Shown one piece after another: positions 1-64,000 of a stretch of 64,000 nt of DNA; position 1 is the stretch's first letter, and each line of letters opens with the position of its first letter. The stretch comes from Epithemia pelagica (lineage: Eukaryota > Protista > Bacillariophyta). Made by a program: the position numbers and the translations under genes. The notes below the pieces were generated by a model, which saw nothing but the letters and a program-made list of their open reading frames with translations, did not search any database and was not told the DNA's origin. Location of the stretch: positions 1,550,001-1,614,000 of the forward strand of contig OX337230.1 of assembly GCA_946965045.2 (NCBI GenBank), in the 5' to 3' direction.

Positions 1-1283
1 AATTTCGGGATTCTGCTGCAACGCTTGGAACAAACTCATGAGGGCTTCTACCTTGTAATTCTCTGGTACAGCCATTTCCTCTTGTTCCCCATCGGCAACA
101 AATTGGAAAGGTAGATCCAAAACGGTTCCGGAGTGACAACAATCCATCTGATGTTACGTTTCCCGAAGATAATATGAGTAAGTGTCGTAAGACAATGGTG
201 CTGCAGCTAGAGAGAAATAAATGACTTACCAAGCAGGTCATAACCACGCCTCGAGCCATGGGGCCAACAAGAGTTTTAAAAAGGTCATCATCGCGAATTT
301 GACCACTTGTTGTATAGTCAACTGGGATTAAAGTTTCATCAAATCCGTCCTCTTCATCCCCGTCGTCGTCACGTAGCTTGCCTCCATGGCCTGGTAACGC
401 ACAAAACCTATGTGAGCGTCTGAAACCACATTAAGACGGAATCCCCATAGACTCTGTCGAGTTTCACTCACCAGAGTAATGGCAAAATACAACATCTCCT
501 TCTTGACTATCTTCCACGAGCTGGCGATAGGCAGCCAGAATATTAGACCGAGTAGGAGGTGTTTGCTGTCCGTCGTCCATCAGAATAGTAATGTTCTCGT
601 CACGAAAGCCATGGACGTTTTTAATATACTCAATCTTTCGCATGTAATACATTATTCAGATGAAGATGGTCCATGGTAGCAGCCAGTCGCCCAGCACGTT
701 GCGAACTTACCATGTTGTAACCATCATTATGGCAACCAGAGAGTTCTCCCTGTTGCCCCACGTAGTTAATGGCAATGACGACAGCACGGCGTGTACCTGA
801 TTCATTTTCAGGAGGAACCAGGTCAAAGGGAGCGCGAATATCGAACGGTCTGCTACTGGACAATTGAGGAATCTGCGAAAAGTTTTTCGACGCCAACATC
901 AAACGCATTTTCAAAAGAACTTCCTGAAAACTCAACGCAGTTTCAGGAGTTTTGTGGTCTTCATAAACCACGTTGAGCAAAGCTGAAGTGCATGCTCCAC
1001 CCGCACGACCTGCTGGATCAGGCAACTTGAATGAAGCAACATTGGAAACATCGGCCGAGGTTTGCTCATCACGACACCCAGAAATCATTCGGACGGTCGC
1101 AGGAATGTACTGCCATGCAAGGAGGTGTGAAATGCAATCGATATGTGAGAATAAGTGTTGAGTGTTCGCCCATTTTCAAGACACTCTTGAAGGGAAGAAA
1201 AGGTCGATCGACGAAGCGTCAATATGAAGTAAAAGCTTTCTACACACCTCTTCCGCTTTCTTGAGAATTTCTTCGGATGACAT
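1..1283 (-). CDS. Type III metacaspase (p10 before p20), 3' end runs off the window; exons about 1283-1248, 1109-711, 634-472, 390-230, 147-<1
   Basis: Spliced with GT-AG introns it reads [32 protein letters not shown] (p10) ... [23 protein letters not shown] ... VFCHYSG/HG (catalytic His) ... DETLIPVDY ... [17 protein letters not shown] (catalytic Cys). All junctions keep frame. Confidence 0.93.
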
Positions 1284-1911
1284 TGTTGAAGATGCTTTCT
1301 TTTGCTTTAATGGGCAATCCGAAGGATGATATTGTGTGGATCTTGAGTTGCTGAGCGCTGAGCGGGAAACAACGAGATTTCAAAATTCAGCTTGTCAATG
1401 ACGGCTACAGGTATAGATCTTCGCTCTTGACAGCGAATTACAAGTCACGCGGCGCGACACAACCGCTGCAGTACAATTTATTTGATATTGAATCTCCAGC
1501 TAAACTGCACTATCGAAATGGGTTGTGTAAGAAAGCGAGAGTACTTATTGCGTCTGCTCGCCACCAGCGAGAGCATTGCACATGCTTGACACCACGCGCG
1601 TGGCAGCTGTCGGTTGTAGGGGGTGTTAGTTTTCCAAGGCAGCAATATGATTGGGTTAGACATGTCACACAACAATTAAACACTTAACGAAAAACGAGTT
1701 AAAAATGTCTTACCTCGATTTAAAACCAATCCCACGAAGGCCCCGAATCACGGATTGGCAGCAAGAAAAAAGCCAAAAAAACCTCCAAGTTGGATTCCAT
1801 CAGCCGATCGAGGCGGTCGCTCGCGCCATTGTCGACAAAACACAAGACGACAACAAGACATTGACCACTTTCTGGCCATCTCAGACCTGTAGACAACGTA
1901 ATCGAATAAAG

Positions 1912-4900
1912 ATGGTTAGTAGGTCATCCTCTGGTGCTGTGCAATCATTTGCAGCAGCACAAAGTGCTGCAAGAGCAGCAATGGGTCCCCAGTCGCAACG
2001 ACTGGGCAACTTGTATAGTCGACTCCCTGTTCGACACGGACAACGACGCTCTGGTTATCAAACACTTACCGGAGTCGTGGAGTTTCAACAAGAGATTGAT
2101 TGTTGTGTGTGTAGAGCCAAACACAACAACCTCCCCAAACCACACAGATCCCACCACATGCTCTGTCCACTCAACACCAAAACAAAGGGAAAACCACACA
2201 AGACAAACGAACTCGGACAGATCAAGAGACTGGTGGATAAAGCAGCGAAGGAGAGGGAAAGAAACAACAAACAACCATTGTCTGAAGCTGAAAAGCACAG
2301 ACCAGGGATCACCATGGAGGACTGGGAGGACTTCATGAAGCCGCGTCCCAATACGGCCAAAAAAGTGTTGAACCCAGGAAAACTCACTCTAGAGTCGTTG
2401 ACAGGTGAGAAGTTGGCAGAAGGGAGAATGGGCGAAATCAGCAACGGTCAAAGTGTGACAGTGACAGAGCTGCGCATGTCGGCTGAAAATTTCAAAAAGG
2501 AAATATTACATAGGGTTACACATGGTACATTCAACGGTATCACGTGTCCCAAGACAATGCATGCGCTTGCCTCATTTATGCAAGAAGCGTGCCTGGGGAC
2601 AAAGCGTGATACGAGTGTGCTATCAAACTTCTTTGACGGTATGGAGTTTTGTGTACCGGCCTGCGCTACCAACACGTGTGCTTTGTACGACTCGTTTTCT
2701 CGCCAGAAACTCTTGGTTGTGGATTGGGAACTCTTTTTTCCTGGAGAAGTACTCTTTTGCCCTCTATGCAATGGTAAACTCCATCGGACACGGAGTAATT
2801 TCTCCAAAAACAAGTGTCTTTTCCCCCTATTCGGAAGCTCTGGTCCCCCAAGATACGCCATTGTCATGCACTATAGGTGCTCGGCATGTAAAACATGCTT
2901 CCAAGGGAATGAAGGACGATTTTTAGCAAAACTCCCACCTTGGATGGCCATGGCATACCCTGTGGAGCCAAAGTACGCTCGTGGGATGGCACATCTTACT
3001 CGAGATGCTACCCACATGCTAGAACACTCTATGCTGACCTACGGCAATGGAGATTATTTTTCTAGAATGATCTACAGTGGTATCAATACAGACTACAAAG
3101 ACAGACAAACGAGGTACTATTCATTCTGTGCATCCACCGGCCAAAAAAGTGAGGACTATCCCAAAAAGGATGGCGAGTGGCTGGTCAACTTCCCTCCACA
3201 AGGTGACACCATCCGTCAGCTGTATGACGATGCGGCTAGTTCCAATTGGAATTGGTGGGGTCTGTCGGATCATGATAGACACACGAGAGAAATGCAAATG
3301 GTGAGATGCGAACGAACATTTGCGAATGATCATACTCACCAGACAGTGAAAAACTATCCCTCAGCCTGTAAGGCAAAGGCCCTGTTTGACGTAGCCAACG
3401 AAAAAGGTGAGATCGCCTGTGCTATTCTCGTTGAAAATACCAAAATCCAGGAAGTGAGCCATGCTGTCGAACAGCTTGCTCGTCGGCCATGGTTTCGTCC
3501 GAAGGCCATGTATACTGATACATGGCCTTCTTCCATTGACTTCTGGGTCTTGATTTGGGGTGACGAGGTGAAGGGTTGCCTCGGCCTGTTTCATTTCCTG
3601 CAGAGAATTGTGAAGACTCTGCGACCAAGACACATTGATTATGGGCGAGCACTCCGTGATCTCAAAATGGCCCTGTATGAGTATAACGATGAGGATATGA
3701 ATAATGTCCTTCAAGCGCTGAAAGAAGGAAAAATGTCAAGTAGCAAGAAACAATACACTGAGGGTGAGATACAGGATCTGCTCGACACTCCAGAGTTTGG
3801 ACGAAGGTATGGAAAGTACATACGAAAAATGATCCGCTCGAAAGAAGTCATCATTGCGAAGCTGGAAGAATTCAAAGTGACCTATAAGGTCACTGCCTCA
3901 CCAGGCAAGCCATCAGCAAGAGGTCGACGAGATCCGCGGACAAATCAACCTCTATTTACGGAGGATACTCATCTCGCGATAGAAAATTGCAAACAAAAGG
4001 CAGTGTATTTGTCAGATCCACTACCACTTGAAGACATGTATTTGACAGTTGCAGCCAACAAGAATTCACGCCACTCCTTACCTGAATACATTGCAGTCAG
4101 AGGGGAATCCAAGTTGGAGAGCTTCCACGACAACCTGGCAAACTTTGCAAATTGTGGAATGCGTGAGAGCCTTGCAGACAATCTTAACCTACAGGGAACA
4201 GCGCAGTACAATCTTACCATTCGATTCAAGCATCGCTTGCTTGCAATGACTCTTGATGAGCGATCTCTTGTTCCAGCCGGATGGGAATGTGTGGTTCCTT
4301 ATTGGAACCACACTGAACTGCGATTCATCAATGAAATGGCTGTGAGTTCTGGATCGCAACAACAATTTCAATGGGTTGAAAACTTACCAGAAGACACTGG
4401 TGAACGCTTTTTTTCGGAATACTTGGCACAACAGAGCAGACGGAAATTGGAGATTCCGAAGCATCCACTCAATGACCGCTGTCAGTGTTGCTTGTGTGCC
4501 AAGTCTGTTGTGCGCCTTCCCCACGACAAGTCCTTTCACCCACCACCAGCACCTACTCTTTCAACACTACCACCAGTCCAAACAGTACAGGGGATGATTG
4601 TTAACCCGTACCGAAAGAGGACACCATCAAATAACAGTGATGAAACAAACCGAGACAATGAGCATGACAAGAGAGAGGAGAATGAGAAAAATGAGAGTGA
4701 GGACGGCAATTCCCCCAAAAGCAGTCCAAACAATCAGAGTGAGGGGTTGTTGTGTGTTCCGATTGTGGGAAATCCAACAGCAGTCGAATCCGAAAAAGAG
4801 CAGCATGTACAGAAAAACCAAAATGCCAGTGAGAAGGAGACGATAACAACAATGGAATCTGGTGACAGTGAGCCTCGACAGGAGGAGAGTACTTACATCA

Positions 4901-5439
4901 AGAATGTGGGTGAGCAAGAACCAAGTGAGACTCGGCCGCTGGTTCCACAAGCACAACAACAAGAACAGGCTGGGGAAGCACGTCACCAAGAAAGTAGCAC
5001 CAGTCAAACAAAGAAGCGAATGAGAGAAGAGAATCAACAAGAACAAGAAAGAGCACAACATAGGCGTGAGATTATGCAACAACTAAATAGTGCACGATTC
5101 AGCTCTGGTTTTGGAACAGTCAACAAGAACGACAGAGTCACCAGCACACCAGCAAGAATCACAACCACAAACACAACACATGCGCAACAAGAACTTACAA
5201 CAATGACAACAAGCCAAGCAAGTGGGCCATTGGCTCAAACACTTTTGGCTCTGTCGTTGCTGATGCCAAATTTAGTTCAACAGCAGCACCATGCCGCGAC
5301 CACAGCTTGGATGCGGCCAACCCCACGAAACCAACGGCAATTCTGTTGTCCGAAGTATTTTGAATACTTCGAGAATGGAAAGCGTGGGAGACCTCATCAC
5401 AACAAAGACTGCCCCAACAAAAATACCAAGAAGCCTTGA
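1912..5439 (+). CDS. Dada-like DDE transposase (frame open from 1705; probable start MVSRS at 1912)
   Basis: Motifs FANDHTH (D, ~3328), ANEKGEI, MYTDTWP (D, ~3517), LGLFHFLQR (xxxH, ~3592), RGESKLESFH (E, ~4117). Cys/His clusters CCVCRAKH..HH.LCP, CPLC..C..C, CQCCLC and C-terminal CC..GRPHH..CP. Confidence 0.8.
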   Translation: MVSRSSSGAVQSFAAAQSAARAAMGPQSQRLGNLYSRLPVRHGQRRSGYQTLTGVVEFQQEIDCCVCRAKHNNLPKPHRSHHMLCPLNTKTKGKPHKTNELGQIKRLVDKAAKERERNNKQPLSEAEKHRPGITMEDWEDFMKPRPNTAKKVLNPGKLTLESLTGEKLAEGRMGEISNGQSVTVTELRMSAENFKKEILHRVTHGTFNGITCPKTMHALASFMQEACLGTKRDTSVLSNFFDGMEFCVPACATNTCALYDSFSRQKLLVVDWELFFPGEVLFCPLCNGKLHRTRSNFSKNKCLFPLFGSSGPPRYAIVMHYRCSACKTCFQGNEGRFLAKLPPWMAMAYPVEPKYARGMAHLTRDATHMLEHSMLTYGNGDYFSRMIYSGINTDYKDRQTRYYSFCASTGQKSEDYPKKDGEWLVNFPPQGDTIRQLYDDAASSNWNWWGLSDHDRHTREMQMVRCERTFANDHTHQTVKNYPSACKAKALFDVANEKGEIACAILVENTKIQEVSHAVEQLARRPWFRPKAMYTDTWPSSIDFWVLIWGDEVKGCLGLFHFLQRIVKTLRPRHIDYGRALRDLKMALYEYNDEDMNNVLQALKEGKMSSSKKQYTEGEIQDLLDTPEFGRRYGKYIRKMIRSKEVIIAKLEEFKVTYKVTASPGKPSARGRRDPRTNQPLFTEDTHLAIENCKQKAVYLSDPLPLEDMYLTVAANKNSRHSLPEYIAVRGESKLESFHDNLANFANCGMRESLADNLNLQGTAQYNLTIRFKHRLLAMTLDERSLVPAGWECVVPYWNHTELRFINEMAVSSGSQQQFQWVENLPEDTGERFFSEYLAQQSRRKLEIPKHPLNDRCQCCLCAKSVVRLPHDKSFHPPPAPTLSTLPPVQTVQGMIVNPYRKRTPSNNSDETNRDNEHDKREENEKNESEDGNSPKSSPNNQSEGLLCVPIVGNPTAVESEKEQHVQKNQNASEKETITTMESGDSEPRQEESTYIKNVGEQEPSETRPLVPQAQQQEQAGEARHQESSTSQTKKRMREENQQEQERAQHRREIMQQLNSARFSSGFGTVNKNDRVTSTPARITTTNTTHAQQELTTMTTSQASGPLAQTLLALSLLMPNLVQQQHHAATTAWMRPTPRNQRQFCCPKYFEYFENGKRGRPHHNKDCPNKNTKKP

Positions 5440-5458
5440 CGGATTGTCCATGGCAATG

Positions 5459-5535
5459 GCTTGTCCATTTTGCCGTTGCTGGCAGGAAGGAGGATCCAGC
5501 CACATCACCGAAATATCATGGCGGATGTGGCTCAA
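5459..5535 (+). ncRNA. Candidate structured RNA element (two covarying hairpins) just 3' of the E1 transposase stop
   Basis: Hairpin A TGCCG-ttgc-TGGCA (5471-5484) and hairpin B AGCCACAT..ATGTGGCT (5498-5532). E3 has different but still paired stems with conserved linkers. Expression not shown. Confidence 0.5.
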
Positions 5536-6377
5536 GCACAAAAAGGAAAACCAAGAAATCCATCACACCAAACCCATGCACCACACCACAAAGAAGAAAA
5601 AGACACAAAACCATTAAGATGAGACGACCCGTATACCTGAAATAAGAAGAACTAAAACATAAGATGAAGAATGAGTTAGAAACATGCCTGTTCAAAAATT
5701 ATGAGAGCGATCTTTCGGTAGATTTTTGTGTCAACGATCGACGTACAGAGCACACATGAAGCTTACCATGGACAGACGTCTTGTACGTTCGTCGAGCGTT
5801 GACCACTGATGTAAGCACAGAAATTTCTGAACTAAGACCAAAATCATTTATGGTGATTGAAGGGGAGGTGCCTTCGCCCCTCATGACAGAGAGTTAAACC
5901 AGATGCAAGGGTTAGACAAGACATGGTAATTCAGCCAATGAGAGTGGAACCGACTAGGATGCAGAAAACGACGGAATCTTACCATTTTGAACGTTGGGAA
6001 TCTCTTCCTTTTTTCTTCCTCTCTTTTTTTCCCTCCCCTTTTTCCCTTCTCTCTTCTGCCTTGGCCCCCCCCATTTTCGTTGTAGGGGGTGTTAGTTTTC
6101 CAAGGCAGCAATATGATTGGGTTAGACATGTCACACAACAATTAAACACTTAACGAAAAACGAGTTAAAAATGTCTTACCTCGATTTAAAACCAATCCCA
6201 CGAAGGCCCCGAATCACGGATTGGCAGCAAGAAAAAAGCCAAAAAAACCTCCAAGTTGGATTCCATCAGCCGATCGAGGCGGTCGCTCGCGCCATTGTCG
6301 ACAAAACACAAGACGACAACAAGACATTGACCACTTTCTGGCCATCTCAGACCTGTAGACAACGTAATCGAATAAAG

Positions 6378-9300
6378 ATGGTTAGTAGGTCATCCTCTGG
6401 TGCTGTGCAATCATTTGCAGCAGCACAAAGTGCTGCAAGAGCAGCAATGGGTCCCCAGTCGCAACGACTGGGCAACTTGTATAGTCGACTCCCTGTTCGA
6501 CACGGACAACGACGCTCTGGTTATCAAACACTTACCGGAGTCGTGGAGTTTCAACAAGAGATTGATTGTTGTGTGTGTAGAGCCAAACACAACAACCTCC
6601 CCAAACCACACAGATCCCACCACATGCTCTGTCCACTCAACACCAAAACAAAGGGAAAACCACACAAGACAAACGAACTCGGACAGATCAAGAGACTGGT
6701 GGATAAAGCAGCGAAGGAGAGGGAAAGAAACAACAAACAACCATTGTCTGAAGCTGAAAAGCACAGACCAGGGATCACCATGGAGGACTGGGAGGACTTC
6801 ATGAAGCCGCGTCCCAATACGGCCAAAAAAGTGTTGAACCCAGGAAAACTCACTCTAGAGTCGTTGACAGGTGAGAAGTTGGCAGAAGGGAGAATGGGCG
6901 AAATCAGCAACGGTCAAAGTGTGACAGTGACAGAGCTGCGCATGTCGGCTGAAAATTTCAAAAAGGAAATATTACATAGGGTTACACATGGTACATTCAA
7001 CGGTATCACGTGTCCCAAGACAATGCATGCGCTTGCCTCATTTATGCAAGAAGCGTGCCTGGGGACAAAGCGTGATACGAGTGTGCTATCAAACTTCTTT
7101 GACGGTATGGAGTTTTGTGTACCGGCCTGCGCTACCAACACGTGTGCTTTGTACGACTCGTTTTCTCGCCAGAAACTCTTGGTTGTGGATTGGGAACTCT
7201 TTTTTCCTGGAGAAGTACTCTTTTGCCCTCTATGCAATGGTAAACTCCATCGGACACGGAGTAATTTCTCCAAAAACAAGTGTCTTTTCCCCCTATTCGG
7301 AAGCTCTGGTCCCCCAAGATACGCCATTGTCATGCACTATAGGTGCTCGGCATGTAAAACATGCTTCCAAGGGAATGAAGGACGATTTTTAGCAAAACTC
7401 CCACCTTGGATGGCCATGGCATACCCTGTGGAGCCAAAGTACGCTCGTGGGATGGCACATCTTACTCGAGATGCTACCCACATGCTAGAACACTCTATGC
7501 TGACCTACGGCAATGGAGATTATTTTTCTAGAATGATCTACAGTGGTATCAATACAGACTACAAAGACAGACAAACGAGGTACTATTCATTCTGTGCATC
7601 CACCGGCCAAAAAAGTGAGGACTATCCCAAAAAGGATGGCGAGTGGCTGGTCAACTTCCCTCCACAAGGTGACACCATCCGTCAGCTGTATGACGATGCG
7701 GCTAGTTCCAATTGGAATTGGTGGGGTCTGTCGGATCATGATAGACACACGAGAGAAATGCAAATGGTGAGATGCGAACGAACATTTGCGAATGATCATA
7801 CTCACCAGACAGTGAAAAACTATCCCTCAGCCTGTAAGGCAAAGGCCCTGTTTGACGTAGCCAACGAAAAAGGTGAGATCGCCTGTGCTATTCTCGTTGA
7901 AAATACCAAAATCCAGGAAGTGAGCCATGCTGTCGAACAGCTTGCTCGTCGGCCATGGTTTCGTCCGAAGGCCATGTATACTGATACATGGCCTTCTTCC
8001 ATTGACTTCTGGGTCTTGATTTGGGGTGACGAGGTGAAGGGTTGCCTCGGCCTGTTTCATTTCCTGCAGAGAATTGTGAAGACTCTGCGACCAAGACACA
8101 TTGATTATGGGCGAGCACTCCGTGATCTCAAAATGGCCCTGTATGAGTATAACGATGAGGATATGAATAATGTCCTTCAAGCGCTGAAAGAAGGAAAAAT
8201 GTCAAGTAGCAAGAAACAATACACTGAGGGTGAGATACAGGATCTGCTCGACACTCCAGAGTTTGGACGAAGGTATGGAAAGTACATACGAAAAATGATC
8301 CGCTCGAAAGAAGTCATCATTGCGAAGCTGGAAGAATTCAAAGTGACCTATAAGGTCACTGCCTCACCAGGCAAGCCATCAGCAAGAGGTCGACGAGATC
8401 CGCGGACAAATCAACCTCTATTTACGGAGGATACTCATCTCGCGATAGAAAATTGCAAACAAAAGGCAGTGTATTTGTCAGATCCACTACCACTTGAAGA
8501 CATGTATTTGACAGTTGCAGCCAACAAGAATTCACGCCACTCCTTACCTGAATACATTGCAGTCAGAGGGGAATCCAAGTTGGAGAGCTTCCACGACAAC
8601 CTGGCAAACTTTGCAAATTGTGGAATGCGTGAGAGCCTTGCAGACAATCTTAACCTACAGGGAACAGCGCAGTACAATCTTACCATTCGATTCAAGCATC
8701 GCTTGCTTGCAATGACTCTTGATGAGCGATCTCTTGTTCCAGCCGGATGGGAATGTGTGGTTCCTTATTGGAACCACACTGAACTGCGATTCATCAATGA
8801 AATGGCTGTGAGTTCTGGATCGCAACAACAATTTCAATGGGTTGAAAACTTACCAGAAGACACTGGTGAACGCTTTTTTTCGGAATACTTGGCACAACAG
8901 AGCAGACGGAAATTGGAGATTCCGAAGCATCCACTCAATGACCGCTGTCAGTGTTGCTTGTGTGCCAAGTCTGTTGTGCGCCTTCCCCACGACAAGTCCT
9001 TTCACCCACCACCAGCACCTACTCTTTCAACACTACCACCAGTCCAAACAGTACAGGGGATGATTGTTAACCCGTACCGAAAGAGGACACCATCAAATAA
9101 CAGTGATGAAACAAACCGAGACAATGAGCATGACAAGAGAGAGGAGAATGAGAAAAATGAGAGTGAGGACGGCAATTCCCCCAAAAGCAGTCCAAACAAT
9201 CAGAGTGAGGGGTTGTTGTGTGTTCCGATTGTGGGAAATCCAACAGCAGTCGAATCCGAAAAAGAGCAGCATGTACAGAAAAACCAAAATGCCAGTGAGA

Positions 9301-9905
9301 AGGAGACGATAACAACAATGGAATCTGGTGACAGTGAGCCTCGACAGGAGGAGAGTACTTACATCAAGAATGTGGGTGAGCAAGAACCAAGTGAGACTCG
9401 GCCGCTGGTTCCACAAGCACAACAACAAGAACAGGCTGGGGAAGCACGTCACCAAGAAAGTAGCACCAGTCAAACAAAGAAGCGAATGAGAGAAGAGAAT
9501 CAACAAGAACAAGAAAGAGCACAACATAGGCGTGAGATTATGCAACAACTAAATAGTGCACGATTCAGCTCTGGTTTTGGAACAGTCAACAAGAACGACA
9601 GAGTCACCAGCACACCAGCAAGAATCACAACCACAAACACAACACATGCGCAACAAGAACTTACAACAATGACAACAAGCCAAGCAAGTGGGCCATTGGC
9701 TCAAACACTTTTGGCTCTGTCGTTGCTGATGCCAAATTTAGTTCAACAGCAGCACCATGCCGCGACCACAGCTTGGATGCGGCCAACCCCACGAAACCAA
9801 CGGCAATTCTGTTGTCCGAAGTATTTTGAATACTTCGAGAATGGAAAGCGTGGGAGACCTCATCACAACAAAGACTGCCCCAACAAAAATACCAAGAAGC
9901 CTTGA
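6378..9905 (+). CDS. Dada-like DDE transposase, E2 copy (frame open from 6171)
   Basis: Translation identical to the E1 ORF in the supplied track. Confidence 0.8.
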   Translation: MVSRSSSGAVQSFAAAQSAARAAMGPQSQRLGNLYSRLPVRHGQRRSGYQTLTGVVEFQQEIDCCVCRAKHNNLPKPHRSHHMLCPLNTKTKGKPHKTNELGQIKRLVDKAAKERERNNKQPLSEAEKHRPGITMEDWEDFMKPRPNTAKKVLNPGKLTLESLTGEKLAEGRMGEISNGQSVTVTELRMSAENFKKEILHRVTHGTFNGITCPKTMHALASFMQEACLGTKRDTSVLSNFFDGMEFCVPACATNTCALYDSFSRQKLLVVDWELFFPGEVLFCPLCNGKLHRTRSNFSKNKCLFPLFGSSGPPRYAIVMHYRCSACKTCFQGNEGRFLAKLPPWMAMAYPVEPKYARGMAHLTRDATHMLEHSMLTYGNGDYFSRMIYSGINTDYKDRQTRYYSFCASTGQKSEDYPKKDGEWLVNFPPQGDTIRQLYDDAASSNWNWWGLSDHDRHTREMQMVRCERTFANDHTHQTVKNYPSACKAKALFDVANEKGEIACAILVENTKIQEVSHAVEQLARRPWFRPKAMYTDTWPSSIDFWVLIWGDEVKGCLGLFHFLQRIVKTLRPRHIDYGRALRDLKMALYEYNDEDMNNVLQALKEGKMSSSKKQYTEGEIQDLLDTPEFGRRYGKYIRKMIRSKEVIIAKLEEFKVTYKVTASPGKPSARGRRDPRTNQPLFTEDTHLAIENCKQKAVYLSDPLPLEDMYLTVAANKNSRHSLPEYIAVRGESKLESFHDNLANFANCGMRESLADNLNLQGTAQYNLTIRFKHRLLAMTLDERSLVPAGWECVVPYWNHTELRFINEMAVSSGSQQQFQWVENLPEDTGERFFSEYLAQQSRRKLEIPKHPLNDRCQCCLCAKSVVRLPHDKSFHPPPAPTLSTLPPVQTVQGMIVNPYRKRTPSNNSDETNRDNEHDKREENEKNESEDGNSPKSSPNNQSEGLLCVPIVGNPTAVESEKEQHVQKNQNASEKETITTMESGDSEPRQEESTYIKNVGEQEPSETRPLVPQAQQQEQAGEARHQESSTSQTKKRMREENQQEQERAQHRREIMQQLNSARFSSGFGTVNKNDRVTSTPARITTTNTTHAQQELTTMTTSQASGPLAQTLLALSLLMPNLVQQQHHAATTAWMRPTPRNQRQFCCPKYFEYFENGKRGRPHHNKDCPNKNTKKP

Positions 9906-9924
9906 CGGATTGTCCATGGCAATG

Positions 9925-10001
9925 GCTTGTCCATTTTGCCGTTGCTGGCAGGAAGGAGGATCCAGCCACATCACCGAAATATCATGGCGGATGTGGCTCA
10001 A
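9925..10001 (+). ncRNA. Candidate structured RNA element, E2 copy
   Basis: Same sequence as 5459-5535 at +4466. Confidence 0.5.
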
Positions 10002-10845
10002 GCACAAAAAGGAAAACCAAGAAATCCATCACACCAAACCCATGCACCACACCACAAAGAAGAAAAAGACACAAAACCATTAAGATGAGACGACCCGTAT
10101 ACCTGAAATAAGAAGAACTAAAACATAAGATGAAGAATGAGTTAGAAACATGCCTGTTCAAAAATTATGAGAGCGATCTTTCGGTAGATTTTTGTGTCAA
10201 CGATCGACGTACAGAGCACACATGAAGCTTACCATGGACAGACGTCTTGTACGTTCGTCGAGCGTTGACCACTGATGTAAGCACAGAAATTTCTGAACTA
10301 AGACCAAAATCATTTATGGTGATTGAAGGGGAGGTGCCTTCGCCCCTCATGACAGAGAGTTAAACCAGATGCAAGGGTTAGACAAGACATGGTAATTCAG
10401 CCAATGAGAGTGGAACCGACTAGGATGCAGAAAACGACGGAATCTTACCATTTTGAACGTTGGGAATCTCTTCCTTTTTTCTTCCTCTCTTTTTTTCCCT
10501 CCCCTTTTTCCCTTCTCTCTTCTGCCTTGGCCCCCCCCATTTTCGTTGTAGGGGGTGTTAGTTTGCTCAGGCAGCAATATGATTGGGTGAGACCATGTCG
10601 TTCCACACAAAACACTTAAAGGAAAACTCAGAACGACATGTCTTACCATTTCAAAAATCAGTCCCCCATCGCCCCCCAAACACGGATTGGCAGCTTGAAA
10701 ATCTCACCAAGTGAGATTCCAAGTGCCGATCCGGTCGGTCGCGGCCGCCAAGTCTCATCTCGGAAAGACGACAATGAGACATTGGCCACTTTTCTGGCCA
10801 TCTCATCTCGTCGATGACACACCTGTAGAAAACGTAATAGAAAAG

Positions 10846-13800
10846 ATGGTTAGTAGGTCACACCAAACAACACAATCTTGGGCTGCTCAACAGGCTGCAG
10901 CAAGGGCGGCAATGGGCCCCCAATCCCAACGACGAGGGAACATTTACAGTCGCTTGCCAGTGCCACAGGGGCAGCGACGCTCGGGCAACCAAACCATGAC
11001 AGGAGTAGTGGAGTTTGAGCCCCACATAGACTGTTATGTCTGCAGGGCTGTCCACAATGGACAAAACAAGCCACACAGAGCCCACCACATGCTCTGTCCA
11101 CTCAACAAAACAACAAAGGGCAAGGCAAAGACACAGGAGAAGGGCCAGATCCAACGACTGCTCGACAAAGCAGCAAAACAACACAAGAAGAACAACAATA
11201 GGCCAATGAATGGCACAGAACAACTCACCCCAGGCAATGTCAGTGAGGAGGCACTGGGTGCCTTTTTTTCTGTTCGCAACAACACGACGAAACAAGTGAA
11301 GACAACGGGCAAGCTCACGTTGGAGTCGTTGGCGACGAAGAAAAAGCCAGTAGAAAGGAAGGTTGGGAAAACATGTGACAGTCACATACCAACAAGTGCA
11401 CGCATGTCGGTCGAAAATTTCAAAACAGAAATTCTACATAGGACAAACATGCTGGTTGAGGCGAGTTCGATTGCTCCCAAGACCATGCGGGCTCTCGCGT
11501 CACTTATTCAGGACACGTGCCTTCGTTCAAAGCGGAGTACAACGGTTCTAGAAGCTTTTTTCGAAGGTATGGAGTTTTGTGTACCGGCTTGCTCTAGGAA
11601 CACGTGTCCTTTGTACGACTCGTTTGTGGGACAGAAACTCTATGTAGTAGATTGGGAACTCTTTTTTCCAAACCAAGTACTGTTTTGTCCTACATGTGGA
11701 GGTAATCTCCAGCGGACGCGGACTAATTTCTCCAAGAACAAGTCGCTTTTCCCCCAATTCGGAATAAATGGTCCCCCAAGCTACGCGATCGTGATGCACT
11801 ATAAGTGCTCGGCATGTGGTGCCAATCACCAAGGCAACGAATCGCAATTTCTCGCGAAACTTCCTCCCCACATGGCCATGGCGTACCCAGTCGACCCGAA
11901 ATACGCGGTCGGCAACTCGCACCTCAAGACTGACGCGACGAGACTCATGGAGCGGCTCATGGTGACTCATGGGAATGCAATTCTATGTGCAGAATATCTC
12001 TATGAATCAATCAACCAGTGCTATATGGACAAAACTATGAGATTCTACTCGGAGCTCCTAGCGACAGACCAAGCAAGTGACCAACCTTATCCAAAGAAGG
12101 ATGGCGAATGGCTCGTGTCTTATCCCCCTCAAGCGGACACCCTTCGTCAGATATACGAGCAGGGTGCTTACTCAGACTCTGTGTGGTGGGGAGTATCCGA
12201 TGTTGACCGACACCAGCGAGAAATACAAATGGTGAAGTGTAGATTATCGTTTGCTCAGGACCACACCTGGGAGGTGGTCAAGAACTACCTTTCCAGTTGC
12301 AAGGCAAAGGTCCTGTGGGATGTTTGCACCGAGACAGGCGAGATTGCCTGTCTTGTCTTGGTGCAATCAACAAAGCTGCAAGAGATTGCCCATGCAGCAG
12401 AGCAATTGTCGCGTCGTATCGGGTTTTCTCCCGTAATTATGTATTCCGATACCTGGCCCCACAAGGATGACTTTTGGGAACTGATACTTGGAGCACGGTT
12501 GATTGGCAGGTTGGGGTTATTTCATTTTTTGCAGCGAATTACAAAGACGCTTCGACAGCGTCATTGCGACCATGGGCAAGCACTTCGTGATTTGAAGGCT
12601 TGCATCTATGAAGAGCACGATGAAGACTTTCAGAAAGTCATCCATGCCCTCAAGACCGGATTGTTGGGAAAGGAATACACAGAAGAAGAGATTTGTGAGA
12701 TGAGAGCAACGAAAGTCTTTGCTCAACGATACAACAAATACATACGAAAAAGGATTCGTTCGGCCGAAGTCATCAAAGGGAAACTCGACGAATTCAAGGT
12801 GAGGTACAAAGTCACCGCCTCAGATGGACAACCAGCTGCTCGTGGCCGTCTTGACCCAAAGTCGGGCCAGACTCTCTTCACTCCAGAAACACACGATGCC
12901 CTGGTGAATTGCAAAGAGAAGGCTCAGTTTTTGGCCGACCCAAAACCAATCGAAGAGATGTATTGTGAGTTGCCACCGAATCGCAATGCAAAACATGGTC
13001 TCCCTGAGTTTCGTGCTTACCGTGGCGAGAGCAAGTTGGAGTCGTTTCACGACAACCTTGCTCATTTTGGGAACTGTGGGATGCGCGAGTCATTGGCAGA
13101 TGCACTAAATTTGTGCGGAACTGCCAGGTACAATCGTACCATTCGACACAAGCTCGCTCTGTTGGATATGAATCCAACAGAGCGAGCGCAAATCCCAGCT
13201 GGATGGGAGTCGGTTGCGCCGTTTGACAACCACTTGCAACTCGAATTTATAAACAAAATGGCAAGGGCAACTGGTGTTAGTGGGCCATTCGCCAACGTAG
13301 AACAAATCCCAGAGGACAACGGAGAACGATTTTTGTCTACTTACCTCAAGCAACAAATGGAAAGAGACAAAACCGTGCCAAAGCATCCGCTCAATGATCG
13401 CTGTCAGTGTTCGTTGTGTCAGGGCAATGCCAAGAGATTGCCCCATGACAGCTCCATTCCACCCTTTGCTTCGTCAGCTTCCTCCTCGTCTGTTGTTGTG
13501 TCTGCTTCATCACCAACCATGGCCGAGATTTATTTGAATCCGTATTTTCCCCAAAGAGGACGGAAACAACCCAAGAGCACCGTCCAAAGCGAAGAAATAT
13601 CCGAAGAAATAGACAACAGCATCAGTTGTTGCGGTGATGTAGCACCAGAACAGTCGGTTCCGGTTGCGAAGGACGCAAACAAACGAAAAGCCGGCAACAA
13701 CACAACAACAGAATCCAACAATCCATCCAAAAAGCAACGCATAGAGCAGCAAACGAATGCGACAGAAACTGGTGAGATGGAAGCTACACCAGGAAATGCA

Positions 13801-14172
13801 ACAAGGGAAGTGGTAAGCTTACCTTCTTTGTCACGACAACAGGCCCAGTTGCATACGGCGACACAGCAGAGCAACACGCAACAAACAAAACAAACAACAA
13901 ATCACCATGCACCACCAGCACAGCAATGCAATCGTCCACCATTCTTTGGACTCCCTGTTGCCATGGCCAAGTACTCCAACCTGTTGCCGCCACCACCACT
14001 CCATCCAGCTTTGTACCCGTGCCATCCGTTCGGCTATCCTCATCGTCCATCGCCACGAACTCAAATCCAGTTTTGTTGCGTGAAGCACAAAGAATACTAC
14101 GACAGTGGCAAGAGGGGACGACCACCACACAGCAAAGACTGTCCAAAGCGGAATTTCCGAGGCTTCGATTGA
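10846..14172 (+). CDS. Dada-like DDE transposase of E3 (track ORF from 10711; homologous start MVSRS at 10846)
   Basis: FAQDHTW, CTETGEI, MYSDTWP, LGLFHFLQR, RGESKLESFH, CQCSLC and CC..GRPPH..CP all align with E1; uninterrupted frame. Confidence 0.8.
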   Translation: MVSRSHQTTQSWAAQQAAARAAMGPQSQRRGNIYSRLPVPQGQRRSGNQTMTGVVEFEPHIDCYVCRAVHNGQNKPHRAHHMLCPLNKTTKGKAKTQEKGQIQRLLDKAAKQHKKNNNRPMNGTEQLTPGNVSEEALGAFFSVRNNTTKQVKTTGKLTLESLATKKKPVERKVGKTCDSHIPTSARMSVENFKTEILHRTNMLVEASSIAPKTMRALASLIQDTCLRSKRSTTVLEAFFEGMEFCVPACSRNTCPLYDSFVGQKLYVVDWELFFPNQVLFCPTCGGNLQRTRTNFSKNKSLFPQFGINGPPSYAIVMHYKCSACGANHQGNESQFLAKLPPHMAMAYPVDPKYAVGNSHLKTDATRLMERLMVTHGNAILCAEYLYESINQCYMDKTMRFYSELLATDQASDQPYPKKDGEWLVSYPPQADTLRQIYEQGAYSDSVWWGVSDVDRHQREIQMVKCRLSFAQDHTWEVVKNYLSSCKAKVLWDVCTETGEIACLVLVQSTKLQEIAHAAEQLSRRIGFSPVIMYSDTWPHKDDFWELILGARLIGRLGLFHFLQRITKTLRQRHCDHGQALRDLKACIYEEHDEDFQKVIHALKTGLLGKEYTEEEICEMRATKVFAQRYNKYIRKRIRSAEVIKGKLDEFKVRYKVTASDGQPAARGRLDPKSGQTLFTPETHDALVNCKEKAQFLADPKPIEEMYCELPPNRNAKHGLPEFRAYRGESKLESFHDNLAHFGNCGMRESLADALNLCGTARYNRTIRHKLALLDMNPTERAQIPAGWESVAPFDNHLQLEFINKMARATGVSGPFANVEQIPEDNGERFLSTYLKQQMERDKTVPKHPLNDRCQCSLCQGNAKRLPHDSSIPPFASSASSSSVVVSASSPTMAEIYLNPYFPQRGRKQPKSTVQSEEISEEIDNSISCCGDVAPEQSVPVAKDANKRKAGNNTTTESNNPSKKQRIEQQTNATETGEMEATPGNATREVVSLPSLSRQQAQLHTATQQSNTQQTKQTTNHHAPPAQQCNRPPFFGLPVAMAKYSNLLPPPPLHPALYPCHPFGYPHRPSPRTQIQFCCVKHKEYYDSGKRGRPPHSKDCPKRNFRGFD

Positions 14173-14176
14173 TCCG

Positions 14177-14250
14177 GGCTGTCCATTTGTCGAGACGACA
14201 GGAAGGAAGATCCAATGGCACACCGAAAGACATGGCGATGCCATCCAGCC
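14177..14250 (+). ncRNA. Candidate structured RNA element, E3 version
   Basis: Hairpin A TGTCG-aga-CGACA (14188-14200); hairpin B ATGGCA..TGCCAT (14215-14244) enclosing CACC-GAAAGACAT-GGCG. Confidence 0.5.
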
Positions 14251-15182
14251 ATCACAACCAATCCACCCACCCAAAAACCACCTTCATTACCACCACTGCA
14301 TGCCCCATCATCGCTCCAATTACAAGAACTTAAAAAATGAATCGACCAACAACCTGAATACCTGAATGACCAAGAACACAACAAGCACGACAAGATAGTT
14401 AGTAACAAAAATACGAAAAACAGAATTTATGAGACATCCATATCTTCTCTAGCCACCGTAGCACATGGAAAGGGCACCCGGAAAGTGACAAGGCTCTTGC
14501 GGAATTCGGGTGTCAAGTCAAACCTGTTGAACGACAGACAATTAAAGGTGAGAGGCCAATAAAGACAGAATGTTGCTACCGGTCTTGTAAGGGGAAATAT
14601 GCTTCCACGTACTTACCTGCCTGATCCCCCTCTGAGGACATGAAAGGTGATGTTACGACATGTCACAACAATCCTCGAAAATGCGAATGAAACGATCGAA
14701 CCAGAACGATGGAATCCAGCTGCCAAAACTCTCCCCTTTTTCCTCCCCTTCTTCTTCCTCTCCTCCCCCTCCCCTTCTCTCTTCTGCCTTGGGCCCCCCC
14801 ATTTTCGCTGGCAGCCATCCAGGCGAAAAAGACAGGGGGAGGAAATTCTCCCCGGGGGAAATAGTCCCTACATTCCTAATATATCGGCACCAATACCATA
14901 GCGATGGAGCGCAGCGACAAAAATAATTCGTGCGAGCGAAGCGAGCTTAGCTGCGCGATCTCTACACGAACGACGCGAAACAAACAATGGCGAACGCAAC
15001 AAGACAAACATGGTTATCCCAACACGTGGCCACCCTCCTTCAACCACCACACTAGTTCGACCAAACACGACATGGCTGAACTCGGAGTCCTTTTTCTGTT
15101 TGATTGGCTGTTCTTGTGTTTCTGCTTTGATTGCGGCACGAGTTTGCCTTGTGTCCGTCGTAATGACAAGGACGAGCTTCCC

Positions 15183-15645
15183 AATTTCTCGAATGATGAG
15201 TGGTTAATATTTCATTTTGGAAGAAACTAAAACAGATTGGGATGGGTCATCTGGCCCATGGGAACGATGATCCTGGGCCAAGACATTTCTCGAATGACGA
15301 GTGGTTACCTAAAATCCTGAACGAAACTAAAAAAGATTGGGACGGGTCATCTGGCCCATGGGTACGATGATCCTGGGCCAAGCCATTTCTTGAATGACGA
15401 GTGGGTTACCTAAAATCCCGAACGAAACTAAAAAAGATTGGGATGGGCCATCTGGCCCACTGGGCCAAGCCATTTCTCGAATGACGAGTGGGTTACCTAA
15501 AAACTTGAACGAAACTAAAAAAGATTGGGATGGGTCATCTGGCCCATGGGTGTGATCATCCTGGGCCAAGCCGTTTCTCAAAAAACTTGAACGAAACTAA
15601 AAAAAGATTGTAATGGATCATCTGGCCCATGGGTACGATGATCCA
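15183..15645. repeat. Tandem repeat of ~100-bp units (about 4.5 copies, later units shortened) in the 3' subterminal region of E4
   Basis: GAAACTAAAA recurs at 15223, 15323, 15424, 15511, 15593; each unit carries TGGCCCA...TGGGCCA. Confidence 0.9.
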
Positions 15646-15734
15646 TGAAGTCGGCATCCTTGACGCACGATTGTTGCTACCTCCTCCACCTTCGAGAAAG
15701 CCTCCACGGCCACCACTGCTTATGAAACTAACAA

Positions 15735-18700
15735 TCAGCCACTGCCCTGAGTGCATTTTCCGATTTGCCAAGCACCAGGACACTCATCTTGACTTTTCCC
15801 GCACATCCTACATGTTCGCTTCCGCCGCTTCGCTTTATCTCTTCCCCGTTTGCTCGCAGTGATAGCAGGTTGGTTAGTGAAGGTTCCATTTGAATTGGCA
15901 CCTACTTGCGTATTTGCGACTACTCGTGTTCCTCTTGCTCTAACAGTTGGTACTGGAAATGTTGGACAGGGTGTATTTTGTGGCAGCGGCCAGTGTACTA
16001 TCTGGGCTGTGTCTGGAGGTTCTTGATGGTCTGGCAACCAAACAACAGTTTGATCAGCATCATTTACTTCGTCAGTGTCTTCACCATTTTGGTTCATTGG
16101 TTTAATCCGACTTGCCATCGGATAACCGGGAAGAGAAAGCTCGCGAAGCCGTGAAATTTCCTCTGCCATCGATGCAACAGCGTCCTCCATCCGCAGATTT
16201 TGTTGGAATATTTCCTTGTACGTTCTCAAATACACAGGCAGTTTTGGCAGAATTGATTTACCATTGACCCGTTCAAGCCATCGAATGGCCATTTTTTCCA
16301 AATCATCAAGTAGGGCTGGCGTATCAAGAGCTAATTGCCGGAAGGCTCTCATCTCGTCTCGACTTGTGATTGGCGTAAATGGAAGCTTCACACTTTGATG
16401 TTTGGCAAGATATCTTTGTTCTCTGGTCAATGGTATATCATCAAGAGGAAGCGAATTCACTGCATCCGTCAACAAGGTTGGTTGTAGCGGAATGACTCCG
16501 CATGACTCTTCCGTTTGTGTATAGTCCCCGCTATTCACCCAGGTTGGAAAGACCAGAGTGTTATGGTTTTTTTCAACCAGATACTGAATTGCATCAATTA
16601 ACCACGTGTCAAAGTGCCCCACTCTTGGAAACCCAGCGCGCCTCCTTTCAGCCATTCGGTGATTGTACCGATGGCGATGTTCTTGTCAAAGGCACCAATA
16701 AACTGGCAAACCCAAGTAGTTTGATGACTCTTCACCCCTTCGGTTGATTTTCCGAACGTACATTGAAAAACCTGATGGGTCAGACACGTAGCCTTGTAGA
16801 ATTTCCTTGAGTACATTGTCTGCTTTTTTCCATGCTCGGTTGTTGAAAAGAGGCTTGTTGTCATCCAATTTGTTTCCGAACGCAAGATAGACATTCCTCA
16901 CCCTCCAGTAGAGCTGACTCGGTGGCAGTACAACTCTTGGCACGCACTCTAAACAAAACAACGTTCTGTAGTACATCATTGCTTCAATTTCTTGGTTTGA
17001 TTTGCCATCATTCCGAAGTGCTTTCTTTGCTCTATCCAAGGCGTCTGGGTCCCAGGCAAAGAACGCTTGTGACAGAGCAACAAAAAAGGCCTTCCGAAAC
17101 TTGTGCTTCACCGGCACTTTTATGCGATCCATGTAATGCCACGGATCTCCCAACACAGATCTGAATTTATCAACAATTGCTTCTGGAGGACTAGAAAGAT
17201 GAGAATTCTCTAAGGCAAAGCTGTCTTTGGATAGTGTCTCAAGATATTCAATGATTACCATCTCGTCACGAGTCAAACCACTCCGGAAATTAAGGTCTCT
17301 CTCGAACAAGTTTCCAGAATTGTCATTGCCCGTCATATTAGTTGCAGCCATTTCATGCTGATTCACATCCACATTGTTTGCAGTGAACGTTGGACCGATA
17401 TCCTCCATATTTTCGTCTCCACCACTTTCTATTCTCTCATTTGAGAGATCGCAATCATCCACCAGTATTTGCCATTTTGGTTCCAACGGTGCTGGAGTAT
17501 CCTCAGTCCTTTCATCATTTCCGTTATCCATTTCATTATCAGAAGGAGATGCTTTATGTAGCTTCAACATCGTTGTGGGGATTCGTACACGAAAAGGTTG
17601 GCCATCTAGGGCAGTATCTTGGAAATGGCCAATCGTGGCTGCCTTTCCATCTCCAGTGGTAAAACCAGGAATTCTCAGAAATGGTCCAAGAACTTTCTTG
17701 ACTTCGACAATGCAGCTGTTTGTTGCTTGCCCTGACAACCTTGGCTTGAGAACAACCGGTTCCTGCCAGTTTGGATCATTGACAATAGTGCCAATTGCTG
17801 CAATTGGGGCCTTTTCAGCGTCACCTGTAGTACCGCGAGATGGGATAACATCAACCTTAGTTCCTGCTGTAGCATTGTCCTTCTCCAGTCGATGGGCATA
17901 GTCCGGGAAACTGATTAGCTTTAGGTAACATTCTAAGGACTTGATTGCGTCAAGAGCAGCATACTCTAGCTGCTCTACCGCGAGATTTGAATTACCCCAT
18001 TTGGAAGAACGGACACTGTCATCCTTACTCATCCTCTCCTGTAGTAACAACTCAACCAGTGCCTTCAAACCAATTCTAGCATCATGCACAAGGTCTCGGT
18101 CTTTTGCAAGTCGAGCAATGTCCATACACTTCACGGTGTCTGTCACATCCCGAATGCCAAAGTCGTCACCAACTATTCGAATGTCACCAAGCACCCTCTT
18201 GCCGACAAATGTAATTGTACTATCTCTGAACAAATCCAGCAATGAATCTGGCAACCTTGGTAGTTGCCTTACATGCAAAAGCAGGGCTTTGATTGACCCG
18301 GACTCATTTTTGTATGCAATCTGCAATAGCCCAACTTTGTCCCGACCGTGTGGAGGAAACTTTGTTTTCGACCCATATTCGTGTTCCTCATCAAATCCAA
18401 GCACCCGATCTTCAATCGGGCGTGAGTTCAGCTCTTGCCAAAGTAGTGCAATGGCCCTGTCAATCTCTTGCATAGATTTTACCGAGTGGTAGTCAGTCGC
18501 TTCAACAGAACATATTGGAATGTTGCCAGGTGTATTCTCCACGTGCATTGCAACTGTTGGTGTGGTTGAATTCAACTGCGTTTCCATTTTCTTCAGTGAT
18601 GGCAAATGCTGACTGAAGAATGCAATATCTTCATTAGGTTTGTCCGTAAACAAGAATTTTGGATGCGCAAATCCATACGCAGAGAGAGTTTCCTTGACAC

Positions 18701-20015
18701 TGGCCAAGGCACAGACCATTTGGTCATGGCCGTCAGTAACCACATGAAACTGAAGCCGAACTTCACCAAGTTCATTGGTTGCCGTGACAAGGCCTCGAAA
18801 GACTCTGCCTCCTCTGAATCGAGTTAATTGTTTAGCTTCTTTATAGGATACGTCCCAGCGAAGAACTGAAGCTGTCCTTTTTTTAAGCTCACGAAGCATG
18901 TGGTCTTCCAGCGAATTTTCATATAACTTGAATGCATGACTGAGGTAGTTTGGAGAACAAGTTCGACCGGCATAGAGCTCTCTATTCGTGAAATTGCTAA
19001 ACATAGAAACTTCAAGGGCTGGATTGAATTGTCTCTTTCTTGCTATTTCATTCTCTCTCTGTAATCACTTCCGACTGTGAGTTTTCCGACTAAGCTCGTC
19101 TATCAACGCAGCCATCTGCTTGGGACGAATCCCCAAAATGAAGAGGGATCGCATCAGATCAACAACTGTATTGTCCAGACCCGACTTGTGCGTCAAAAAT
19201 GCTGGAAAATATGACCCTGCATTGTAAGGCAAGGTGGTAAGTATGGCTTCAGAACTTCCAATCCAGGTATATGGATCGTCCTGTCTTTTGTCGCGCTTTT
19301 CCTTGCACTCCTTGCATATGTATCGGCGTGCCATTACAAAGTAGTGGCCTGTTAATGACTGCACCCGCCGTGCCACATGGTCTGGCCAACCGTGTGTACA
19401 AACAGTTTTCTTGCAATGAGTATTTGGACATTGGAAAAGTCCCCAATGAATATCTGGGAGCCAGACAAAGACATCTCGGTAATAACCCTCCTCTGAAAAC
19501 TCAATTGAGAGATTAGAACAAATTTTTTTTGCATGGTATGTGCGAATCCAATAATCATTTGTTTGTAGCATTGTGGTTAGCCAGCGATCAACAAGCTGAT
19601 TGTTGATTGCCGATGTTTCCTTCTGTATTTGTTGACGAATTGCCCTCAAATATCGATCCACAATGGAATTGGCCTCTTCTTCAATGTCCACTTCTTGAAA
19701 ATTATCTTCATCAGGCTCATCAGTCGACTCATCATCACTGTCGTCAAAATTGTCATCATCAAAGTCATAGCTATGGTCAATGTCCCTCTCTTGCAAGTTG
19801 TCTTCGACTGCATTGTCATTCAAGTGATTTCTTGCAGGGCCAAAATATTGGTGGAGGAAATTGACCTGTCGGTTGGTTTGGTGCCTCTCTCTGATCCTCC
19901 TTAGGCGTGCTTCCCTCCTCTCTGCATGAGTTTTTGTTGTTCCAACAGGACGACCACGTCCTCTTTTTCCATTCGGCATTGTCGGCATGTTGTGTGCAGG
20001 TGCAGATAACCACAA
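15735..20015 (-). pseudogene. Dada-like transposase with internal DEDDy 3'-5' exonuclease; two in-frame TGA stops and loss of the catalytic-E segment
   Basis: Track ORFs 19065-20015, 16686-19004 and 15735-16655 share one frame, separated by TGA at 19065-19067 and 16686-16688. Motifs: CP..C, LRWDVSYK (D), TNELGEVR, LFTDKP (D), exonuclease VLGFDEE / VLGDI / EYAALDA, LGDPWHYMDR (DxxH), HRYNHR..GFPRVGHFDTW. No RGxxxxE between YWCL and QEHRH. Confidence 0.8.
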
Positions 20016-20486
20016 CTAGAAATGCTATGAGCACTAAGGTATCACGACTGGGCTCTTGCATTGGTAAGCAGTCGTGGAGCCGATGTCTCTGGACGACTAA
20101 AAAACCAAAAGCCCTGTCCTAATGCTAAGTAATTGAGGTAGGTATTTGGTTTTTTAGCGTCGCACCAAGAATAAAACCGACCAATCATATGACTTCATTC
20201 AGACCAAAAGCCTCCACCGCTATGGTATTGGTGCCAAAATACACTCCTTTTTTACTTCAGTAGCTACTCCTAGCTAGAGGATTTAGAAGGCGACCTAGAG
20301 GAGTATTGTATTAACGGTGACAGACAGTGACACATAGACTGACACCAGTGAACAGACGGTGTCCTTTCGGGAAGGCTAGGGCCTCATCTCGGCACTGGGT
20401 ACTCCATCCGACAACACGTTGATCATGTTGCTCAGTTAAACTGAGAGGCTGATCAACTGGACACGTCTAAGAACTGATTTGTCGTT

Positions 20487-22947
20487 GTGCCTTTCCCGTT
20501 TGATCGGATGATTTCCTCTGCCGTTCCTCCAGCACAGATATACGAGGGACACCCACCCCAAGCCTCATCTTCTACTGAACGGGTAGGAGGAGGGGCCATG
20601 GGTGTCTCTGGTAATGGTGTGGTTATATCACAGACGAACCCTCCGCCATCCATGCCGAATAATCGATTGGCCTATCCTCCTTCACAAACGCAACTCTCAA
20701 TGCCTCCATCTGGTCCAACGGATCCTTCTCCCACTCCCTATCACGGATTTGTGAGCGGTCAGCATCCACAGCAACAACAGCTTCCACCATCATCGCAACA
20801 ACCGTCTCCACAAATACGAGGCTTCTACAATGGTCCACCTGCCGAAGTTGTATCGTTCCCACAGCAGCAGAAACAACAACAGCCTCAAGCTGTTCGAGAA
20901 CTAACATCCAACACGCCATGGACCTTGGGATCAACCGATTCTTCATATGCGATTAACTTGGCCTTGTTTCAAGTACAGCAACAACTTTCTGCTTTGAATG
21001 ATAGGAGTGCTGGACCAGAGACGTCCACTGAAAATCATGAAGCCGAAAATCATCTCAACGACAGGGAACGAGGCTCAAGCGCTGCAGACAATGTTGAGGC
21101 TGCATTGATGTATGAACAGAACGCCGATTGGAAGCTCGCGGCTCTACAAAAGAACCAGTCACTCTATCAAGATCGTCTTTTTTCACAACCCTCAGCAGCT
21201 GTAGAAGCTACTTTGGCAGCAGCATGTGAAGTGATGTCATTTGATATTGCCGAAATGTGGCTACGTACTGGTTTGAAAACCCATCAGCTTACGAATTCAC
21301 ATCTCCGTCCGACTGCACTGGATGAATCAACTCGTAACGATTTGGTCGATGTCTATTACGGTGAGAAATCAGCAGAACGGACCCATAGACTGTCGCCAGC
21401 TTTATGCAAACGTGCCAAGGAAGCAAACGATGTTATATGGGTCTCGGCTCAATCAGAGCGCGATGCCGAGGCTTTACGAGCTTCTATCTCCAACGTCAGA
21501 ACGGCAGTTGCAGTTCCCATTTGTCATGAAGCATCAAATACAAACGTAACGATCATATTTTTTAGTGTTCGGAGGTAAGCAACAACAGCAGGTTCTCAAC
21601 GTGATATTTTGGAAGACACTCACAACCATTACAACTCTATAGAGTTGTTGTACGACCATCCTCAGTTGAATTTCTTGTGCATATGGCCTTGGCTGCTGGA
21701 GTAGCTTCGGCCAATACTGCCGAGGAAATGGGGAATAGTGGAGGTGGTGGTCGCAAAGCGGCAAACGACCCGCTGACCCCGTCGACCAAAGGTCGATCAG
21801 GACGCGGTGCTGTCGAAACTTATTCGAATGATGCGCGGTATGAAAATCGCCGCGAGAACAGTTCCGTCACCGGCGCACCTCTGGATTTGCAGTGGAGACA
21901 GCTTCAAAATGTGGAATACTTGACGGATGGCGGAAGCTCATGGGTGCACACCGCCGTTCTTCAGGGAAGACCTGTTGTTGTAAAAACACTCAAACCAGAA
22001 TGTCAGGATGTATCTGTAGCGCTGAGTGAGATTGAGGCAGAGCTGAACGTTCATGCACGACTAGACCATGAAAACATTGTCCGGTTGGTCGGTGCAGGGA
22101 CTACGAGCAAAAACGTAAGGTTTCTGGTGTTGGAAAGATTAGATGGCGGAACTCTGTCACAAATGCTCGGGTATGATACAAGAATCCGCGACAGAAGGAG
22201 AAGGTTCTGGAAAAGGAAACACTTTTCCTTCGTTGATATGCTTCGAATAGCGAGGTCAATAGCCAGAGCCATGGTCTACTGTCACGAAGAAGCTGTTCCT
22301 GGAAGCATCGTGATCCACCGTGACTTGAAACCAGATAACATAGGTATGTTTGTGCTGAAGTGTGGGGACGCACTCGTTCAAACGGGTGTTCTCAAACGCA
22401 TTTCTTGCTTTTCTTTAATGCAGGATTCACGTTGGACGGTACTGTTAAGGTGCTCGACTTTGGATTGGCAAAAATAATCGAGGATGCTTCCATTGCCACA
22501 AAGGACATTTACGCAATGAGTGGGGAAACAGGTTCACTTCGATACATGGCGCCCGAAGTGGCAGAGGGGACACCATACAATGCTGCTGTGGATGTTTATT
22601 CCTTTGGTATCATGTTATGGGAACTAAATTCTGGAAAGAAACCTTTTGAAGGCTTGAGTCGAGAATCATTCTACGAACAAGTTGTCCATGGTGGTGAACG
22701 ACCACCCATAAAAAGCAAATGGCCCGAGCCTGTGTCAAGTTTAATAACCCAATGCTGGGATGCTGATATGTGGAACCGACCAACATTTCGTGAGATTGTT
22801 GAACGAATTGATGCAATGTTGGAAAAGGAAATTGGAAGCAGTAGCCAGGTGCGACGTGTATCGGGTTCAACTGGATCTAGTGGGGGCAAGAAACCATTAG
22901 TCCAACGAATTTCAGGAATGATTGACCGTCATTCAACCTGGTTCTAA
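20487..22947 (+). CDS. Ser/Thr (TKL-like) protein kinase with an N-terminal GAF-like region; introns 21575-21642 and 22344-22423
   Basis: VVVKTLK, HRDLKPDNI/GF, VLDFGLAK, YMAPE, DVYSFG; upstream FDIAEMWLR..AVAVPIC..IIFFS. Both GT-AG introns restore frame. Confidence 0.88.
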
Positions 22948-23455
22948 AGAAACGACTATGTTGGGAAAACGTGTTGTATTGGAATCGTTCTGTTGAATTC
23001 ATTGCCACCCAGTTTATGCATGCAGAAAAAGAGATTAGATCTACAGCTTAAACAAAAACGAGGTACGACAACACCATAGAGTTGATTATCCCATCTCGGA
23101 CAAATTACTGCTTCATCACTCATCACATCCACATGGCCCTTTAGTGCACGTAGGAGTACTATCTAATCTATGGCCTTCATCATCCAGGGCAAGTTTCCGT
23201 GTTAGGGTTGAGGTTAATGATTGTGCGTAGTACCCCCAGCGGAAGCGGCAGCCCCTAGATCTTTAGGTAAAGAGCGGGGGTGACAATACTCGCATACACG
23301 TCATCGTGTAGAGGATGAAGGATTTACAATAGGCAAGAGTGTAAAAGGTCGTTGGAGGTTGAGTCCGAGATGTGTCACATAGAAATTTTGTGACCATTCG
23401 TGCATGACATAGATTTTGCAACCCAATTGCGATTTGGGATCGGCGGGGGACGACC

Positions 23456-26400
23456 ATGGTGATTGCCGAACTTCCACTATGGGTGACACATCGCGAAACA
23501 TCGTCATCCAAACAACACCAGGCGCAGGTGGGAAAGGTGCAGTCTTCATCTCAGGACACAGAACAGGCTGGATCCAACGCTGATAGTCAATTAGGCAGGG
23601 GAGTCGATATTGGAAAGGACGAGGAAACGAAGGAGGCTGCCTTGGCTTCCTTGGCCCTGTTGCAAGATCATCGGAATCAGTGCGCTATTTATTCGATTGA
23701 TGTACATCCGTTTCTTCCAAAGTTCGCCACTGCTGGAGGGGATGGTACGGTTCGGATTTGGTCGACGGAGACACTCTTTTCTTCGTATCATCGTGGAGGA
23801 CGCTACGATGAAAAAGCGGGCTATATTAGCACAAGCGACGACGATGACTACGACGAGAACGGCAATAGCAACAACGAAGAAGACAACAGCTCCAGTGAAG
23901 ATGGGTCCCGACAAAGAAGAAATCGAAGCTCAAATAATGCCAACGTGGACCAAGGTATCGTTTCTAATTCAGAAAATGAGGACAAGGAAATGAACGACGA
24001 GGGCGACAAAAGGGACGGCAAGGAACAACATGCCAGTGATATGGACGTGGACGAGGACAAATCGGAAACGTCGCAAGAGAAGTCAAAGCATAGACAATCT
24101 GCCGCAATCAACGATCTGAATCAATTGGTCCGTCGCAAGTCATCTAGCAATTCCACTATTCCTCGAATACAACCTCCACCATTGTCCACCAAAGCCAATT
24201 CACGACCTCCCGTAGCAGGCAACAATGAAAAGAAAATATTCTCTTCGGAGAGAGAAGCTCATCGATTACTTTGTACCTTGTCCGCTCATACGGGTTCGTC
24301 TGTTTTGTGCGTTCGATGGTCCGCTCTGGGGAACTTTTTGGCATCGGCCGGAGACGATGGATGTGTTTGCATTTATGCTCCTGCTTCCAAAGCAACCATT
24401 GGGAATTTGGTCGATGTGAAGAATGTGGAGCACTGGTCTCGAATTTTGCTGTGTCGTGGCCACAACTTAGATGTTGTGGGTCTGGCCTGGGCACCGGACG
24501 ATACTCATTTGGTCAGCTGCTCGTTGGATCGGGAAACTCCCATCTTGGTGTGGAAAACAACTGATTTGGCCCGGGGAAATATTCCGGAAGCTCACCACCG
24601 CATGCGCCATCCCTACAAAACTTTGGGCAGGGACGTGCATACCTCAACAGTCAAGGGTGTCACATTTGATCCGGCCGGTTCGTATTTGGCCAGTTCGGGC
24701 GATGACCCTTCTGTGTGTATTTGGAGAGCACATGACGATTGGGGATTGGAAAAACGCATTGATGCCTCCCAGGGAATATTTCGTCAGTGGAAAGAATATG
24801 ATTCCATATCCATGTCGGCGCAGTCTCTTTTTCGGCGCATTAGTTGGGCCACGGACGGATCGTACATTTGTTCTACCAACTCGGTCGTAAAGAACAAGAA
24901 CGTTGCATCCACCATTGCGCGAGATGGATGGGCAGTGGCCACGGACAAAAATCGAACGGCTGGGGCAGCAACGCTTGTCGGACACAAACAACCCATTGTC
25001 GCAAGTCGACATGCCTCGCAATGGCTTGATTCTTCCAAAACCAACGACAAAGCTGATGACAAGGATGAAGATGAAGAGCCTGAATACGCGACTTTACTGG
25101 CCCTTGGTGATAAAAGTGGATTTGTGACAGTCTGGAGTACACGGAAATCGAAACCTGTTTTTAAGTTGCAGTGCAGTGAAACACGATGTACCGTGACAGA
25201 CCTTGCTTGGGGCAAAATCGGCAAAGCAGGTCATATGATGTTGTTCGTGTCCTTGTTGGATGGGCAGGTCGTGGTGGTACGGTTCCATGTTCCTGACGAA
25301 TTGGGACCATTGCTGTCGGATCATGGCCAAGCCAAAGTGTTCCAATTACGATATGGCATTGACTTGCAGATTGAAAAGGGCAAAGATGGTACTGGTGGAG
25401 GAGCATGGCAGCGCACTGGTATGGTCGTGGGGGAACATTCAGGTCCTCAGTTAATTGAAAATACTATTCAAATGAGCTTGGAACGCCAGGTCATGGAAAA
25501 CGATGGCCGGCAAAAGCATGAAGAAAGCGACGACAATGATGAGCCGATGCCAGACGACAATGATGACGACGATCTTAATGGTAGTAGTACGCAAGATCTC
25601 AGATCACGACAGGTTGAAAGTCAAACCAGGGGTGGTAAGAAGCGTGTTCAGCCTGTTCTGGTTTCTGCTGACAGTGGGGAAACTGTCAAACAAGCACGGA
25701 TGGCTGGAACACCTGTCCGCAAATCCAACATGGCGTCACCTGACGTAGTCCAGGATGCCTTGGCGGCGGCTGATCGTGCCGAGGCCATCACAGGAACAAA
25801 AACTGCTGTCAATCGCCCGTCTCCAGCCCGAACACAACAACCACAACAACCACAACAACAGCATCGACAAGCATCACCGCCACTTCATCATCCCTCGCCC
25901 GGAAACAACTTTCAGTCTCCCATGTCGTCGGCGTTTGTCATTCCTCCCAGCTCCGAACGAATTCATTCTATTGATCTTCCCGGTTTGTCCATGTTGGAAG
26001 CCACATCAGGTCTATCCGCTGCTTGTCACAATTCAAGAAGAACTCCCATTGGTACCAGGACTGGTGGAGCCTCGATCCCCTGCATTGACCTTTCTATTAC
26101 TCGAGACGGCCGTGTTGTTTGGAGAGATGAGATCCCAGGAACAGTGTGTACTGCAACTTGTGCTTCTTCACATTTGTGGGCCGTAGGAACCATGGACGGA
26201 AGCGTACAGATGTACGGAACTTCACCGTCCCTGGGATGGGAATGTGGGCAGGCCTTTCGAATTATGGCACCATTAGTGCTTGGATCTACTGTGGTTGAAA
26301 TCCAAATGCAACAAGACCAGTCTACAACCGAAGGCACGACAACGAACCCGATGCTTATCATACTCAGTGATGGTTCCTTCTTTGTTTTCAACATGGCACC

Positions 26401-27328
26401 GAAAGCAAGTCTTCAATACAAGGGCTCCATTCTTCCTGCAATGAACCATGTTGCTTTGAGTTTACCGGTCGAATCCGATGAACGTCCGACTCCAACATTG
26501 TCCAAAACCCGGATGACAAAAGACGGCCACTTGATTATCTTGCTCTCGTTGCAGCGGTCGTCGAAACCTCGTGGTTCTCCGACTTCCACCATCGGAGGTC
26601 GTGGCGTATCGAATGAGTCTCCTCGGCGCGGCCTCAATAACCGTGTCAGGAACAACATTAATAATCAAAACATGGATCACGGGGTGGGAGGTTCCGTTCA
26701 GGCGTTTCAGTACAACAGAGCCATGCAGCTTTGGACACGTGCGTCTGATAGCCGATTTGTATGTTCCGACTATTACCAAATATTGCCTTCGTCGTTGTCG
26801 ACAAAAGGGAAGAAACTGGGCCCTCTGTCAGAACTGGACAACAGCGTTCGTGTGGGAACTCTAGGTTCCTCACTCAAGCCATCTGGACGACCGTCGTCAG
26901 AGTCGGCTCTTGTTCTTTGTTCCGATCCGAGTAGACGAGAGGAAGATGATGGGCGCGGTGCCAAGGCACAGGAGAACTTTATACCAACACGTTCCCACTG
27001 TGAAGATCGCATCGCTTGTGCACTGCAACTTGGGTCAGCACGTGAAGTGAGGCACTGGCTTTTGAAATATATCAAAGCTCTTATTGTCGGGGGACACGAA
27101 TCATCTTTGCGTGTTGTTATTCACACGATCATGAGTACTGGAAACAAAGACTCCTCCATTGCGCGTGGAACAATGCCGTTCTTCCTTTCGTTGGCTTTTG
27201 ACCTTCTGGAGGAGGATCCCATCTCTTTCGTTCGATCCGAGGTACTTCGTCAAATGGGAAAGAACAGGAGCTTGCAAAGATTAACGTCCGAAATTCAATT
27301 AGAGGTCAACAGTCTCATGAATGATTAA
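23456..27328 (+). CDS. HIRA: HIRA histone H3.3 chaperone (WD40 repeats, B-domain, C-terminal Hira domain)
   Basis: IYSIDVHP..FATAGGDGTVRIW, GHNLDVVGLAWAPD, VKGVTFDPAGSYLASSGDD, FRRISWATDG, GGKKRVQP, TRSHCEDRIACAL. Confidence 0.92.
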   Translation: MVIAELPLWVTHRETSSSKQHQAQVGKVQSSSQDTEQAGSNADSQLGRGVDIGKDEETKEAALASLALLQDHRNQCAIYSIDVHPFLPKFATAGGDGTVRIWSTETLFSSYHRGGRYDEKAGYISTSDDDDYDENGNSNNEEDNSSSEDGSRQRRNRSSNNANVDQGIVSNSENEDKEMNDEGDKRDGKEQHASDMDVDEDKSETSQEKSKHRQSAAINDLNQLVRRKSSSNSTIPRIQPPPLSTKANSRPPVAGNNEKKIFSSEREAHRLLCTLSAHTGSSVLCVRWSALGNFLASAGDDGCVCIYAPASKATIGNLVDVKNVEHWSRILLCRGHNLDVVGLAWAPDDTHLVSCSLDRETPILVWKTTDLARGNIPEAHHRMRHPYKTLGRDVHTSTVKGVTFDPAGSYLASSGDDPSVCIWRAHDDWGLEKRIDASQGIFRQWKEYDSISMSAQSLFRRISWATDGSYICSTNSVVKNKNVASTIARDGWAVATDKNRTAGAATLVGHKQPIVASRHASQWLDSSKTNDKADDKDEDEEPEYATLLALGDKSGFVTVWSTRKSKPVFKLQCSETRCTVTDLAWGKIGKAGHMMLFVSLLDGQVVVVRFHVPDELGPLLSDHGQAKVFQLRYGIDLQIEKGKDGTGGGAWQRTGMVVGEHSGPQLIENTIQMSLERQVMENDGRQKHEESDDNDEPMPDDNDDDDLNGSSTQDLRSRQVESQTRGGKKRVQPVLVSADSGETVKQARMAGTPVRKSNMASPDVVQDALAAADRAEAITGTKTAVNRPSPARTQQPQQPQQQHRQASPPLHHPSPGNNFQSPMSSAFVIPPSSERIHSIDLPGLSMLEATSGLSAACHNSRRTPIGTRTGGASIPCIDLSITRDGRVVWRDEIPGTVCTATCASSHLWAVGTMDGSVQMYGTSPSLGWECGQAFRIMAPLVLGSTVVEIQMQQDQSTTEGTTTNPMLIILSDGSFFVFNMAPKASLQYKGSILPAMNHVALSLPVESDERPTPTLSKTRMTKDGHLIILLSLQRSSKPRGSPTSTIGGRGVSNESPRRGLNNRVRNNINNQNMDHGVGGSVQAFQYNRAMQLWTRASDSRFVCSDYYQILPSSLSTKGKKLGPLSELDNSVRVGTLGSSLKPSGRPSSESALVLCSDPSRREEDDGRGAKAQENFIPTRSHCEDRIACALQLGSAREVRHWLLKYIKALIVGGHESSLRVVIHTIMSTGNKDSSIARGTMPFFLSLAFDLLEEDPISFVRSEVLRQMGKNRSLQRLTSEIQLEVNSLMND

Positions 27329-27445
27329 CCCTACACCCACCTACTAAACTTTCAATGTCATACCCTTTATTATCATTATACTTATATAATTAACATATAC
27401 TACGCGACTTTGCTCCCACCCGACAAATCAAAGACACAAGGCAAA

Positions 27446-30400
27446 TCAAGACTGTCCACGTCGGCGTTTTGTAGGAAGGTTTGTTGATCCTCTACCTCCA
27501 GACCTCTTCGCAGGCAACTGACGAGCCTTCGGAGATTTACTATCCTTCGCCGATTTGCTCGGTTTGCCACTTCCGTCCTGATCCTGCTCGGTCAGCCATA
27601 TCGCAGCGGCTTTAATCAATGCATTCATTTGATCGCCACCTGCATCTTCCTTCTCACTGTCGCCTTCTTCCTCCTCGTCGTCGTCCTCCGCTCGTGTCCC
27701 ATCATCGTCTTCTTCCTCCCCCGCATCCCTATCGTCTTCCTCACCACCATCATCGTCTTCTTCCTCACCATCATTGTATACGCCTTCCTCGTCCTCTTGT
27801 TCATCTGATTCAAAGTCTTCATCCGCTTGATTCCCTTCCTCGTCTTCCAGTGCAGTCCACGTACGTTCTGTGTGCAGCCTATCCCACACTTTACGGAAGA
27901 ATGCTTTCTTCCAGCTTCCACTCAGTTCAGCCTTCTGTAAGATACTTCGGTGACTAAGATAGGCCAGGGATGCCTGGATATGTTCAGGACAACGAGAACA
28001 CGCGGATATGTGTGCCTGGAGACTGTTTGCCGTGTTGTCGGTGAGATTTTTGGCAGAAACAGGAAAGTAGCGCCCCAAAGAATTTTTGTTGGCACAGTGC
28101 ATGCACGCCAAACCTGGGAATCCCATGGCACGATCGCGTCCGCGCGATCCAGGGCCAGCTCGACGATCGCTTTTTCGGAATCTACACGGACGAACTTGAC
28201 AGAGCATGAGCAGTACATGGTCTGTGCAAAGTCCTCGGTCTGTTGGTCGAACCATGAGATTTTTGCCCCATGTTCCATCTGGAGTGTTTGACTCTGTGTC
28301 AAGCTCATCAGCGGGGCTTGGCAAAAGCGGGTCACGACGAAATGTCACTCCCCATGATCCAGGGCTCCCAATTCCATCGGGTGGAATATTGGCGAGACCA
28401 ATATCCCTAGCCGAGTCCACCCAATACTGTTGAGCATCGTCATTAGTTATTTTTGCGTCAACTTCGCTAAGAGATCGCACTTTCTGGCGGATCTCCTCCG
28501 GCATTGATGTGCAATTTGGCAAGTACAACCGGATCATATCGGCTACCTTTGTATGAATAGATGACAGCATATCCGGGAAAGCAATACATCCCTCAGACCT
28601 CTCAGAGGCATCCACATTCTTACAAAAAACACATCGTATACCAACTTGACCTACCGCGGGTTGTTTACGGCCATTGTACCCGTCGAGAACATCATTCTTC
28701 TTCAAACTGAACACCTCCACCAAGTCACTACGTGCAAAGCATTCCATCTCTGTCAACCAGTGCGCATCATCCGGTTTGGTAAGTCTGACACATCCTTCGT
28801 ACCAGGGACTGTGGGCCTTCCTCTTGGCCATGCTGGAGGTTCCCTTGGGTTTCGATTTAGGTTTGGTGTCTTCCTCGTCGTCCTCCTCTTCTTCGTTTCC
28901 ACTCTCACCATCATCTTCTGTATCGGTGTCCGATTCGCTCTGGCTCTCATCGGAGTCATCACGCTTGCGCTTGGCTCTCTTCTTTCCTTTCTTTTTCGGG
29001 ACAGGACCAGGCTTTTTGTACAACTTCTTCTTTTTGGTCTCTTTCCTCTCGCCTTTCCCCTCTTCGAAAGGTATACCTTGGATACGGCACCATAATCGGT
29101 GAAAGAACACTTTTCGACCACCGTGCTTTGGTTTGTCTGCCCTCTTACCATCGGGACCCATTCGATTTCGTTTCATAATTTCCAAGTTTTCCCTGATTTC
29201 GATCGGGCAACGACGGCAATTTCGGACGTGGTTCATTATTGTCTGCGACGTCGTAGTCTGGGACAGAGAGGCCTCTGAAGCAGGGAAGTAACGACCACAG
29301 CCTGCTTGACCAACACAGAACCTACAAGCCAAACCAGGAAACCCGACTTGACGTGTCTTGTAGCAACCCACACGATCGGCCTCCATAAGGTTACAGGGAG
29401 CCATTTGTTCCAGAGTTAAATACAAGTAATCTGAGATGAGTGGTTTATCTTCTGGGAACACCAGCGGTCGAGAGTCCACTGGAGGTTGCTGTGGCCGCTC
29501 GAGTGGAACAGAATAGGCCGCATCTTTGGCCTCCTGCTCTTTCTGTGCTTTCTTGTCCTCGCGTTTCTGCTCCGCGGCTGCTTTCTGGGCGAGCTTCTTC
29601 TTTCGATTCTCTTTGTAGTTTACCGATGGTCCAGTCAAGGGTGGTAGAGGCCCAGTTGGATCACGGCCAAAATGAATGCCATGGGGAGTATCCTGTAATC
29701 CAAGACGTTTACCGGAATCGACCCAGTACTGCTTTCGGCCACCTCGACTGCTGCATGACAAACGTAGCTGCTCAATACGACTCCGAACCTGAGCTGGCAT
29801 GGACAGGCAACAATCTAAATGAAGCCGAAGCATTTGCTGCACGGAGTTGTATATACCACTGATTTGGCTTGGATAGGAGGTGGCTTGTTGGCCTCTTTCG
29901 GCAGGATTATCGTCTGTACACAACGGCGAAGTGGTCTGTTAGGAAACATATTTCGAAAGCAGGTTCTCCAAGCACCCTACTCCACTTACGTTTGCAATGC
30001 ATGCACCGAATACCGACTTGCCCAAGCACAATCGGCTTGTTTCTTCCGTGCATGGGAGCGGCTATATCGTCTGTAAAAAGAAATACAATAAAAGGTGAGA
30101 ATATACAAGGAAATGTCTCGCGTCATCCAACACAGTTAGTGATTTACCTTCCGTGGCCCCAAATGCTTCTGCAAAGTTCGACCGTAGATACACCTGGAGT
30201 TCCGATAGCCAGTATTTATCGTCTGCCAAACCCAGAGGTAGACATCCTGTGTACCAACAGTGTTCGCCATTTTCATCTATAATTGTATTGTCGACCTGTC
30301 GATACTGCGGTGTATTTTTCCTACTCATTGGAGTAAGTGCTGTCACCGCGGGCTTCGGTGAAGGTGGCGATGAAGGGGATTCTGGTTCCTCAGACGCGGG

Positions 30401-31186
30401 AGGGGAAGTCGGATTCGAAGTTTCTGTTTTTGGTTTCAACGGCGATTCGCCAGGCTTGGGACCTGAACTCGGATGGCTCGCAGGACTCTTGGGTATCGAA
30501 GATTGGGAGTTTGCGGAAGAGGGAATGGGCTGTGGATGACTTGTCGACGGAGGAGGAAGCGGAGGATGATGAGGCTGATCTCGTGAATAAGTCGGAGGCG
30601 GAGGAGGGCGCTGGGCAGCCCCGGCCTGTTGGTCATGACTGTAAGGTGCTGCTTGGGGAGGATAACCAGGCGGTGGTGCGTATCGCGGGTCGTGAGGAGG
30701 CATATGACCATACGGATAACCAGCAGGAGGTAAACCATGTGGCGGGTGCTGGTGATGACGCTGTTGTTCTGCGTACAGACGAGCAACAGCTGCGGCTTGT
30801 TGCCCTTGTTGTCCATCACCAGGAGGCAATCCGTAAGGAGGGGCGGATGCCGGGTGATCTACAGCACCAGCCATGGAACCATAAGGAGGCCGTGCAAATG
30901 AAGGGTGTGGCGCGTGGCCTCCATGTTGACCCGGTCGTGGATAGTAAGGGGCACCCCCATGTTCCGCACCAAGCATTCCAGGTTGGTGATGACCGAGAGC
31001 AGAGAGAGCTTGGTGGTGATTCGCAGCAGCCATTTGCTGGCGGCGAAACTCCTCCTGAAGGTGTCGTTCTTTTTCATGACCATTAACATTAGAATGATAT
31101 GGGATACTCTGGACGGTAATTCCGAAGGAAAGACTCTTACCTATTTCGGCGGCTTCATCGAATTGCTGCCCGCCGCCAAACGACAT
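27446..31186 (-). CDS. Large protein with two copies of a paired Cys/His-containing diatom-type module and a Pro/His/Gln-rich N-terminus; intron 30071-30147
   Basis: Repeated YWLSELQ/HWLTEMEC..VGIRC and GFPGLAC.[FH]C..GRYFP blocks; the GT-AG intron joins the 374-aa ORF to the frame of the 825-aa ORF. Function unknown. Confidence 0.75.
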
Positions 31187-32466
31187 ATTCTCGTCAAATC
31201 GCTTTAGTCAATCCTTCGAAATAGGATTACTTTGATATAGAATCAACCTGAAAGGAGCGAAAAACAGTTCCAATAGCGTTCTTGAGAAAGACAATTCGCA
31301 GCTAACAAATGATAACGGAGGGTGAAAAGAGAGCGAGATAGGAACCAGATCGGGGTTGGGAGTTGAGAGCAGCAAAGCTTCCAGATCGCTGTCGTGAAAA
31401 AGTGACAATAGAACGGGCCTGAGTACACAACGTAGCGCTCCGAAGCACACTTTCTGAATCCACCTCACGTAGAAATCAGAGCCCAGTTTAAACGTACGAA
31501 AACAATCCCAACCCGATACACGCTAGGGTGTTGCAAACGAATTGCGGCGCTCACAATGTGACCGCTCGATACGCAAACTGAAGTAACAAAAACACGGAAA
31601 ATGGCGACATCGTACCGTAATCAAACTATGGACGTCGGTTTCCTTTATGGCAAGGATAAGGCCAGAAAAGATGAAATGAAGGGAAAGGGAAATCGACCGT
31701 TCACCTGAAACGTTTGTTCGTAGTCCATCGACCAGTTCCTGCCTCCGGACGAGACCAACAGCAACAGCAGCTGATCCTTTGTGTGTTGTTTATCCACGTA
31801 TCCCACTCCCAGAGACCGGTGGAACCTATGTCGCCAGCCGGGCTTTTTTTGATCATAATGTGAAGGCTTGGGAGTGCGTTCCCGTAGTACTCTATTTTCA
31901 GTTATATACGTCGTCTTTGGCACGCTGTGCGCGAAAACTCTCTATTATTTTTGGGGGAAATAGTAGAAGAAATTTATAGGTTTAAACCAGCCCTCGCTTC
32001 ACGGGAGGAAGTCACTCTGGTTAGGATTTGGAGTATTCGACAAAGTGTACTATTAGCGGAGGGGGAGGGGGGGTGTACGAGGTACGAGTATTGATGTTGC
32101 CCCCCCACCAACCTTTGAGGCTAGAGGGGGTATGGGGGTTGTATGGGCTAAACAGTGGGTGGTGGGGGTATTTTCCAGTTCCAGGTTGGAGTAGTGCAAG
32201 TAGGTAGAGTATTAATTTTTTATTCACACCACCACATGCACGCCGCTGGGCCTTCCCATGAACCTCTCCTTTTCCTAAAACCAACCGGGAAAGGGCAATC
32301 TCGTGATCAACAGTCTACATACACAGACATTATAAAGCTGCCTTACATATTACATACAATCACAAGAAAAAGGCATACCTAGAGTTACAAACCACTTCAA
32401 CAGGATGAAAGTGATGCCCAAAACCGAGCCGCACATTCCACCACGGCAACAAGGTATTATCAGGCA

Positions 32467-35400
32467 TCAGTCTTCCTCCCTCACACAGTTTTCCGGAATA
32501 GCGTTGAGAACTTTGGTCTTCCGAGTCTTCCTTCTCCTCTTCTCATTCGCTCTGGCTTGAACAGTCTCATTAGCAACAGCGTTAGCGGCCACCTCGTTCA
32601 ATTTGTCCTCCCATTCCTCAAGGAACGGACGAACCTCTTGTTTCAAAGTCTTCTTGGCTTTTGATACAATACCCATGAATGACCGTTGGATATCAGCCTC
32701 AAACAATGTATCTTTGTATGCTTTAAAGTTGTCAGACAGGTGCTTGACGGACCGATCTGTGACTTTGAGCAAGGACAAGCAGTAAGCAATATCAGCCTTC
32801 TGTGAAATAGAATTGCATTTCTCAAAGCGCTGCAGAAACTTTTCACAAAGAAGCTCGTTCATTCGATCCTTCTGAATAAATCCCAACAAAAATTGCATTA
32901 TCTCTCTGAAATCTTCCGTCCTATTGGGCATCTGACTTATTTGGCTCACAATATCAGGGAGTAGATTGTAAACGGGATTGTTGCTTCGTTTGCTTAACTC
33001 GTTAAACAGCAAGCGCGACATGTCCCGTATTCGCGGATCTTTGTCCCGCAGACAAAGCGCAATTTCTGCGACGTTTCCCTTCACTTTTACCATATCGTTC
33101 AGAATGAGATGAGTAAGCACCATCATCGTATGACGTCGAACTTTGCTTGAATTCTCACGTAAGAGAGCATAGATCAACGGCGTGTATGGTTCGACTTGGT
33201 TAGGGTATCGGAATGCCAAATCTCCTAACGCCAGAACGATGTTCAACGCCGTGGACGGAGATTGTTTCAGAACGGTAAAAAGAAGCGGAAGATACTTTTC
33301 GCAGAACTGACCAGAGATACACATCAGCTTACAGAGCGCAAGGCTCGACGCTTGTCTCAATACAAGGGCATTGAACTGACCACTCTCATTCGAAACGACC
33401 GAAACGAGCAAAGGAATGAAGGTACCGATCAAGCCATGACCAAGAATTTCATTCTCGGATATATCAGCCATCTTTCTCTCATTTGCAGCATCTTGCTCCG
33501 CTGCTATTCCAAGCTCGGTCTCAATGGCATCTTCCTCTTCACCATTCGAGACTGAGCCAGAAATTCCCGCCTTTGCTGCCTCTTCTTGTTTCTGAACAGT
33601 TTTCTTGGAATTTGCGCGACGAACTGCCCCAACCAAGTTTTCCGTGTAGACAAGCAGACTCAACGCTACCTGTCCTACAACATGGAAGAATCTAGCCAGT
33701 CGAAGATGATGGATGGAAGTTCCATCTCTTTTGAACGTCGTCTCATACATCCCACGAATTATCTCAGCGCAGCAGTTCTCCGGCTCCTGACTGATCACGA
33801 ATATTGCTTTCAAAGCTTGTTCAGACGCTGAAAACCATCTTTCGGTATCCTCCGTATTCTCATCGACGCACCAATCTCCACAAGCAACGGCCTGCAATTG
33901 TAACTCAATGCGTTCGACAACAAGAAATTTTGCATCTGCGTTGTCTGCTTTGGGCCGGCGGATCTTCTGTAACGCTGCTGACGCGGCAGCGACAAGCTTC
34001 CAGTTTTTTCTGGACTCGGCATACTCACCAAGTGCGGCATCAAGCAGCGTTCGAAGCCTACTTTTGCTGTCAACAACAGACTGATCTGATCCAGCTGCCA
34101 TTGAAATGAGCTGGAGTGCGGTCGCGCGGATGTCCGCATCATCTGATGTGGCAACCACGCTCCATAGAATCGAAAACACACCTCCAGGGATACGCTCTTG
34201 TTTAACCAACATCATAATTGCTTCTTCAATTGACGCTAGGTCGCTGATTGATGCCCCGGCAGTGACAGCGAGAAGATTCTTCGCTATACGGCTCTCAGGA
34301 AGAGGCACTTTGCCCTCCGAACCAGGCTCGGCGATAAAAATATCAACAAATGCTTTTAGAACTTCTTCACGGATGCTCTGCTCACTCGCCCACATAAGCG
34401 CAAGGGACCGTTTGATACCTGATTCGGCACATGGAAGCTGAAAATGTCTTGCTCGAACGAAAAACCTGAGCGCCTCCGTCACGTCACTGGTATTTGCGGA
34501 GAGGATCATACTTTCAAGGATGTCTTTCGATTCCTCGAAGACACCAATAAAATCCAATGCAGACTGCGCGAAAGTTAGAGCTTCGACAACACACTTGTAT
34601 TCTCGTTGTTCCGCACTTAATTCCAGATCGTTCCATTCCTTGACCTCATTAAGTACAGCAGCTAATGTGGCTTGCTTGACATCTCGCACTGCATCTTCAT
34701 CGGGGTCGTCACCGATACTCTTTAGAGCTTCATCTTGTGCTTCTGCGATGTCGAGAGGAAGTTTTTCCTCTATCGTTTTGTACAAAACGCCCAATTTCTC
34801 AATGTACGGCTTGGGATCTAGATGACCCATAAAGGGGTTGTTTTCTAAAAGTGAAGTGAGGAGCTTGAAGGGTGTCAGAGCTTTTCCACCAAGGCAGTCA
34901 CATATGGAAATACAAAGGATTGGACTTACCTGCATCGCTTGTTTTCGTACCAAAACACTTTTGTCTTTGAGCCTGTCCATGGCAACTGTGGCCACAGGGA
35001 CAGTGCGATCAGTAGGAATCCTTTTGCTTTCTGTCAGCGAAACCCATGCCTTCAATACCGTTGATCGAGTGAACGAGCTTGTATCATAAACTCTCTCGAA
35101 AAGAAGATCGAGAATCTGATTCCGAGTTTTCGAATAATCATGCGTATTGGAGTCTTCCTGGGAATGCTCGTCCTGAGTTCCTGAAGAGGTGGCCGGCGAA
35201 TGCATGTACTCTAGAAGGCAAACCAATGTGTTGACAAGCGAATTTCTCATAATGTAAGAGTCCGCCTGGAAGTGTGGTAGTAAGTGAGTCAGCTGTTGGA
35301 GAACCAACTCGGGGTTTCGGTTGGCAAGGTCACAGATGAACGGGGCAACATGTTTTATTCCGTTCGACTTGGCATCCCCTGAGCCGTCAAGCCTTCCGTA

Positions 35401-36315
35401 TTCCCGGAGTAGCTCAATAGCCAACTTGCTGGATTTGCAATGTTCCCCGCAAATCTCAGCAACAATGGGTGACATGTGTTCATGAGAATGCATCAAATCC
35501 AGAAGGCTGGCAATTATGGGTGTATATGAAACAACTTCGGAGTCGATTGTCCATGCAATCATCCCCATGGAATATCCAGCCCATGGGGCTTTCCGAGACT
35601 GAGCTCCGACACAACGTTCTAGAAGATAGTACGCAGTGCGACAGGGAATGAGAACCACAGCCTCATCTGCGACGCCGCGCTGCCACAGTACGTTCGTGTG
35701 ATTTGACATGGCAGTCGCAGCTTGAAGCATTGTTTCGGAGCACACATTGCGTTGCTGCAGCAACGATTCGGTGGACTTTTTCGAACCGCTAGCGTCAGCC
35801 ATGTGGGCCTCAGTCAGGAACAAAACCGAGTAAAGCATGTACATGTGACAGCTCAAAGCATCACGGAAGTTTTGGGTCACCGTTTCGGTGGATTTTTGAA
35901 GAATGCGACAAAGAAGACGCAAAGTTTCACACAGGGTCTCGATGAAGTTTTCGCGAGTACTTGGTGTCAACGACATGGATTTTCTAAATATGCCAGTTGT
36001 TTTGCGTCAGAAAAAGAGAGTTCGCCAAGAGGAAAGATCGAAATTTACCACCTACCGTACAAGGGTATAGAGGCATTGAAGACGCGTCTGATCCATCCAT
36101 AGATCCTCGTCGTCTTCGTCCTCGTCCCAAACGCCTGCCCTCAAACAACGGTTTCCAGCGGTCAAACGCGTAACAAGGCTTTCAAAGGATGCTTCTCGGG
36201 ACTCATCGTCTCGGTCATCAAATTCATGAGGATAGGGATCTAAGTTGTAAGGTTCATGCTCAAGGTCTTGAAGAGAAGAAGGAACACTGAATGGAGAGGT
36301 CAGTGGAGCAGTCAT
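32467..36315 (-). CDS. NCAPD2: Condensin I subunit CAP-D2/Cnd1; introns 35984-36055 and 34864-34929 (in-frame)
   Basis: HEAT-repeat motifs RLKDKSVLVRKQAMQ, LCKLMCISGQFCE, LGDLAFRYPNQVEPYT, HLILNDMVKVKG, RIRDMSRLLFNELS, YNLLPDI; upstream exon MTAPLTS..LYTLVR splices in frame. Confidence 0.93.
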
Positions 36316-36847
36316 TGTCTTCTTGTGCCGTAGTCCAAATGGATCTGTCTCTGTCTCCTTCGATACGAGTAACGTTGTTCTTCTATAGGACAAACTTTTT
36401 GTGTGTGACAGATAGCCCATATTGGCGCCTCGGTTGGCTCGCGCCGTCGACAACGGATGGAAAGCGCGCACGCTGAGCTTCCATCAATCCCTGTCTGGCT
36501 TCTGGTGGCACCCCCCCCCCCAACGCCCAACCCAACATGATTTGGGTGCGGGACGGAGGGGCGATCTGTATGATGAGCGCGCAAGAACCAAGGATCGATA
36601 ATGGGGCGGTGTGACATGCCGATATCCATAGTCGGCCGGCGCGCACATTTACATTGGTTCTGTGTTGTCTCTCCACTTTCGCTCCTGCGGGTACCTTACC
36701 TAATACCTCGGAAGAGACAGTCTTGACAAGCTTATCTCGTCTGGAATCAGAGACGAAACCTTTCACCTCGTGAATTCGAATTCTAAGGTCACCGTGTCGT
36801 CACAATAGTTTTGAAACTTATCCTGGGTAGAGCGCGTGGATTGTACA

Positions 36848-39800
36848 ATGGATATGTCAATACGAACGACAACGGTGCGAATTAGATTTTCTCGGATACT
36901 TTCCACATGGACATTTTTCAATTCTTGACTATCCTCTCACATGATCCTCTCTCAACTGAAATGACTTACAGCAGATAGGGAATCGGCGTCATTTTGGTTC
37001 CGTAATTTCAGCAAATGCATCGTCTCGTTCCCAACAAAAGGCAGGCGACGCACGAGAAAAAAATAGTCAAGCGTATTCAAAGAACGTCACAAAACACAAT
37101 CAATACACGGTATCTTTTGATCCTGGACCAATCGGTCTCGAACTCGAGCCTGGCACCTTGCCTCAATCAGGTGGTATTCCCTGTTGTCGCGTGCAACGTT
37201 TTGTCGACGGTGGTCCTAGGGATCCTGGACCTGCAAGGGCGTCGGGGAATATTCAACCAGGAGATGTCGTCGTGGCTGTGAATGGATCTCCGGTCAAAAC
37301 CTATGAACAAACCATTAGTATATTGAAACAAAGCGTCAACACAAGGGAAATAACTTTTCAAAGCGCGTGGGCGGATCTTCCCGTATCCGATCTCCGGAAG
37401 CCGCAAACCCACGAGAGTAGCCCTGATGGACCAGTCGTAAAAATTTTCAATGAGGGCAGACGTCCGATGGAACGCAGTCTTCGGTCTTCTTCATTTGATT
37501 TGTCTTTCGTAGTCGATGAATCTGATCATGGACAGCAGCAACGCTCTGGATCAAATGGTCGGTCATTACAGAAGTCGAGATCGGAGACTTGGAAATATGC
37601 CAATGCTATGGCTGTTGAAAGCAGCACATCTCCACTTAATCACCGTCTCATAACCTCGGACCTCTCAGAGACGACTTTGACCCCAGTTAATAGGGACGTC
37701 CCGAACTCGAAGTCTTCCTCTCCGCTTCTATGGTCTTCTTCGACAACCCGATCAACGAATACCACATCGGGGGAGGGAAATGGCTCAGACGAGATATGTG
37801 ATCACGTGGCAAACTTTGCCAGTTGGCTGATTCGCTCGAACGACATTGAGAGTGCTGTTGCTCGAACTCCATGTTCTTCGGAGAGAGTATTGAATGACGA
37901 CAGAGCGGAGAAAACGATCGAGAGCGTTCGGGCACATTTGTCATCTACACGAAACTGCATGGAGAAGTCAACTTCTGACAAGGATGTTCGAGAAAGTACG
38001 GACATGGAGAGGGAAAATATGGAATTGAAGCAAGCCCTCGTTAAAGCCAGGCTTGAAATTGATGTTCTCAAAGCTCATCGGTCCAAACTTGAGCTAGAAG
38101 AACGAACAAGAGTGGATCGGCATGAGTCTATCAGCACCATGCACGAAGAGCTGGCGGAACTTAGAATGAAGAATAAGCTGCTGGAAGAACGTCGCTGTGG
38201 GGACGGGGTGCGAATAGCTGAGCTCGAAGCAACTTTGAAGGAAACGATTGAAGCTCGAAAGAATTTTGAGATGGAACTCATATCGGCCCGTTCGTTGCTT
38301 CGCAAGAAAGATAGCAATGAAAATACCGAGAAAAACAAGCTTCAAATCGAGCTCGAAAAAATGATTCGTTCATTAAGGCAAGAAAATGAAAACCGTCGTC
38401 CGTCGGAGGATGCAATGAAGGCGATGTCGCGAGAGATTGAAGCGTTGAGAATGAACATCGAAGCGCGAGACAAAGAGGGGATGATATTGCGTGATGCTTT
38501 GGAACAAAGGACACTGGAATTACAAGATATAAGAGAAGAGGCTGCTGTATTGGGTGACGAAATAGCAGAAACAAACGAAATCTTTGAATACGAAATATGT
38601 TCATTGCGCCATTCGCTGAGTGAGGCACACGACCAACTTGCGGAAATGGACGAGTCTGTCGCGTTGGAAAAAAAAGATCATCAAGCTGTGCTTGAAAGAA
38701 TGCTGGATCGACTGAAGGACTCACACCTCGAGAATGAGTTGCTGCGAGAAGCTGTCCAGATGTCTCGAAATGACCTCAAGCGTGCTCAGAACACGTTCGG
38801 CGACGAGGTAAGGCTTCTTAAAGAAGCCTTGAGTCCACATGAAACACACCAACCGGTAAGACAACATACATAAAGTGATAGCCTGATGCAGTTTTCGGGA
38901 GCTCACTAAGCAAGTTATTTCCTTGGTCTTGTTATCTTATGGCAGGATCTGCGTATCGAATCACCAGAACCAGCACAGAACCTATCTCCATCAGGATTCG
39001 ACTCCATCCTTGTTGAAATGGTTTCTCTGCGGGATGAAGTGCTCAAAACACAACAACAGTGCCGAAGACTAAGAAAAGAGAGAGATAGACTTCTCGATAT
39101 GAACGAAATAATACAAGAGACTTTGGACGAATTGTCCGAAGAAAGAGACTTACTTCTTGAAAGCCAAAACGAAGATTCATCGAACGCATGGAAGTCTAAA
39201 CTTGAAATCCAAGCAAAGGAGATTGCACAGCTTCGTGAACAACTGGAACACTCGAGGAAATCACAAGATGAAGCATTTTCGAGATCGAAAGAAGTCGAGG
39301 ACAAGCTGATCGAACGATCAGTCACACTGCAATCTGAATTGGCCGATAAAGAAAGCAAACTCTCCTTTGTTCGGGACACTTTGAAAATCACTATCGATGT
39401 TCACGAGCCTTCCTGCAGCCGCGAAGATGGAGAGGAGAAAAATACCTCATCACTAGAATGGGATACGAAATCTCTTCTTGCCCTTCAGGCCCAACTTTTT
39501 CATGCGAAGACAGAAGAAAAGGCGCTGAAAAGAAGAATTCGTTCTCTGGAGGGCTCGCTCTCAGTCGTTCAACACGAGAAAGACGAAATATCTGCTCGAA
39601 AGGAACAAGTGATGAAAGACTTCCTTGCGTGTAGAGAGATGCTTGGAGAGCAAGAATTAAAATTGCTCACGAGAAGCATGGAATCTACAATTGACACCGG
39701 TGAGATAGAAGACATGGAACAAAAACTGAACAAGAAAACTGATGAATTGGCGCTTGCTGAATCTTCTATTGAAGCATTCCGGCAACAATGTATTGACTTG

Positions 39801-42800
39801 AACTCAAAGCTCACGAATGCCAGAGAAATGGCAAAGAAAGCCGGGGAAATCACGACGTCAGAATTGATCAAATGCCAGGACGAGGCTACAGAACTCAAGC
39901 GACACAACATTTATCTCGAGAAAAAGATCCAATCAATGCACAAAAAGCTTGCGGAAGCCGAAGAAAAAATCGTTTCTTCAACCGACAAGATAGCAACTGC
40001 ACGAGAGCTGATGACAACAGCACGTGAAAACGCGGAACAAGAGAGCCAACGCTTTCTGATACGTATGGATGAACTGACTGTTGAATTGCGATCTTCAAAC
40101 CTAGCAAGACAGCAGCTGGAGAAAGCAAATGAGGAACTCAACCGTGAGTGTCTCCAGCTTAAAAAGGGCATAACGGATCTTGAGCATGAAAGGGTTCAGT
40201 CCGCATCAGACCTCGAAGAAAGAATAAATATTTTGGCTCAGGAACGAGACCTGCTCACAGATAAGGCTGCAAAACAAAAACAAGTATCATTGGATCTTGC
40301 ACAGCAGCTGCAAGACTCAAAAGCGAAAAATGAAGAAAGTCAAAAAGAAATTGAATCTCTTCTGAAGCATCTCCATGAAGAACAGAAACTGGGTCAATAC
40401 CAAACCGATACTCAGCAGAAGAAACACGAGCGAGAAAAAGAGAAATCAGACAGGTTTCTTGTAGAGACAACGGAGCGTCTTCGTCAAGCGAAGCATGACC
40501 TCAGTATTACAGAGGAAGCGTTGGACCGAGCGCGCAGCGAGATTATTGAGCTTTCATCAGACTTGGACGAGGCAAAGCTTCACCAGAGAAATACAATTGA
40601 TGAATTTTCTGAAAAGCATACAACAGATATGACAAAGCTCATCCGAGAAAGAGATGAGGTTGCACTAACACTCCGTTTGACACAAGAAGATGCTGACAAA
40701 ATGAAGTCATCTATGGAGACCGAGCTGGCAGTCACTAGGTCCAGTTTCATTCGAATGGAAAAGGAAAATAGAAGTATGACCGAAAAGATTCGAGAAAATG
40801 AAGAGCGTATCGAAAGTCTTCTGGACACGGTTGCTCAATTGAAAGAAGAATATGTCGATTGCTCCGGTTGCGAGGAGACGACTTCTTTCTTTGGATTGCC
40901 ACGTGCAGATTTGCGGTCAATGTGCCAAGACCTTCGCGATGAGTTAGCCCTTGCAGAAAAGCACCTGGACGAAGAGCGGAAGAACCACCAGTCCGTTGCA
41001 TCGGATCTTTCTTACGCCCACAAACGGATCGCAGGCCTCGAAGCAGAGCTGACATGCATGTCGGAAGAGATTGGTCGTATGATTCATACGACAAAATCGC
41101 TCGAAAAACAAATTCTTGAATTGAACTCTAGTCGCAGCATAGCAGAGAACCGAACTGAATCGCTGAAGTCATCTTTGGAAAGTGAACAAAGATCTAAATC
41201 TGAAGTAGCGAAGGAGCTAGCTGCACAATTGGAGAAGAACGAATCCCTTTTGAAAGAGATAGAAATGGCGAGAACAAGTGCGGATTCATCATGTCGGAAG
41301 TCAGAAACAGACGTAAAAAAATTCAAGGATCAAATCGAGCACCTCAGCGAAGCGGTTGGAAAAGGAGAGGAAGTCCGAGAGAAGCTCCAACGTGAAATCG
41401 AAACGTTGGAATTAGAGCTTGTTTCAAGCAAAAAAGAGCGAGACGAAAATACGTCGAAAGCAAATGCATTAGGGGCAAAACTAGTCCTTGTGGAAGATGA
41501 ACTCACTGCAAAGATCGGTGATTTCCGCCGTGTGTGTGATGAGCTAGAGACTTTTCGAACCAAAGCAAGCAGTGATAATGACGAGGTCAACAAGGAATGC
41601 TCGAGACTTAGGGAACAACTAGCTGAGCTTGTGGCTGAGGCTGAGAACAATCGTAAAATGGTTCTGAAAAGTATGGAGAAAGAAAAAACTTTGATGGAAA
41701 GCACGGCACAGTTCGAACAATTATCTTCCAAAAATGAAAAGCTAAGAGAGGAAACAGCTATCAAGCTAGCCGAAGCATCAAAAGTCACGAAGGCTCAAAA
41801 AGTAACTATAATGGAGCTCGAGACAAACAAGTTGGATGCTGAAAAGCGAGCATCGAGCTTGTCATCACAAATCGAGAACTTGCGCGATGTCGTTAAGAGA
41901 CTAGAGGAAGCTTCGGACGCCACAGGCGAAGATCATATTAAGCAAATGGAGCTACTTGAAAACAGAAATGGAAAGCTCTCTGAGGAAAACGACCAGCTTT
42001 CAGAGAAGTGTGCCAAACTGGGAGATGATTTGAGGCAATCTAGACGTATGTGCGACGAGTTTCGTCGAACAAGCGTCACACTCAAGAAGCGCATCGATCA
42101 ACTGAAACATTCATTGGCAGAAGAACAAGAGGAAAAACATTCAAGATGTTTGGAAAACGTCCAACTACACACAGCGAACAAGGATTGTCGGTTCGAACTT
42201 GAATCAAAGAAAATGGAAATTGACCATCTAAAAGCACGTGCACAGGTCTTGAATGCTACAATCGCCAGATTGAAGTCCAGTCAATTACTTTTTCCAGTCA
42301 TGACAGAAATTTGCACCGATTCTACGTCAAGAGAGCTTCAAGTTTCCAGTGCAGTCAAGAAACTTCTACTTGGACTTGGTACAGACTTGGATTCTTTCGC
42401 CGCCACCTTACAGCAAGCATACGAGAACTACAAAAGGATGATTCTTCAAGCTGACGCTGATGAACGCTTTAAAGAGCTCGACCTTTCGGGTATTGAGCTG
42501 GTCCGTTCTTCTCAAACTGTTCTTTACTTGAAAGAAGTTCACAACGAAATAATGCTCCAGGCAAAATCAGTGATGGAAAGTAGGGCCATAATTCAAACGG
42601 CAACCGCAGAAAGTCATGTTTCAGCGTCCGACGCTGTGATGGAAAACACCCACCATGAAAGTTCTTCAAACGCCAATAGCCACCGGGAGGGTTTGGTAGT
42701 TGAAATGAGGGAAGCTCATGATGCTTTGAGAATTAAAAACAAGATGATTGCAGATTTGGAATTTCAACTTCGAGAGAAGCAAAATTCCGAGGAATTACCC

Positions 42801-43133
42801 GGGAAGCAGGAAAACAACGCAAAAGAGATGTCTTCCTGGAATTCCTCGAATAGGAGGGTGTCCGTCGCCGCTCAAATGATTGGTAGATTCTTTGAAGACC
42901 AAGACATTCATAGGATGAACTCTGCTCTTCGTCGATGGACAGCTTTGGCATCTTCACGTTCGGCCTGCGAAAAACAGGATGCAATCGCCTCTGAGCTATC
43001 CGCCCAACTTGAAACTACCCGTGAGAAATTGAGTATTTTGAAGAAACATCTAAAGAAATCACGAAGAGCTCCAATGGCTCGAATAATGGAAGCCGGGACT
43101 ACAGCGCTGGATCAAACCAAAGTCGATGTTTAA
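36848..43133 (+). CDS. PDZ-domain protein with a very long coiled-coil; introns ~36875-36971 (start tentative) and 38856-38945
   Basis: YTVSFDPGPIGLELEP..GNIQPGDVVVAVNG (PDZ), then >1500 aa of E/K/L heptads; intron 38856-38945 joins the two long ORFs in frame. Confidence 0.75.
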
Positions 43134-43154
43134 AACATATAATGTTTACGTCGA

Positions 43155-43889
43155 CTATCGTGGAGTCTTCCGTAGTGTCACAGGACCTTGAATATTGTTT
43201 AGACAACTCAGTCTTGCGTTTGGGAACCTAGACAGTTTCTGGTCTTCATAGTCCGACCGCTTTTCCCAACCGTCAGACTCCAGAATGTCGACAGCGCAGA
43301 AAGTGCACTGTCCTCCACCACCGCAGTTCCCGAGAGTCTGTTTCAATCCTTTGTACACCTCAAACCCATTTTCGATCAGTGTCTGTCTTAGGTTGTCTCC
43401 GACCTTGGCTTGGAACTCAAGGTCATCCTTGCCATCCTGCCGAGCCACAATAGAAACCACATCTCCAACAGTGTACGTACAACCCTTTTCTTGTGCAGCG
43501 AACTTAAGTTCAACTGTTTCAGGAGCATTAATGATTGTTTCCATTGCCTCATCAAACGTAGAACGGGTCACATCTTGACCCTGAACACTGGCCAATGTCG
43601 TACCCATTATCTCCTCCGAGAATTTTGCTGCAGATCCTGAATCAGTCACTTCCTTGACGAAAACGCCACTGGCACTTCCTTCCTCAACTTCTTCCAGGAT
43701 GATACCCAATGGCTTTGTTAAGGACAGCTCGATCACTGATTCGCTGGAGACAGATGTCGAGAAAAGAACGTTCAAAGATGATTGCTCAGTGAATCGATTA
43801 CCACGAGTGTCCCATCGTGATACACTGAACGCACTGACACATGCAGTCAGAAGCAATAGTAATATGCCTGGGAGCCTTGCAAGTTTCAT
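43155..43889 (-). CDS. Predicted plastid-targeted PDZ + 2Fe-2S ferredoxin-domain protein
   Basis: Signal peptide ending VSA|FSV (ASAFAP-like), KPLGIILEE (PDZ), NCGGGGQCTFC..RLSC (2Fe-2S ligands). Confidence 0.85.
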   Translation of the reverse strand: MKLARLPGILLLLLTACVSAFSVSRWDTRGNRFTEQSSLNVLFSTSVSSESVIELSLTKPLGIILEEVEEGSASGVFVKEVTDSGSAAKFSEEIMGTTLASVQGQDVTRSTFDEAMETIINAPETVELKFAAQEKGCTYTVGDVVSIVARQDGKDDLEFQAKVGDNLRQTLIENGFEVYKGLKQTLGNCGGGGQCTFCAVDILESDGWEKRSDYEDQKLSRFPNARLSCLNNIQGPVTLRKTPR

Positions 43890-44342
43890 GGTCGATAGGT
43901 TTGTTGTCTTCTTTCCTTTTTTTTTTATTTCAGTTATCTAGTGTTGTGCGTGTGCTGCTAAGCGGCGGGGCCGCCTATCTGGTGGGGTGGGTGGTGGGAA
44001 GGGAAGAAGTTTGCTAGTGAGAAAGGGGTGTATAGGGCGGGAAGTGGGGCAAATCCCATTCTTTCTTGACTATTGACAATTGATGGAATGAATGCCGAGC
44101 GAGAATGACGTCACTACATTTACATGCGACCGATAGGTCGAATATAGGTCGCTGAAATCAAAATTCCCCCATAAGGACTTCTCGTCAAAACTCTTTTTCT
44201 TCAGTCTTGGTGTGACAGACTGTTGGGATTGGGTTCTTGGTTGGGCTTGTTGGAGATCCTTGATGGGGCCTTCTGAAACTCTCAGCTACGCTCACATTTG
44301 CATGGTCGAGGTTCCCAGGATCGTAATAAAGGACGTATCAAA

Positions 44343-45470
44343 ATGGAGCAGAACGACGATCCTTACACCATATTGGGCGTCTCGCGAAATGCTTCAGCAG
44401 ATGATATCAAAAAGGCATACCGTAAATTGGCGTTGAAGTACCACCCCGACAAGACTGATCCGAATGATAAAGCCTCTCATGATATGTTTGCCAAGATCTC
44501 GGCCGCCAATGAGATTTTGTCCGATGACGAGAAGCGTCAGCAATACGACCTTCGTCAGCAACTTGGTGGAACAGGTTTTGATAACAACAAGAATTATGAG
44601 AAGAAACCGGATATACCGAAACAACAACAGCAATATCAACAGCCGACAAGAGCGAAAACTCACGAAGCAAGGCCATACCCAACTAATTCAAGCAACACAA
44701 AGAAAACATACTACGAGAAACCAGCCTTTACGACAAAGTCACCGCCACAACAAACCAAGATGCCAAGTGGAAGACCAATGTACACAAAAGAACAACCTCG
44801 GACAACCTACACTCCATCTTCTAAGAATGGCAACAACATCAAAATGACAAGACCAGTCTCCAACAAAGGTTCCCCAACTACAGGCCCCCAAACTGGAGTT
44901 CAGAGCATGTCTACCAATTCTAGGAAGGTGAAACATCCCGACGGAGGGTTTGAAATGATTACTGAAACCACAACAACCTACTTTGACGGCCGTGTTGAAA
45001 AGCAAGCCAAAAGCACATTTTCTTCTCCGAATAACGGTAGCAACAACGTTCAGGGACCAAAACAAGTATCTTCCCTTCCCCAACGAGGAAGAATCCCTGT
45101 GAAGGTAACAACGACAAGCGCCCCTGGAACCGTTCGGTCGAAAACTCCTAGTCGCCCGAAAACGCCATCGCGATCCAAAACACCTTCAAGATCCAAAACA
45201 CCATCGCGATCCAAAACACCGTCGCGATCTCAAACACCGTCTCGATATAGCGCACCATCTCGTCCTAGTTCGACAGCACCATTGTCGCGATCGAAAACAC
45301 CCACAAGGTCAAAAACACCCTCACGGTCAAAAACTCCTTCTCGATCCAAACCGGTAACAACAACAACATATGAAGTTGTCAATCGCACGTCCAACGTTCG
45401 GTATACGCAGACCAAGAGTGCGGATCCGAGTCGTACAGTATACCGACGTACTGTAAAGTCATCTGGCTAG
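44343..45470 (+). CDS. DnaJ/Hsp40 J-domain protein with a low-complexity tail
   Basis: [24 protein letters not shown] (HPD)..[12 protein letters not shown]. Confidence 0.88.
45138..45350 (+). repeat. 18-bp coding repeat (SRSKTP)n within the DnaJ gene
   Basis: About ten imperfect TCGCGATCCAAAACACCA-like units. Confidence 0.85.
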
Positions 45471-46012
45471 TAGAGATATAAGATATCTTTACTTTAGACA
45501 GTTTCTGCGCACGTTGACCACATCTGCATTGTTTCATGTATCTGTTTCGATCCTGGCAACAAGGTTGATATGGTTATGGAGCATGTTCCTGTAAGCAGCA
45601 TTCATAGTGACGAGTCGAAGGCAAAACTCAAGTTTTTCTATCTATTATAACCAAGCTATCACCAAGTTCCGACGACAAAGCTTGAATGTTGAGATCTCCT
45701 TCATTCTCTTAAATGTGATGTGACGCATGTCAAGTGACAAAGCATGCTGGTTCCGCCTTCTCGGACCATGAAGAAGTTATCTTTCGCAGTCAAAGGAACA
45801 TAATTCCAAAAAAAATGATAGTCGACCAATGATATGCAAAACTTCTGTTTGACAGCTCAAAATAGTGCTTTTTCAGACCAGCTCGGTTTCCTCACAATGG
45901 TGTCCTCTGAGAGTAAATTATGCCATTCATAACATGGCTTCGTTGGATTTGTTTTCTGTGCGGGCACCCCATGACAGAGACAATGCATGCCTCTTTGCAT
46001 TTGTATCCGTAT

Positions 46013-46696
46013 CTAGCCAAAGGGTCTAGTCTTGAAATGGGAATTGATCAAAGTATAAAAAAGCGTCTTGAGATCCAGCGAAAGATAGTAAAATGTACGC
46101 AATCCTGTAGGATCCACCGAAGATGCAATGTCGGCCGCACTGCGAATTTCTTGTGTGGTAAAGGCAATGTGCATTGTATCCAATTTGCACTCAATCTCTT
46201 GACGGTCGTCATTTTCACCGGGGACTTTCCATCTGGAGTCGTCCACATGAGCAATCTCGGACGACTTGATAATGGCCTTGAATTCATCAACCACTCCTGG
46301 ACTCAAGAACACTTCTTGTCGAATCATACCATCGTCATCCGCACTGCTGCTATTGGCATAGCGCAGTTTGCCATTGGGGAGCAGCTCAAACTCCAAAAAT
46401 TCTCGTCCTCGCCGACTGTAACGAGTCAGATGATATCGCACGTAGAATTCATCGGAATCACCGTACACGGAGTCCAATTGGGCCATCGCCGAAGCGGCAG
46501 CAAGGCTATGACCAGCATCTCCGTCCAAGGACTGACAAGAAGCGGTTGTCGACGAATCGGACATGATGGTTTGAAGCAAATGCCGTCGACTGAGTTTCCT
46601 CGCTAACTGCAGAAGGTATGGGTATGCTTCAGAAGTTTTCTCCATTTCTATTTCTTCATTCCCCATTACTCTTATTATCGATGGAGAGTCGTCCAT
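46013..46696 (-). CDS. MAGO: Divergent Mago nashi-like protein with N-terminal extension
   Basis: EFYVRY..EFLEFE..GKLRYANS..MIRQEV..DDSRW..RQEIE..HIAFTT..DPTGLRTFYYL..DLK..TLINSHFK..PF. Confidence 0.85.
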   Translation of the reverse strand: MDDSPSIIRVMGNEEIEMEKTSEAYPYLLQLARKLSRRHLLQTIMSDSSTTASCQSLDGDAGHSLAAASAMAQLDSVYGDSDEFYVRYHLTRYSRRGREFLEFELLPNGKLRYANSSSADDDGMIRQEVFLSPGVVDEFKAIIKSSEIAHVDDSRWKVPGENDDRQEIECKLDTMHIAFTTQEIRSAADIASSVDPTGLRTFYYLSLDLKTLFYTLINSHFKTRPFG

Positions 46697-48491
46697 TCCT
46701 ACGAGATGTGACTGATGTTTGAGTTGTGGCGAAATCCAAAATGACGTTGATGGATAAGACTTCCATTTGCCAAATGACGTGTGTCTCTTTTGTGTCTGTC
46801 GTGTCCCTTGAAGAACATATGGTTTCTGTTGGATTTAAAGAGTCGCCGTTAAAAAATCAAGGGGTGACATGATGTTGATACCCGTTCGCACAAGTTATAG
46901 GTATCGGATCGAGTCGTCTCGATAAGGAGTACACCTTCTTGTGGTTGATTCACTTAACACACCGTAGACAAGACTCGAACTATCATAACTAGTTCTCTAC
47001 TAGGTATGCTATAGAAGACGAGATTGGCGCCATTGACCATGACGGGACTACCAACATTGGCTTACATGTGAGAATCAAAGATACATGTGAGAACCTGTGG
47101 TCATTGGGAAATGGACAATCATCCAAGGATACGTACAGGATACGTAGCCACGGTACATTAGAGATATGACCCAATAGATCCTCGTAGCCTTAGTACATTT
47201 GGGAAGAAATGCACGTAGGATCTCTGTACCCAGTACTGGGGATAATAACCTAATGTGGCAGCGAAGACAGCCATGGGGAAAGACATACAAATCTAGAATA
47301 AAGCTCACAATCTAAAATCTCACCATTCATCACATCTCTTTGTGTCCTACCTACTCTCCTAGTAGTTGTTGGCCTTTTCCTTGACCCGTGAGGAACTGGC
47401 TACGAAGTTGGTGACTCCTGATTGTCCTCTTTGCTCTCTGTCTGCTGAGGCTTTGGTACAGCCTCTAAAACCTAACACTCACCACATTCCTGTTTGGGCA
47501 GACGCCCTTTAACCTTTGCGAGATTAACAGTCTCAACAGACTCTCTGAGTCAGGTTTGTGGTTGATTGTTGTTTGCCTTGCTTGGATTGCTTCTGCTTGT
47601 GGCTTTTCATCATCCCTTGTGGATGGAAACAACATTTTGCTGTTTCTTGTCCATCTTGTTGCCTGTCCCGTGGACTTTGTTGTCGGATCTGGTTGATTGC
47701 TGCTCTCGATTGTCTTCTCCGAGTTTTCACCTCCTTTGTTTGTGAGACGATCGTGTCTTGTTGCTTGGGGGAACTCGCGCGTGGCGATCATCTGATTTTG
47801 TATTGGGTCAGCTTTCTGTGTAACGTGAACCGAAAATTTGGGGGTGTGTTTTGTTCATCCAGAATCTGGGGACCTATCCGGGGTAACCAATCCAACGGGC
47901 AACCAGATTCCCAGTCCTTCGAGACTGTCGTATTCCCCCATCCCGTACTTTACGTACAAGTAAGTCGCAAGACTGAAAAGAGGGCGATCTTTGCCAAACC
48001 GGCTGGATACCGTAAGGGGGGCGAAGTTCAAGTACTCAACAGGTACTCCTTCGCGTGTTCCGGCACACCTTTGTCTTTCTCACAACGCATCTGTTGCTGA
48101 CGCTCGCCAGGCGTTCAGGCTCTCTTCTCTGTGCTGTGAACAGATTTGCGATATCATTCCGTGGATGATCAATTCCCGCGACGGTCGCGTTTCTGTCATT
48201 TTTGGAGTCACGTTTTGGAGAGTCCCGTGAATTTCTTGGAGATTTGGATGACGTCATCATCATGACTTGGAGTCGCATCTAGGACTGAAATTTTCTTACA
48301 CGTGGAGATTAAGCTAGGGACTGGCAATCCCGGGTGTGTGGAGACAAGGACAGACTGTCAGACGTTACCAACTTAACGTTTACGTTAGTTGTGCCTAAAC
48401 CCTGCAGCGGAAGTGCGCCATATCAAAATAGCTTCGCCTAGCGAGCCCATTGGCATTACTCCCAGTTTGGATCATCTTATCGCTTGGTTGT

Positions 48492-49248
48492 TAGTAGAAC
48501 TCTCATTGAGAATTCAGAAGGGTAATAGGTAGTTGGGTAAAAGGCTCGCTGAGCCGACAATCGAATCACCAACCGATACAACAATCCTCCACGGGTCAGA
48601 GAAGAGTTGCAAGTCAAAGTCCGCCGTGGGTGGGGGCAGTCGGTCCACTGATAAGAGGTTAGTCTTAAGATGAGTGTTAAAATGGTGATATTAATGATTG
48701 TGAGATGATTACTAACTAAGGTGTTTGATGAAGGTCGAGGTCCTGGCTCTTGTATACGGCCATGGATCTGGTGTGATAGGTCCTCAAATGGTTGGAGTAG
48801 ACCTGCATTGTTGTATTGAAAGTATATGCAGTTGTATATCATATACCAATGCCAACAGCTCTTGCTTTGTTGTGATATAGGTAGTTTTCTTGGCGCGTTG
48901 TTGATTGCATTCTTGGAATTGTGGGAATGGAAATATGGTCTCGCGTGATCGTGATTCGTGCTTTGATTACTTAGGTCGTTGAGGTAAGTCGTGGAGGTGC
49001 TCACTCGGATCGTGATTGCGCGCGCTTGAGAATACTGGGCGCGCACGTGATGGGCCATAGTCAATATCCGAGCGGTCGCCGATAGCGCGTGCATTGCGAG
49101 CATGCCTTGGCCAAAATTAAAGGTCCGCGAGCATGCCGTCATTCTTTTCTCACTTTTACACAAATGTCATCGGATGCCATAAAATACTAGCATCAGTCGA
49201 TGTGTTGTAGATTCCACCATCACCTAGTTAAAGGTGAGAATCCTAACA
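48492..49248 (-). repeat. 3' LTR (TG...TA)
   Basis: Direct repeat of 53121-53877 at offset 4629. Confidence 0.92.
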
Positions 49249-52200
49249 CTCCCCACAATTCGTCGAGTGAGGATTGTTATTTTCCTTGTCATGCTTCTGA
49301 ACGTTTCCTCCCCAGAAGAATATGATCTTGAACATGGTCCATACTTTTGAGAATTTCCAATGTTTGTTGAGAACGTCTCCTGGATGTTCTCATAGTCATC
49401 ATTCTTGAGTTGGTAGGTCTTGTCGATGCCCTTTGAGCTATGCTCCCCAGGTGCCTTCTTCATCCAAACATTGGGATCTGCTTTAGTTGGTGACAAATCC
49501 ATATCAATTGGGATGTCAAAGAAACAGTCACGCCGACATGCTCCTGAAGATTTCAATCCCTTTGAGGCCTTGTGCGTAATCAAGATGTGACCTGATTCCT
49601 TGAGTTCTTGTCTTGCAACTATCAAGATCTTCTCTCCAGATAAAGCTTCCGGGTCGTGTGCAATTCCAACTTTTGCTCCCCATATATCCATATCATTGAG
49701 AATCCCAAGACAGGTGGTTGTATGGAAGTTGTGAATGGAAGTAGTACACAAAAAGATTGCCTCAACCGGTTCTTTGGTAAAAGCCTCGTCTGTGATGAGA
49801 AGTGCTGGGCGACTATCATCATGTTTTACAAGATGGATTCGAATCTTGTTCTTGTGATACTCTTCTGGTGATGCATTTATCATTTCCCTTCTCTTGAACT
49901 GAGCTTGAACGCAATCCTTGACTTTTGTGAGGGATTGGATCTGTGAAGCCTGAAAGAGCTCAACTTCAGTAGTGTTGTGCCACTTTCTTTTACCATGTTG
50001 CTTGTCTAACAAAACAACTAATTCTTCATTTGTCATTGAAACTTGATAACCAAACTTGTACTTGATGGAACGACAGACTTGCTTGATTCTTGACTGCTGT
50101 TTGGCAGCTTGAACAAGGCATTTACTGGTCTTGACAAAACGCTTGAGATGTTTCCATCCAAGTTCATTTAAAAGATCACGTTTCTTGGCATAGGCATCAT
50201 TTACCATGAGTGACGGAGGCTCATAGATCATCTCCCCAGTCTCCCAATCAACAAGTATATTACAGTGACTTCTTTTGTAGTCAGGATTGTTGCTAATACT
50301 TGACGGTTCTTGATCTGCAACAACGTCTCTGAACTGGAAAACGTCATCTTCAGTTTCCTGTGCTTGGTTGTCCTGTTTGATGTATTCCATATGTTGACGG
50401 TATGAAATTATCTTGTCAATATCGGAAATGGATTTGCAGAAAGTGTACTTGATACAGTCTTCTTGCTTGAGAGCATCTTGTTCTAAATCAATGACGCATC
50501 TTATAAGACACGGTTGTGGTTGCTCCCCATTATACGGTTGTCGTTGCTCCCCATTTTCCTCTGGATCATAAACAAGGAAAGGTTGTCCAATAGTGTCATC
50601 ATGTTTGATCGTTGGAATTTGCGTGGATGGATCTTCACCTTTGCTAGAAATGAGAACAATGTCAGCTTGCTTGCCGTTGGGTTCACTTGGAAGCGATTCC
50701 TCCCCTGAAGAGGTATCCACACAAAGGTTGCTGGGTGGCGTGGGTGCATCATGAAGAATGGCAGAGTAACAAAGGGTTTGAGTGTCCAGAGACAAAGTAG
50801 CACCAATAGGAGGGGCAAAAACAAGCCAGTAGCCAAGTGTCGTGACAAAAGAGGGAGGGTAGGGATGGTAGGGACGGTGGGAGAGGGCATATGATTCGGG
50901 AAAGTAGGGGGCCTTGTCCCAGATAAGGAAGAAAAGAGGGTGGGTAATGCCGGGTGGGCGACCATTGAGGATCTCAAGAGGGATATGGCCCGAAACGGTC
51001 ACGACGTATGTTGTCCTCTTAACGGTCTGATAACGGTTCTCAGCCATGTTCTGGTCTTGGAGGTATGGTTTGGAACAGTATTCTCCAAGCAGGGGTGTGA
51101 AGAAGGAAGGCGTATCAGGTCCATGATCGTAAGGTAAATCCAAGAGAAGGTTGAGGTTACAGACAACACGATTGGTATACTTCCCAAAAGCATCATGCGG
51201 ATTGTTGCCATCATTTTCAACAGTCCTTGAAGAAGGTGCCGTATCTTGCATGGGATCAAGATACCAATGATTATAGCCCGTCAATTGATTGTCACCGGAG
51301 AAAGTTGACATGCGAGAGAGCAGATTTCGAGATATCTCAACTTTCTGTTTACAGTTGTTGTTCTCGAGACAATCATTAGGGATGGATGTTGCCTTGATAT
51401 TGGACACCAAATTAGCAAGATCAGATGTTGGATGATTGACATCAATATTGGTCACAATTTGTGGAACCAACCGGGTAATCAGATCAAAGAAATTATCTTG
51501 ATGGTCTTGGGAATCATCTTGAATCATGTCGTCAATCCATGCACGACCAGGGTCGGGATCAGCTTCCGGATCAATGTCAAGAGTATGCGTCTGTTCCATG
51601 CATGCAGTTGTTGATGACGGATTCTGGGTAGACTTGTTGTACGCAATGATTACTTGACGACTATTGTCGTTGAGTTTACTCCACAGATCTCTTGGAAGAC
51701 TGATCTTTGGACGAAGCGAAGATGATTTCTTGGTCTTCACGTTAGTTCTCTTAATCATGCGGTGTTTTTCTTTGGGTGATAGATCTTTGATATCAAAATC
51801 TTGGTCATATTGAAAGTCGCATTGCTTGGTATGCTTAAGTCGGTTAGACTTTGGTGCTCGAGTTGCTTGGTCATGATCATATGCGGCATCAAGGAGAAGA
51901 CGGAAATATGATTGATAACAAAGTGTCTTTGCACCAGACAAGATGTTGACTTGTCGTAAATCAGGTACCTTTTCAACGGCTTTCATCAGGAAGGTCATCC
52001 TAGTGGAGTGGCCAGGAATGTGATCAAACATTGATCCCAGATTGTCGAGAAGATGGAATTGGTGTTGAAAGTGGAGAAGAAACTGATAGGTTGTGCCGTG
52101 CCATGAATCATCGAGACGAAGATTGGAGATGTAGTTGTTAAGACGTAGCACCTCTCTTTTTGCTAAACGAAATGACGAAATGCAACCTTGGTTCAGACGG

Positions 52201-52616
52201 AGCTTGGTGAAGTCTGCATTGATTCTCCAATGATCATAATTGGCCTTGGTGAGGTTCAACCAGGTAGAGCGAGGTAAATCAGACTGCTGCAGGGTTGAGG
52301 TTTGTTCTCGTGACCAATGTGCTAGGATCTTCAGTTGATGCCTTGTAAATGTCTTCAGATCCATCGTCTTGTTCCCATACTTGTATTGTCCAAGGTCCTT
52401 GATATTCTTTTCTGGATTGACTGCAAGATAGTCGATGACATTCAGAATGTGTTCGAAACCACTATGTTTTATCCATTGATGAAGGGCTTGAGCTCGTTCT
52501 TCATCACATTCAAATAGATGCTGGGTGATATGATTGAACACTTGTGTATCTGATATGTCAGGCGGTACTGAGTCGTCAGAAGGAAGAGAAGGTGTCTTGG
52601 GGTATGTTGGATCCAT
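49224..52616 (-). pseudogene. Internally deleted gag-pol (gag, integrase and RT remnants; no recognisable protease, YxDD or RNase H) still in one 1130-codon frame
   Basis: SWHGTTYQFLLHFQHQFHLLD (gag), QNMAENRYQTVK (integrase remnant), NILVDWETGE, KYKFGYQV, IHLVKHDD, KASKGLKSSG, TKADPNVWM (degenerate RT). Confidence 0.8.
49249..49256 (-). other. Polypurine tract
   Basis: Minus strand GTGGGGAG immediately before TGTTAGG of the 3' LTR. Confidence 0.75.
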
Positions 52617-53106
52617 GGTAGTATATGGTTGGTTCGTTGTTTATTTAATGTGTGGTGTGATCTGAACCCGGATGTACCACGTGTGTGCCACGTATGTCAG
52701 TACCCGGATGTGTGTTGTGCTGGGAACCCGGATGTGCGGAACTCGGTTTTGTCTCTGGTTTGTTGTGGAAACTACTTAAAGATACTTATCCTTGGTCACT
52801 TCCGGACTCGTTGCGGTGATCGAGTTGAACCAGGGAGTCAGGAATAATGGTAGCTTCCTCGTCTTGCTCGTAGTCCTCAGCAAAGTACTGGTCAGGTGAG
52901 TATTGGGAAGGTAGTTGCACGAAGTCCTGGTCCAGCTTGAGGTCCTGGAATAGGAGAGGGTTGATGACCCTAGCCTTAGCCAGGCTGGCCCTGTTGTTGG
53001 GTTGGGTAGCTTTGTCCTCTAACTCTTGTTTGTTGGTGTAGCTCAATCTGTACTCAATGTAGATGGGTAAGTATGATCTCCAATGCGACTGCAGGGCAAT
53101 GAGCGA

Positions 53107-53120
53107 TGAGACTGTTAATC
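53107..53120 (-). other. Primer-binding site complementary to a tRNA-Asn(GUU) anticodon arm
   Basis: Minus strand GATTAACAGTCTCA directly after the 5' LTR; its complement TGAGA-CTGTTAA-TC is a 5-nt stem strand, a 7-nt loop with GTT and the start of the partner strand. Confidence 0.65.
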
Positions 53121-53877
53121 TAGTAGAACTCTCATTGAGAATTCAGAAGGGTAATAGGTAGTTGGGTAAAAGGCTCGCTGAGCCGACAATCGAATCACCA
53201 ACCGATACAACAATCCTCCACGGGTCAGAGAAGAGTTGCAAGTCAAAGTCCGCCGTGGGTGGGGGCAGTCGGTCCACTGATAAGAGGTTAGTCTTAAGAT
53301 GAGTGTTAAAATGGTGATATTAATGATTGTGAGATGATTACTAACTAAGGTGTTTGATGAAGGTCGAGGTCCTGGCTCTTGTATACGGCCATGGATCTGG
53401 TGTGATAGGTCCTCAAATGGTTGGAGTAGACCTGCATTGTTGTATTGAAAGTATATGCAGTTGTATATCATATACCAATGCCAACAGCTCTTGCTTTGTT
53501 GTGATATAGGTAGTTTTCTTGGCGCGTTGTTGATTGCATTCTTGGAATTGTGGGAATGGAAATATGGTCTCGCGTGATCGTGATTCGTGCTTTGATTACT
53601 TAGGTCGTTGAGGTAAGTCGTGGAGGTGCTCACTCGGATCGTGATTGCGCGCGCTTGAGAATACTGGGCGCGCACGTGATGGGCCATAGTCAATATCCGA
53701 GCGGTCGCCGATAGCGCGTGCATTGCGAGCATGCCTTGGCCAAAATTAAAGGTCCGCGAGCATGCCGTCATTCTTTTCTCACTTTTACACAAATGTCATC
53801 GGATGCCATAAAATACTAGCATCAGTCGATGTGTTGTAGATTCCACCATCACCTAGTTAAAGGTGAGAATCCTAACA
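53121..53877 (-). repeat. 5' LTR (TG...TA)
   Basis: Direct repeat of 48492-49248. Confidence 0.92.
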
Positions 53878-54997
53878 GTTGTAATATCACACGAATTCTT
53901 TTGAAGTCTTATAGTAGACTACCTGAAGGATAGAGAGTAATCTTCAAGGCGGGGTCTTGGTGACGAAGGCAGCCCCACCCCATCGGGGGTGTGGCACGCT
54001 ATTTTTCTGCGACTGGGGAGACGGATTAGGGTAGACTACCACCTGGTGGCGGCAAGCCAGAGGGATCATCGGTAGGAACGATAATCTTATCTCACTAGTT
54101 TATGAATAAGACAGCAAGAAGTATGACAGAGACTCAAGGCAATGCTGACCTGACTTTCTCTCTGAGTGTTGGGGAGAATCTAGCACTGGAGGAAACTCAT
54201 CTACAAAGTTTAGGTCACATCTTCTGTACTGTATTCCAGTGTCCACGATACCTAGTTCCTTTCTGTGCCTGGATGGAGTACAAGGGCTATGATCCTTTTT
54301 CTGAGGTTGTTGAGATTCTATCTATGGACATCAAGCTTGGTCTCAACAGTACAAATGGATTCCTAGCTACAAGCTGAGTTCAGACAGAATGTTCCTGACG
54401 TAGCGCTCCAGTAGGAAATCTACGTAATCCGCGCAAGCCATCCCCTGAATATAGCCCTTCTATTTATGCCTCTACCGTTCTACCAAAAATTGACCATGGT
54501 GAACGGTCCTTTTGACCGATCTCTTGCCAAATAGGAGACGGCTCCATGATCCCATGCTCTGAACCTCTTCTCCATTCATGGGTTGAGCATGGAGAACGAT
54601 GTCGGCGCTGCATTCGTTTTGTAGGTGTCGTTTTATCTAGTTGAAGGTGGTCGCCACGCGATTTACTACGGCGACTCACGGCAAAACTTGGTGCAACCAA
54701 TGCACCTCTATTGTAGAATCGAATGATAGAAGATAGAACAAAGACTATGAACACTTGTAGCGTTGTTCACGTCAAAAATTGATATTCTTCTCGTTAGATA
54801 TGTGGAACTTAGACTAGAAGTTGCGTCGTCCACAACAAAGATTGATGTTCTTTTCGTTGTTGTGACTCACACAGCCGTACCTGAACGCAATGTATTGTAC
54901 GGTAAACGTAACACAACTATAGAATTAGATCGTATTCATAGAGAATGAAGATCCTACTCAAATGATAATCATAAAACGCTGCTACATTGTTCACTAT

Positions 54998-55573
54998 CTA
55001 GGCTTGTTGATGATTAAAGAAGAGATTTTGAAGCGGGTGCTTAAGCATCATCGCACCAAGCAAAATGTTGAAGCGATCCATATCCTTGCTGCCCATGTAG
55101 ATTGTAACGACCTGGGGTTCCATGCAGGCTTGAGGGTTGATGGAGCAGCGTGTGTAGAGGCGGATGCGTCCCATGGGAGGTCCGTTCTTGCTCGTCTTTC
55201 CAGAGACCTGGTCCAGGTGCGACAGAGCAATGAACCCAACTGGAACAACCAACGCTGGTTCCTCATGCTCGCTTGTTGCATCCCGGTCAAAGACTGCAAT
55301 CCGTAGGTAGTCGGTCGCAAGCTCCCGCTGCACAAGAAGCAGATGGCCACGGTCGACGAGGTTGTGGCCAGTGTCCTTGTTTCTCGACATGGGCCCGATG
55401 AGCGCGCAAACATCGCTGGCATAAAAGCACGACTTGAACGGGAGACCAGCACCACCCTCACGGCCATCCTCTTCGTTGAACTCGAACTTCGTCCTCATGT
55501 TGGTCATCTTGTTTCTTCTTCCTTGCCTCTTCCTGTCGTCTCTGTTTGATTGTTCCATTGCACGGCGGGTCAT
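54998..55573 (-). CDS. Hypothetical protein (191 aa)
   Basis: Plausible ATG-started ORF with globular-looking composition; no motif recognised. Confidence 0.4.
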   Translation of the reverse strand: MTRRAMEQSNRDDRKRQGRRNKMTNMRTKFEFNEEDGREGGAGLPFKSCFYASDVCALIGPMSRNKDTGHNLVDRGHLLLVQRELATDYLRIAVFDRDATSEHEEPALVVPVGFIALSHLDQVSGKTSKNGPPMGRIRLYTRCSINPQACMEPQVVTIYMGSKDMDRFNILLGAMMLKHPLQNLFFNHQQA

Positions 55574-55743
55574 TCGGAAGTTGCTTCATGCTGCAAGTTG
55601 ATTTTGTGGCGCGCGCCGATATTGTTCACGAATGAGCGCGGGGGATTCCCTAGATGACACAAGAACGGAGAGCGGGCAACAATCAAACAAACAAACACAA
55701 CAATCAAACGAACGAATCCCTATTGTGTTCTCACTTTCCAACG

Positions 55744-56639
55744 ATGCGCCAGACGCGTAGTGCTACCAAACGAGCTGAGTCTGCGAAGAAGGAGCAGGAG
55801 GACTCCGCCGCAGCTCTCTCCACAACCGCATTTCCCTCCAACAAGGGAAACAAGGCAAACAAGAAAATGAAGACAAAGACGGCCGTGGACAACAAAACGT
55901 CGAAGAAGAAGAAGACGACGACGACGAAGTCTCCCGCTTCGACAAAGAAGCATGTGACCTTCAAGCTTGAGGGTCCTTCGTCGTGGCACGAGCGCGCAAA
56001 ACAGTGGCAACTCACCATTGGGGATGAAGATGGTATCCCAGTGTTCTTCGTCAGCAACAAGGACGTCATGCGCTAACCTGTCGGATATCGCGGCAGAGCT
56101 CCTTGCGATCGAGGCTGTCGGCAAAGAAGGTAAGTTTGATTGTTCATTGTTGGTTTTGAGTCTCCCTTTCTCACGACGCGCCCTCTGCTGCCACAGACAC
56201 CAAACCCAACAGCAAGCCCGACAACAAGCCCGACAGCAAGCCCGAGAAGGAGATCAAGAAGAAGGACGACGTCGAGAACAAGACTCCAGAGTCTTATGTG
56301 ACCCCGAAGAAAGTAACTTCTTCCCCGAAGGTGGCGTCTCGAGCTTTCGCACTGACCCCCTCCCAGAAGCATGCTTTCCAGCGTCGGATTGCTGAGGAAC
56401 AGGTGAAGGAAAGTGGAGCGACAGACCCTCGCCAGACTTTGAATGAGTCGCTGGCATTGGGAGAAAACATCCCGTCGTCTCCTCCTTTGTTCTTTAGCAA
56501 TCCTTCCCGTGCATACCGGACGTCCATTGATTCGTATGCCGATGATGGATTTCTCGAGACCCAAGAAGACTTCATCGGTACGCAGCAAAACGGGCTTTTT
56601 GGTCCCGAGTACTTGGATCATGAGGACGAGGCGTACTAG
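55744..56639 (+). pseudogene. Lys-rich hypothetical gene with one frameshift (~56070) and one intron (~56130-56197)
   Basis: MRQTRSATKR..NKDVMR* continues in another frame as ANLSDIAAELLAIEAVGKE, then GTAAGT...CCACAG, then DTKPNSKPD..DEAY*. Confidence 0.4.
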
Positions 56640-57147
56640 ATATCTACTGATGGACGTTTTAGGTATCCTTAATCACTAAATATGAATCGATTTGTCATCA
56701 TGGTAGTGCTTCTACAGTCATTCTTGTTGTGATTATCATCATTGTCGTCGTCCAAGTCCTCGTCATTGTCGTGGCTATCATTGTCGTCGTTGTATTGTAG
56801 TCGTCCTTGTTGTAGCTATCATCGCTCATCCTGTTTGTCCTCTTCATCATCATCGTCATCGTCGTTATCCAGCTTGCCAGTGTCGGTAGTTGGGTCCCGG
56901 TTTGTGGGCACGCCTCGTATGGATGTACGAGGGAGTTAGTGATTGGTCCCAGACGAGCTATGATTCTTATCTCATATTTTGCGTTTTCGACACAACACGA
57001 CAATGTACTAAAGTATAATATGAAGGAATAAACTAGTAAATCTTAATGTCATACTGCAACTCAACGTACCATGGTACTCTTTTTCAACAATAACACACTT
57101 TCACCACAAGGAAAGATCTAAGTTTGATCGGCTTCTTTGTTCGCGAT

Positions 57148-57995
57148 CTAAATACCAGGTTTTTTCGTAGCCAGAAGCACTCTACGATAATCACCCTGGA
57201 CGGCAACGCGATGGCCATCGAGCGTAAGGTTAACCCGAATGATCCCACTTGGGCAATCACCAGGAATGTCCTTTTGATGGAAGTAGCACTCTGAAAGCCT
57301 TTGTCCAGAAGGTAGATTGCAGCTGTTCTTTGGCATGGGATCGTGGATGGTCCGATCTTTTCCTTGGTACACGTAAAAATGTGCACGTGGATTTCCCAGC
57401 TCTCCAGTCTTAAAGCCACCAGCATGGACAGTATCTCCTCGAACGAGGAGAAACTTGCTGTACGGGATTTGTACCACGTTACCCAACTCATGCGTATAGT
57501 TCTCGTGCTTCTCAGCACGGTAGCTCCACAATTCAATAACTGCTTGAAATCTGTCGTGACTTTTTGGACATGTTCTGGGTCGCAGCCGTTGAAGTACCGA
57601 GTGTTGGCCATCATGCCCTCATGTTCCATCATCGCCATCAACAAATTTGGGGTGTAGTCTTGAACAGATTTGAAAAAGGTGCCCTTTCCTTTACTGTTCA
57701 GGTGTTTGCCTTTCCACACTTGCTCCAACAACTGGAGGAGGTCTGGCGGCGTTGTAAAAAAACAGCCTCGATAGATTTTGTTTTCACTATCGTATAGCGA
57801 TTTGAAATACTTCTTAAGCAATTCTCTATTTTGCAACATCTGTTGCTTTTGCCATTCACCCTCCTGCATTAACTCGTCGATCGCATTCATCTCCGGAGCA
57901 AAAGAATTGTCATCCGACATCTCCTGATCAAAAGAATTGTCATCCGTGGTGTCACTTTCTGAAAATTCTGGCAAGGCAATTACTCGTACTAACAT
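57148..57995 (-). pseudogene. 2OG-Fe(II) dioxygenase-like (double-stranded beta-helix) gene broken by a frameshift or deletion near 57550
   Basis: VVQIPYSKFLLVRGDTVHAGG..GNPRAHFYV resembles the distal His/Arg strands of PhyH-like dioxygenases; the proximal HxD is not recoverable in one frame. Confidence 0.5.
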
Positions 57996-58088
57996 TCCAG
58001 AAAGGGAGCGATTGGGTCGAGTGGCGGGTTGAGCTTGTGCTGCAGGTGGGACGGGATTGCTCGGACGCTCCGGTGAACCTACGACCGG

Positions 58089-59747
58089 CTAGGTCGTGTG
58101 TTGTTGTTGCTGCGATAAAGGCAGAGCCCCCTGGTAACCTCCTCCATAATGGGGTTGATTATAGGACGGGGGATGCCCATGGTAATGCGGCTGAGGATGA
58201 TACGGCGGCAGAGGATGATGCGGCGGAGGATGATACGAAGGAGGAGGATGATGATACGGCGGATGATGATACGAAGGAGGATGATGATGATGATGCGGCG
58301 GAGGATGATACGAAGGAGGATGATGACGATGCGGTGGATCATAATATGGCGGAGGATGAGGATGATGCGGTGGATCATAATACGGCGGAGGATGAGGATG
58401 ATACGGCGGAGGATGATGTGGTGGCAGCTGAGGGGGCGAATTGTAGTGCCCAGAAACGTCTTGCGGAGGAGGTGGAGAAGGAAGAGCAGGAGGACGAGCA
58501 ACAGCAGCAACTGAATGGAAAACAGTAGTAGAAGAGGTAGCGAAAGCCTTCTTTGTTTTTTTCCCGTCGTCTTCATTTTCATCACTGGGTCGACCGCGTT
58601 TCTTTCCCTCGTCTTCGTCGTCGTCACCTTTCGTCGACGGTCGGATAACCTGTTCGGAGGACGTTGGCAATTCGTCCGAAAGGTTATAAAACAAAGACAG
58701 CTCGTCGCCCTTTTCGATCGGCTTGATTGCCTTGACTAGAAGATTCGGCATGATTCTCACGTTGTATTGATCATCCGATTCATCCGGTGGATTGTCTGTA
58801 CCGTACCGATGGTGTAGGTGGTCGTTGATTAAGTGCAGCCCCATGCCGAAGTGATCGTCGTTGTCTGCTTGAAGCCTTCGATTGTCACGTCCGAACTGAA
58901 TCGCGTACTCGTTGGGTACAACTGTCCGAGACGTGACGTCGTTTCCCGTGTACGCGCCAATCACTTCACCATCTTTGATTGTCCGAACTGCAAAAACGCC
59001 AAACCCGGCGCCTGGGAGTTTTGACTCCTTCACCTCAAACAGAAGCACTTTTCCAAGGTAGATCTTGACTACCGGATTGTTTGCAAATGTGTAACCGACA
59101 CGCTTGCCGATCGTGAAGGTATGTTTTCTGTTCTTCTTGACAGGGAGACCCATTCCACCCGAAAGTGGCACAATCTTCCCCTTTTGCAAGCCTGAACCGG
59201 GCTTCCGAATTGGAGCTTCTTGGACCGAAAAAGTGGCCGAAATCTTCCGTGAGACATACTCTCCCATAGCACAGGCAAGTACAGCACTGTCTTTGATCTT
59301 GGAGAGCGTCTTGAGGCCTTCGGTGAAAGTCCTGATTGGATCCCGTCCAGAACGAGAAGGGAGTTTCTCCACTTCCTCGACGCCTTTCTTGTAGTCCGCT
59401 GTGCGCGTCTCGGTGAGGAGCTGCCGCATTTGAGTTTCCGAATACTGTTTGCTGTGGTCCTTCTCTGGATGGCCACGCCAAACATCTGCAAGCTTTTAAT
59501 CCTTCACTTCGGCAAAGTCTTGATCCGAAAGAAACCGATGGTGCTTTGTTGTTGTCGCTTCGTCTGTTGCTGCTGCTTCGGGTGCTGCGGCTGCTGCTGC
59601 TTCGGGCGCCGCTGCTGCTTTGGCTGACTGCTCTTCCGCTGCATCTATTGCAAGTATAAGAGCGTCAAGATTTCCTTTGTCACTCATGCTGTCTCGTTTT
59701 TGAGCGCCTGCTTTTGAATACTGTTTCTTAGGGCTTGGTTTCCCCAT
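58089..59747 (-). pseudogene. SET-domain protein with Pro/His/Tyr repeat tail; one in-frame TAA at 59496-59498
   Basis: ESKLPGAGFGVFAVRTIKDGEVIGAYTG..LHLINDH..VKAIKPIEKGDELSLFYN (~59050-58680). ORFs 59496-59801 and 58089-59429 share a frame. Confidence 0.75.
58150..58430. repeat. Degenerate short tandem repeat encoding (PPPSYHHP/PPYYDPPHH)n
   Basis: GGCGGAGGATGATAC- and GCGGTGGATCATAATA-like units on the + strand. Confidence 0.8.
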
Positions 59748-60158
59748 GGTCGAAACGCAAAAACTCGAAACACGAAACACAAGAAACACGAAACGCAGCA
59801 TTCTCCTCAGCCCTCAGCTCACATTCCAAAAAAAAATCTTGAGCTCACATACTAAAAAACGGTGAAGTTTTGGTATGTGGGCTGAGTTACTTAAGGATTT
59901 GCGTGCCAGTTTTGCGATGCGTGCGCGTTTTCGGAGAGGGGGGCGTGTTTCGCGCGAGGTCTGCTCCGAAAATCGTCCATTTTCTCGCTCTCTCACATTT
60001 TCGAGGTACTTACAAACTGATAATCCAACACGCAACACGAGCACGCAACACGGAAGTGATCATTGATACCAATAACTGACAAAAAATACATTCAATAAAA
60101 TGGATTGCTGTTATAAATAGTTAAGTTACATGCATTTTGATGATAAATGGAGATTAGA

Positions 60159-63100
60159 TCAGGTTTCTACTGCACCAGATCCTTGCGTTTCTCTCCAGAG
60201 ACGTGAGATGAAGCCATGATCTTGGTGGAAGGCGGATCGGTGACACTTGATTACTTTTGACATCTTTTCAATTTCGGCATACGAGAGGCCCACAGCTGCA
60301 TAGTCTCTGTTGTTGGAATTTTGATCGTTTAACAAGTACGCGAGCATATAGCGACGTGCCTTTGCTGACATTTTCCGCATGATTTCCGGTGTTGTTTTCT
60401 TCAGGCTCGCTGTCAAACATCGTAAAAAGGCAGCTTTGTCTTTCTTCTCATTCAGTGAGAAAGCACGAAAGACTTTTTTTGAGTAACCCCAGCCATACTC
60501 GATCCCCTCACCGGCCATTTCACAGTGATACTTGGTCGATACGAGAATCTCGATCCTGCAACGATGTCGTTCAGACAAGTCTTCCGCCAGCTTCTCCATT
60601 GCAGATTTTTCGTTCTTGAAATCGGAGCATTCGCTCATCAGATGAACAATAGAGTACTTTTTGTAGTCCGCCTGATAGGCTTCTTTCACAGTCTTCTTAT
60701 CCGCTTCCAACCATGCATCTCTGGTTGTCTTGACGTACTTGATCATGTTGTTAGGGTCTATCCACCCCCGCTCCCATAACACTTGAAAGAGCCCTTTTGC
60801 AGCATTCATCCAGCCTTCCTCGATCACATCATCTTCAATCACCGTTGCAATGTTGGAGCGTTTACAAAGGTCCTGTAGTTCACTAGCATTTTTTGATTGA
60901 AATGAACGTTGCATTCCAGGTCCCATGACCCGGACAAGTTTTGCCATGAGCTCCTTCTTTGTGAGGTTGCGCTTTTTCTTTCTACCAGTTTGGTGTGTAT
61001 TCTTCGATGCGACACGCTGCGCGTCATTGAGACGATGGCCTTTTTTAGCAACTGGACCACGATCGTTCTCCTAATAGACGAGGTGTTGTACGTCACCAAG
61101 TCGTAGTTTGTCGTCATGGTTGTACGGGCCAAGGCAAGCTTGATCAATAATTTGTGTGTCCCGCATGCTGGGAACAGCTCCTCCCCAGTCGTTATTCATG
61201 TTCAGAGCATTTAACCCATCGGATTGTTGTTTTCCATGACCACTGCTTTGGTCGAACAAAAAGACAAAGTCATGGGCGGGGAACATGACCACGAGGCAAT
61301 TGAAAATATCCTCCAACTGCAAGGCCATGTATTCATAATTCCAATATCCCTCTTTATCTGCTCCGTATTCAAAAAAGCGAGTGAACGGTTGTGTACCATG
61401 CCTTAGACGAGAAGGAAAACTGCTTGTAGATTGATTCGTCCTGGCCGATGAGGATGACAGGTTTGCGGTCGGAGGGAAACCTGTGTGACAAGTTTCCATT
61501 GTGAATTGTATTTTCTGGTTTGATGTACCGTTCAAATTCGCTTGGGAAGGCATCAACATGGTACTCCCGCATCTGCTTGCCTGTTGTTACATCAGTGTAC
61601 TCAAATACAAAGCTGTTTGGCAAGAGCTTCTCCTTGCCCGCATTCCCTTCGTTTTCAAGTTTGATTGCATCCTTGGTAGGGAGCTGCACCCACCGATACG
61701 ACAGCTCTTCCCACTTAAAGTACTTCTTGACAAAAGCAGCTCTGTGGGCAACATTCTCAGCATTTTTGTGTCGATCAGTGAAGTATGTTTTCGTGTGTTC
61801 CTTGAACGCGAACCCTGCAGCAGCAATACATCGCCACGCTGTGCTATGCAAAATGGTGGAAAGCTTCATCGATGCCAAGAAGTCCTCGTACAATACTGGC
61901 GTTGCATTCGTATCCATGCACTCTTGTACGATCATGGTATGCATATCCGGAAGCAATGTTGTCCTCAGGTACATTAGAGCAGACTCTGTTGTAAGAGTGC
62001 TCAGGTTTTCCTTTGCCCAGCATTCAAACTTGACCTTTGCTTCAGGTATGTGAACGAATAAGACGGGCGATGGCTCTTTCCCAATATGAACGTGGTAGTT
62101 GGGATGAGGGAAACTGTCGTTTTCCCGAAAGTACCTGTGAAAATGAGCAATGGTCTTGGGATGTTTTTTTACTTTTTCACCATAAATCTGTTCCATTTTG
62201 CTAATGGCTTTGCTTATGCAGTTCAGCCATGTACGACCGTGTGGCATATCAAGCAACGCTATCTTATAAGAAAGTTGTAAATACGTTGCCTTGAGCAGTA
62301 CCCTCTGTTGCTGTTCCTGGTTGAGGGGGAAGATGTCTCCCTTGTTAACCACATTCGGAAGTGCCTCCACGTTGGAAATGGCCCTCTCAAGGGTTTCTAT
62401 CCATCGCTCAAGATTTCGTTTTGACGATCCTGGAGAATCGCATTTGCTGGTAAAGAGCCTACGGTTCCTTGGCTCATCAAAATAGGTGCTTTCCATTTGT
62501 TGCGATAGACCTTGGATCATCTCACTCTCGAAAACTGAAAAACCAATTGGCAAACTCTGTGGATGGTCATGGCCGATTTCGTCTGTGGCCAATTCAGGAT
62601 GTTGGATTGCTCCAACAAGCACCTGATTTGTGTTGTCGTGAGGTGGTGACGTTTGCATTTCGGTAGGGCTGTCTCCAATTTGTGGCGGTTGACCATGTTG
62701 CTGCGTTGCAGTGCTCTTGATTGCTGGTGGAGTTGAAGTGTTTCTTGCTTGCTTGGATGTATTTAGCGTGCCTTCACGCAACCCTGGTGACTCTTCGTTC
62801 CTTCGCTTCGTTGGCTTCGCTCGTCCCGACCGCCGAATCACATTCTCGGCTGCAGCCTCCAGCCATTCTTGATGATCGTCCAACATCACTTGCAGGGTTG
62901 TTGTGTCTTTAGAGATGTAATAGAATGTGAAGCGTTCCCTTTTGATCGTATCTCTGTAGCGGTAGAAGCCATACTTGTTTGGCTTTTCAACATCATCGAA
63001 ACACATTGCAATGCTTTTTTCTCTTCGGAAAGCACGGTTCATTTCCAGCACAGACAATCCTGGCAACCAAGTGTTCATATATCCTACAAGCTCGACATCT

Positions 63101-63270
63101 TGGAACCACTTGTTGCAGAATCCAAACACGGTGGGTGAGCACTGCTTCCGAAACAGTTCAACAATCTCGTTCCCAGAAAAAATTCGTTCAATCCGAGACT
63201 GTGCTGCGTGAGGTGAGTCCGATGATCGTGTCATTGTGGATGATGTCGATGCGTTGAACTGTTGCCCCAT
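60159..63270 (-). pseudogene. IS630/Tc1/mariner-related DDE transposase, broken by a deletion/frameshift (~61400) and an in-frame TAG (61071-61073)
   Basis: ILIGQDES (D), FEYGADKEGYW, VFLFDQSSGH (D), STKYHCEMAGEGIEYGWGYSK (E region), RKMSAKARRYMLAY. No TIRs found. Confidence 0.72.
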
Positions 63271-63281
63271 TGGGGGTGGTT

Positions 63282-64000
63282 CAAGTAAACCCTAAAGCAT
63301 CCGGATGCAGCTCGGCAACAGTTGACAGACGGACCATACTCGGATCCAAGATTACACTCAAGACTAAAAACTATGTTGTCTTGCGCAACCACATGAATAT
63401 TAGGTATCCTCGCTCTGGATACCCACATGGAGTACAGCACGAATATCATGGTGGCAAAGCATTTGGACGCACACAGAGAATCAATCCTGGCTCTGTATCT
63501 GGAACCCAAGTAGGTATCCAAGACAATGATCATGGCAACGCAACTGGGGCAAAGCTGGGAGACAATGGCAACCCAATTGGGGCAGAGCTGGGAAATCTAT
63601 CTGATCACTTGGCTAGACCTAAAGTGAGAGTTCAGAATGATGGAATAGAGATGAACCAAGATGATGGTTCTTGTAATATCAAGAATGAACAAATCATGGG
63701 TAACCTTTCATCTAGCTATGCTGGCAATGGAGTCAACGAAGCCTTGAACAATCCTAAAGCTAGGAGTAGCTATAATGGCAATCAACTTGGAGCCAAGATC
63801 GATCACACTAGTTCTAGCTATTTAGCATCGCTTGGAGAGAAGCTAGTTCTATCTAGATCAATCTCGCAACCAAAATGCAAAGAGGGGGTGACAGTTCCAA
63901 AGAATTCCCCTTCAGCAGCAAATGGGAGAGCACTAGTTCTGGAAAAAGACCTTCCAACATCAGAAAGGGGGGCAATATGTTTGGAAAAAGACCAACCGGA
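63282..64000 (+). other. Open frame running off the window, possibly retroelement gag-like; unresolved
   Basis: No stop from ~63282 to 64000 in one + frame (..LRNHMNIRYPRSGYPHG..NGNQLGAKID..); Asn/Gly-rich and relatively CpG-poor. Confidence 0.3.

Follow-up and report, generated by a model that had tools for sequence, protein, structure and literature searches.

To our knowledge, Dada is the only superfamily of DNA transposons known for strict target choice, and the manner in which the target is picked has only been guessed at. Dada elements encode a single large transposase with a DDE triad, an xxH motif after the second D, and both N- and C-terminal zinc fingers (PMC3706591, PMC8869645). 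They have no terminal inverted repeats (TIRs), and their 9-bp subterminal inverted repeats are equidistant from a 6–7-bp target-site duplication (TSD) (PMC3706591, PMC8869645). In the U6 and U1 families, one arm of the repeat was noted in the target, at an equal distance (Kojima and Jurka 2013, PMC3706591). Mixed-family tandem arrays in which the elements are separated by the duplication were described for Dada-U1A/U1B (Fig. S3; PMC3706591, PMC8869645). Irregular target duplications were reported for Dada-tL, Dada-tA and Dada-tY, and in the last two the flanking repeat was replaced on one or both sides, a situation called “TSD replacement” (PMC3706591, PMC8869645). Kojima speculated that the flank had “transposed with” the element (PMC3706591, PMC8869645), and in 2022 inferred that the DNA downstream of the insertion site is where the Dada protein mainly binds (PMC8869645). 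The IS256-type transposase is distantly related to Dada, in the C/DxxH group (PMC3706591).

The window analysed here, a stretch of 64,000 nucleotides of the diatom Epithemia pelagica, contains an array of three head-to-tail elements, E1, E2 and E3 (window positions 1613–14806). This region is probably a stack of three TIR-less DNA transposons of the Dada superfamily, built by insertion directed to element ends, in which the 7-nt sequence GTTGTAG is a local flank that was reused. The likeness to Dada includes the zinc fingers, the TIR-less ends, the equidistant 9-bp repeats with one arm in the target, the duplications, the mixed arrays and the replacement of flanks. Unlike those of Dada, the targets in the diatom are generic mimics of an element end, including the elements' own left ends, and not tRNA, snRNA or 5S genes. 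In the literature library consulted, a search for Dada in diatoms found no report.

The array and its elements

The features of the array and of its immediate neighbourhood were as follows (window positions).

1613–1619, no strand: GTTGTAG spacer, copy 1, forming the left flank of the array
1620–6078, + strand: E1, family A, Dada-like, 4459 bp, with the ends GGGGTG...CATTTTC and no terminal inverted repeat
1634–1642, + strand: left subterminal motif of E1, CCAAGGCAG, 14 nt from the tip; the same motif stands at the matching position in E2
1705–5439, + strand: transposase ORF of E1, 1244 aa, one long ORF without introns
6056–6064, + strand: right subterminal motif of E1, CTGCCTTGG, ending 14 nt before the tip and reverse-complementary to the left motif
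6079–6085, no strand: GTTGTAG spacer, copy 2, at the E1/E2 junction
6086–10544, + strand: E2, family A, 0 mismatches with E1 in 4459 bp
10545–10551, no strand: GTTGTAG spacer, copy 3, at the mixed-family junction E2/E3
10552–14806, + strand: E3, family B, 4255 bp
10566–10574, + strand: left subterminal motif of E3, CTCAGGCAG, 14 nt from the tip
14784–14792, + strand: right subterminal motif of E3, 14 nt from the tip
14807–14812, no strand: 6-nt slot to the right of E3 (GCTGGC), differing from the spacer
14886–20235, − strand: a fourth transposon, bounded by 18-bp terminal inverted repeats, next to the array but not belonging to it

The unit composed of the spacer GTTGTAG and a family A element was exactly repeated over 4466 bp. 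The other family A copies differed from E1 and E2 by 18–32 mismatches, and the identity between the E1 and E3 proteins was 53% (aa). GTTGTAG followed by GGGGTGTTAGTTT was present at all three element starts. The right ends were each made of CTGCCTTGG plus 14 nt (last positions 6078, 10544 and 14806) and all finished with a C-run and ATTTTC. The positions given by the sequence-only reading for GTTGTAG (1613, 6079 and 10545) and for GCTGGCA (14807–14813) were confirmed. The chance of each extra exact GTTGTAG 7-mer was about 6e-5, and the presence of three cannot be a matter of chance. Apart from the transposon starting at 14886, both flanks of the array were unique in the genome, the unique right flank before this transposon measuring only 79 nt.

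When TIRs were looked for, the tips remained unpaired and only the 9-bp subterminal inverted motif paired (CCAAGGCAG with CTGCCTTGG), which corresponds to the TIR-less ends and equidistant short repeats of Dada. The distance between tip and motif was 14 nt at the left end of all 25 copies; at the right end it was 13–18 nt in seven of the 25, because the length of the poly-C varies. The symmetric 14-nt ends proposed earlier therefore hold on the left but not strictly on the right, and the 14-7-14 geometry is valid in the window but not as a general rule, the spacers of the other arrays being 5 or 6 nt long.

The E1 transposase showed a CxxC...CxxC zinc finger (CPLC...CSAC, 352–398) and a C-terminal CC...H..C motif (1214–1236), and the same N- and C-terminal motifs were seen in the E3 protein; both proteins thus possess the N-terminal CCCC and C-terminal CCHC zinc fingers of Dada. 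The blocks NDHT (541–544, with a candidate D in the D542 region), YTDTWP (603–608), LGLFHFLQRI (626–635) and RGESKLESFH (799–808) were lined up by eye with MDSTKKV, LYVDRDCC, LDVWHFMRRF and RGSTSLESFH, the putative counterparts in Dada-U6_DR for the D1, D2, DxxH and E blocks (Dataset S1, PMC3706591). In contrast to Dada, LGLFHF carries GxxH in place of DxxH and the ORF is uninterrupted. The transposase gave no match in a Pfam search, even at E = 10, and the nearest Atlas clusters, chordate DUF6729 proteins with a score of 0.97, represent a lead only. The insertion into multicopy small RNA genes that marks Dada was not observed: a search for tRNA genes and Rfam families in and beside the array found none, and the flanks of the other copies were mutually unrelated sequences.

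Flanks and spacers across the genome

The genome searched (60.5 Mb, 23 contigs) contained 41 left ends belonging to families A (represented by E1), B (represented by E3) and C, and holds about 40 young, mostly intact copies of these families. Both flanks were read for 15 solitary copies and three arrays, the right ends of about 14 further copies lying outside this set. Perfect flank repeats of 5–7 bp, in line with the 6–7-bp duplications of Dada, bordered six of the 15 solitary copies and differed in sequence from site to site (GGGCGG, ACCAAG, TTTTCAG, TGCGA, TGGCAG and ATTGGA). In two more solitary copies the repeat was perfect save for one extra base.

A right end was found 5–7 nt upstream of eight of the 41 left ends, so that about 20% of the left ends genome-wide stand in head-to-tail arrays. 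The spacers at these eight junctions were GTTGTAG (twice, in the window), GCTCG (three times, in one array), ATTCAG, GTGGAA and GAGTAG. Two further family A copies stood 6 nt before a left end that belongs to a fourth family, with the spacers GCAATA and AGCCGG. Mixed-family junctions existed at four loci, where both the partners and the spacers varied. Among the copies with flanks read, the four others of family A and the five others of family B showed GTTGTAG on neither side. A search of the elements and their surroundings for a template of GTTGTAG gave a single further copy, inside the neighbouring transposon (14886–20235); a 9-mer match at 19867 was within chance. Exact matches between the spacer 6-mers and the element ends (CCCCCA, GATTGG), which would have suggested copying, were not above expectation by our own estimate.

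Since each array has its own spacer, GTTGTAG is no part of the element, and it was likely a local flank sequence which came to be reused as spacer. The core carried by the element, which was central to the sequence-only reading, has thus to be abandoned in its strict form in view of the other flanks and spacers: solitary copies of the very three families present in the window are bordered by perfect, site-variable repeats of 5–7 bp. The accompanying statement that no classical TSD is made was correct to the extent that the flanking 6-mers sometimes do not derive from the target, as described below, but not for the six solitary copies with perfect repeats.

Target choice and proposed assembly

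The right flanks of 19 copies were aligned on the element tip, and a match was defined as at least four of the five bases of GGCAG. Such a match was found at exactly +25 in 11 of the 19 flanks, whereas any other offset gave three at most. Two of these flanks were real elements and were dropped, and one paralogous pair was counted once, which left 16 independent sites outside elements. In eight of the 16, against a background of 2.8% (binomial P = 4e-9), a GGCAG-like motif was present at +25..29, in the same way as one arm of the Dada repeat is present in the target at equal distance. The right tip therefore joins 24 nt upstream of a GGCAG-type motif. The preferred target, 6 nt followed by 14 nt and then xxxxGGCAG, has the same arrangement as the left end of the elements themselves. 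The right flanks carrying a mimic of the left end at a fixed distance, a resident left end is a preferred target, and a genuine left end is the best possible one. No signal was obtained for the mirror image, a mimic of the right end in the left flanks, so that the orientation is fixed and all junctions are head-to-tail. The idea that the elements insert repeatedly at their own end junction, also put forward on the basis of the window, is supported by this rule. One such mimic is found to the right of the array.

14827–14835, + strand: left-end mimic AAAAGACAG, at +21..29 from the E3 tip, in the register of the target rule

AAAAGACAG matches eight of the nine bases of the family C motif AAAAGGCAG, and owing to its exact register the right joint of E3 looks like a normal targeted joint.

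We propose the following order of events for the array. E3 would have landed first, at the mimic AAAAGACAG (14827–35), and is probably the founding and oldest member. A family A element would then have inserted directly upstream of the genuine left end of E3, and the 7 nt presumably present there, GTTGTAG, would have ended up on both sides of it. The unit formed by GTTGTAG and the family A element would then have doubled very recently, making E1 equal to E2. A second self-targeted insertion, unequal exchange across 20 identical bases, and a circle that integrated again are three routes to this doubling which the sequence by itself does not separate. The 7-nt spacer places the GGCAG of E2 and of E3 at +26, one off the +25 of the non-element sites, and finding this off-by-one spacing at both junctions speaks rather for a copied unit than for another independent insertion.

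The rule of duplication held in about eight of ten junction tests. In the array at C7:2966500 and at the C5 copy, a family A element stands upstream of another element with a left flank that differs from the spacer. The members of the C7 array showed 3–12 differences among themselves compared with at least 23 to copies outside it. No empty allele of the window locus was found in a genome search with the flanks, and metagenome contigs gave no match either to 23 exact letters of the left flank or to the left-end pattern. Both outer sides of the array share a further short sequence.

1601–1607, no strand: TGGCAGC of the left flank, with a second copy at 14809–14815

TGGCAGC is located 12 nt to the left of E1 and 2 nt to the right of E3, the chance of a shared 7-mer being about 1% by our own estimate, and it is possible that it represents the relic of a founding 7-bp duplication. 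The sequence GCTGTC at 1606–11 resembles the right slot GCTGGC. The TGGCAGC repeat and GCTGTC hint at a founding event more complex than the one outlined.

Irregular flanks and alternative origins

About half of the copies in the genome, E3 among them, were without a clean flank repeat. The right flank of E3 had been described as lacking a match to GTTGTAG, which is the case (GCTGGCA), and E3 is in this respect one of roughly 50% of the copies. The youngest siblings of family C, only 2–4 substitutions apart, were also without a clean repeat, so that decay cannot be the cause. In several copies 1–4 additional nt separated the tip from the repeat, or the slots agreed only in their last three bases, and the very young copies L036, L038 and L042 showed such extra nucleotides or 3+3 hybrid slots. 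Empty paralogues were looked for in the case of L036 and L038, and none was found. Two family B insertions were located in a repeat of which three empty copies exist, reading GATTTTTAGAAAAATAGATCGTGCGAT, with AAAATA as the predicted slot. The first occupied copy reads ...AGAAA-CCCCCA|E|CCCCCG-GATCG and the second ...AGAAAAA-TGGCAG|E|TGGCAG-GATCG. The empty copies having AAAATA where the occupied ones have CCCCC(A/G) or TGGCAG, the flanking 6-mers are on both sides not the sequence of the target. The non-native TGGCAG of one of these family B copies also borders the array of the window at small offsets. Dada-tA shows one fixed replacing sequence (GCGCAA), whereas the replacing 6-mers in the diatom differ from copy to copy. 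The unmatched right flank of E3 is probably the Dada behaviour published as one-sided “TSD replacement”.

These flanks could also be explained if the excised element kept nucleotides of its donor flank, for example as 5' overhangs of the length of the target stagger, which would be ligated at the new site. The flanks would then be of donor or target origin or a mixture of both, and GTTGTAG would have arrived with the element, being absent from the site before. Such donor overhangs would produce every class of flank seen in the genome. piggyBac, which always carries and targets TTAA, as 5' overhangs, is a model for such an excised element; in contrast to piggyBac, the flank bases in the diatom are arbitrary, the sequence is unrelated, and the carrying is putative. 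The family B pair, where part of the native slot was left upstream of CCCCC(A/G) or TGGCAG, agrees with this explanation, as do the irregularities already present in L036, L038 and L042 at a very young age, the TGGCAG near the window array, and the similar behaviour of the fish elements Dada-tA and Dada-tY, for which a flank “transposed with” the element was suggested. A donor flank that usually wins nevertheless predicts a flank shared within a family, as in Dada-tA, and no 6-mer was common to same-family copies at different loci, save for the coincidence of TGGCAG. The explanation is moreover flexible enough for almost any junction, and we regard it as unlikely. In its complete form, donor overhangs would compete with gap filling and produce mosaic flanks, and the recognition of end-like motifs would account for homing to left ends and for arrays; this combination we likewise hold to be unlikely. 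If true, it would resemble the TTAA carry-over of piggyBac, as a sequence-agnostic analogue, and would explain the “TSD replacement”, open since 2013.

An origin of the array without any targeted insertion seems quite improbable. It would involve the arrival from another place of a single composite, bounded by the left end of E1 and the right end of E3 and bringing along a few bases of flank, or growth solely through unequal recombination or through an excised circle that integrated again. The identity of E1 and E2 over the exactly repeated 4466-bp unit is in its favour, and the 20 nt shared there (the spacer and the first 13 nt of the left ends of A and B) might have served for unequal exchange. 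The outer TGGCAGC could be read as a 7-bp duplication flanking a composite with 12 and 2 extra nt, but a joint based on TGGCAGC is 2–3 nt off, whereas the right tip of E3 is in exact register with the mimic in the flank. Recombination cannot juxtapose a family which has diverged to 53%, and mixed junctions recur at four loci. The abutted ends, with a spacer of about the length of the target duplication, are like the circle or tandem-dimer junctions of IS256, IS30 and IS911, and an assembly does not distinguish the junction of a circle from that of an array. Unlike those of IS256, IS30 and IS911, the diatom arrays are stable enough for 3–12 substitutions to separate their members, and their mixed-family junctions cannot arise from the circularisation of one element. 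A GTTGTAG fixed to the elements and exchanged with the target, as in site-specific recombination, would agree with the threefold presence of this 7-mer in the window, where it also stands between families A and B, but the idea is refuted by the absence of GTTGTAG beside the four other family A and five other family B copies read, by the variable flanks of solitary copies and by the six other array spacers.

Exchange of a carried core or repeated insertion at the end junction had been announced as an unusual mechanism for a eukaryotic DDE transposon. For Dada the behaviour seen here is not unusual, mixed arrays, TSD replacement on one or both sides and a flank “transposed with” the element being already published (PMC3706591, PMC8869645). 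Irregularity of the flanks is a known trait of Dada, and the mechanism adds no new kind beyond the outline of the Dada papers. What is new is the diatom setting, the absence of RNA-gene targets, the quantified rule of the end mimic, and the non-target flanks controlled by paralogues. The target rule explains the head-to-tail arrays as self-homing. In this genome, where the copies avoid RNA genes, it can be read directly as right tip, 6-nt slot, 14 nt and GGCAG. The empty-paralogue case makes the puzzle of “TSD replacement” experimentally approachable in a culturable alga.

Family B insertions in a dispersed repeat

Family B, to which the third element of the array (E3) belongs, was found in two copies of a dispersed repeat of the same genome, three other copies being empty.

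G000:C1:2869414, C2:774864 and C4:1480342: dispersed repeat, empty copies
G000:C5:3021349 and C6:3493872: dispersed repeat, occupied copies, family B inserted

The final ~30 nt of the repeat contained the end-mimic AAAAGGCCG, a GGCAG-type motif laid out like the elements' own left end. The two insertions were located at an identical position, and their flanking 6-mers were non-native and differed from one insertion to the other.

Element ends and the family B reading frame

Among 25 element copies, the tip was separated from the subterminal motif by 14 nt in all left ends and by 13–18 nt in the right ends, the latter variation being due to the variable poly-C tract at this end. Most family B copies, including E3 (window 10638–10711), had their conserved first ATG in a different frame from the long ORF; in E3, a C-run was also one C shorter. 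The copy at locus L039 was the only one of this family in which the long ORF read through from near the start.

Two left ends had particular surroundings.

G000:C6:3487850-3494250 (L043), minus strand: family B copy, left end with duplication
G000:C7:2188936-2196397 (L002): family A copy with foldback on the left

At L043, a perfect 30-nt tandem duplication spanned the flanking GGCAG together with nucleotides 1–25 of the element; in each duplicated unit, the flank GGCAG and the subterminal-motif GGCAG occupied equivalent positions. At L002, a foldback (long inverted repeat) of ~430 bp, with ends CCTCGTCTCGGG...CCCGAGACGAGG, directly adjoined the insertion slot.

Neighbours of the arrays

Window 14886-20235, ORFs on minus strand: fourth transposon, perfect 18-bp terminal inverted repeats
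G000:C7:2966500-2986000 (L049/L050): mixed array, order C-A-B

The fourth transposon, 79 nt beyond the three-element array, was bounded by GGCACCAATACCATAGCG / CGCTATGGTATTGGTGCC and contained tandem repeats of ~100 bp (window 15184–15644); copies of its left part, 98–99% identical, were present on two other contigs. The C-A-B array was enclosed by two 1.2-kb direct repeats, 99.8% identical, possibly LTRs belonging to a retroelement that hosts the array.

Follow-up and report, generated by a model that had tools for sequence, protein, structure and literature searches.

Is the short block that follows the transposase stop codon in a row of transposon copies of the diatom Epithemia pelagica a nucleic-acid structure kept by selection and, if so, in which molecule does it act? 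At the start of the window, a 64,000-nt stretch of contig OX337230.1, an element of ~4.4 kb is present three times head to tail; we call these copies E1, E2 and E3 (Table 1). An initial annotation, made from the letters of this DNA, had described two covarying hairpins just after the stop codon of two diverged Dada-like transposons and had proposed a functional RNA or single-stranded DNA element. Judged from the sequences, the block appears to be a clade-restricted structured element in the 3' region of a Dada-like DNA transposon, and with two lineages from one diatom genome behind it we regard it as a good candidate rather than a discovery. As to its role, we tentatively favour, with a little less than even confidence, a selected cis-acting structure in the 3' UTR of the transposase mRNA that is specific to this clade.

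The E1 and E3 versions both read as the initial annotation had quoted them, and a closing helix, P1, extends the end of the E1 block to 5537. The TGA is separated from the block by 19 nt in E1 (the stop codon ends at 5439) and by 4 nt in E3 (the stop codon ends at 14172); the sequence behind the block is A-rich in E1 and A/C-rich in E3. When the two versions were folded together by RNAalifold, 26 pairs were obtained, seven of which had changed on both sides and were still paired, while one was lost to a gap. Four of the compensated pairs lie in the outer stem of stem-loop B, where they make up four of the six aligned pairs, one lies in stem-loop A and two are in P1. Both annotated hairpins were thus found by RNAalifold, but P1 with its two further compensated pairs had been missed. 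The two changes reported for hairpin A, C-G to T-A and G-U to G-C, are correct, and the outer stem of hairpin B has indeed been swapped and yet is paired. The inner core of stem-loop B, with its A.C mismatch, A-rich loop and 3' purine bulge, is invariant between E1 and E3. The annotated conservation of the linkers and inner core stands, but the 'CACC/GGCG' stem that had been read there contains the A.C mismatch, and the energy-minimised inner stem is CCG/UGG with one G.U pair. Folded singly, the sequences gave modest z-scores of -1.4 to -3.0 (for E3 only -1.4 to -2.0). In the minimum-energy fold of E1 an extended hairpin A replaces or competes with P1, which counts against the mRNA reading that we favour.

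Table 1. Positions of the transposon copies, their transposase genes and the parts of the structured block within the window
Feature	Position	Strand	Remarks
Element E1	1613..6078	+	ends from comparison with dispersed copy L007
Element E2	~6079-10544	+	exact 4466-bp duplicate of E1
Element E3	10551..14806	+	ends from comparison with dispersed copies L005 and L006
E1 transposase ORF	1705..5439	+	1244 aa, no intron needed; C-terminal Cys/His motif, then TGA
E2 transposase ORF	6171..9905	+	identical to E1 ORF
E3 transposase ORF	10711..14172	+	~1132-1153 aa, intron-less; ORF-caller start GTG; database protein P0002, 1132 aa
Structured block, E1 copy	5459..5537	+	~80 nt, three helices
Structured block, E2 copy	9925..10003	+	exact twin of E1 block
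Structured block, E3 copy	14177..14250	+	diverged version
E1 closing helix P1	5459-5463 with 5533-5537	+	GCUUG/CAAGC
E3 closing helix P1	14177-14181 with 14246-14250	+	GGCUG/CAGCC
E1 stem-loop A, lower stem	5464-5466 with 5485-5487	+	
E1 stem-loop A, core stem	5471-5475 with 5480-5484	+	
E3 stem-loop A			core stem TGTCG/CGACA
E1 purine-rich linker	5485-5498	+	listed as invariant; one base differs between E3 and E1
E1 stem-loop B, outer stem	5498-5506 with 5524-5532	+	
E1 stem-loop B, inner stem	5508-5510 with 5519-5521	+	
E1 stem-loop B, A-rich loop	5511-5518	+	
E3 stem-loop B			outer stem ATGGCA/TGCCAT; inner core same as E1
Weaker second island of conservation, 3' non-coding region	5624..5684	+	E3 counterpart 14349-14407

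The weight of the compensated pairs depends on how far the two versions have diverged. The E1 and E3 transposases are 55% identical in amino acids, and the tree puts ~1 amino-acid substitution per site between them. Their four-fold degenerate sites are 42% identical, against 26% expected from base composition alone, and the neutral divergence is ~1.1 substitutions per site. In the three variable helices 14 of 32 positions (44%) are identical, a neutral-like rate. The linkers and the inner core are identical at 36 of 43 positions (84%; binomial P = 2.4e-8 against the four-fold-site yardstick). When neutral change was simulated at the four-fold-site rate, all 16 variable pairs were kept in only ~1e-6 of trials. 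As a control, the same align-and-fold procedure was run on 330 windows of 85 columns each, on both strands, over the whole E1/E3 alignment; at least seven both-sided compensated pairs were found only in windows over the block, and the next best window had six with a weak energy. In addition, nowhere else in the 3' non-coding region, which has otherwise diverged, is an island so well conserved. These figures are to be read with an alignment register that was picked after inspection of the data, and the covariation comes from two independent lineages only, too few for R-scape or another formal test of covariation. Since its helix letters have drifted freely and yet pair, the fold is probably under selection. 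Pairing, linkers and inner core kept together over ~1.1 substitutions per site are the signature expected of a selected single-stranded nucleic-acid structure.

We saw 11 copies of the element in the assembly, the window's own three included. Six are E1-type and five E3-type, so there are exactly two independent versions of the block. E2 arose by a tandem duplication of 4466 bp, with 100% identity over 1613-6098; as exact tandem duplicates, E1 and E2 were counted as one sequence. The block was unchanged in all seven full-length uninterrupted copies (E1, E2, E3, L005, L006, L007 and the E1-type copy of L088) and, among the four decayed copies, in the two of E3-type (L088 and L089). The only two block substitutions seen among the copies are both in decayed E1-type copies: a C to T change in the 5'-truncated fragment of L004, by which a U.G pair is kept, and a G to A change in the frameshifted copy of L090, by which one outer pair of stem-loop B is broken.

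The host element was compared with the Dada superfamily, founded by Kojima and Jurka in 2013 in a paper whose text uses the word 'hairpin' 0 times (PMC3706591). Dada elements are described there as target-specific, inserting into small-RNA genes with a target duplication of 6-7 bp, and as having a DDE core with D/CxxH after the second Asp, N-terminal CCCC and C-terminal CCHC zinc fingers, sub-terminal inverted repeats and tandem insertions (PMC3706591). Neither the E1 nor the E3 transposase has a domain in Pfam. Its relatives form a large family in diatoms (the named match is Seminavis robusta) and in microbial-mat metagenomes, and two family members, P0023 and P0009, gave DUF6729 matches just below the cut-off. 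Like Dada transposases, the protein is large and has an N-terminal four-Cys finger (C352-x2-C355 ... C392-x2-C395), a candidate DDE core and a C-terminal Cys/His motif. The candidate catalytic residues D542, D605 and E801/805 have a Dada-like spacing when compared by eye with the published description (PMC3706591), whereas the position of the Dada DxxH reads G-L-F-H, that is GxxH. The C-terminal CC...H...C motif is common to most distant relatives with readable C-termini, and its spacing differs from that in Dada-U6_DR. Further likenesses are the head-to-tail tandem insertions and the ends of E1, which have no terminal inverted repeats and carry a 9-bp sub-terminal inverted repeat (CCAAGGCAG / CTGCCTTGG). 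On the other hand, target duplications are irregular in L005, L006 and L007, the flanks of these three copies are unrelated and no small-RNA gene was found as the target of any insertion. Short-motif look-ups in the Dada Dataset S1 found nothing. We consider the label 'Dada-like', as used in the initial annotation, reasonable on the zinc-finger motifs, the sub-terminal repeats, the tandem insertion and the DUF6729 near-matches, though short of proof.

Another likeness comes from a neighbour. On the minus strand at 15735-20015 there is a fourth element that is Dada-like. It is divided into three ORFs, matches DUF6729 with an E-value of 1.9e-12 and has a second-Asp-like segment followed by a DEDDy 3'-5' exonuclease (PF01612). 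Such an exonuclease after the second catalytic Asp is also found in the Dada elements of Ectocarpus and Laccaria (PMC3706591). A direct BLASTP comparison of the protein of this element with that of the block-bearing family was not significant. Between E3 and this element, at 15184-15582, a unit of ~100 nt occurs four times in tandem with 63-82% identity. An 11-nt spacer, GTTGTAGGGGG, stands before each of the three copies E1, E2 and E3 and so also separates them; it is absent after E3. At L088 an E1-type copy is again directly followed by an E3-type copy, and at L004 an E1-type 3' fragment stands directly before a member of a third family. This arrangement suggests that the elements insert beside one another's ends. 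Another feature of the element's 3' terminal region is a run rich in pyrimidines at 10467-10503.

The block has a narrow distribution. In a maximum-likelihood tree the E1-type and E3-type families are sisters (100/100) and the L002 family branches next. The block is absent from the three nearest paralogous families of the same genome (L002, L003 and L004), which counts against our favoured reading, and the simplest history would be a single gain on the stem of the E1 and E3 families. In L002 the motif ACCTGAATACCTG, which belongs to the second island listed in Table 1, stands directly 3' of the stop codon; in E1 and E3 it stands ~190 nt further on. Because of this position in L002, the block would fall within a ~190-nt stretch that belongs to the E1 and E3 clade only. 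The second, weaker island of the 3' non-coding region (ATACCTGAA ... AGTTAG.AACA) occurs in three families, in L002 at 6214-6290, and would be older than the hairpin block because it is common to all three. Its role could be that of a transposase-binding site or of a signal for polyadenylation or termination.

Beyond this genome, an exact-pattern scan of metagenome contigs for the linker and core gave 0 matches. A protein-guided scan of the metagenomes gave 80 loci with 37-50% identity, 61 of them with at least 150 nt after the stop codon. In these 61 distant relatives the block motifs were absent, no blastn-short match exceeded chance, and a covariance model built from the block had no convincing match (the best, a spurious one, had an E-value of 0.66). 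The conservation just after the stop, if taken as a general feature of such transposons, is therefore not borne out by the three nearest families or by the 61 distant ones. Folding of the first 100 nt after the stop across the wider family gave a mean z of -0.12, the same as in a control window, and this too counts against the mRNA reading. A few relatives have palindromes of their own in this region. L049 has a 19-bp perfect hairpin after the stop (~4260-4305, z -6.6), the sequence of which is unrelated to the block, and L066, L061 and L058 have in common a GCGACTAA/TTAGTCGC palindrome ~40 nt after their stops, likewise unrelated to the block, with arms that are uncompensated in L061 and L058.

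We compared the block with known kinds of sequence. It is not a coding or spliced exon, an outcome that the initial annotation had named as refuting its reading: no reading frame is conserved across it, as the initial annotation had stated, the C-terminal Cys/His motif of the family ends before it, and the nearest family ends its protein in the same way without the block. The Rfam covariance models, a search that had been suggested at the outset, gave 0 matches in the whole window at the gathering score and none over the E1 or E3 block at E<=10, and ARAGORN predicted 0 tRNA genes in the window. Similarities of the block to the element ends or to the insertion flanks were visible by eye, but none of them beat shuffled sequences, and long-range pairing of the block with the 5' UTR was not above shuffles either. 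Resemblances to a SECIS element, a C/D box, a K-turn and a hammerhead core, and similarly to an Sm site, Pol III A/B boxes and the 18S 3' end, were looked for by eye; each was absent from one version or was a low-complexity resemblance only.

Its place on the coding strand, 4-19 nt behind the stop codon of the transposase, makes the block most likely part of the 3' UTR. According to the reading that we favour, it would have arisen once, on the branch to the E1-type and E3-type families of this Dada-like cut-and-paste transposon, and purifying selection would have kept it in both active lineages since. As part of the 3' UTR of the transposase mRNA it would act in cis; the conserved unpaired linker and the core of stem-loop B would form a binding platform and the helices its scaffold, and the role may be in mRNA stability, 3'-end formation or translation, by which the dose of transposase would be set. 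The alternative that the structure acts on the opposite strand or as DNA, either in an antisense RNA or as a hairpin or cruciform in single-stranded DNA during replication or transposition, is in our opinion unlikely, but it has to be taken seriously. The minus strand folds slightly better than the plus strand (consensus -27.6 vs -22.6 kcal/mol) with the same seven compensated pairs, which counts against a sense mRNA, and the A.C mismatch of the plus-strand inner core becomes a G.U pair there; P1, the core of stem-loop A and the outer stem of stem-loop B consist of Watson-Crick pairs in both versions with the exception of one G.T in E1. Conversely, the plus-strand consensus has three G.U pairs, two of them present in both sequences, which turn into A.C mismatches on the opposite strand and so favour the plus strand, and ~545 nt separate the block from the element's 3' end. 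The transposon DNA hairpins known to us are situated at or beside element ends, and we know of no DDE cut-and-paste step that requires an internal single-stranded fold; both points count against a role as DNA. Another possibility, which we hold to be quite improbable, is that the block has no function and is palindromic DNA whose arms were re-copied from each other by replication template switching, so that compensation is only mimicked. By template switching, hairpins can arise and be maintained and several 'compensatory' changes can come about in one event; it is a published mechanism that could imitate compensation in a single helix (PMC8794818). The outer stem of stem-loop B is perfect in both versions, with no intermediate wobble pairs, there are just two lineages, and the unrelated perfect hairpins after the stop in a few distant relatives also fit such a process. 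We gave it low weight because it leaves the conservation of 36 of the 43 unpaired and inner-core positions unexplained (neutral 42%, P 2e-8); moreover, three helices would each require events of their own, fixed in active lineages, while the remaining 3' non-coding region has decayed.

The initial annotation had also listed readthrough control, a ribozyme and targeting among the possible functions, and while the signature of a selected structure supports its general proposal, these particular roles found no support. It is very unlikely that the block is transposon RNA beyond ordinary UTR control, either bound by the putative Cys/His knuckle of the transposase, as autoregulation or as a preference for its own copy, or processed into an RNA cofactor. 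Less probable again is a trans-acting or catalytic RNA, such as a self-cleaving ribozyme, a captured fragment of a small-RNA gene, or a guide or cofactor RNA. The block has a multi-helix junction with invariant single-stranded joints, the C-terminal Cys/His motif of the transposase could bind nucleic acid, and Dada elements target small-RNA genes (PMC3706591); against this, neither an Rfam family, even at E<=10, nor a tRNA was matched, which leaves the ribozyme without backing, and there was no sign of targeting, as the block is not significantly similar to the ends of the element or to the flanks of its insertions. Nor did the block form a duplex with the 5' UTR above shuffles, dispersed copies have identical blocks in unrelated flanks, and the nearest families transpose without it. 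The least probable of all is a recoding signal, that is, a 3' structure stimulating UGA readthrough to give a C-terminally extended transposase. Both ORFs end in UGA, the E1 context UGA-CGG resembles what we take to be a known leaky context, and the zero frame is open after the stop for 60 codons in E1 and 55 in E3. All three frames are open there, however, because the region is T-poor; the distance from stop to structure is 19 nt in one version and 4 nt in the other, the E3 context is UGA-UCC, the in-frame extension is unconserved, its peptides having only 'GLSI' in common, and in family members lacking the block the end is at the same position.

RNA folds kept by selection are familiar from retroelements and viruses, while to our knowledge they are hardly documented in eukaryotic cut-and-paste DNA transposons, and we know of no structured internal element described for Dada. 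The 3' UTR stem-loops of non-LTR retrotransposons (R2 and the stringent-type LINEs) are recognised by the element's own reverse transcriptase. They resemble the block in being element-encoded 3' UTR folds with covariation, little conservation of primary sequence and a lineage-specific occurrence; however, they are templates or recognition sites for reverse transcription, whereas the element studied here is of the Dada-like DDE type. A LINE-type recognition stem-loop was rejected on the ground that the element has no reverse transcriptase (no Pfam domain, and only DUF6729 in relatives). The readthrough pseudoknot of MuLV and the stability element of Rous sarcoma virus are similar to the block in their position, since they too directly follow the stop codon of an ORF in a mobile element. 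The former needs a fixed spacing of ~8 nt and a conserved downstream ORF, neither of which is present here, and the latter, unlike the block, is ~400 nt long and pyrimidine-rich. ENE triple-helix motifs have been found in the RNAs of transposable elements, e.g. Copia93/Evade (PMC12501189). An ENE resembles the block in that it is folded, lies in the 3' portion of a transcript made from a transposon, probably influences the stability of that RNA in cis and is conserved in pairing more than in sequence. An ENE, though, has an internal loop of two facing U-rich strands that clamp a downstream genomic A-tract or a poly(A) tail, while the block belongs to a DDE DNA transposon, has no sequence family and contains a single U run (UUUU in E1, UUU in E3), which faces the purine-rich AGGAAGG and is predicted to pair with it; an ENE triple helix was rejected on this account.

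If the fold controls the transposase mRNA, it would be an example of a DNA transposon lineage that has acquired and retained its own module of post-transcriptional control. Its gain would be cleanly dated, two sister families having the block and the next one lacking it, and natural comparisons with and without the block are thus available in one genome. If instead the block were an RNA partner of the transposase, this would be the first case of such a structured partner for any eukaryotic DDE cut-and-paste transposase.

Two other repeats were seen in the remainder of the window. About ten copies of a repeat with an 18-nt period, 61-73% identical, are present at 58146-58433. Additionally, 300 nt or more are repeated exactly and in direct orientation at 48492-48791 and 53121-53420, 4629 bp apart; the two copies may be a pair of LTRs.
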